In this document: positions 1 through 28,631 of the stretch, in pieces
Position numbering within the stretch: position 1 is the first letter of the stretch
Layout of the letters: each line of letters begins with the position of its first letter
Source: a bacterium
GTDB taxonomy: Bacteria; Hinthialibacterota; Hinthialibacteria; Hinthialibacterales; Hinthialibacteraceae
Direction: 5' to 3'
Length of the DNA: 28,631 nucleotides
Assembly: GCA_041946805.1 (NCBI GenBank)
Contig: JBHGBC010000071.1
Location: forward strand, 1-28,631
Position numbers and translations under genes: made by a program
The notes under the pieces: model-generated
What the model was told of the DNA's origin: nothing
The model's input: the letters and a program-made list of their open reading frames with translations, nothing else
Database searches by the model: none

Positions 1-677
1 CATTATTAATCAAGGTGTTGTATGAATTTATGCACAATTTCGGTTCACGGAAACAGGATATACATTTCCTCCCATCCTGTTTTGGAAGACTTTGTCCATC
101 ACCTAACTCATGCATTCCGGCCCGGTTGATTGATGATTTGTAGTAGTTGGTTTTTGTCTGCCCGTTCTCCTTTCTGTCCCTTCCTTCGCAACACATTCCC
201 ATGCGCCTGACGACGGAATTTTGCCGCACACCTCATTCCCCTGAGAGAAACCAGCAGCCTTTCTGGTTCTCTCAACCAATACCGCGAATTCATGCGCATG
301 TCAACGGAAATCGAGAAAATGGATGGATAAATCGGATGAATAATTGGTTAAATGGGTGGGTAAGTCCGGAACGGCTGAAAACGCAGATGGCGGGATGTTG
401 GAAACCAGTGTCTTTACGTGTAGGGATCAGGAACTCCGGCCCGCCGCTTCTTCGCTCAATAATCCCCTCAGGGTTTGGTAGGAGCGACCGGCGGATCGCC
501 CCCGGTCCATTGCGGACAAGATTGTTCGTAGTGTGTTGCCACAGATTAACTTTCCATCTCTTGATGACCCATGGTCAAGTGGGAATAATCGATTTCGTGA
601 AAAACTTCCCCACCCCCTGGATCACCGCCTGACGCGTAACCCATGCATACCCTAAACCTTGTGTGATCCGCCATACT

Positions 678-1484
678 TCACTGGGTCATGTCAACGACGT
701 AGGCGTCTTCCCGGATTTCCGGGATCAAGGCTTCGCTCTTCAGGCCCTGGTTGAGCTTCATCTCCCCGAAATCCACCTGGACGCCGTTCTCGCCCGGCAC
801 GGCGAACCGCTTGGGCAGGTTGGTCCCGCGGTCGATCCATATTTCCCGCACCGGCTCCACATCCTTCATTTTTGAGCGGGGAATCACCCGCACTTTGTAG
901 GTCGGAGTTTTATCGATGGTTTCCTCCAACACCTTGGCGTCGATATAAGCTTTTTCCTTGAGAGTCTCGATATCGAAATCCAAAAAGCCGGCGAGGTACA
1001 TGAACTCCGGAAGGGGTGAAGTCTGTTCGTCCAGCCGCTCGATTTTCAATGTGTTGGAAACCGCGTCATACGTATAGAATTTCCGGCTCACATCGGAGAA
1101 ATACACCTTGAACGGCTCGTCCGGCGTGCCGTTCTCCACTTCCTCCCCCGCCGCCAACGGCACGGGGTGATCGTAGAACTGCAGCAAAAAAACCGGCTCG
1201 GGTTCCGGATTGTCCTTGGTCCCTTTGACCAGATAAACACGGGCCCAGAATTCCTTGGTTTCGCCGCTCTCGTGCCGTTCGGCGTGATGCAGCACCGTTT
1301 GATAATCCGCGATGGTTTCCCAGGCTTTCGCCGCCCGGTCCAGCGCCTCGCGTCCGGGAATGCGCGACTCCCGCGCCGGTTCGACCTGGCCCGCTCCCGC
1401 CAGGGATGCCCAGGTACTTATTTCGATAATCAATAAACAAAACCGCCGGCAGCCGGCGGAACTCATCTTGCGTGTCCGCATCAT
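678..1484 (-). CDS. Secreted LolA-like (outer-membrane lipoprotein carrier/sorting) protein
   Basis: 268-aa ORF with an N-terminal basic then hydrophobic signal. The mature part starts with a helix and 'IADYQTVL' and ends with 'TYKVRVIP...EIWIDRGTNLPKRF...VQVDFGEMKLNQGL', typical of the LolA fold. The exact start is uncertain. Confidence 0.65.
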   Translation of the reverse strand: MMRTRKMSSAGCRRFCLLIIEISTWASLAGAGQVEPARESRIPGREALDRAAKAWETIADYQTVLHHAERHESGETKEFWARVYLVKGTKDNPEPEPVFLLQFYDHPVPLAAGEEVENGTPDEPFKVYFSDVSRKFYTYDAVSNTLKIERLDEQTSPLPEFMYLAGFLDFDIETLKEKAYIDAKVLEETIDKTPTYKVRVIPRSKMKDVEPVREIWIDRGTNLPKRFAVPGENGVQVDFGEMKLNQGLKSEALIPEIREDAYVVDMTQ

Positions 1485-1576
1485 CTTTCAACGCCTTTCT
1501 TCCATCTCATGCCCGGAGGGGCGGAATTGGGAAGCCGGGGTGTGTCACACCGCGCGCCGGGTGCTCCACTCCACTT

Positions 1577-3685
1577 TCACATGAACCAATACAGGCTCGA
1601 ATTCGCCGCCGTGTACCCCGGCAGGTAGACCTCGCTGCCGCCCGGGATCGAAAACGCCGGCCGGCTCCGGGATTCAAATTCCAGATAAAACCAGGCTTCC
1701 TGCGTGGGCGCGATACCCGCCGGTTCCAGGTCCACCACGCCCTCGATCCGCGCGTTTTGAATCCGCGCCGTGTCCGTTCCCCGCGGCGGATAGACGGGAA
1801 TGGTTTTCATCACCGGCTTGGTGATCTGCAACGACACCCGGCTGTGTTCCTCCAGTTGGGTCCCGTCTTTGAATTCGACGTGAAACGCCAAACTGTTATT
1901 CAGGCGGCCGTATAACAGGTCCGCCTCCACGTCCTTGGCTTGGCGCATCGCCGCGCCCCCCGAATTGGAGGACACCAGCTGCGCCCCCACCCAGGGATAA
2001 TACCCCTTGGCCCGGCCCATCGCGTTGGGGGCATGGAAAAGGATGCCCCCGCCCTTGAGTACCCGGCGGGGCTGCTTGATGGGCCGTTTCAGGCCTTCCG
2101 GCGCCGGCAAATCCAGCCGGGCGTAAAGGTGAATCAAATGGTTCCGGAACAGCGCGTCGAACAACATTTCCTGCGTGGACACGTTTTCGTCCCCGTACCA
2201 CCAGAACCAGTCGCTGCCCTCCGCGATATGCAGCAGCCGCCACGCGTCCCGGCGGGTTTCCTCGTCCAAGTCCTTTTGCTTATCCAACAAGGTTTCCCGC
2301 GCCTGCCGTAAAAAATGCCAGGCCGCGTTGTCTTCCTGGTGCCCGATCCAGATCCGGAAATTGCTGTTGATCCACGATCCGGGGAAAATCGAGCGCAGTG
2401 TCGGCTCCGCCGGATACAGCGTCCGGTATTCCGGCGCCGTGACCGGTTGGATCTGGGGATCCTTCAGGATGCCCTCGATCAGGAAGCGCAGAAAATCGTG
2501 CCCGTCGCGCGGGTAATACTCCCAGCAGTTTTCCCCGTCCAAAATCACGCTGACCAACGGCGGGGCTTCCCGCGTCCAATCCTGGCCGATGGCTTTCAAA
2601 TGAGTGATGAAATCGTTCGCCGCCTCCCGTGCGTCCCACCGCTGGTACGTGAATCCGATCAAGTCCGACAAGCCGTGATCCCGGAATACGCAATCGATTT
2701 CCCCGTGCGCCGTCTGCAGCCGGTGCAGCCGGTACAGCTCGTCCCGGCTTGGATCTTTCCCTTCCTGGAAGAACCGGGACCGGAACAGGATGCCCTCGTC
2801 GGCCGCGAAAAACGGCATGCCGGCCTTGGCCATCAAGCCACAGGCCGCGTCCGACACCGAACCTTCCGAGGGCCACATCCCCGCCGGCCGGAAACCCATG
2901 ATCCGCTCGAAGACCTGGATGCCCTCCTGGATGTGCCACTCCGCGTCTTCCGGGAAGGCGAAAGCCGGCTCCGGCACCGGATCCATCGGATTGGAGACCT
3001 TCGCGGCGGCGTTGTCGCACAACAGCGGCAGGATGGGATGAAAATAGGGCGAACAGGTCAGTTCCAAGTTTCCTTGGTGATGCAGCATGCGGTGGATGGG
3101 AATGATCTTCGCCAGAATGTCGCGCTGGACTTCCAGGACCAGGCGTTTTTCTTCCTCCGTGAATCCCCGTTGTTTCTTGATCAATCCCGCCAGCGGCAGG
3201 TTGGGATCCTCCCGCCAGAGGGGATCCACCCATGTCAGGTTGAACCATACCTGCAGATCCCGGAAATCCTCGGCCGTGAAACGCTTGAGCGCGGCGGCGG
3301 CCGAGGCCCCCCGCTTGCGGTACAATTCGTCGTAGCGGGGATGCGGGTGGATCATGCGCGGCGCGTGCGCGTCAAAGAAACGGGACAGGATTTCCGTTTT
3401 CTCTTCGCTGTTGAGTTCCGCCGCCGGTTTCTTGGACAACTCCAACGCCCGGTCGGTCAGCGTGCCATCGACGTACATCTGGATTTGTTCCAAGAGAGAG
3501 GGAACCAGGTTGATCGTCTGTTTCCAGCCCTCGTACTGCTGGCACAACCAGGCGATGTCGTAATAATCCTTGATGCCGTGCAGGCGCACCCAGGGCAGGA
3601 CGGCTTCGCGCGTTCCCGGCTGCACGTACCAAGGCTGGTGCTGATGCCAATGGATATTCAAATAAACCGGTTGGAGGGAGGTCAT
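1577..3685 (-). CDS. Glycoside hydrolase family 57 (amylopullulanase/alpha-amylase-like)
   Basis: GH57 conserved regions: HWHQHQP, PYFHPILPLL, GMWPSEGS (nucleophile Glu), ILDGENCWEYY (acid/base Asp) and AEGSDWFWW. RBS-like AAAGGA precedes the ATG. It lies downstream of glgA. Confidence 0.93.
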   Translation of the reverse strand: MTSLQPVYLNIHWHQHQPWYVQPGTREAVLPWVRLHGIKDYYDIAWLCQQYEGWKQTINLVPSLLEQIQMYVDGTLTDRALELSKKPAAELNSEEKTEILSRFFDAHAPRMIHPHPRYDELYRKRGASAAAALKRFTAEDFRDLQVWFNLTWVDPLWREDPNLPLAGLIKKQRGFTEEEKRLVLEVQRDILAKIIPIHRMLHHQGNLELTCSPYFHPILPLLCDNAAAKVSNPMDPVPEPAFAFPEDAEWHIQEGIQVFERIMGFRPAGMWPSEGSVSDAACGLMAKAGMPFFAADEGILFRSRFFQEGKDPSRDELYRLHRLQTAHGEIDCVFRDHGLSDLIGFTYQRWDAREAANDFITHLKAIGQDWTREAPPLVSVILDGENCWEYYPRDGHDFLRFLIEGILKDPQIQPVTAPEYRTLYPAEPTLRSIFPGSWINSNFRIWIGHQEDNAAWHFLRQARETLLDKQKDLDEETRRDAWRLLHIAEGSDWFWWYGDENVSTQEMLFDALFRNHLIHLYARLDLPAPEGLKRPIKQPRRVLKGGGILFHAPNAMGRAKGYYPWVGAQLVSSNSGGAAMRQAKDVEADLLYGRLNNSLAFHVEFKDGTQLEEHSRVSLQITKPVMKTIPVYPPRGTDTARIQNARIEGVVDLEPAGIAPTQEAWFYLEFESRSRPAFSIPGGSEVYLPGYTAANSSLYWFM

Positions 3686-3755
3686 GGTCCTTTTCTTTTT
3701 GCTCTTGCGTGGGCTTCTTCCATGATCGGCATGATAGTTCAGTATAATAAGTGTT

Positions 3756-3786
3756 GCAGGGTGGATTGAGCGAAGCGGTATCCACC
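3756..3786 (+). repeat. REP-like palindrome GCAGGGTGGAT-TGAGCGAAGCGGT-ATCCACC
   Basis: Perfect 7-bp stem GGTGGAT/ATCCACC preceded by GCAG. It is related to the element at 12891-12923. Confidence 0.55.
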
Positions 3787-4016
3787 TCCTCTCCGGGCTC
3801 CGGAACCGCGTACCCGGTGCGTTGGGCGGGGATCCAGATTGAGGGAAAGCACGCGTGACCCAATCCGGTACGCCTTAAATCCATGATTCACTTCCCACCG
3901 TGTATTTTCGAGCGCTGTGGCAAAAGCCGGGGGGGTATCCATTGGTTTCTGCCCGGAATAATCCTGCCCTTTTTGACCGCCTGCGCTTCGTTTTCATGGC
4001 CTGCCTTGTTCCCCCC

Positions 4017-5459
4017 TCACTCCCTGACCAACGATTGATACACCCGGAGGTACTCGCCGGCGGAACGGTCCCAGGAGAAATCCATCCGCATCCCCCGGCG
4101 CGCCAGGGTCAACCACGCCTCGCGGTCTTCGAAATACGAGATGGCCCGCTCGCAGGCCTCCAGCAGCGCCGCGGGGGTGGCCTCCTCGAAGAGAAAACCG
4201 GTGCCGTCGCGCGATTCCCCCACGTCCAGCACCGTGTCCACCAGCCCGCCCGTGGCCCGCGCCACTGGGACCGTGCCATAGCGCAACGAATACATCTGGT
4301 TTAGTCCGCAGGGTTCATACAACGACGGCATCAGGAACATATCGGCGCCCGCCTCGATCTGGTGCGCCAGGCGGTTGTCGAAGGCGATGGCCACTCCGCA
4401 GGACTCGGGATATTGTTTCTGCAGCCCCCGGTACATTTCTTCGAGTTTGGGATCCCCCGTGCCCAGGATGACCACTTGCGTTCCCCGGCGGATCAGGCTG
4501 GGCAGCACCGCGCCCAGCAAATCCAATCCCTTCTGGTGCGCCAGCCGCGAGATCACGCCCAGGAGCGGCGCGCGTCCCGCCGGTTCGCTCAGTCCGAATT
4601 CCTTCCGCAGCGCCCGCCGGTTCGTGTCTTTCCCCTCTTCCACCGTGTCGATCGAGTAACGGGCCGCGATCTGGGTGTCCACTTCGGGCGACCAGACGCG
4701 GTAATCCACGCCGTTCAACACGCCCGACACTTTCTTTTGGTGCTTCGCCAACACCCCCTCCAATCCGCAGCCGTACGCCTTGGTCTGGATCTCCCGCGCG
4801 TACGTGGGACTGACCGTGGTCACCGCGTCGGCGAACACAATGGCTCCCTTCATCAAGTTCAGCTGATTGTAGAACTCCAACGCCTCCACGTGGTAATGCT
4901 CCCACCCGATCCCCGTCACCGGGAACAGAAACGGTGGAAACACGCCCTGGTAGGCCAAGTTGTGAATCGTGAAAACCGTCCTGATCCCCCCGAGGACCGG
5001 ATGCCCCGCGTGAACCGTTTTGAGGTAGATCGGCAACAGGGCTGTCTGCCAGTCATTGGCGTGCAGCAGATCGGGTTGGCAATGCCCCCGCTCGATGATC
5101 TCCAACACTCCCCGGCAAAAAAACGTGAACCGTTCAAGGTTGTCCGGGTAATCTTTCCCCTTTTCGGTGTACAGCTCGTTCCGGTGAAAAAATTCATCCT
5201 GCTCGATCAGGTACACGGGCGCCGGTTCGTCCGGCAGCCTTGTCCGCGCCAACCGGCCCGCCACCAGAGTGTCCTCGATGGGGACCTGGATCGCGCCCAG
5301 ATCTTCGCACTCGGCCTGCACCTGACGGTATTTCGGCATGACCAGCGACACCTCCACGCCTTGACGGCGCAAGGCCGCCGGCAACGACCGCTGAACGTCC
5401 GCCAATCCGCCCGTCTTCGCGAAGGGATCGATCTCCGATGCGGCTATCAAGACTTTCAT
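4017..5459 (-). CDS. glgA: Glycogen synthase (GT5)
   Basis: KTGGLADV ADP-glucose motif, HANDWQT, FTIHNLAYQG, ISRLAHQKG and MPSLYEPCGLNQMYSLRYGT in a 480-aa ORF. Confidence 0.97.
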   Translation of the reverse strand: MKVLIAASEIDPFAKTGGLADVQRSLPAALRRQGVEVSLVMPKYRQVQAECEDLGAIQVPIEDTLVAGRLARTRLPDEPAPVYLIEQDEFFHRNELYTEKGKDYPDNLERFTFFCRGVLEIIERGHCQPDLLHANDWQTALLPIYLKTVHAGHPVLGGIRTVFTIHNLAYQGVFPPFLFPVTGIGWEHYHVEALEFYNQLNLMKGAIVFADAVTTVSPTYAREIQTKAYGCGLEGVLAKHQKKVSGVLNGVDYRVWSPEVDTQIAARYSIDTVEEGKDTNRRALRKEFGLSEPAGRAPLLGVISRLAHQKGLDLLGAVLPSLIRRGTQVVILGTGDPKLEEMYRGLQKQYPESCGVAIAFDNRLAHQIEAGADMFLMPSLYEPCGLNQMYSLRYGTVPVARATGGLVDTVLDVGESRDGTGFLFEEATPAALLEACERAISYFEDREAWLTLARRGMRMDFSWDRSAGEYLRVYQSLVRE

Positions 5460-7405
5460 GATCGCGCTGTGGCTTCCCCCGATCTGTCCCGTTCTCCGGC
5501 CGGCGGGCCGGCCGTCCCGGCGTTCGCTTCCTCATACCAGCTCAGATCCGGCTGGCGGTCGGGACGCCCCGCCAAGGTTTCCAGGTACCGGACCACGGCT
5601 TGCATCCCCTCGGGCTGCGTCCGGGCCGGATGGGCCTCCAGAAATGACTTCATCAACGCGTCCCGGATTTCCTTCGTCAGGCTTTGGACCACCTGCCGGC
5701 CGATGACGCCGCGCGCCTCCTCGTAGGTCATCGGCCGGGAAGGCTCGATATCCTTCACGTAATATATCTCATACCCAAACCGGTTTTTCGATAGATTATA
5801 CACGCGCCGCGGACGGCCGATTTCTCCCGCCTCCAGGCCCTTCACCGGTTCCACCTGGCTGGGCCCGAGATCGCCCAGCGCCACCTGGCCCAACGGTCCT
5901 CCAGTGACCGGCAAGGAACTATGCTGCGGGAGTTGGGTCAGCGCCTCCTCGAAGGAAAGGCCTTCCCGCATCGCCGCGTACGCCCGGTTGGCTTCCGCCT
6001 CCGCTTTCTGGAACAGGATCAGCGTATCGTAATGCGGGGTGGAGGCTTGCACCGGCGCGCTGAAGAACATCACATGCAGGTCGTACCGGTTGGGGGTCTG
6101 AAAGTCGGGCAGGGTACGGTTTTGTTCATAAAATGCCCGCATTTGTTCCTCGGTCAACGCCCCCCGTTTGTCCACTGCCGACAAGATGTAATCCTGCGCC
6201 AATTGGTGCTGTTCCCAGTACGCCAGCGCCGGGGCAATCTCGTTTTCTCCCCACCCCCGGCCAAGGGCCTCGGCCAGAAACAGCGCCTTGTGCGTCAGGA
6301 ACGACAGGTATTCCTCCCGCGCCTCGGCCGTCCGTTTGCCGTTGGCCGCCGCCAGCCGCTCGAAATCACCCACCGTCAATTGATACACTCCGGGTATGGA
6401 GAGGATCACCGCCTGGGGATCCAGCGCCGCCGTGTCCTTCAGCCAGTCCAGGTTCACCAGCAGGCCGTGTTTCAGTTTCAATTCCTGGGCGTAAAGGAAC
6501 ACGCCTTGATTCTGCAATTCCTGCGTCCGCGTGGCGAGGATCGCGGGGCGGGCTTCTTCATAGGGAATATACTCCGGCGGCACGAAACGCAGACGCTTGA
6601 AGATGAAGAATTGATTCCCGGCCTCGAACACCTCGCTGACCTGCCCGTCCTTGAGCTCCATCAGCCGCCGTTCGATTTCCGGATCCGCCAGTCCGGGTGG
6701 AATTTCATTTTCCTTGCCCCGCTTTTCCGCCGGGGCGTCCGAATAGGTTTGCGCCACCGCCTCGAAGGGCGCGCCCGACTCGAGTTTCCCCCGCGCTTCC
6801 CGCGCCAACGCCTCCGCCTTCTCTCGTCCCCGCGGTTCCATCAGGATCCGGATGCCCTGGACTACATATACGTTTGTGTTCCTTTGAATGAACAACCGGT
6901 TCCGGTTTTCCTGGTAATACCGCTGATTGTCCGCCTCGGTGACCTGGATTTTCTTCAGGACCTCTTCCAGGAAAACCCGTTGAAACAGTTCATCCTGGAT
7001 GACATCTTTCCGGAACGCCTGGAACGTTCCCCGCCGGTCCAGGCCCGCCCCCCGCGCCCGTTCCGCCAGGTCCCGCTCGAAGCCGAGGGTTTTGGCGAGC
7101 TCTTCCATCCGCTGGGGCAGATCCTTCAACGCTTGACCGGCCGCCACTTCCGCGAAATCGTGCGATTCCTGGAACGCGATCAGAAAATCCCGCGCCGTCA
7201 CTGTCCGGTCTCCCAACGTCATTACCACCGCGTCGGGATCCGGCCGCGCCAGCTCTTCTTCCCGTCGTCCGCATTGAGCGCCGAGTATCACTAGCAATGC
7301 AGCCAGCCCGGCCGCCCAACATACAGTTCGCGCGTGGTTCACTCTCATCGGCAATCTTTTGCGATCCTTTCTCCGCTCAATCCGTGCCCCCTCCGTGCCC
7401 TCCAT
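5456..7405 (-). CDS. Periplasmic or lipoprotein peptidyl-prolyl isomerase (PrsA/SurA-like, two parvulin-like domains)
   Basis: Hydrophobic signal ending LGAQC (possible lipobox; alternative ATG at 7348), 'VVMTLGDRTVTARDF', 'FEAVAQTYSD', 'LKDGQVSEV' and a second 'GLSFEEAL...LEAGEIGRP' unit. Its stop overlaps the glgA start (ATGA). Confidence 0.8.
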   Translation of the reverse strand: MEGTEGARIERRKDRKRLPMRVNHARTVCWAAGLAALLVILGAQCGRREEELARPDPDAVVMTLGDRTVTARDFLIAFQESHDFAEVAAGQALKDLPQRMEELAKTLGFERDLAERARGAGLDRRGTFQAFRKDVIQDELFQRVFLEEVLKKIQVTEADNQRYYQENRNRLFIQRNTNVYVVQGIRILMEPRGREKAEALAREARGKLESGAPFEAVAQTYSDAPAEKRGKENEIPPGLADPEIERRLMELKDGQVSEVFEAGNQFFIFKRLRFVPPEYIPYEEARPAILATRTQELQNQGVFLYAQELKLKHGLLVNLDWLKDTAALDPQAVILSIPGVYQLTVGDFERLAAANGKRTAEAREEYLSFLTHKALFLAEALGRGWGENEIAPALAYWEQHQLAQDYILSAVDKRGALTEEQMRAFYEQNRTLPDFQTPNRYDLHVMFFSAPVQASTPHYDTLILFQKAEAEANRAYAAMREGLSFEEALTQLPQHSSLPVTGGPLGQVALGDLGPSQVEPVKGLEAGEIGRPRRVYNLSKNRFGYEIYYVKDIEPSRPMTYEEARGVIGRQVVQSLTKEIRDALMKSFLEAHPARTQPEGMQAVVRYLETLAGRPDRQPDLSWYEEANAGTAGPPAGERDRSGEATARS

Positions 7406-7533
7406 GATTCAATCCGCCTATCCACCGCCACCCCGTTTATCATGGTCTATCCGGTTCCTGAAAAACCTCCGCGGCCTCCGCGTCTCGTCGGTGAAATAGA
7501 ATGTTTCCCTTCCCGGCCGGCATAGCCTCCCCC

Positions 7534-8430
7534 TCAATGCGTCCACAGGTTGATCCGCACGATCAAGTCCGCGATCAGGCCCAGGACGAACATCTGCGCG
7601 CCGGCCATGGCCAGCACGATGAAGGTGGCGTCCATGAATTGTCCGGTCAACGGTTTGCTGAACAGCAACACCGCCAGCGCCAGGAGGCCCAACAGGAAAC
7701 TGAGGGGGAGAAACACGTTGAGCGGACGCAGCAACACCACCGTCCGCAAGATCACCAAAATCATGTTCCATGTGTCCCGGATGGGATGAAACTTCGACTT
7801 CCCCGCCCGCTTCTGGTACTGAATGGGGTGAAAATACACCCGCTTCCCCATCGAAAGGAACGCAACCGTAATCGTGGTCGTCAATGAAAATCCGTCCGGC
7901 AACAGTTTCTGAATCCTCTCGAGCGGCGCGCGCCGGATGGCCCGCAGTCCCGAGTTCAAATCCGGTATGGGCCGCCGCACCATCCATCCCGCAAACTGGC
8001 GGATCAGCCACTTGGCCGGCCGCCGCGTCCAGGGAACCCGGGCTTGAGGACCCAGCCGCGCCCCCACGACCATGTCGTATTCTTCCAAATGCCGGATGAC
8101 CGCCAAAATCTCCTCCAACCGGTACGTCCCGTCCGAATCGATGATCACCACCGCCTCGCCCCGGCTATGCTCCAGCCCGGTCTTGATCGCCGCTCCGTAA
8201 CCCCGGTTCTCCTCGTGCCGGATCACGGGATAAGGCTGCCCCCGCAGGATATCGGGCGTGCCGTCATCCGAGCCGTCATCCACCAGCGTGACTTCCATGG
8301 AATAGGGAACCGACTCGATCACCCGCTGGATTTCCGATAAAAAGGCGGGCAACCCCTCCGCCTCGTTATACACGGGGATAATGAGGGAGACACCCTGGCT
8401 GACCGGGGATTCCGGGGACGATTCGGCCAT
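7534..8430 (-). CDS. Glycosyltransferase family 2 (polyprenol-phosphate glycosyltransferase, DPM-synthase/GtrB-like)
   Basis: SLIIPVYNE, VDDGSDD, NRGYGAAIKTG, IDSDGTY and DLNSGLR motifs, plus two C-terminal TM helices. RBS GAGGAG upstream. Confidence 0.9.
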   Translation of the reverse strand: MAESSPESPVSQGVSLIIPVYNEAEGLPAFLSEIQRVIESVPYSMEVTLVDDGSDDGTPDILRGQPYPVIRHEENRGYGAAIKTGLEHSRGEAVVIIDSDGTYRLEEILAVIRHLEEYDMVVGARLGPQARVPWTRRPAKWLIRQFAGWMVRRPIPDLNSGLRAIRRAPLERIQKLLPDGFSLTTTITVAFLSMGKRVYFHPIQYQKRAGKSKFHPIRDTWNMILVILRTVVLLRPLNVFLPLSFLLGLLALAVLLFSKPLTGQFMDATFIVLAMAGAQMFVLGLIADLIVRINLWTH

Positions 8431-8538
8431 CCTGCTCCTCGCTGCCGGCGGGGCATGGCTCTCCCGCCCGGACTCACTGTAACCCTAGCCTTTGTGCGCC
8501 GCAAGTCCGGGACATTCTGTCATTTTACCGTAGGGATG

Positions 8539-8567
8539 TTGTGATTTTATGAGAATTCCTCTATAAT
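8539..8567 (+). promoter_or_regulatory. Putative sigma70 promoter TTGTGA-N17-TATAAT
   Basis: Consensus -10 at 8562-8567 with a 17-bp spacer to TTGTGA, about 50 bp upstream of the ATG at 8616. Confidence 0.55.
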
Positions 8568-8615
8568 TTCCCTTGTTCCCAAATGACTTTGATTTATAGG
8601 GGTTAGGGTGTGAAC

Positions 8616-8975
8616 ATGAACGAGGAACGCCTTTTGCGGTGGATCTCGGAAAAAGATCCCCGGTATCATCTGTACGCCTACCGGTTTGTTTTGGAAGCGT
8701 TGCGTTACACCCAATTCGTCTTCAAAAAACCCCGGCATATCACCGGCCAGGAACTGCTGACCGGCATCGCCCGCCTGGGACGCGAACGCTTCGGAGACAT
8801 GGCGCTCACCGTTTTTCAGGAATGGGGAATCCACCATTCCCGCGATTTCGGCAATATCGTCTTCAATCTGGTGGAATTGGGGGAAGTCAAGAAAACCGCC
8901 GAGGACCGCATCGAGGATTTCGACGCCGGTTTTGACCTGCAAGCCGAACTCAGCCGCGCTGAAATAGCCGGCTGA
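8616..8975 (+). CDS. Minf_1886 family protein (small family associated with PVC bacteria)
   Basis: Signature 'AYRFVLEAL...HITGQELL...FGDMALTVFQEWGI...DFGNIVFNLVE'. The ATG at 8616 is preferred; the ORF track starts at GTG 8610. Confidence 0.85.
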   Translation: MNEERLLRWISEKDPRYHLYAYRFVLEALRYTQFVFKKPRHITGQELLTGIARLGRERFGDMALTVFQEWGIHHSRDFGNIVFNLVELGEVKKTAEDRIEDFDAGFDLQAELSRAEIAG

Positions 8976-9004
8976 GCCACTTCCACTCCGCTTTCCCGCT
9001 CCGC

Positions 9005-9991
9005 TTAGGGATTGTCCAACGGTGTGACCGGACTCATCTGGGTCCGGGGACGGATTTCAATTTTGGCCTTCGAACGCAGTCCCTTGATCAATTCCTCGAT
9101 GATCTGCTGTTTTTTGGTCTGCATGACCAGGTCGCTGATGTCGTTCTTCTTCTGCACCTGGACGATGTGATACGCCCCCGGGGTCCGGATCGGATCCGTG
9201 ATGTCTCCGGGCTGCAAGCCGAAAACAATGTCGAATTCCGGATTCAACATGCCTTTTTTGACGGGCGGCAGCAGGCCCCGGTTGCGCCGCGTGGCCTCGT
9301 TCTGCGAAAAGGCCGCCACCAGGTTCGCGAAGGGCTCTCCCGACCGCGCCCGCAGCGCGATTTCTTCCGCTTTTTGCCGGATGGCCTGTTCCTGCTCCGG
9401 CAAGGATCCCGCGGGGATGTTCAACTGGATATGGGCGATTTCCACTTCCCCGCCGGGTTGGGCCTCCGGATGAGTCCGTTGGAATTCCTCGATTTCTTGC
9501 GCCGTGGGACGCTCCACTTGACGCCGCGCCAGCTGGAACGCCACCACTTCGTTCAAGTATTGGTCGTAGTTCATCCGGTATTGTGCCTGCCGGTACTCCT
9601 CCCAGGTCATGCCCATCGATTGTTCCTTCTGGGCCAGATCCTGGGGAGTGGTCAACGTGCTTTGGAAGGCGGCCATTTCCTGATTGGTCTGCCGCTCCAC
9701 TGTCGCGCGGATCCGTTCCAGCTCCTCGGGTGACAGCCGGTTCTTGACTTCCTGAGTGATCAAGGCCTGGTCAATCATCGCGTTGAGGATCCGGTTGCGG
9801 ACCTCCTGGTATTGCTCGTCGTTCATTTGGGTCAGTTTGCGGTCGAGCGCATAGCGGTACACGCGCGCATCCACTTCACCCGACAGAATCAACTCGTCGT
9901 TGACCTTCGCGTCGATGGTTTCCAGGATGCGGGCGTGGACCGCGGGCAGCGCCAGAAACAGGATCAGGCTGATCGGCACGCTCCGTTTCAT
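9005..9991 (-). CDS. SurA-like periplasmic chaperone/PPIase (SurA N-domain plus one parvulin domain)
   Basis: Signal peptide, 'IDAKVNDELILSGEV', 'ILNAMIDQALITQE', 'IAHIQL', 'FANLVAAFSQ' and 'LQPGDITDPIRTPGAYHIV'. Confidence 0.88.
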   Translation of the reverse strand: MKRSVPISLILFLALPAVHARILETIDAKVNDELILSGEVDARVYRYALDRKLTQMNDEQYQEVRNRILNAMIDQALITQEVKNRLSPEELERIRATVERQTNQEMAAFQSTLTTPQDLAQKEQSMGMTWEEYRQAQYRMNYDQYLNEVVAFQLARRQVERPTAQEIEEFQRTHPEAQPGGEVEIAHIQLNIPAGSLPEQEQAIRQKAEEIALRARSGEPFANLVAAFSQNEATRRNRGLLPPVKKGMLNPEFDIVFGLQPGDITDPIRTPGAYHIVQVQKKNDISDLVMQTKKQQIIEELIKGLRSKAKIEIRPRTQMSPVTPLDNP

Positions 9992-10055
9992 GATTGCCCT
10001 CGGTTTCCGGATAGGTACTCCCGGATGCTCCCGCGTAACGCGGGAATTCTTGATT

Positions 10056-10469
10056 TCAACGTCTCATCTCCCCTTCGGAGTAACTCTCCCCTTGTTTCAT
10101 TTCCGCCAACAGTTTCTGAAACATCGAACGGTCTTCCGCGTTCATGCGCGAAAGCCGCGGCAGGATTTTCAACAGGGTTCTCCAATTGCCTTCAAAATAC
10201 CCCTGCAAAATATAATTCAAAGCCTTCTGTTGTTCCTCCGATTGGCTGGTATTCGCCGAATAATAATACGTCCGGCCGAACTGCTCATGCCGCAGCATGC
10301 CTTTCTTCTCCAGAAACTTCAGCATGGTGGCGATGGAGGTATACGCTCCCGCGTTTTCTCCCCCCATCTCCAGGCGGATTTCCCTCACCGAAGCCAGACC
10401 GAGTTTCCAGACCGCGCGCATCACTTCCAATTCCCGTTCCGACAGGATTTTCGAACGTCTTCTGGACAT
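10056..10469 (-). CDS. BlaI/MecI/CopY family transcriptional repressor
   Basis: 'LSERELEVMRAVW...ASVREI...AYTSIATMLKFLEKKG...GRTYYY...YFEG' winged-helix signature. RBS GGGAGA. Confidence 0.9.
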   Translation of the reverse strand: MSRRRSKILSERELEVMRAVWKLGLASVREIRLEMGGENAGAYTSIATMLKFLEKKGMLRHEQFGRTYYYSANTSQSEEQQKALNYILQGYFEGNWRTLLKILPRLSRMNAEDRSMFQKLLAEMKQGESYSEGEMRR

Positions 10470-10673
10470 TTTTGTCTCCCTACTGTTTCAATGCAATTCC
10501 AACTCATCGGAACGACTCAAACATTCGGGAGCTTCCTCAACATCAGCCTCGAAGGGCATTACTGGCCAGGGAAATGCAAGAAAATGTAACTTACTCAGAA
10601 ACAAGGACCTTCGTCAAGGGTGTGATCCCATCCTGCCCCGGAGGGGATATCATTGCCATCGCCGCGGCCGGCC

Positions 10674-12017
10674 TTACCCGCTCCACTGAAATCCCTTGAT
10701 TCCGCTACGGGCGCAACTCCAGATCTGATTGTTCGCCCAGTCCCACAGGCGGCCCTTGTCCACGGTGATGTCCACGGGACTGACCGCCCAATCGCTGGGA
10801 TAACAGAAGGCGCCGATGCCCTGCACAAGCAGCGAATAAGCCAACAGGACATAAAAAATCCCCCGGAGCCCGCGGCGCGCGGCTAGCCGGTCCCACACCG
10901 CCGCCAGGTACAACATCAGGAACGGATACGTTTCGATCTGATACCGGGGACCGTAATGCGAATTGCCCCCCCACCAGACGATATATTTCCCGAAAACCAC
11001 CCACATGAGCACCGGTATGGGTATGGACCACGCGATCAGCCGCCACACGGGCCCCGGCTTGCGCCAGGCCTCCGCCATGCCCCATAAGGCGAACAGCAAA
11101 AACGGGCTGAACACGAAGATCCCCCGGCTGGGACTGATCAACTGCCCCGGCAATCCCACGCTCAAGGGCGTGGACCACGAAATTCCCACCATGCGGTCCA
11201 ATTCCCAATGCAAAGCGTGTAAAACCGAATCGCCCCCCTTCCACGAATTGAACAACGCCACGTTGTAACTTATCAACGCCGCCGACAACGCCGCCGCCGG
11301 GACGGTAAACACCCACGCCCTTCTCCCATACCGCGCCGTCATGCCGCAGCACAAGCCGGCCGCCCCGATGCCGTTCACCGTCCGGCACAGCACCGCGCAC
11401 CCCGCCGCCAAGCCGGACAACGCCGCGTAACCCGTGAAACCACGTCCGGTTTCTGCTTCCACAGCCCGGACCAAACCGTACAAACAGACCGTCCACCAGA
11501 AAACGCTCGGCCCATGCTGCCACAAACTCTGCGCGGCGATGGGCCACAACGCCGTCCCCAGCCCGTAGGCGGACGACAAGATCATGGCCCCCTCCGGGGC
11601 GGTCAGCCGCTTCAGGGTCAGATACATCACCAGCACCGAAAGCGCCGTATACAGCGCGCCGGACAACTTGGACAGGTATTTCCAGACCAGGTCGCCGTCG
11701 CCCGGCTCGATCAGCCCCATCCACACGAAAGGGGCATACACCGGCGCGGCCATGATCCCGGGAAACACCGGGTAATTGGAGACGATATGCCCCATCCGTC
11801 CGGAGACGTAATACGGCGTGTTGTGATAGGGGATATACTCGCGCAGATCGTCCAGGAACACGGTCCCGTGCTTGACCACGTTGACGGCCACGAACACCGT
11901 GGGCGTGGGATCCCCGCTGCTGATCTCCCGCCCGTTGATCAGATAGATGAAAAATGGGACGAAAAAGATCAGGATTTTATGCGTGTCGAAAAATAGAACG
12001 GTCCGGGACAGTGTCAT
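10674..12017 (-). CDS. Multi-TM membrane protein, probable GT-C fold glycosyltransferase
   Basis: About 10 hydrophobic segments, an acidic 'SGD' in the first periplasmic loop, and 'LWQH', 'SPSRGIFVFSP' and 'WWGG..YGPRY' motifs. The ATG at 12017 is preferred; the ORF extends to 12140. Confidence 0.65.
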   Translation of the reverse strand: MTLSRTVLFFDTHKILIFFVPFFIYLINGREISSGDPTPTVFVAVNVVKHGTVFLDDLREYIPYHNTPYYVSGRMGHIVSNYPVFPGIMAAPVYAPFVWMGLIEPGDGDLVWKYLSKLSGALYTALSVLVMYLTLKRLTAPEGAMILSSAYGLGTALWPIAAQSLWQHGPSVFWWTVCLYGLVRAVEAETGRGFTGYAALSGLAAGCAVLCRTVNGIGAAGLCCGMTARYGRRAWVFTVPAAALSAALISYNVALFNSWKGGDSVLHALHWELDRMVGISWSTPLSVGLPGQLISPSRGIFVFSPFLLFALWGMAEAWRKPGPVWRLIAWSIPIPVLMWVVFGKYIVWWGGNSHYGPRYQIETYPFLMLYLAAVWDRLAARRGLRGIFYVLLAYSLLVQGIGAFCYPSDWAVSPVDITVDKGRLWDWANNQIWSCARSGIKGFQWSG

Positions 12018-12436
12018 GGTGTGGATTCTACTTGCCCTTGGGGAATCTTGTGAATAGGCGTGAGCGGGAGGATTTCGTGTTCTGTTTGGAGCGTATCGTG
12101 GCAAGGATTTCCAGGCCATGTCCAAGGGCTGATAGGCCATGTCTCCTTTTCACTGACCCCCGGCATAGGGTTTTTTTCCGCCATTCATTTTCCGGAATCC
12201 CTGGTGACCGCTTGTCTCCCCTTCGGCATGAATTGGTAATTGGTCTTCCTTGCGATATAATACGATCGATGAAAATCCATGGCCGTGCAATTGCCGCCAT
12301 TCCCCCAGAAAAATAAACCAAAATACTTAGCCGATTCCCTGGAGGATGCGATAATATAGAGGAATGCGCAAGAAAAGAATCAAAATCGAGGAAACAAGAA
12401 GGCGAAGAACGCCTTGAATGAAAGGAGCGGATCATC

Positions 12437-12763
12437 ATGAACCAAGTGAAACTGTTAGCCATCATGACCGGAGTGGCGGTCTTCGCGGCCGGTTGCTACA
12501 CCTCGCCGGCTCAGGAAGGGGCCATGTGGGGCGGAGCCACCGGGGCGATCGCGGGGCAACTCATCGGCGGCGACACCAAAGGGACCTTGATCGGCGCGGG
12601 TGTGGGCGCGCTGGGCGGCGCGTTGATCAACGACCAATACCAGCGGGAGAAATCCAACGCCCGGCAGCAAGGGTACCAGGAAGGCTACAACCAGGGCGCG
12701 GCCCAGGGCGGCCCCCGCGGCTACACCCAGCAGCAACCCCAATACAACACCGCCCCCCGGTAA
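12437..12763 (+). CDS. Glycine-zipper lipoprotein (YMGG-like)
   Basis: Lipobox AAGC, GxxxG repeats 'GAMWGGATGAIAGQLIGG...GAGVGALGGALI' and a Q/Y/G-rich tail. RBS AAGGAG. Confidence 0.88.
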   Translation: MNQVKLLAIMTGVAVFAAGCYTSPAQEGAMWGGATGAIAGQLIGGDTKGTLIGAGVGALGGALINDQYQREKSNARQQGYQEGYNQGAAQGGPRGYTQQQPQYNTAPR

Positions 12764-12782
12764 TTCGACTCGGATTTGAATT

Positions 12783-12835
12783 AAAAAAAACACGCCCGGA
12801 GAGATTTGAGACCTCTCCGGGCGTTTTTGGTTTTT
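12783..12835 (+). terminator. Rho-independent terminator, probably bidirectional
   Basis: A-run, stem ACGCCCGGAGAG/CTCTCCGGGCGT and T-run, located between convergent genes. Confidence 0.8.
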
Positions 12836-12845
12836 CAAAGGTTTT

Positions 12846-12878
12846 CCCTCACCCTGGCCCTCTCCCGGGGGGAGAGGG
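12846..12878 (+). repeat. Dispersed palindromic repeat CCCTCACCC-N-CCCTCTCCC-N-GGGAGAGGG, copy 1
   Basis: Near-identical to 20330-20362 and, inverted, to 23146-23178. Confidence 0.85.
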
Positions 12879-12890
12879 AAGAAGTTATTT

Positions 12891-12923
12891 GGTGGGCTAC
12901 CCTGCGCTTTGAGCCCACCCTGC
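12891..12923 (-). repeat. REP-like palindrome GCAGGGTGGGCT-N-AGCCCACC
   Basis: 8-bp stem GGTGGGCT/AGCCCACC with a GCAG lead on the minus strand. It resembles 3756-3786. Confidence 0.55.
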
Positions 12924-12963
12924 ATTGGGCTTTGTAATCCAAACTGAAAATTATGTGCAATTT

Positions 12964-14010
12964 CTACTTGTCTAGTGTCCCGGCCTTGGCGGTAAAATGG
13001 CGCGTGAGTACCTGATCCCATCTCCCGCGGAAGGGCTTCTCGATTTCCGTGAGAGGTTTCAGCCCGAATATCACCGCGATCGTGACCGGATCCACGCGGT
13101 ACGCGGTGTGCCCTTCATAAAATCCGTACCGCATGATGTAGTACGGTTCCATCTCGCCCGTGCGCAGCCGCGTCAGCCGGTCAATCAAGGCCGCCCGTTC
13201 GGCCGCGCTCAAATGCTCGTACGCCTGCCGCAGGAATTTCAACTCGTTTCCGTCCAACTCCCGCCAAAGTTCGATGTCAAACGCGCCCTTGATCTCATCG
13301 TTGAAGATGGATTCCTGAAATCCTTTGGTCCGCTTGGACTGAAGGTGAATCTCCCGTCCATGATACCAAAAACGGCTCACATCTTCTGAAAACCGCCCCA
13401 GCTTGCCGAGTTCGTACTCCCGGAGCAGCAGATTCCAGACGTGAAACAGGGGACGGGCCAGATCGGGGTGTTTCAAGCCCAACCGCCGCACCAGATCGTT
13501 GTCACCCCGCAGCACCGATAGGATGTCCTCGTCCTCGGCCAAGAAACCGATACCGGAAGTTGTCCCCGGCCGTCCCAGGCGGGTTATTTCCTCCACCGGC
13601 TTCCCCGTGATGCTCTTCACGCGCTCCAGCTCCTCCACGGAGTGCAGTCCGCTGGCCGCCAGGGTTGGAAAATCACTGCCATCGACCTGCAACTGCCCGC
13701 CTTTGCCGATCTTCTCGGCTCCATACTGCAGGTTGGCGCCGCCGTTTTCCACGGTCACCAGTACCAAGGCGCTTGGCCCCGCGGCCGTGCGGACCACCAG
13801 GTATTCAAGCCCCTCCCGGGTTACGCCCGGCGAGGTCAGCGTGAGAGCCGGAGGCAACGTGGCTGGATAAACCGGCACCTGTTGTTCCCCGATCGTCACG
13901 AACTCCGGATTCACCAAGTCCACGTTCAGCGCCGCCGCATACCCCGAGGCGGCCACCGCCGCAAGGAGCAATCCGCCAATCCACCGCCATCCCTTGATTT
14001 GGATATGCAT
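12964..14010 (-). CDS. Secreted hypothetical protein
   Basis: 348 aa with a signal peptide (WIGGLLLAAVAASGYA) and host-like codon use. The C-domain looks conserved (GFLAEDE; YGFYEGHTAYRVDP). Function not recognised. Confidence 0.75.
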   Translation of the reverse strand: MHIQIKGWRWIGGLLLAAVAASGYAAALNVDLVNPEFVTIGEQQVPVYPATLPPALTLTSPGVTREGLEYLVVRTAAGPSALVLVTVENGGANLQYGAEKIGKGGQLQVDGSDFPTLAASGLHSVEELERVKSITGKPVEEITRLGRPGTTSGIGFLAEDEDILSVLRGDNDLVRRLGLKHPDLARPLFHVWNLLLREYELGKLGRFSEDVSRFWYHGREIHLQSKRTKGFQESIFNDEIKGAFDIELWRELDGNELKFLRQAYEHLSAAERAALIDRLTRLRTGEMEPYYIMRYGFYEGHTAYRVDPVTIAVIFGLKPLTEIEKPFRGRWDQVLTRHFTAKAGTLDK

Positions 14011-14099
14011 TGGCTTCCCTTTCCCTATCTCATGATGCAGATGTTCATTACCGGATCCCGCCGATCAATCCCTGTCCGGACTTTGGATAACCGCGCCGC

Positions 14100-14609
14100 T
14101 CAGCCTCTTGACTGGGTCTCATGCTCAGCGAGGAATCGCTCGACGTCGCCGATGAATTGGCCGGCTTTCTCTTCGATGCACGCCGTCAGGCGGTCGAGGC
14201 CGCCAAAGTCGAAGTCCTCGGCCAGGCCGTACTCCAGGATCGAGTCAACCCCCTTGGCCGGCGCCACCAGGCGGTATGCAGTCCAGCGGCTGTCCCGGAA
14301 CAACTCCCAGTATTTCCGTTGAACCTGCCTGTTTCTTCCCGCGAGCCATATTTCGAATCGGAACGCTTCGTAATTGAATACAATCGCGGCCTTCAAGTCC
14401 CGTTGCTTGAGCGGCGGCGGGATAATGGCGAAATAGGTCATATCCATGCATCCCTGATAAATCCCCGAAATGGAGTGATTCGGGTAAATGTTCTTGAAAT
14501 GCGTCCGCAAATTCATCATGTACCCGAGCAGCGCTCTGTATGCCTTTTGGATCGACCCGGTCCGAAGCTGGCCCCGAAGGTAATTCATGTCTTCCTGTAT
14601 CGATGGCAT
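14100..14609 (-). CDS. Conserved hypothetical protein (DUF7000-like)
   Basis: 169 aa with RBS GAGGAG. 'IQKAYRAL..YMMNLRTHF...YQG.MDMTYF...IVFNY..FRFEIWLAGRN..VQ.KYW' resembles this family as I recall it. Confidence 0.7.
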   Translation of the reverse strand: MPSIQEDMNYLRGQLRTGSIQKAYRALLGYMMNLRTHFKNIYPNHSISGIYQGCMDMTYFAIIPPPLKQRDLKAAIVFNYEAFRFEIWLAGRNRQVQRKYWELFRDSRWTAYRLVAPAKGVDSILEYGLAEDFDFGGLDRLTACIEEKAGQFIGDVERFLAEHETQSRG

Positions 14610-14699
14610 GCCTCACTCCTCGTCTTGCGAAAGATGGCCTGATGGTTGGAACCTGTCTCCGCCCGCGAGCGGGAATCCGGACCATTGGGTTGGATCCCC

Positions 14700-17600
14700 T
14701 CACTTCACTTCCAACTCGCTCGGCGGAGCGGCCTGCTTCTGCTCCGGATTGTAATATTCGTAAATCACCGCTTCCGGGGCCTTGGCCGTCATGGGCAGCG
14801 TCGCCTTCATGGGAACCTCGAGATCCAACGCCGCGCCACCTTCCATCGACTCCAGGTAGATCAACAGCTGCCGGGCGGTCAGCGTGTACCGGGCGATGGT
14901 TTTTTGGTCCACGTACTCGTCCAGCGTGGGCCGTTCCACCCGGAATCCGGGCGGGATGCCCACATCGATCATCACCATCTCCACCCGCTCCGGCCGCTGG
15001 TTCTTCGCGTGGATCCGGCAGGTCACCGTATCGTTGCGCCGCAGTTCCTTCCGGTCGTAATCCACCTGGATGTCAAACGGCGCGGCCGCGGTCTTTACCT
15101 CGCCCCACGGTTCGAAATATGTGCCTACGACCTGGTACAGCAGGCTGCCCTCCCCCTCCAGGTCGATTTCGATGGTTTGTTCATTCCCTTTAACGTATGG
15201 GCTCAAATCGATCTGCCGGAACAGGTCCGCGTTCTCCGGCGTGACCGCCAACCGCGCCGCGTCCTGCCCGTTCACCCGCGCCAGGACCGTGGCGTTGACC
15301 TCCCGCGTCGCCTGCTTCAGTGACAAGACCATCGCCTTGAGGGCCAGCACCGTCCCGTGCGTGGTCCCCCAGGTGCCTTGGGGATCCTTCTGCTGGATCA
15401 GCCAGTTAAGCGCCTTTCCCGTCTCGGTGTTGAACCGCCCGTCCTGGATCAGGGCCATCGCCGCCCAGGCCGTGGCCTCTACCGAGGCATGATCGCCCCG
15501 CGCATAACTCATGCTCGCTTCGGCGGCCCAGTGCATCTCGTTGCCTTGGATTTCACCCAGATTCACCAGTCGTTGGACACATTCCCGGGTAATATCACTG
15601 TCAGGAACCAGGGCTTGCAAGGCGTTGCACAGAATCCCCAGCGTGTAGGCGTCTGTCGCGTCTCCGGCGTGCTCCAAGAGATATTGCGTAGTGGGTCCGA
15701 GCTCGGATGGCGCCTCCGTCCGGCTGAGCGCCAGCGCCACGTAGGCCGTGGTCAGGAGCGGATTGTCCTGGATGCTTTGCCACATCTCGGCATGCGCGTA
15801 GTTTTCGTCCGGATCCCAGGTCCCGTCCGGCCGCCGTTGATCGATCAGCCAGCGCGCCGTGCGGGGGATGAGGTTTTCGTCCACCGGGTACACCTCGTTC
15901 ATGTCGGCGAATTCCATCAGCCCATACGCCGTCAACACACGCGTGGCCGGGGGATTGCCGAACACCTGGAATCCGCCGCCGGGGATCTCGAACGTCAACA
16001 GCCGCTGGTAGCCCAGGTTGATATACTCCCGCGCCTTCATCTCGATTTCCGGCGTGATGTTCTGGGTTTGCTTCATGTAATTCAGCGCCAGCACGTTGGG
16101 ATACGTGGTCGAGCTGGTCTGCTCGAAACACCCGTTGGGCATTTGCAGGATCGAATCCAGCCCCTCCACCACCTGGCTGAAGATGCCGGGATAAATCTTC
16201 ACGAACAATTTGTCCGCGCCCGGAACCCGTCCTTCGGGGAACATCACTGTGTGCTTCACGCCGTTGTCCAGCCGCCCGTTGAACGTGATGTACCGCGCTT
16301 CGCCGTTGGGCCGCACCTCGATGTCCCGCCCCGTGGCGTCGCGGTCCTCGGTTCCCCAGGCGTACACTGTCAGCGGGTTCTTCCCCAGCCGGGTGGCGCG
16401 GACACGGTACGACACCGAGGTCACTTCATTGGCCGCCACGCTCACGCGGCGCTCGAATCCGCCTTCCAGCAGGTCAAACCAGGGCGCGCGTTCCAGCTCC
16501 ACTTGCACGGTCTGCTCGGCCGGCAGGTAGTTGTACACCGCCACGGGAATCGTCACTTCGTCGTCCTGGATCAACGCCACCGGCAGGTCCAGATCCACGA
16601 AGAAGGGCTTGAACACCTTCAGCGCCGCCGTGGAATCGCCCACCGCCCCGTTTTTCGCGTTGGCCATCGCCGACATCCGCCAGGTGGTGATCGAATCGGC
16701 CACGGGCAGATTCAGCATCGCCAGCCCTTGCTCGTCGGTGATCAATTCGGGTGTGTAGAACAGCGTCTCGGGGAAATATCGCCGCACCCGCACCGATTTG
16801 TCTTTCACCGCTTCATTACGGATAATCTCGGCGGGAGAAGCCGGAGTAGTGGCCATCTGCTGTTCCAATTCCGTGACCTTGACGATCTCTTCCCGGATTG
16901 CATGTTTCAATTCGCGGGATTCCTCGTCTTGTTTAAGAAGGCTCTCACGTAGTTGCGTGCCGTCCACCTCGCCGTTCACCGCCAGCGGCAGGGTTTCCTC
17001 TTCACCCAGGGCCACGGCTTTATCGGGATCGAGCACCGAGGCCGGATCGGGGACCTGAAGTTCATTCGATAAATCCAAATTCCCGAGTTGTTGAGCGGGA
17101 ACGGCTTCATGGACTTTTTCTCCAACAAAAATCCCACTTTCATCCTGCCCTGCCAGTTTCCTGAAATCCGCTCCGGCGAGTTCGGGCTGGTTGTTTTTTT
17201 CAACATTGGGAAATGCCAGAGATAGCGATTCCTTCAAATCCATTGGCATCGCTCCGGCGGGGGCCTCTTCCGGCGCGGCCATCATCCCGTAGCCGCCCGC
17301 CATTTCGGCTTCCACTTCGACCCTAGCCAGCCGTTCAGCGCCCTTGGCCATGTCCAGTATTATGGGCGCGCCCACGATGATCTCCGGCTGCTGGATTCCA
17401 TCCAATAAAGCACTCCCCTTGTCCCCAACGGCGCGCCCCCGTTCCATGGGGCCGCCCATCCTGCGGAGGTTGAATCCCCTCCGCCCGTAGCGGTCCACCG
17501 GGACGTTCGGCACGGCGTAGAGGTACTGAGCCTGGTCACCGCCCGGTCCGGCCCTGCCTCCCTTATCACCCTGGAGCGCCGGTTCCTGGGGCTGGGCGGC

Positions 17601-20228
17601 ATCCGCTATTCCCGTGGCGGCGGGGACTTTTATGAAATACCACCGCGCGTTAGACCGTCCGTCCGCGGCCATGATCTGGTAATAATCGGCCGGGCCTTGG
17701 ATATCGTCCGCGGTGTTGAACTTCCCATCCGGCCCCGCGCTGGAGACGCCGACCCGGTTGTCCCTAAAGTCCACGCGGAAAGGTACGCCCCAGGGATCCA
17801 CCGTCTTCACGGCGTCCGGCGGCAGGTTCAGCGAGAGCAACAGCTCCTCCGCATCCTGTTCCGGCGTGTTCATGGGCAGCGAAGTCTGCCTCAGGTAATT
17901 CTGCAGGTTGTATACCTCCTGCCTGGCTTGTTCGATCTTCGTGCTTCCCGTGAAGATGTTGAGGGCGTAGGCGGAACTGACGTCCAGTTTGGAGAGCAGC
18001 GCTTTCGAGAGATTCGCGTTCTTCTCATACTCCACCGCCGACAGCCGCACCACCTTGTCCAGCGCGTAGCCGTGGATTTCCACCTTGGGCTGCAGCAGTT
18101 CCTTCTCGATGGCGAAGAACACCTTGGCGAGGCCCGGCTCCTTCTCGCTCAGGCTGTACACGCTTTCGTCCACGATGTGCAGGCCCATCGCCGCCCGCAC
18201 CGGCTCGCCCGATCCGCTCCGCACCGCCACCCGCAGCCGCGCCGGCTGGCCCGGTTCGTATTGCTCCTGGTCGGAAGTGATCTCGATCCGCAAGTCGTCA
18301 CTTCGCAAAACCACCACCTGCCGCGTGTCCCGCACCAGGTTGCCGTCCGGCCGGATGACATACGCGCTCAACGCCAACGTTCCCGAGAGCGCATTGTCCA
18401 AGGGAACGGCCAGCGCGGCGCGGCCGTCTGCCAACGGCAGGGTTTTGGTGAGTACCGTTTGCCCATTTTTGATGATGTCCAGAAATGCGGTCTCCTTTTG
18501 GAAAGCGGGCGAGAACACCGTGAGGTTCATCGCCTGCCCCACCGTATAGACGCCCTTGTCCACCCGCAGCAACAGGCTTTCCACTGCGTTCTCCGTCTCC
18601 AGGTCCTTGACCAGCACCGCCCGCCGGCCCTCCTCTTCCGCCGTGATGCTTAACACCGGCATATCGGGCCGCGGGACGGCCACGTTTTGCGTCATCGGGA
18701 CGCCGGGAGTGGATTCCACGGCTTGGGGAATCAACGTCACGGAGGCGATGCCGTTCGCGTCGCACTGCAATTCCACGGATTTGGGCAGGAACCGCGAATC
18801 CACCCGCAGCTTCGGCTTGGCCACGCTGCCGTCGGGATGCGACGCCACCAGATAGATCTCGTTCTCCACCCCGGGGACCAACTTGCCGCTTTCGGGAATC
18901 GCGTCCACCTGGATGGGATCCACCGCCACGGGGAACGTATGGATCTTCTGCTCCTCGTGATCGGCGCTGTCCCGCACCCGCACATCGAGCTGCACGATCG
19001 TATCACCCTTGAACAGCGGCTGGCCCACGAGTTTATCGGGGATGACGAACGAAAACTCGCCGCGCCCCTCTTCACCGGTCTCGATATTCACCGTTTCGAA
19101 TTCGTTGAACCCCACATCGAAGCAGTTGGCGGTGATCTTCACCTTCGCCCCCGCCACCGGCTTGCCGAAAAAGTAGCGCGCTTCCACGTTCCCCTTCACG
19201 GATTCGCCCGGCGCATAGAAGGTCCGCTCCGTGTGCACCGCCACCCGGAACTTGGGCAGCACATATTCATACACCTGAGCGGTCTTCTCGGTCACTTCTT
19301 TATCCAAAATTGCCTTGAAGCGGTACTCGCCCTGGTTGACCTCCTCCGCCAGCTGAAAATCCGCCGCCACGATGCCGAACTCGGACGTGGTTTTAATCTC
19401 TTTGAAAACTTTGTTGCCCTTGCCGTCGAAGACTTCCAGCGTCACCGCTTTCTCCGCCAGGGGGACGCCCGTAGCCTGGTTGACCACCAGCGCCCGGATG
19501 TGAATCAACTGCCCCGGCTGGTACACCGGCTTGTCCGTGGTGAGAAAAATCCGGGTTCCGGGAACGATCTGCACCTCCGAGGTTACTTCGTCCTTGCCGT
19601 AGGCCGATTCAATCGTCACCGTCAGCGTCTGGCTGCCTTCCAAGGTTCCCGGCACTGCGAACCGCACATCCGCGTTGCCCCGCTCGTCCGAAACCGCTTC
19701 CGCCAGCGTGACCGCCTCGCCGCCCTGGGCGGGAACACACCGCGCGGTGACGGCCGCCCCCGCCACCGGTTCGTTTCCCGGAGCGCGGGTCACCACCACC
19801 CGCAAGACCGCCTGACTCCCGCTGAGCCATTGCGGCTGGCCGATCACATGCACGTCCTGCGTTTGACGAGACGCCCCCAGACGCTTCAGCCAGGTATGGC
19901 CCATCAGGTCGATCCGCACCCGGCACGTGTCCATTTCCGGAGTCCCGGCCGCGACCGGCATGGCCACCTGCTCGGATTGTCCGCCGGGAAACAGCACCAG
20001 TTTCTTTTCGACCTTGGCTAAAGACCGGGAACTCTCGTCCAGCAAGGTCACCACCAGGTCCCCCATCGCTTGCGTATCCAACGCGTTTTGCAAGGGAAGC
20101 GTGATGAGGAGCGCGTCCGCCTTCCGCTCCGTTTGGATTTGGTCCTTGTCCAGCGTGATTTCGCCCTGGCTCGCCCCTGGCAGCAAGACGGCGAACCACA
20201 GCATCCATATCGGTATCGTTTTCATCAT
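14700..20228 (-). CDS. Secreted alpha-2-macroglobulin / thioester-containing protein (TEP)
   Basis: 1842 aa with a signal peptide, MG domains (TDKPVYQPGQ, EYVLPKF, VDESVYSL), an A2M domain (RYFPETL, DSITTW, PFFVDLDLP), the thioester MPNGCFEQ (GCFEQ at 16119-16133) and a C-terminal receptor-binding-like domain (MIDVGIPPGF, YEYYNPE). Confidence 0.95.
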   Translation of the reverse strand: MMKTIPIWMLWFAVLLPGASQGEITLDKDQIQTERKADALLITLPLQNALDTQAMGDLVVTLLDESSRSLAKVEKKLVLFPGGQSEQVAMPVAAGTPEMDTCRVRIDLMGHTWLKRLGASRQTQDVHVIGQPQWLSGSQAVLRVVVTRAPGNEPVAGAAVTARCVPAQGGEAVTLAEAVSDERGNADVRFAVPGTLEGSQTLTVTIESAYGKDEVTSEVQIVPGTRIFLTTDKPVYQPGQLIHIRALVVNQATGVPLAEKAVTLEVFDGKGNKVFKEIKTTSEFGIVAADFQLAEEVNQGEYRFKAILDKEVTEKTAQVYEYVLPKFRVAVHTERTFYAPGESVKGNVEARYFFGKPVAGAKVKITANCFDVGFNEFETVNIETGEEGRGEFSFVIPDKLVGQPLFKGDTIVQLDVRVRDSADHEEQKIHTFPVAVDPIQVDAIPESGKLVPGVENEIYLVASHPDGSVAKPKLRVDSRFLPKSVELQCDANGIASVTLIPQAVESTPGVPMTQNVAVPRPDMPVLSITAEEEGRRAVLVKDLETENAVESLLLRVDKGVYTVGQAMNLTVFSPAFQKETAFLDIIKNGQTVLTKTLPLADGRAALAVPLDNALSGTLALSAYVIRPDGNLVRDTRQVVVLRSDDLRIEITSDQEQYEPGQPARLRVAVRSGSGEPVRAAMGLHIVDESVYSLSEKEPGLAKVFFAIEKELLQPKVEIHGYALDKVVRLSAVEYEKNANLSKALLSKLDVSSAYALNIFTGSTKIEQARQEVYNLQNYLRQTSLPMNTPEQDAEELLLSLNLPPDAVKTVDPWGVPFRVDFRDNRVGVSSAGPDGKFNTADDIQGPADYYQIMAADGRSNARWYFIKVPAATGIADAAQPQEPALQGDKGGRAGPGGDQAQYLYAVPNVPVDRYGRRGFNLRRMGGPMERGRAVGDKGSALLDGIQQPEIIVGAPIILDMAKGAERLARVEVEAEMAGGYGMMAAPEEAPAGAMPMDLKESLSLAFPNVEKNNQPELAGADFRKLAGQDESGIFVGEKVHEAVPAQQLGNLDLSNELQVPDPASVLDPDKAVALGEEETLPLAVNGEVDGTQLRESLLKQDEESRELKHAIREEIVKVTELEQQMATTPASPAEIIRNEAVKDKSVRVRRYFPETLFYTPELITDEQGLAMLNLPVADSITTWRMSAMANAKNGAVGDSTAALKVFKPFFVDLDLPVALIQDDEVTIPVAVYNYLPAEQTVQVELERAPWFDLLEGGFERRVSVAANEVTSVSYRVRATRLGKNPLTVYAWGTEDRDATGRDIEVRPNGEARYITFNGRLDNGVKHTVMFPEGRVPGADKLFVKIYPGIFSQVVEGLDSILQMPNGCFEQTSSTTYPNVLALNYMKQTQNITPEIEMKAREYINLGYQRLLTFEIPGGGFQVFGNPPATRVLTAYGLMEFADMNEVYPVDENLIPRTARWLIDQRRPDGTWDPDENYAHAEMWQSIQDNPLLTTAYVALALSRTEAPSELGPTTQYLLEHAGDATDAYTLGILCNALQALVPDSDITRECVQRLVNLGEIQGNEMHWAAEASMSYARGDHASVEATAWAAMALIQDGRFNTETGKALNWLIQQKDPQGTWGTTHGTVLALKAMVLSLKQATREVNATVLARVNGQDAARLAVTPENADLFRQIDLSPYVKGNEQTIEIDLEGEGSLLYQVVGTYFEPWGEVKTAAAPFDIQVDYDRKELRRNDTVTCRIHAKNQRPERVEMVMIDVGIPPGFRVERPTLDEYVDQKTIARYTLTARQLLIYLESMEGGAALDLEVPMKATLPMTAKAPEAVIYEYYNPEQKQAAPPSELEVK

Positions 20229-20314
20229 GACAACCTCGAATCGCTTTTTAGATCATCCACTGACCGCTTCACACTGATCGCATCGCGCGGGATCCACAGA
20301 ATATTGATTCTTCC

Positions 20315-20438
20315 GCCCTTTCAGGGCTTCCCTCACCCTGACCCTCTCCCAGAGGGAGAGGGAAATGAAAAGGAGGGATTGTTGTTGGACTCATCCCAGG
20401 GCGTTGCCCTGGGCTAGTTTCTTCCGCGCCTTCGGCGC
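20315..20438 (+). repeat. Composite palindromic repeat cluster containing copy 2 of the CCCTCACCC element (20330-20362)
   Basis: Four hairpins: GCCCTTTCAGGGC, CCCTCTCCCAGAGGGAGAGGG, CCCAGGGCGTTGCCCTGGG and GCGCCTTCGGCGC. Confidence 0.8.
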
Positions 20439-20523
20439 TCAAGGATTGTTCATCCATCGCAGTCTAAAAGGTTCATCATACGGATTAAGGAATATCTACT
20501 TTTTCCATCTCCCCGAAGATGAT

Positions 20524-22191
20524 TCATTCGCTCAAGCTGATCGCGCCGCCCTTGCCCGGATCGGCCTTCAACTCCGGACGCAGATGCCCATCCAGGCCGG
20601 TGGGAATCGCGCTGAATTTCCAGGCCGCCTCCGGACGTAAGTGATAGAGTTTGATCAGGATTTCGTTCCAGCCCGCCCTAAGTGGCAACATCACGGCGTA
20701 TTGGTCTTTCTGAAAATCCTGGTTCGTGATTTGGCCCCACACGGGATCGTTGTTGCACCAGATCCGGATGCCATCGCCGAATCCGACCTGCAAAAAGATC
20801 TCCTCGTCCGTGGCGCTGTGGATGTAGGTCCGCGCAAAGGCGCTCGCCGGGGCGGAGGGATTCTTGAATTCCTGCCGCAGGTCGATTTCCAGCCCGCGTT
20901 CCCGCCGCAGTTCGTACCGCGGTTGGGTCCGGGGAGTCCGCCGCGGCTTGAGCCACGAGGTGAAACGGGATTTTCCATCCTCCTCTGGCAGCGTCTCCGC
21001 CGGCAACGGCCCCATCAGCCACCAGGATTCGATGTAATACGTGTCCCGCAGGGTGTTCTCCACTTGCGCCAGCTTCCGCGAGGCTTTCTGCCGCTCGGGA
21101 TGCTGTTCCGGAAACTGCGCCATCACCCGCCGGCACCAGGCCATGGCCCGGTCCGGATGATCTCGCCGCATGATCTCGCCGAACTCCATCGCCAGCCGCG
21201 CGAACTCCAGGCTGGCCGGATACCGCGCCGCGTACGCCTCCAATTCGTTCTCGGCTTGCTCCACGGTCTCCGGACGGTTCAACCACAACTTGACCAGCGA
21301 CTCCCGCGCCTGCCGGCAATAGGTCTCCTCCTCCGGAAAACGGCTGATCATCCGCTGGTAAGTCCCCACCGCTGTCTCTATGTCGCCCAGCGCCCGGTGC
21401 GCGTCGGCGATGAGGATCAGCGCCAGCGCGATCCAATAATTCTCGCCGGGATACTGTTTCTCCACGTCCTCGAGCATCAGGATGGCGCTTTTCAGCAGCG
21501 TCTTCTGGTCTTCGCCGATTTTGGTAAAGGCGGTGTTATAGAGTTTCAACCCGGTGCGGAACAACTCCCCGGCTTTTTGATACTCGTCCGCTTCCTCCGG
21601 TTTCGATGCCAACTTCGCCCTGGGCTCCCCCTGGAAGGCACGGACCGGCCGTCCCGCCGCCAGCGTTTCGGATTCGGGGGTAGAAGCCGGGCTGTCTCCC
21701 CGCATCGCCGCCGCTACACCCAGCGTGGGCGCCTCGGCCGGGGCGGAAGGAGCATCATGAGTTTGGTCCATCGCCACGGATGGGGCGGCGGGAGGAACTA
21801 CAAGTCCCGCTGCCGCTGGCTCGGGAACCGTCTCGTTCCGGACGGTATGCCGAAGTGTAACGGCATGCTGCAAGGTATAGGGATACACCCCGGCGAGCAG
21901 CAGCAGGAACGAGGCCGCCGCCGCGAACTTCATCCAGGTCCGTATCCGCGGCGGCCGTATCGGCAGTTCCTCGGCGAACGGTTCCGCGGTCACCTTCCGC
22001 TCCAGCCAGACGGGCACGGCCGGATCATTCATTTTCCTCAGGATGGCATGCGCGCGTTGCACTTCGCCCCACTCCGCCGCGCAGGCGGGGCAGTCCGCCA
22101 GGTGCTTCTCCAGCCGGGCGGTTTCCTCCGGATCCGGTGGTTCATACAGCCGTTCCATCATCAACGCGCGCGCGGTTTGGCATCGCATCAT
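20524..22191 (-). CDS. Zinc-finger (zf-HC2/ZAS) transmembrane anti-sigma factor with extracytoplasmic TPR repeats and a C-terminal beta-domain
   Basis: C-x(n)-HLADCPAC (HxxxCxxC), one TM helix (FAAAASFLLLLAGVY), a Pro/Ala linker, TPR-like repeats ending YP/FP, and a 'WWLMGPL...YIHS...DGIRIWCN...LRAGWNEILIKL' beta-sandwich. It overlaps the sigma stop (ATGA). Confidence 0.88.
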   Translation of the reverse strand: MMRCQTARALMMERLYEPPDPEETARLEKHLADCPACAAEWGEVQRAHAILRKMNDPAVPVWLERKVTAEPFAEELPIRPPRIRTWMKFAAAASFLLLLAGVYPYTLQHAVTLRHTVRNETVPEPAAAGLVVPPAAPSVAMDQTHDAPSAPAEAPTLGVAAAMRGDSPASTPESETLAAGRPVRAFQGEPRAKLASKPEEADEYQKAGELFRTGLKLYNTAFTKIGEDQKTLLKSAILMLEDVEKQYPGENYWIALALILIADAHRALGDIETAVGTYQRMISRFPEEETYCRQARESLVKLWLNRPETVEQAENELEAYAARYPASLEFARLAMEFGEIMRRDHPDRAMAWCRRVMAQFPEQHPERQKASRKLAQVENTLRDTYYIESWWLMGPLPAETLPEEDGKSRFTSWLKPRRTPRTQPRYELRRERGLEIDLRQEFKNPSAPASAFARTYIHSATDEEIFLQVGFGDGIRIWCNNDPVWGQITNQDFQKDQYAVMLPLRAGWNEILIKLYHLRPEAAWKFSAIPTGLDGHLRPELKADPGKGGAISLSE

Positions 22192-22817
22192 GCTTCGATC
22201 CCCCGTTCTTCCAGCCCGCGCCGCAGCGCCAGCAGCGCATAGTGCATCCGGCTCTTCACCGTGTTGGCGGAGCAGCCCAGCACCCGGCCGATTTCTTCAA
22301 AGGTCAACGATGTTTTCTCCCGCAGCAGCAAGACCTCCCGCTGCGCTTCGGGCAACGATTGAATCACTTCTTCGATCGCCTCCTGCACTTCGCTCCGGTA
22401 ACTTTCCTCCCGGGGCGAGCAATCCGGGCTGGGATAATCGTGAATGCCCGGCGCGTCCGGATCGTCCTCCCGCGCGGGATACAGTTGGATGATTTCCGCG
22501 CTCTTTTTTTTCCGCATGGCGTCGATGCAGGCCGACCGGGTGAGGGTGAACAGCCAGGTCGTGAACTTGGCCTTGGGTTGGTAGCGTCCCCGGTTCCGGA
22601 CCAGGCGGTAGAAGACGATTTGGAACACATCGTCCACCGGGTCGGAAGCCGGCAGGAACAAACGGATAAACGCGTACACCGATTGCTTGTGCCGGTGGAA
22701 TAGCTCTTCGAAGGCCTCCGCCTCGCCCCGGGCGTAACGCAGCATCACCTCTTCATCCGAACAGGCCGGCAGGTCCTTGATCTCTTCCGTGGGTTGTTCC
22801 ATGACCGTGCTTTGCAT
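22188..22817 (-). CDS. ECF RNA polymerase sigma factor
   Basis: 'SDEEVMLRYARGEAEAFEELF', region 2 'DDVFQIVF...FTTWLFTLTRSACID' and region 4 'LPEAQREVLLLRE...FEEIG..LG...NTVKSRMHYA'. The start is ATG 22817 or 22802; the ORF track uses TTG 22847. Confidence 0.95.
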   Translation of the reverse strand: MQSTVMEQPTEEIKDLPACSDEEVMLRYARGEAEAFEELFHRHKQSVYAFIRLFLPASDPVDDVFQIVFYRLVRNRGRYQPKAKFTTWLFTLTRSACIDAMRKKKSAEIIQLYPAREDDPDAPGIHDYPSPDCSPREESYRSEVQEAIEEVIQSLPEAQREVLLLREKTSLTFEEIGRVLGCSANTVKSRMHYALLALRRGLEERGIEA

Positions 22818-22829
22818 GTTGTGGAATGG

Positions 22830-22855
22830 AACGCCGGGAAACGCCAATGGTTTTA
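22830..22855 (-). promoter_or_regulatory. Putative autoregulatory ECF promoter TAAAAC-N16-CGTT
   Basis: Matches the AAAC-N16-CGT pattern of SigW/SigM/SigX-type ECF promoters and lies directly upstream of the sigma ATG. Confidence 0.5.
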
Positions 22856-22976
22856 AAGATTCTTGGAATATTCAATGATGAATAAGGGCTGGAAGGGCGC
22901 TACTCCCGGACGATGATTCCCCCCATGGTATCAGAGGATGCCATCCGGGTGAAAGCGTGGAGGCCAGATCCTTGTG

Positions 22977-22995
22977 GTGCAGGCATCTTGCCTGC
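22977..22995 (+). repeat. REP-like palindrome GCAGGCATCTTGCCTGC
   Basis: Stem GCAGGCA/TGCCTGC in an intergenic region. Confidence 0.45.
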
Positions 22996-23145
22996 GGTCA
23001 ATCCCCTCAGGGATGGTAAGTTACCCGTTTCGCACCAACCTATCCGATGGCGAACGGAAAGGGCAAACCGCCCTGCAAGTGTTGCATTATCCAAAATTTA
23101 TGATCGGTTACCCATAAATCAGGCTGGAGAGAACTAGTCCGGTTT

Positions 23146-23178
23146 CCCTCTCCCTCTGGGAGAGGGCCGGGGTGAGGG
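23146..23178 (-). repeat. CCCTCACCC element, copy 3 (inverted)
   Basis: The reverse complement reads CCCTCACCCCGGCCCTCTCCCAGAGGGAGAGGG. Confidence 0.85.
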
Positions 23179-23348
23179 TAAGCCTCCTGGCAATCGGTCC
23201 ACTCGGCCGATTGCGCGGAGCCGTACGCGGATCGGAAAAATGAGCCCGCTTCACGAGACAACTTGAAATCAACTCAGAAGTACTAATAAATACTAAAATT
23301 TTTAAAAAAATATTTCTCCACCGGCCGTAACCAAGCCGGTGAACAGGA

Positions 23349-24608
23349 TTATTTCCGGCCGTTGAATTCCTGGACCGCCGACACCATGGCCGCGATGTTC
23401 TCCACGGGCGTGTTGGCCTGGATGTTGTGCACGGTGTTGAAGATGAAGCCGCCGTTCCTGGAGAAAATCTCGCAGCGGCGCAGGACTTCCTCGCGGATTT
23501 CGCCCGGCGTGCCGAAGGGCAGGGTTTTCTGCGTGTCCACGCCTCCGCCCCAGAACACGATCCGGTCACCGTAAGCATCCTTCAGATGGCGGGGATCCAT
23601 GCCCGCCGCCGAGCACTGCACCGGATTGAGGATATCAAAGCCGGACTCGATGAATCCCTCGATGAAGGTTTCCACCGCGCCGCAGGAATGCTTGAAGGTT
23701 TTCCAGCCCGTATGGGCGTGGATCCAATCGTTGACCTGCTTGTAGTAGGGCATATACAGTTCGCGGTACGTTTGGGGGGAGCAGAAGGTGGATTTCTGCG
23801 TGCCGAAATCGGTCCCGCAAATGAATACCGCGTCGACCACGTCTCCCACCACGGCATGAATCTTCTTTAAATTTTGCAGGGCGAACTCGCATTGCTTTTC
23901 GAAGATCTGGTGAATGTAATCCCGGCGCGTGGCGGTCGACATGTACCACTCGGCGATGTCGCGGATGCCCTTGGGATGTTTCAAAAAGGGCGCGGGGACC
24001 AGGGCGATGTCCCCGAACGCGGTCCCCCCGAACGTGGCGGTCACCGCCCGGCGGCTGCCGGCCAGGCGGCGGGCTTCGGTGGCGAAATGGGCCAGGTCGG
24101 CATCGGAAACCGGACCGAATTCCTCCAGGTTGTCCACCGGATCGAGGCGCTCGTCGTCGAGGAGTTCCTGCCGCACGATGGTGTCGAAAAAGAAGCCGTC
24201 GTTGGGCATCTTGCCGCTGGGCGGCGCGGAGGTATCGCCTTGCGGATAGATGAAAATATTCCCCTCCGCGTCGCGCGTCGTTTGAAAATGCCGCGAGACC
24301 AGCACTTCGAGGCCGTTGGGCAGCCGCCAGGGCTGCCAATCCTCGTTGGGGAAGCCGAACATGGTCTTGGGGGGGAACAGACCGTCTACGTCCACGCCCA
24401 GGGCTTCCTGGAGGTCTTCGTCGAGCCACCCCAGCATTTGGTAGGGTTCATGGATTTTGACCAACCGCTTTTCCAATCCGTAATATTCACGCAGGGCGGC
24501 GACGGCGTTGACGTGGATGCCCGTAACGGCGGTCGCCCCGAATTCGACGGGGACGCGGCCGGCCGGTTGATGGTTTAACGCGCTGCGCACAAGCTCTCGG
24601 CTGGACAT
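23349..24608 (-). CDS. Uroporphyrinogen decarboxylase (URO-D)/MtaA-CmuA-like family protein
   Basis: 'MSSRELVRSALNHQPAGRVP', 'TDFGTQ', 'FKHSCG', 'GFDILNPVQ', 'FWGGGVDTQKTLPFGTP' and 'GGFIFNTVHNIQANTPVENI'. Confidence 0.9.
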   Translation of the reverse strand: MSSRELVRSALNHQPAGRVPVEFGATAVTGIHVNAVAALREYYGLEKRLVKIHEPYQMLGWLDEDLQEALGVDVDGLFPPKTMFGFPNEDWQPWRLPNGLEVLVSRHFQTTRDAEGNIFIYPQGDTSAPPSGKMPNDGFFFDTIVRQELLDDERLDPVDNLEEFGPVSDADLAHFATEARRLAGSRRAVTATFGGTAFGDIALVPAPFLKHPKGIRDIAEWYMSTATRRDYIHQIFEKQCEFALQNLKKIHAVVGDVVDAVFICGTDFGTQKSTFCSPQTYRELYMPYYKQVNDWIHAHTGWKTFKHSCGAVETFIEGFIESGFDILNPVQCSAAGMDPRHLKDAYGDRIVFWGGGVDTQKTLPFGTPGEIREEVLRRCEIFSRNGGFIFNTVHNIQANTPVENIAAMVSAVQEFNGRK

Positions 24609-24846
24609 GAGGTCTTCTCCGCATGGACGGTATGATTGCCCCGGTATTTTGTTGGAAGAAAAGTATCACAGGCCGGTATGAAATAACAGCCGGATGGAAG
24701 CCCTGTGGGCAGGGATGTTTTTCATGGTTTTTGAGAAACACTATCCAACCGGCATGATATTTCCGGCTCATCCGGCCGGGCCATACTTTTTTTCTGTTGC
24801 CCGGCCGGCGTCCCCTCGAAATATTCCATGAAAACCACTCCAAAAT

Positions 24847-24907
24847 CCCCTCTCCCTCTGGATCCGGGTGAGGGATTTTTGGAGGGGCGGACCTTGGTGT
24901 CCGCCCG
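24847..24907. repeat. Truncated CCCTCACCC element (24847-24874) next to a REP-like hairpin GGGCGGAC-CTTGGT-GTCCGCCC
   Basis: CCCCTCTCCCTCTGG..CCGGGTGAGGG looks like copy 3 with an internal deletion. A perfect 8-bp stem follows it. Confidence 0.6.
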
Positions 24908-25256
24908 TATCAGGAAATGGATGGAATGCCTTTTCCTCATTGTGTATAGACGTACCGGAAGAGCCACCAATTCCCTAGGACAATCTCTTTTCATCATGAT
25001 CCGCGCTTGCCATTTAACTGGGGGATTTCATGTGACCGTTCCCGAATTTTAGTGTCGTTTTTTGATCGCCGGCCGCTCGGCATGAGCCTAGCCCAAGGCG
25101 CAAGGCCTGGGAACATCTTCTTCCGGGCAGGAAGCAGACATGAATTCACGTTATTTTCTCCACCCATACGGATGAGGGTGGATTGGTCTCCCCCCGCTTT
25201 GTTTGCTAGACTGGCCGGGTCTTGATCGTAACCATACGGAAAGGAGAGTACGAACC

Positions 25257-26912
25257 ATGAAACGATGGATTCTGCTCACCAGTTTTTTAACGCTTTTCAG
25301 CCCACTCGTCTTCTCCCAGCCCATCGGGATCTTCGATGACCAAGTCAGCATTGGTGACGATGCCGGCGCCGGGAGCGCCACGTTTGCCAACGGGATCTAT
25401 GACATCGTCGGTTCCGGAAATGATCTCTGGGGATCGGCCGACGGCTGTTATTATGTTTACCAAGCCGTGACCGGTTCCTTCTTGATCACCACGGAGGTCA
25501 ACTGGGAAATGAGCGGCCCGCGCGATGGCCACGAGTGGAAAAAGGCGGGCTTGATGGCGCGCGACAGCCTGGAGTTCCCCGATGATCCCTCCGCCAGCCA
25601 CGTGACCGGAATCATCATCCGCAGCCAAGGCTCCAACCTGGAGCGCCGCCTGGATTACAACGGCGGTTCCCAGGACATCGAAGTGCAGGAAAAACGCTCC
25701 GATGAAACCAACGTCATCCAACTCATGCGCGTCGGGAACGTATTCACCATGCTGCGCGGCCTGACCGACGGTACGTTCCGGGTGATCGGTTCCACCGAAG
25801 TGCCCATGTCCGACACGATCATGGTGGGGCTGGTGGTCACCTCGCACGATACCAGCACGACGGAACGCGCGTTCTTCAAGGACGTGACCTTGCAGTCGCT
25901 GGATGTGGCGGTGGCGGTCACGCGGACCATCCCGTCGTACAAAGTGGAAGCGGGCGCGGCATTGGCTGGAGTGACACTGGGTTTGGAAGTGGAAACCGGA
26001 AAAACCACGGACGCCACGGTTACGGAAAAAGTGCCCGAAGGATTTACGGTTTCCAACCTGCAACCCTCCGCGGGTACGGCCAACGCCACCGCGGACGGCG
26101 TCATTACCTGGACAGTTCCCGGCGCGGCCGGCTCCGGCGCGGCCTTGAGATACGATGCCGCCGCACCGGCGGCCGCCGTGGGTGTCAAGAGTTTTTCGGG
26201 ATCCGCCAAATCCGGATCCAGTGAATTCTCCACGGGAGGCAATTGGGAAGTGACCGTGGTTCCTCCCCAATCCAACGGCTTTGGGATCTTCACCACGCAC
26301 GAGGATGTTTTCGACAACGAAACCGTGGAGGGGGACGCCGGCTATGATCCCAACACGGGAACCTACGTCGTGATCGGCACCGGCAATGACATCTGGGGCG
26401 CGGCCGACAATTTCCATTTCCTGTATATCGAGGTTTCCGGCAAGGTGTCGCTCAAGGCCAACTGCCAACTGATCGTGGGACAAGGCCATACCGAGGACGC
26501 CAAAGCCGGCCTCATGGTGCGGGATGAAATCGATCCCTCTTCGCCGCATGGCATGTCGATCATCCGGTCCTGGGGACGGGATTTCGGCCCGTTATGGCGG
26601 GATGCCTTTGCCAGTGAGTCCGGCGAGGACGAAAATCTGAATGTGCCGGGCGGCACGGTGGCGGGACGTCAGAGCGGAACGATCGAAATCACCCGCGATG
26701 GCACAAGCATCGGTTATTATTATTATGACGCCGCCACGGGAGAACGGGTGGAAACCCTCGTTCATGAAGTGGCGGAAATGACCGATCCCGTCTACGTGGG
26801 ATTCGCCGTAACCTCTCATAACGCGGGATATTACAGCACCGGGATCTTCACTAACGCCGTGCTGACCGTCAACGATAAGCCCGTGCCGGTGTTGGATTGG
26901 GCGTTGTATTAG
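25257..26912 (+). CDS. Secreted protein with two ConA/DUF1349-like beta-sandwich repeats separated by an Ig-like domain
   Basis: RBS AAGGAGA and signal peptide MKRWILL...VFSQ. Internal repeats: G[ST]GND[LI]WG.AD, KAGLM.RD and VG..VTSH. The ATG at 25257 is preferred over TTG 25203. Confidence 0.85.
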   Translation: MKRWILLTSFLTLFSPLVFSQPIGIFDDQVSIGDDAGAGSATFANGIYDIVGSGNDLWGSADGCYYVYQAVTGSFLITTEVNWEMSGPRDGHEWKKAGLMARDSLEFPDDPSASHVTGIIIRSQGSNLERRLDYNGGSQDIEVQEKRSDETNVIQLMRVGNVFTMLRGLTDGTFRVIGSTEVPMSDTIMVGLVVTSHDTSTTERAFFKDVTLQSLDVAVAVTRTIPSYKVEAGAALAGVTLGLEVETGKTTDATVTEKVPEGFTVSNLQPSAGTANATADGVITWTVPGAAGSGAALRYDAAAPAAAVGVKSFSGSAKSGSSEFSTGGNWEVTVVPPQSNGFGIFTTHEDVFDNETVEGDAGYDPNTGTYVVIGTGNDIWGAADNFHFLYIEVSGKVSLKANCQLIVGQGHTEDAKAGLMVRDEIDPSSPHGMSIIRSWGRDFGPLWRDAFASESGEDENLNVPGGTVAGRQSGTIEITRDGTSIGYYYYDAATGERVETLVHEVAEMTDPVYVGFAVTSHNAGYYSTGIFTNAVLTVNDKPVPVLDWALY

Positions 26913-26937
26913 AGAAATCCGCGCGATGGACTTCCAA

Positions 26938-26972
26938 AGGGCAGGCAAGGGATTCGCCTGCCCTTCTGTTTA
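26938..26972. terminator. Hairpin between convergent genes (terminator or REP-like)
   Basis: AGGGCAGGC/GCCTGCCCT stem followed by TCTGTTT. Confidence 0.55.
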
Positions 26973-27021
26973 TTATCCCTATCAACAGGAGGGACGGGTT
27001 GGTTGTGCATCGCCCTTGCGC

Positions 27022-28428
27022 CTACGGAATTTGGAATGATCCCAGGCAATACCACCCATCCGGATCTCTTCCGGCAATGGCCAAACGAACCGCCGGTTGG
27101 TTGGTGGAAGGATCCCGAAGCGCCACCCGCAATTGGTATGAACCGGGAGACCAGTTTGGCGGAATGTGAATCGGCTCTTCGATCCGGGAATAACCCGGTA
27201 GCCAATTCCGTACATCGGCCGAGGAAGAATGCTCGAAGGTTGCGGCTTCGTTTTTAATTTGGTAAACAAGCCGGTAAGGGAGATAGACCGGCGCCACCCC
27301 GGTGTTTTCCCATAAGGTTTCCAAGTTCATCACCGATCCGGCCTTGACCTCATCGGGCCACTGTATCCGGCGAAGCACGAACCGGTATCCCATTTTCCGC
27401 AAGAAATCGTTCACAAGTCCCCAATGCTCCGGGGGTACGGCCGAGGATTTGTTATTGAACACGGACGTGTGGTATTGCAACGCCCGGTCGAATATGGCCT
27501 TGATATCCCATCCCTGCTGGGCCCAGTACTGCATCGTCCAACAGGACTCGAACACGACGGGGGCCTTCTTCCAAGCTTCCAAGGCTCCCGCCTTGGACAG
27601 TTCGATCGGATAGAGGTCTTCCATGTGGTTCCAATTGGGGCTGAAACCCCCCAGGTCGCCCAGGCAATCGGCCCGCCACCCGGTCCCCAGCTGGATCGCG
27701 TGCGCCATCGCTTCCCCCCCGCCGATCAACATCACCAGCCAACTTTTGGTGAACGCGTGGCGGTAGAGATCGGTAAACTCGATCTGCGTGGCCACGGAGG
27801 GCATGGGATGCCCCGTTTCGGAAGTATGCCATTCCCCCCAGCGCCCGACGATCCCCATATCGATGTGATCGATGTCCGGGTGTCCATCGTAGCGTTCTCC
27901 CATTGCGGCCACGAGATTCCCGAAATGCTGACGAAATAGAGGGCTTTCATAATCCGGCATCCAACTTTTGCCGTCTTCATACGTAAATCCGGGGGCCATC
28001 GCGTGATACCAGGCGGGAGCCTTGGGTACTCCGTTTTGCGGCATGAGGCGAAACGCCAATTTTTGTCCATTGCGCCGGGCTTCTTCGATGGCGCGGTCGA
28101 TCAGATCCCACCGGTACCGGCCTTGTTCCGGTTCGATTTCATCCCAATACCACCGGAAATAGGCGATCGAGGAAGGAGGGTAGCCACTATACCTCAGATC
28201 GCCGTTCGGCTGTACCAGCTCATCCAACTTCCGGGAATCCCACTCCTTTCCCTCTCCCACATGATCCTTGTTGAAATGGTGGAATGTCGTAAATCCCATG
28301 CCGGGATTGATCAGGACGTCGTGTATTTCCTTCGGCTTCACGATCGTATATTGACTGAAAGAGGCGGGTACCGCCAAGCAGAACAAGGCCCCGCTGATGC
28401 CCATGGAAATCAACCGGCTTTTTTTCAT
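27022..28428 (-). CDS. Secreted DUF4832-domain putative glycoside hydrolase (GH42/beta-galactosidase-like barrel)
   Basis: Signal peptide, 'LINPGMG', 'YFRWYWDEIEPEQGRYRW', 'RYDGHP', 'G.WGEWH', 'MGYRFVL', 'WENTGVAPVY' and 'AVRLAI.GR'. RBS GGGAGA precedes ATG 28428; the ORF extends to 28467. Confidence 0.85.
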   Translation of the reverse strand: MKKSRLISMGISGALFCLAVPASFSQYTIVKPKEIHDVLINPGMGFTTFHHFNKDHVGEGKEWDSRKLDELVQPNGDLRYSGYPPSSIAYFRWYWDEIEPEQGRYRWDLIDRAIEEARRNGQKLAFRLMPQNGVPKAPAWYHAMAPGFTYEDGKSWMPDYESPLFRQHFGNLVAAMGERYDGHPDIDHIDMGIVGRWGEWHTSETGHPMPSVATQIEFTDLYRHAFTKSWLVMLIGGGEAMAHAIQLGTGWRADCLGDLGGFSPNWNHMEDLYPIELSKAGALEAWKKAPVVFESCWTMQYWAQQGWDIKAIFDRALQYHTSVFNNKSSAVPPEHWGLVNDFLRKMGYRFVLRRIQWPDEVKAGSVMNLETLWENTGVAPVYLPYRLVYQIKNEAATFEHSSSADVRNWLPGYSRIEEPIHIPPNWSPGSYQLRVALRDPSTNQPAVRLAIAGRDPDGWYCLGSFQIP

Positions 28429-28631
28429 GATGTCGTTGTCTCCCTGGAACATGAATTCAGGATTCAAGGCAATCTAAATCGCGGTTCCATTCTACCTTGG
28501 GCTGGGAGAAAAAGTTCAGTGCGGTGGAGCAGAGAAGGAGAGGATGTTCCGGCCTCATGGTTCTTTTTTGGATCATCCGGCAAGTGCGTACTTTTTTTCC
28601 GATCGCCGGTTCGCATCTCTTCGAAATGATC

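Follow-up and report, generated by a model that had tools for sequence, protein, structure and literature searches.

What does a bacterium do with a thioester protein that carries the histidine by which the complement components C3 and C4B react with hydroxyl groups? The question is raised by the window analyzed here, a 28,631-nucleotide stretch of DNA from an uncultured environmental bacterium, in which one minus-strand gene codes for a large thioester protein of the animal-like type (P0001), laid out as follows.

14700..20228, minus strand: gene for P0001, an alpha-macroglobulin/TEP-family protein of 1842 aa (ORF list and translation, Pfam, PDB phmmer)
20160..20228, minus strand: probable Sec signal peptide, aa 1-23, MMKTIPIWMLWFAVLLPGASQGE..., without a lipobox Cys (hydrophobic N-terminus)
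18150..18569, minus strand: bait-region domain, aa 554-693 (Pfam PF07703 A2M_BRD, E 4e-14)
16494..16766, minus strand: A2M (MG7) domain, aa 1155-1245 (Pfam PF00207, E 5.9e-23)
15330..16181, minus strand: thioester domain (TED), aa 1350-1633 (Pfam PF07678 TED_complement, E 5e-48)
14733..14984, minus strand: C-terminal MG8/receptor-binding-type domain, aa 1749-1832 (Pfam PF07677 A2M_recep, E 5e-12)

Pfam recovers nine families in P0001 at E <= 0.01, including MG2, MG3, A2M_BRD, A2M, TED_complement and A2M_recep. The series of MG domains (MG2, 3e-24; MG3, 1e-10; A2M or MG7, 5.9e-23), together with a CxEQ-bearing TED whose span was recovered identically by a genome search, places the predicted protein in the A2M/TEP superfamily. 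An anaphylatoxin (ANATO) domain is absent from the nine families, and Pfam finds no C345C/NTR domain, the protein ending 10 residues past the A2M_recep match; as for the bacterial MG domains, bMG3 is absent and bMG10 scores 17.4 bits, under the cut-off of 26.2. In phmmer searches of the PDB, the best solved relative is CD109 (4e-66), accompanied by A2M (6e-66), A2ML1 (8e-63), C3 (2e-45), TEP1 (1.5e-43) and Salmonella A2M (2e-15). The N-terminus bears a hydrophobic stretch (Kyte-Doolittle 2.3 over 12 aa) with a predicted cleavage site, and residues 1-45 contain no Cys that could serve as a lipoprotein anchor. The same holds across the family, in that 105 of 106 full-length-looking homologues have a hydrophobic N-terminus and only 10 of the 106 a lipobox-like pattern. 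Such an N-terminus is consistent with P0001 being a soluble exported protein.

To our knowledge, the bacterial macroglobulins characterized so far are of two kinds, namely those of the ECAM/SaA2M type and those of the MagD type, which lack the thioester. Like ECAM (YfhM) and SaA2M, P0001 is a bacterial thioester macroglobulin with a CxEQ motif, predicted to be exported and of the monomer type, but it is distant from them (full-length E 2e-15; TED BLASTP 5e-8), and its family by sequence resembles the animal A2M, CD109 and TEP proteins far more than it does ECAM. Unlike the ECAM/SaA2M type, it lacks a lipobox and has only the sub-threshold bMG10 match; ECAM in turn has GCLEQ, is without the His discussed below and does not conserve the ‘PDG...H.E’ hairpin of P0001. 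Further, E. coli yfhM adjoins pbpC, whereas the 20 window ORFs scanned include no pbpC-like neighbor and no transglycosylase or PBP. The family is very large: a cut-off of E <= 0.001 yields 12,198 cluster representatives, and among species genomes at least 570 candidate stretches hold relatives. Most of its members belong to free-living environmental phyla. Bacterial macroglobulins have been discussed, in a review available to us in part, as acquisitions by host-associated Gram-negative bacteria.

The features on which the question turns lie within the TED:

16119..16133, minus strand: thioester motif G-C-F-E-Q, aa 1366-1370, with Cys1367 and Gln1370 (script-computed coordinates)
15786..15794, minus strand: His1479-Ala-Glu1481, equivalent of the C3 His/Glu, C3d chain index 133/135 (residue alignments)

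A sequence-only reading of this DNA had pointed to PNGCFEQ, with its Cys codon at 16128-16130, and to H-A-E-M at 15783-15794, 112 residues after the thioester Cys. Both hold to the letter, being present in the minus-strand bases (501 read) and the translation, the second within QRRPDGTWDPDENYAHAEM, with the Gln1370 and His1479 codons at 16119-16121 and 15792-15794. The Cys-His spacing of 116 that it gave for human C3 agrees with the count on the phmmer alignment (C3d index 17 to 133), where the placement of Cys1367 on 1c3d_A index 17 assumes that the alignment, given as ranges, has no gap from chain index 7 to 17. The C3 sequence it cited is likewise borne out by the C3d chain in the phmmer comparison with PDB chains, and its Asn in human A2M is found in ‘sllnnaikgg’, the first Asn of which falls in the His1479 column. 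The C3d segment ‘qkpdgvfqedapvihqem’ aligns without gaps to ‘rrpdgtwdpdenyahaem’ of P0001, so that His, Glu and Met all match, and the His and the Glu at +2 thus pair residue for residue with ‘vIHQEM’. The His of CD109 ‘vihsel’ also falls on His1479. P0001, C3, A2M and the Acidobacteriota clade with Asn all have the His/Asn column at ‘DG + 10’. The thioester motif itself differs slightly, being GCFEQ in P0001 and GCGEQ in CD109 and A2M. These alignments support His1479 as the counterpart, in sequence, of the His that forms the acyl-imidazole in C3 and C4B.

An AF2 model of the TED (pLDDT 87.2, pTM 0.88) agrees with this assignment at the level of the fold. It matches CD109 (Z 32.2; rmsd 2.3 A over 279 aligned residues), TEP1 (Z 32.0), A2M (Z 31.8) and C3d (1c3d; Z 30.0; rmsd 2.5 A over 273 residues). 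The superposition on C3d and TEP1 that the sequence-only reading had called for is to be taken at the whole-domain level, where the match is strong; confidence in the model is lowest at the His-bearing hairpin (model residues 131-150), with a pLDDT of about 70.

Conservation of the His in homologues, which the same reading had made a check of its claim, turns out to be clade-specific. Among the 120 nearest homologues GCFEQT is invariant, and the column of His1479 and that at +2 hold His and Glu, respectively, in 111 each, which argues against a chance match. Farther out, the thioester motif persists (80/80 species-level loci; 148/150 cluster representatives), and the His column is occupied by His at 45 and Asn at 34 of the 80 loci, and by His in 63 of the 150 representatives, the other family residues being Asn, Ala, Asp, Arg and Gln. 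The Asn loci are nearly all from Acidobacteriota, which form the Asn-type branch; the His-type branches include Omnitrophota-like, Armatimonadota and WOR-3 lineages and others. The family thus displays the His-versus-Asn dichotomy of animals at one and the same alignment column. The retention of the His in the clade of P0001 suggests that it has a functional role. Given the equivalence of the His, the C3d-like fold of the TED, the conservation in the clade and the frequency of Asn as its replacement, enhanced hydroxyl reactivity of the P0001 thioester is a reasonable inference; the invariant GCFEQ predicts the internal Cys1367-Gln1370 bond itself.

Of the animal proteins with such a His, the most instructive is A2ML1, a human monomeric protease inhibitor that shares the C3-type residue (Harwood et al., 2021, PMC7864068). 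According to the portions of that study available to us, its His-1084 confers reactivity toward glycerol and is indispensable for the conjugation of acetylated thermolysin via a Ser ester, and the hydroxyl reactivity conveyed by the His lets C3 and C4B conjugate to glycans through an acyl-imidazole, a mechanism restated in the accessible part of a second source (PMC9156758). The former also describes A2M as a tetramer able to trap proteases non-covalently, and ECAM and SaA2M as dependent on covalent trapping and among the inhibitors without the His (PMC7864068). P0001 resembles A2ML1 in its A2M-family architecture (bait region, TED, RBD), in sequence (E 8e-63) and in the putative acyl-imidazole-forming His, and we adopt A2ML1 as the functional model. 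It differs from A2ML1 in being bacterial and predicted to be exported, in an insert of about 430 aa with a pseudopilin-like module, and in the position of its gene behind an ECF sigma/anti-sigma pair. Human A2M is comparable in overall architecture and bait-region domain (E 6e-66), but has Asn (N1088) at the His column, the state found in the Acidobacteriota branch. CD109, the closest by both sequence and fold, is an animal cell-surface protein with about 25% identity in the TED, and lacks the ECF context and the pseudopilin-like insert.

On balance, we favor as the probable account that P0001 is a secreted covalent protease trap, an animal-like alpha-macroglobulin with reactivity broadened by the His, encoded behind an ECF sigma/anti-sigma pair. 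In such a protein, which would act as a monomer, Cys1367 and Gln1370 of GCFEQ would form a buried internal thioester. Cleavage of the exposed insert of about 430 aa by a protease would set off a conformational change that bares the thioester, upon which His1479, possibly helped by Glu1481, would attack it to give a short-lived acyl-imidazole. This intermediate would then acylate the closest nucleophile, be it a Ser/Thr/Tyr or sugar hydroxyl or a Lys amine, or else be quenched by water. As the nearest target for such an architecture would be the cutting protease, the His may widen the range of proteases captured covalently, as has been shown for human A2ML1. The presence of a bait-region domain, the lack of ANATO and NTR/C345C domains, and CD109, A2M and A2ML1 as the closest solved relatives all favor such a trap. 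Counting against it, the His does not suffice in every context: PMC7864068 reports that in A2M N1088H the thioester failed to form.

A further point that counts against a trap comes from the region in which it would be cut:

16785..18068, minus strand: very long insert at the bait position, about aa 721-1148, flanked by the anchors EIHG717 and RRYFPET1149 (anchor motifs)
17667..17951, minus strand: pseudopilin (GspG)-like folded module, about aa 760-854, DPWG...GPDGKFNTADDI (motif, homologue Pfam, AF2, Foldseek)

As expected of the bait region of A2M-type inhibitors, the A2M_BRD domain is followed by an insert predicted to be cleavable. At about 430 aa, it is long even for the family, in which the 129 of 261 proteins with both anchors have a median insert of 218 aa (range 36-651). 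It is biased in composition, and Pfam finds no family at E <= 0.1 in the insert alone. The motif of the folded module recurs in 100 of the 129 anchored proteins. The homologue P0059 matches PF08334 T2SSG at 1.3e-7, and T2SSG is precomputed for many of the homologue matches. The AF2 core of the module reaches a pLDDT of 84-97, and its best Foldseek matches, GspG, EpsG and PulG, are weak (best E 0.012, none <= 0.001). We term the module pseudopilin-like on the evidence of the homologues, the motif and these weak matches. A folded module of this kind does not look like a simple promiscuous bait; it is reminiscent of the structured ANA insert in C3, whose ANA-containing activation region offers a formal parallel to a folded module with a linker at the bait position.

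This parallel leads to the alternative that the sequence-only reading had preferred, namely that the protein attaches covalently to carbohydrate surfaces in an opsonin- or adhesin-like way. Here, the His-made acyl-imidazole would esterify hydroxyls of cell-surface glycans on a competitor, a predator or the producer’s own envelope, leaving an opsonin-like tag or acting as a covalent adhesin instead of an inhibitor. Its premise stands: the His is equivalent to that of C3 and C4B and conserved in the clade, the His-x-Glu pair is identical to that of C3, and the hydroxyl reactivity that PMC7864068, as far as accessible, ascribes to the C3/C4B His is what permits glycan conjugation. The mosquito Anopheles TEP1 lends it further weight, being a single chain without ANA or C345C, with a similar TED (Z 32.0; sequence E 1.5e-43) and, in the accessible part of PMC5489563, a thioester followed, about 100 residues on, by a catalytic His. 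Insect TEP1 is regarded as complement-like, with protease inhibition not shown for it in the part of PMC9156758 seen, so architecture alone is compatible with surface tagging as well. Diversification is suggested by a second His-bearing macroglobulin paralogue, with GCGEQ and VIHSEL, that the same genome encodes. What lacks support is the step from the His to carbohydrate attachment, because A2ML1, a true protease inhibitor, uses the same His (PMC7864068, in part), the bait domain is present, anaphylatoxin and C345C domains are lacking, and P0001 is nearer to CD109, A2M and A2ML1 (about 1e-66 for A2M/CD109) than to C3 (2e-45). Nor did our analysis find anything indicative of carbohydrate targets, and the 20 window ORFs scanned with Pfam include no lectin, receptor or convertase-like partner. 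We know of no phagocyte-type downstream reader in bacteria. Surface tagging appears to us unlikely, if still credible.

A different objection concerns the His itself, which might be non-catalytic, so that the thioester would react directly in the manner of A2M and C4A, with a preference for amines, and the His would be kept for a structural reason such as capping the next helix. In the model, His1479 is residue 139, at the N-terminal edge of helix 140-147; large sister clades do without the His, as seen in the Asn loci and the many representatives with Ala, Asp, Arg or Gln; a tree of 151 TED sequences implies 17 or more changes of the His state; and the defective A2M N1088H (PMC7864068, as above) speaks for context dependence. 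Yet the column varies in other clades, which argues that structure does not force a His there, and in the nearest clade neighboring positions vary where the His and the Glu at +2 are kept. The same pair is catalytic in C3, C4B and A2ML1 according to the parts of PMC7864068 and PMC9156758 available. We therefore regard a purely structural His as quite improbable and retain a catalytic one in the protease trap favored above.

The genes directly upstream of the macroglobulin gene, on the same strand, code for a sigma/anti-sigma pair:

20524..22191, minus strand: anti-sigma factor with an N-terminal zf-HC2, a hydrophobic segment near aa 86-105 and a TPR-containing outer part (Pfam zf-HC2 6.6e-8 and TPR)
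22188..22847, minus strand: ECF-type sigma factor, with a 4-base overlap with the anti-sigma start (Pfam Sigma70_r2, r4, Sigma70_ECF)

Orthologues of both occupy the same upstream place at all six nearest-clade loci with enough flank (L002-L007), and Acidobacteriota-type loci have an unrelated-looking pair there, combining sigma-r4 with zf-HC2-CarboxypepD_reg. Single-sequence phmmer recovered sigma factors in the nearest clade only; the Acidobacteriota pairs required ORF clustering and Pfam. Explicit Sigma70 or zf-HC2 matches occur at 21 of 61 loci, or 25 of 61 with four more added by ORF cluster, leaving 36 of 61 without the pair; the upstream sigma at L028, a housekeeping-type sigma after dnaG, was left out of the count. 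The homologue P0059 carries, fused to the N-terminus of its macroglobulin, an anti-sigma domain (zf-HC2) with a hydrophobic segment, a fusion seen in 1 of the 120 listed proteins.

This context invites two further readings. In the first, the family would be more than a plain inhibitor and would parallel, in bacteria, the thioester-protein system of animals: a trigger would cleave a giant activation region, the His-catalyzed thioester would esterify hydroxyls of an attacker or of the cell’s own envelope, and this tagging would be coupled to a transcriptional alarm through the ECF pair. Here, the pseudopilin-like domain would sit where C3 has its anaphylatoxin, and the P0059 fusion would reflect the wiring to the ECF pair. 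We hold this reading to be improbable; were it true, the phylum-level split between His and Asn would mirror the reactivity split of C4B/C4A and C3/A2M, having arisen independently in free-living bacteria. In the second, the least probable of all those considered, the macroglobulin would be the extracytoplasmic detector of the ECF system, relaying its cleavage or thioester discharge to the anti-sigma factor so as to turn on a stress or defense regulon, with capture secondary, but the adjacency, the Acidobacteriota-type pairs and the P0059 fusion that speak for it are offset by the loci without a pair, by the rarity of the fusion, and by plain regulation of the macroglobulin as a member of the ECF regulon, which explains the adjacency equally well.

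Our search of the literature returned no paper that connects bacterial macroglobulins with a catalytic His or with ECF systems, Budd et al. (2004) lying outside its coverage. Provided that the His acts as in C3 and A2ML1, these proteins would supply a simple bacterial model of how thioester chemistry is tuned, bear on where complement-type chemistry came from and possibly yield new reagents for covalent capture. Two unusual features, the sigma/anti-sigma pair conserved upstream and the pseudopilin-like module in the bait insert, are open to test.

Other neighbors in the window were dropped as partners: DUF7000 (14100-14609) and the ORFs at 12455-14010 have no phmmer match in the 80 loci, and orf488 has matches in 2 of the 80. 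Beyond the second His-bearing paralogue, the same genome encodes elsewhere a true bacterial-type macroglobulin paralogue with bMG3 and bMG10.

The P0001 gene encodes a protein that clearly belongs to a known superfamily, the A2M/TEP-family macroglobulins, but its combination of features is new: an animal-type thioester domain (TED) and RBD, a GCFEQ thioester, a division between His and Asn that follows phylum, a pseudopilin-like module in the bait region and a conserved sigma/anti-sigma pair upstream. Our literature search found no paper on a catalytic His in bacterial macroglobulins, on the P0001 family or on the ECF link; Budd et al. 2004, which may bear on these, lies outside its coverage. 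The principal features in the window are:

14100-14609, minus strand: DUF7000 protein (Pfam 3e-52), immediately downstream of the P0001 gene
14700-20228, minus strand: P0001 gene, the window's longest ORF (ORF list and translation, 1842 residues)
16785-18068, minus strand: bait insert of P0001, 430 residues between anchors EIHG717 and RRYFPET1149
17667-17951, minus strand: pseudopilin (T2SS GspG)-like folded module inside the bait insert (motif, model, homologues' Pfam)
20524-22191, minus strand: zf-HC2/TPR anti-sigma factor, directly upstream of the P0001 gene, same strand
22188-22847, minus strand: ECF-type sigma factor, directly upstream of the P0001 gene, same strand

A minus-strand read of 15700-16200 and a coordinate script place PNGCFEQ in P0001 with its Cys1367 codon at 16128-16130, and H-A-E-M at 15783-15794, where 15792-15794 encodes His1479; the 112 residues that the sequence-only reading had counted between Cys and His are borne out, and the human sequences it quoted agree with the printed alignments to PDB chains. 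In these, C3d 'qkpdgvfqedapvihqem' aligns without gaps to 'rrpdgtwdpdenyahaem' of P0001, with His, Glu and Met coinciding; the His of CD109 'vihsel' falls on that of P0001, and the first Asn of human A2M 'sllnnaikgg' occupies the His column. The C3d His aligned to His1479 has index 133 in chain 1c3d_A, and Cys1367 falls on index 17 if the alignment is gapless between chain index 7 and 17, an assumption under which the reported C3 spacing of 116 residues is recovered.

Nine Pfam families were found in P0001, and anaphylatoxin and NTR/C345C domains are absent among them. Domains exceeding the curated cut-offs are (minus strand):

residues 226-310: MG2 (E 3e-24)
residues 321-394: MG3 (E 1e-10)
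residues 554-693: A2M_BRD (E 4e-14)
residues 1155-1245: A2M, MG7 (E 5.9e-23)
residues 1350-1633: TED_complement (E 5e-48)
residues 1749-1832: A2M_recep (E 5.3e-12)

A sequence search of solved structures returned animal proteins at the top (CD109 4e-66, A2M 6e-66, A2ML1 8e-63), with C3 at 2e-45 and TEP1 at 1.5e-43, whereas Salmonella A2M, a characterised bacterial macroglobulin, scores no better than 2e-15. E. coli K-12 YfhM aligns over the TED by BLASTP at 5e-8, but the 'PDG...H.E' hairpin of P0001 is not conserved in that alignment and there is no His. The TED model, built with 50 homologues (pLDDT 87.2, pTM 0.88), matches CD109 (Z 32.2), TEP1 (32.0), A2M (31.8) and C3d (1c3d; Z 30.0, rmsd 2.5 Å, 273 aligned residues) by whole-domain scores, with Foldseek in agreement; the His-bearing hairpin is the least confident ordered part (pLDDT ~70). 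The N-terminus of P0001 is hydrophobic and lacks a lipobox Cys; 106 of the 120 nearest proteins look full-length, 105 of them with a hydrophobic N-terminus and only 10 with a lipobox-like pattern. Judging by these sequences, P0001 is probably a soluble exported protein.

In C3 and C4B the His attacks the exposed thioester to give an acyl-imidazole, whose reaction with hydroxyls and water takes less than 1 second (PMC7864068, PMC9156758). PMC7864068 further describes human A2ML1 as a monomeric protease inhibitor with an equivalent His (H1084), in which only the wild type reacts with glycerol and conjugation of acetylated thermolysin needs the His, a Ser ester being identified; there, other known inhibitors are said to lack the His (ECAM and SaA2M are cited), and in A2M N1088H the thioester is not formed. 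With the inhibitor A2ML1 sharing the His of C3 and C4B, the presence of this residue in P0001 supports broadened reactivity without telling opsonin from inhibitor; the step taken in the sequence-only reading, to opsonin- or adhesin-like attachment to carbohydrate rather than only protease trapping, does not follow from it. All the chemistry of P0001 we infer. Given its bait-region domain, the lack of C3-specific domains, and A2M, CD109 and A2ML1 as nearest relatives, we lean slightly towards P0001 being a covalent protease trap in which the His would widen the range of proteases captured. Surface tagging by P0001 would draw on the same broadened reactivity, and in view of that domain make-up and kinship we regard it as rather unlikely.

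Conservation of the His was assessed at three depths: 120 best protein matches, 80 species-genome loci and 150 cluster representatives, all best-ranked samples. The best 120 word-indexed matches, query included (7999 proteins were scored, 3644 of them at E <= 0.001), have an invariant GCFEQT; the His column reads H 111, D 6, N 1, Y 1, with a gap in one protein, and two positions further on 111 of the 120 have Glu. Of at least 570 confirmed stretches in species genomes, the best 80 all have GCFEQ, and their His column reads H 45, N 34, A 1. Here Asn occupies 32 of 32 Acidobacteriota loci (phylum as stated for the record), and all are His in Armatimonadota (10), WOR-3/Caldifarciminota (5), Chloroflexota (4) and Vulcanimicrobiota (2), in one locus each of Omnitrophota, Cloacimonadota, Stahliibacteriota, Hydrogenedentota, Zixiibacteriota and Myxococcota, and in the 18 loci without a stated phylum. 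The Asn clade reads 'F-I-N-E-G-A-T-N-R', invariant-looking in the Acidobacteriota branch (Asn/FINEGATNR loci: L033, L035-L037, L039-L042, L045-L049, L051, L054, L056-L060, L062-L065, L067-L070, L072, L074-L076, L079, L080). Human A2M 'L-L-N-N-A-I' has its Asn at the same spacing from the conserved 'DG'; the Acidobacteriota Asn is the A2M-type state.

The best 150 of 12,198 representatives of 50%-identity clusters (E <= 0.001) give H 63, A 24 (one 'A' row being a misaligned His), gap 23, N 7, D 6, R 6, Q 4, S 4, with no other residue above 3. On a FastTree of their TEDs, built with the trait's own columns left in, the His state requires at least 17 changes, against 47-53 when labels are shuffled (first five of 100 shuffles). 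For the strict Hx[ED]xW motif, carried by 37 of 151 TEDs, 7 changes are required, against 32-36 after shuffling. In all, the column can vary freely family-wide, a frequent alternative being the residue used by animal A2M, but the P0001 clade keeps a firm hold on His-x-Glu. A non-catalytic His1479 would accord with that family-wide freedom; set beside the firm His-x-Glu of its own clade, we consider it improbable.

P0001 is set apart from every characterised relative by thioester motif, bait insert and gene context. Its GCFEQ differs from the GCGEQ of the animal proteins aligned (CD109, A2M) and of its own genome's C257 paralogue, and from the GCLEQ of ECAM. Both anchors are present in 129 of 261 family proteins, where the bait insert has a median of 218 residues (range 36-651); that of P0001 contains 'DPWG...GPDGKFNTADDI', a motif found whole or in its second half in 100 of those 129. 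Pfam found nothing on P0001's own insert; T2SSG is matched at 1.3e-7 in the homologue P0059 and is precomputed for many matches. In a model of residues 740-885, a long helix and strands make up a confident core (pLDDT 84-97); the model's best Foldseek matches, only at E 0.012 or weaker, are to GspG, EpsG and PulG, the major pseudopilins.

The sigma/anti-sigma pair lies upstream in all six nearest-clade loci having flank (L002-L007), and Acidobacteriota-type loci have a divergent sigma-r4 ORF and a zf-HC2/CarboxypepD_reg ORF in the equivalent place. Upstream sequence of at least 2.5 kb is available for 61 of the 80 loci (best 80 of at least 570; 136 ORFs scanned by Pfam). An explicit match to Sigma70 or zf-HC2 (E <= 1e-4) is present in 21 of the 61, or 25 on adding four with a CarboxypepD_reg domain alone from the same ORF cluster. 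These 25 (L002-L007, L035 and 18 further) comprise 6 His and 19 Asn loci, the pair accompanying both types. In P0059, 1 of the 120 proteins listed, a zf-HC2 domain and hydrophobic segment are fused N-terminally to a His-type macroglobulin. P0001 as a sensor for the neighbouring ECF system would suit this adjacency and fusion; with the pair at 21-25 of 61 loci and the fusion in a single protein of the 120 listed, we think it very unlikely.

Other upstream neighbours are a HAMP histidine kinase with an EAL-domain protein in four loci (L021, L023, L026, L030; L026 is WOR-3) and a Ser/Thr kinase-TPR protein in three Acidobacteriota loci (L039, L056, L062); signalling genes therefore recur upstream of the macroglobulin family. 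The DUF7000 protein has no counterpart in the 80 related loci by phmmer (best 80 of at least 570).

The assembly (6.70 Mb, 96.8% complete) has three macroglobulin family members, P0001 and two paralogues:

contig C257, L086:8427-13634, minus strand: second paralogue, with 'MPYGCGEQNM' and 'ADGSWEPVGFVIHSELVGG'
contig C1, L087:7626-13046, minus strand: third paralogue, bacterial-type, with GCIEQ, bMG3/bMG10 and N-terminal CarboxypepD_reg repeats

The C257 paralogue is assigned to the His type because of ADGSWEPVGFVIHSELVGG beside MPYGCGEQNM; its thioester context is the canonical animal one and its 'VIHSEL' is identical to the CD109 His motif. With CD109 as best PDB match at 1e-125, A2M at 4e-122 and TED_complement at 2e-71, it is even more animal-like than P0001; a TPR protein lies upstream of it. 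In the C1 paralogue the His-bearing hairpin is deleted. Elsewhere in the window (1577-5459 and 5456-9991, both minus strand), a GH57 glycoside hydrolase adjoins a glycogen/starch synthase and a family-2 glycosyltransferase lies between two genes for PPIC-type peptidyl-prolyl isomerases; all seem to be ordinary housekeeping genes.

Follow-up and report, generated by a model that had tools for sequence, protein, structure and literature searches.

The locus poses two questions: whether a secreted thioester protein is under the command of the sigma factor encoded ahead of it, and what the anti-sigma factor encoded between them senses. The deployment of bacterial alpha-2-macroglobulins (A2Ms) is poorly understood; the accessible text of PMC3735191 describes a pbpC-linked lipoprotein and a Mag complex controlled by RetS/RsmA. 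The window analyzed here, a stretch of 28,631 nucleotides, carries an ECF sigma factor, a zinc-finger anti-sigma factor, and a secreted thioester-containing protein (TEP), all co-oriented on the minus strand, as an initial annotation had proposed. The ATGA overlap that it described spans the stop codon of the sigma gene, and the gap that it measured in front of the TEP is indeed 295 nt long.

22188-22817, minus strand: ECF sigma factor, 209 aa from the ATG at 22817, with Pfam r2 and r4 and TIGR02937
20524-22191, minus strand: single-pass anti-sigma factor, 555 aa, with zf-HC2 (Pfam/NCBIfam)
20229-20523, minus strand: gap between the anti-sigma and A2M genes, 295 nt, with G+C-rich hairpins including a REP-like element
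14700-20228, minus strand: A2M/TEP, 1842 aa, with a signal peptide and the thioester motif GCFEQ (Pfam)

The term "giant" that had been given to the TEP does not hold, since 1842 aa is an ordinary A2M length and the paralogs in the same genome have 1710 and 1779 aa; what is unusual is the expanded bait.

The A2M gene is flanked upstream by the anti-sigma gene and downstream by a DUF7000 gene. A lack of linkage between the sigma/anti-sigma pair and the TEP in related genomes had been named as grounds for refutation, but the three genes stand in identical order in 22 of the 22 related genomes with an anti-sigma ortholog, which represent two families of Ca. Hinthialibacterota/OLB16. Because this order recurs in every one of them, the linkage, as judged from sequence, is more than chance. 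The triad is kept despite divergence (identities among relatives are 48-84% for the sigma factor, down to 22% for the anti-sigma factor, and 42-84% for the A2M), and the genes that flank it vary. Outside the two families the triad was not found: an A2M-like gene in the f3 genome (35% and 25% identity in two segments) has no adjoining sigma or anti-sigma gene. The f4 genome has an A2M ortholog (44% identity) that is cut by a contig end. Wider searches gave few further loci. A profile search of genome contigs with a 10-sequence anti-sigma alignment returned 11 loci, apparently from genomes already sampled; a metagenome scan returned two, with figures near-identical to those of the G001 locus; and a protein search found only seven anti-sigma relatives at E<=1e-5. 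The genome has two other A2M paralogs, neither of which lies beside an ECF sigma gene. One of these paralogs has a co-oriented gene for a 655-aa TPR protein upstream.

The sigma ORF (22188-22847) matches Sigma70_r2 at 56.6 bits and r4 at 51.9 bits (Pfam) and TIGR02937 at 112 bits against a cut-off of 42.9; the presence of only regions 2 and 4 places it with the ECF (group IV) factors. Among NCBIfam equivalogs the highest-scoring is PRK12513, whose 188 bits fall short of its cut-off of 206. Of the proteins with a solved structure, the nearest in sequence are 6in7_B ("RNA polymerase sigma-H factor") and 8z6g_B at 1.5e-16, along with SigW and RpoE. Sigma factors of the sigma-H/RpoE/SigW type are freed by regulated proteolysis of the anti-sigma factor. 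The start of the gene had been placed at 22847 or 22855; the ATG at 22817 (MQSTV...) is the most likely one, given a conserved start context, GATGCAA, and the position of the conserved upstream promoter listed next.

22826-22857, minus strand: ECF-type promoter TTTAAAACC-N15-CGTTCCAT, with the -35 AAAACC at 22849-22854 and the -10 CGTT at 22830-22833

The motif (TTTAAAACC-N15-CGTTTCAT) ends 12 nt upstream of the sigma ATG, and the predicted sigma mRNA is therefore near-leaderless. With AAC in its -35 and CGT in its -10 element, it has the features of an autoregulated ECF promoter and is predicted to be one. The promoter occupies the equivalent position in all 20 loci for which upstream sequence is available, at 19-31 bits. 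When the 6.7-Mb genome was scanned with a matrix for which sites from 13 other genera alone were used, the sigma promoter was the top-scoring site (26.9 bits, against 23.4 for the next); the best sites in three shuffled genomes reached 24.1, 21.8, and 20.9 bits. Among the 34 ECF sigma genes of the genome, only that of the triad has the promoter motif upstream. A second conserved copy precedes a VIT-vWA/FG-GAP/pseudopilin cluster, which is probably a second target of the sigma factor. The other genome hits, at 21-24 bits, lie at the shuffled-genome level and were not accepted as further regulon members. Two of the candidate sites, C300:16136 and C175:2592, seem from their downstream frames to be intragenic, and no gene starts within 250 nt of a 22.3-bit site on the minus strand of the window at 25289.

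We read the triad, from its sequence features, as a tricistronic, autoregulated operon. No ECF promoter precedes the A2M gene, the best score in 20 anti-sigma/A2M gaps being 8.3 bits, and the gap measures only 3-58 nt in 11 of 20 loci; for these reasons the A2M gene is most likely transcribed from the sigma promoter, which is read as autoregulated. Neither a minus-strand terminator nor a sigma-70-like promoter was found in 20229-20523, and a Shine-Dalgarno sequence before the A2M ATG is conserved. The initial annotation implied a separately induced gene 295 bp downstream; a better description is one operon into which REP-like hairpins were inserted in this genus. The REP-like element at 20330-20362 belongs to a family with 749 copies in the genome. 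RNA-library contigs from a relative about 88-90% identical represent each of the three genes in part. They run across the junction of the sigma and anti-sigma genes and reach into the gap from either end; DNA may, however, be present in an RNA library, and these contigs, all from one relative, have depths that cannot rank the genes. No RNA or DNA contig bridges the REP-like element or spans 20314-20364, which leaves co-transcription in this genus a prediction. Metagenome contigs break at 20314-20364, where the depth is 760-8872. The gap hairpins could attenuate read-through.

That the genes are merely adjacent, with an unrecognized, sigma-independent A2M promoter in the 295-nt gap, is in our judgment highly improbable. 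Eight other loci have, like this genus, a long gap (166-562 nt), and the promoter scan covered only sigma-70 and the ECF motif, which leaves such a promoter some space. Against this, the gene order is conserved throughout, gaps of 3-32 nt in 10 loci provide no room for a promoter, and at least seven of the nine long gaps contain inserted REP-like repeats.

The protein at the end of this putative operon has the make-up of a protease trap.

20163-20228, minus strand: signal peptide of the A2M, MMKTIPIWMLWFAVLLPGASQG, with no Cys
about 16779-17981, minus strand: hypervariable bait region, about residues 750-1150
16119-16133, minus strand: thioester motif GCFEQ within PNGCFEQ, residues 1366-1370
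15330-16181, minus strand: thioester domain (TED), TED_complement, 164 bits
14733-14984, minus strand: receptor-binding domain, A2M_recep (Pfam)

Pfam assigns MG2, MG3, A2M_BRD, A2M, TED_complement, and A2M_recep domains, and a CxEQ motif in the TED together with a bait region between the BRD and A2M domains identifies the product as a predicted thioester-containing protein. GCFEQ is invariant in 18 of 18 A2M orthologs. The bait comprises about 400 gap-rich residues between A2M_BRD (554-693) and A2M (1155-1245), a BRD-to-A2M-domain spacing of 460 aa as against about 120 in a paralog. Across residues 851-1150 conservation is 14-25% and gaps make up 13-42%, as compared with 60-87% conservation in the TED core. 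A bait motif (DPWG...SAGPDG...DDI) looks pseudopilin-like, but it matches no Pfam family at E<=1, and the E values from BLASTP with the two pseudopilins encoded in the VIT-vWA cluster were 0.79 and 36; the likeness was dropped.

In a PDB sequence search the best matches were CD109 (4e-66), human A2M (6e-66), and C3 (2e-45). On this similarity, and on its domain content, the protein is metazoan-type: it has the Pfam domain set of metazoan A2M, CD109, insect TEP, and C3, and an intact CxEQ thioester. It differs from that family in being bacterial, in a bait longer by about 400 aa, and in its operon with a sigma and an anti-sigma gene. With the type I A2Ms (ECAM/YfhM of E. coli and Sa-A2M of Salmonella) it shares the predicted character of a thioester-bearing protease trap in a diderm bacterium. 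According to the accessible text of PMC3735191, pbpC is the neighbor of the gene for ECAM, which is a lipoprotein. In contrast, the signal peptide of the triad A2M lacks a lipobox Cys, so the protein is not predicted to be a lipoprotein; bMG10 matches at 17.4, under the cut-off of 26.2; the Salmonella structure 4u48 is found at only 2e-15; and the scanned neighboring ORFs of the window match no transglycosylase/transpeptidase (PBP) family, in agreement with the earlier remark that no pbpC is adjacent. The type II protein MagD of P. aeruginosa (magABCDEF) lacks CXEQ and is controlled by RetS/RsmA in the same partial source (PMC3735191). It resembles the triad A2M as a soluble, signal-peptide-bearing A2M in a membrane complex with its operon partners, a complex that is here a prediction; the triad thioester is invariant, unlike that of MagD, and its partners and control are the ECF sigma and anti-sigma factors rather than mag genes.

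What the switch responds to must be sought in the anti-sigma factor.

22078-22182, minus strand: zf-HC2 domain, 33 bits against a cut-off of 22.2
about 21871-21936, minus strand: transmembrane segment, one hydrophobic stretch, about residues 86-107
21037-21594, minus strand: TPR domain, structure matches at Z 15-17
20527-21036, minus strand: C-terminal PA14-like beta-sandwich, residues 386-555

The N-terminal motif H30-x3-C34-x2-C37 is the HxxxCxxC of the class I/ZAS anti-sigma factors. Of 19 aligned orthologs, 7 have lost its zinc-binding cysteines; the family thus does not depend on zinc. A variable Pro/Ala-rich linker joins the transmembrane segment to the TPR domain. The ectodomain was modeled at a pLDDT of 87.7 and the beta domain, folded alone, at 84.7. 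A fold search with the two-domain model was swamped by generic TPR matches, and the beta domain was hence searched alone. Its best match is the PA14 sensor of RsgI, 6qe7 (Z 11.5, rmsd 3.6, 134 aligned residues), followed by GH2 sugar-binding domains (Z 10-11) and the PA14 domain 6m8m (Z 10.1), with CBM35 in the Z 8-11 range; no Pfam family matches at E<=1.

We also folded the ectodomain with part of the A2M (residues 1250-1842). The beta-sandwich was docked on the TED with ipSAE values of 0.54, 0.64, and 0.64, as compared with 0.00 in three controls; at least 88% of contacts were shared, and the partner pLDDT was at least 79. Among solved complexes 116 of 157 attain this mark, and among mismatched pairs 2 of 215 do, a rough calibration only, since our own alignments were used.

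15414-15596, minus strand: predicted TED contact patch, residues 1545-1565 and 1597-1605
20728-21000, minus strand: predicted beta-sandwich contact patch, residues 398-417, 476-488, 501, and 516

In the TED patch R1553, G1597, E1602, and K1605 vary little or not at all, and R476 of the anti-sigma patch is conserved in 17 of 19 sequences. The contact residues are less conserved than the other TED residues (0.55 vs 0.77). Because only residues 1250-1842 were folded, the beta-sandwich may occupy the native packing site of an omitted MG domain on the TED.

The initial annotation had the TPR/beta domain sensing envelope attack by way of a protease, a predator, a cleaved TEP, or a glycan. Sensing of the TEP gains support from the predicted complex, and a glycan is as open as a protease in view of the PA14/sugar-binding fold. 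The PA14-like domain might thus bind a polysaccharide or cell-wall glycan as the RsgI sensors do, with the A2M only an output, made on substrate or prey surfaces where proteases are expected. The top structural match is itself a tandem PA14 biomass sensor of RsgI (PMC6852018, accessible text), with sugar-binding, PA14 adhesin, and CBM35 folds next, and the accessible part of PMC9324843 portrays another species in the phylum, a relative, as a degrader of polysaccharide and protein. Yet a fold alone reveals no ligand, less than 1 Z unit or so separates the top matches, and no Pfam family was recognized in the domain; the beta-sandwich is predicted to contact the TED with clean controls, and weakly related copies of the domain occur in HEAT and TPR giants without a recognizable glycosidase domain. 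We regard glycan sensing as unlikely. Still less probable, in our estimate, is that the anti-sigma factor serves mainly as a structural anchor by which the soluble A2M is kept at the inner membrane in place of a lipid anchor or Mag complex, with the sigma factor fixing proportions and no external signal. Such a role would suit an A2M without a lipobox, its predicted binding to a membrane protein, and a strictly conserved gene pair, and MagD forms part of a complex in the inner membrane (PMC3735191, accessible text). However, an autoregulated ECF promoter with an anti-sigma factor is a switch by design, and a simple anchor needs no sigma-binding domain, yet this domain is conserved in 19 of 19 aligned orthologs.

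On balance we favor an autoregulated three-gene operon of Ca. Hinthialibacterota in which the A2M is also part of its own sensor. Sequence comparison shows the operon and its promoter, and likewise which domains the proteins contain and that the thioester motif is intact. The ECF sigma factor would transcribe its own near-leaderless gene from a single promoter, on a transcript that would also encode the translationally coupled anti-sigma factor and a secreted A2M with an oversized, fast-evolving bait. At rest the sigma factor would be held at the membrane by the N-terminal zf-HC2 domain, while the periplasmic TPR and PA14-like part would bind the A2M thioester domain, which would make an operon product part of the sensor. 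Cutting of the bait by proteases and the ensuing change of shape may alter occupancy of the anti-sigma factor; both the protease signal and the direction of the switch are our inference. The anti-sigma factor would then be removed, presumably by regulated proteolysis as for RseA, RsiW, and RsiV, and the freed sigma factor would raise transcription of the operon and probably of the predicted second target. The fuller reading, in which the anti-sigma factor is a receptor for the TED of its own A2M and bait cleavage releases the sigma factor to make more trap together with an ITIH-like VIT-vWA protein, an integrin-alpha-like FG-GAP protein, and pseudopilins, is tentative, and we would not yet expect it to hold in full.

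The logic has precedents. In the Fec system, the protein whose gene is switched on by the ECF sigma factor FecI also signals to the periplasmic domain of the anti-sigma factor, and binding of a ligand to the ectodomain of RsiV licenses RsiV proteolysis. The triad would share this logic with FecI-FecR-FecA and sigmaV-RsiV, but its predicted partner, a thioester protein, is soluble and stands where the others have a TonB-dependent transducer or lysozyme, and its anti-sigma ectodomain consists of TPR and PA14-like domains. RsgI of cellulolytic clostridia is likewise a membrane anti-sigma factor with a C-terminal PA14-type domain (PMC6852018, accessible text); the triad differs in an ECF sigma factor instead of sigma-I, a zf-HC2 N-terminus, the extra TPR domain, and a predicted ligand that is a protein. 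Judged by titles and the beginnings of abstracts, no published case of ECF sigma/anti-sigma control of an alpha-2-macroglobulin was found, and the word "macroglobulin" is absent from the main text and the accessible part of one supplement of the ECF reclassification paper (PMC7826278).

If this is correct, a thioester protease trap would have a transcriptional switch dedicated to it, and this may be the first case of the trap itself reporting to the switch. Further animal-like extracellular modules (VIT-vWA and FG-GAP) are predicted to be tied to the same sigma factor. The locus raises the question of why an inducible trap, with 400 aa of fast-evolving bait, should be needed by a biopolymer degrader whose own secreted proteases are many. 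Should the receptor reading be true, the triad would be a bacterial counterpart of the recognition of reacted A2M or C3d by animal receptors, and the whole would constitute a self-contained, inducible, protease-sensing defense regulon built from animal-type extracellular modules.

Three genes on the minus strand, within 14700-22857, encode an ECF sigma factor, an anti-sigma factor and an alpha-2-macroglobulin (A2M).

22826-22857, minus strand: promoter, ending 12 nt before the ATG at 22817
22188-22817, minus strand: ECF sigma gene; Sigma70_r2 and r4; TIGR02937 at 112 bits against a cut-off of 42.9
20524-22191, minus strand: anti-sigma gene, 555 aa; zf-HC2 with H30/C34/C37, one hydrophobic segment, Pro/Ala-rich variable linker, TPR region, C-terminal beta domain
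14700-20228, minus strand: A2M gene, 1842 aa, 295 nt after the anti-sigma gene; MG2, MG3, A2M_BRD, A2M, TED_complement (the thioester domain, TED), A2M_recep
20330-20362 and 23146-23178: REP-like copies, the first in the operon's internal gap and the second upstream of the sigma promoter

The sigma stop and the anti-sigma start share an ATGA overlap, and the A2M has an intact thioester motif, GCFEQ, and a cysteine-free signal peptide. Domains and gene order agree with the initial annotation, which had described three co-oriented genes with this overlap, a 295 bp spacing and an 1842-aa secreted thioester protein; its statement that no pbpC is adjacent also stands, as a scan of the flanking genes in the window found no PBP family. 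Nothing in the flanks (a DUF7000 protein, a URO-D/MtaA-like methyltransferase, glycogen enzymes, PPIases and glycosyltransferases) points to a connection with the triad. The DUF7000 gene (14100-14609, minus strand) starts 90 nt past the A2M stop; it has a Shine-Dalgarno sequence, no terminator intervenes, and it may be a passenger on the operon in the window's genome. It was not found at the matching position in 20 relatives' loci.

The window's genome (6.7 Mb, 315 contigs, 97% complete) belongs to Ca. Hinthialibacterota (=OLB16), a phylum previously placed within Omnitrophota, whose type species is described as a polysaccharide degrader encoding abundant proteases (PMC9324843). In a phylum-level comparison set of 35 genomes, full-length anti-sigma orthologs occur in all but one of the 19 other genomes in the same family and in 4/4 of a second family in the order; one relative of the anti-sigma is annotated as a Ca. 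Hinthialibacter antarcticus protein. The one family genome lacking a full-length ortholog is 86% complete and gives just a match of 2.6e-5, and in the remaining families the matches are weak and for the most part confined to the beta domain. Across 22 loci (L052 and L054 included), an A2M ortholog directly follows the anti-sigma gene on the same strand in every case, truncated by a contig end in three, and the sigma gene lies upstream in 21, the remaining locus meeting a contig end at that place; the linkage proposed in the initial annotation is thus borne out in relatives. The anti-sigma orthologs are as little as 22% identical and those of the A2M 42%, and the genes outside the triad vary from locus to locus; the arrangement is under selection, beyond recent common descent alone. 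That the three genes are unlinked neighbours is very improbable. Two metagenome contigs, with figures near-identical to those of one relative's locus (G001), have the same arrangement. One locus (L037, G017:C53:243700-258567) carries several in-frame stops and frame changes in the anti-sigma and A2M genes; the copy is decaying or the assembly is poor, the genome being 82% complete. At another (L030:6815-10075, genome G012), the N-terminal 1080 residues of the A2M ortholog give no BLAST alignment to the window's protein, and the Pfam MG2/MG3/BRD domains are alike. Neither of the two further TED-bearing A2M paralogs in the window's genome adjoins a sigma gene. One of metazoan type (1710 aa, TED_complement 241 bits; C257:20423-27633, or L056:8424-15634, minus strand) is preceded by a co-oriented gene for a 655-aa TPR protein, and this may be a further A2M with a TPR partner but no sigma.

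Directly 5' of the sigma gene, the motif TTTAAAACC-N15(16)-CGTTTCAT is found in all 20 loci that have upstream sequence, in DNA otherwise unalignable between loci, and by sequence it is a typical ECF arrangement with -35 AAC and -10 CGT. Its position relative to the ATG, together with the conserved start context GATGCAA, indicates a sigma factor of 209 aa and a nearly leaderless mRNA. When the genome was scanned with a matrix built from 13 other genera, this promoter was the top-ranked site (26.9 bits; next 23.4), and the best scores in three shuffled genomes were 24.1, 21.8 and 20.9 bits. The genome has 34 ECF sigma genes above the family cut-off, and for that of the triad alone do the 500 nt upstream contain the AAAACC-N15-CGTT motif (28.3 bits; the runner-up scores 12.3). 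A further matrix match in the window (25257-25289, minus strand, 22.3 bits) has no gene start within 250 nt downstream and is probably due to chance.

Between the anti-sigma and A2M genes, 11 loci have gaps of 3, 6, 9, 10, 22, 24, 24, 24, 28, 32 and 58 nt and nine have longer ones of 166-562 nt; none of the 20 gaps holds an ECF promoter match above 8.3 bits. At least seven long gaps, the window's included, contain visible CCCTCTCCC...GGGAGAGGG-type palindromes, and REP-like palindromes of the form CCCTCTCCC-N-GGGAGAGGG(-N-GGGTGAGGG) number 749 genome-wide. The window's gap has several G+C-rich hairpins, no U-tracts (folding z -1.9) and no terminator-like or sigma-70-like site on the minus strand; the A2M start has a conserved Shine-Dalgarno GAGG. 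These sequences are most simply read as a tricistronic operon under its own control that acquired inserted repeat elements in some lineages; REP elements also occur inside E. coli operons. The exact stretch was matched solely in its probable source metagenome, and a digester metatranscriptome gave contigs of a ∼88-90% identical relative on parts of all three genes. One (21629-22696) bridges the sigma/anti-sigma junction; others cover the stretch between the A2M start and 20343, or enter the gap from 20523. Every assembly, including those from DNA, breaks at the repeat (20314-20364); the summed depth there is 760-8872. The contigs are compatible with transcription of the triad as a unit, which need not be a single transcript, and an RNA library can contain DNA.

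The A2M matches CD109 (4e-66), human A2M (6e-66), A2ML1 (8e-63), C3 (2e-45) and mosquito TEP1 (1.5e-43), as against 2e-15 for the Salmonella/E. coli type (4u48), and is thus by sequence far nearer the animal proteins. In contrast to ECAM, it has neither a lipobox nor a pbpC neighbor and, unlike MagD, it retains the thioester (features of both as given in PMC3735191). All 18 of 18 orthologs keep GCFEQTSS unchanged, and conservation in the TED core is 82-87%. Conservation is lowest at residues ∼750-1150, between the bait-region and A2M domains, a stretch that matches no Pfam family; across orthologs, identity in residues 851-1150 is 14-25% and gaps make up 13-42%. This spacer, 460 aa against ∼120 in a paralog, suggests by its length and low conservation a trap with an unusually long, fast-evolving bait. 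Within it lies a short conserved stretch, DPWGVPFRVDF...SSAGPDGKFNTADDI (17570-17700, residues ∼843-885), which we take to resemble the C-terminus of type II secretion pseudopilins; no search backed such a kinship.

In the model of the anti-sigma ectodomain (residues 200-555; pLDDT 87.7, pTM 0.74), nine helices form a TPR solenoid and a beta-sandwich comes after it. The TPR part has generic matches including periplasmic YfgM and BamD (Z 15-17). Folded alone (pLDDT 84.7), the modeled sandwich best matches 6qe7, the tandem PA14 sensor of an RsgI anti-sigma (PMC6852018; Z 11.5, rmsd 3.6, 134 residues), followed by GH2 N-terminal sugar-binding domains (Z 10-11), a PA14 adhesin domain (Z 10.1) and CBM35 modules, the top matches being tied within about one Z unit. 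A glycan signal, as a rival to a protease signal, is the less likely reading. Weakly related beta domains occur elsewhere in the genome in a DUF4838 protein, a HEAT-repeat protein and a 3017-aa TPR protein. The complex prediction suggested in the initial annotation, here of the ectodomain (alignment of 19) with A2M residues 1250-1842 (alignment of 18), did yield a predicted contact: it scored 0.54, 0.64 and 0.64, and each of the three controls scored 0.00. The runs had at least 88% of their contacts in common, and partner pLDDT was at least 79. The same mark is reached by 116/157 solved complexes and 2/215 mismatched pairs, counts that are only rough for the present case because we used our own alignments. 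The predicted interface joins sandwich residues 398-417, 476-488, 501 and 516 to two TED helices (1545-1565 and 1597-1605). Several of its residues vary little or not at all, namely R1553, G1597, E1602 and K1605 on the A2M side and R476 on the anti-sigma side. The patch is more variable than the TED average (0.55 vs 0.77) and changes jointly on both sides in the second family, which is suggestive support for the contact, though not independent evidence. As MG1-MG7 were left out for size, the model may have placed the foreign sandwich where one of the protein's own MG domains packs. If an MG domain natively covers the site, the site would be free only after activation, which would fit a receptor for the reacted trap; the contact could also be an artifact. 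A solved structure in which a TED contacts a PA14-like domain is not known to us. That the anti-sigma is a mere membrane anchor is quite improbable.

A second target is predicted on another contig, where the genome's second-best promoter site (23.5 bits) lies 37 nt before the gene of a secreted 757-aa VIT + vWA protein.

Contig C113 of the window's genome, ∼37294-43806 (L077:3294-9738), minus strand, outside the window: VIT + vWA/FG-GAP/pseudopilin cluster

The VIT + vWA protein resembles an inter-alpha-trypsin-inhibitor heavy chain. Behind its gene lie those of a 1199-aa FG-GAP protein and of two N-methyl pseudopilins, and no sigma gene is near. The VIT + vWA protein is matched in 13/20 family genomes, with the motif at the same place in nine of the 13 loci (13-26 bits) and the AAC-N16-CGTT core recognizable by eye in two more; the two motif-less matches are distant (33-34% identity). 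Since the motif is missing from every other ECF gene of the genome, we lean slightly toward placing the cluster in this sigma's regulon.

Sequence comparison shows the operon structure, the promoter, the domain make-up and the intact thioester motif, and the sensor-TED contact and the second target are predictions. In the most likely circuit, attacking proteases would cut the bait and the trap would change shape; the state of the anti-sigma ectodomain would then change, the anti-sigma would be degraded by regulated proteolysis and the freed sigma would amplify its own operon. Native A2M may protect the anti-sigma, so that its consumption induces, or reacted A2M may be the trigger. The long variable Pro/Ala-rich linker might, speculatively, itself be a protease target. 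RseA, MucA and RsiW are anti-sigmas under regulated proteolysis, and the nearest solved relatives of the sigma are sigma-H/RpoE/SigW-type sequences. The nearest systems in logic are FecIRA and RsiV, and in parts RsgI sensors and animal A2M/CD109. Taken singly, the parts are of known kinds, the A2M being a thioester protein and the ECF sigma being paired with a class I anti-sigma; literature searched on ECF or extracytoplasmic function with macroglobulin gave no precedent for the combination, and the word "macroglobulin" is missing from the main text and one supplement of the ECF re-classification paper (PMC7826278). For an inducible bacterial protease trap, the triad provides a circuit that is both compact and testable.
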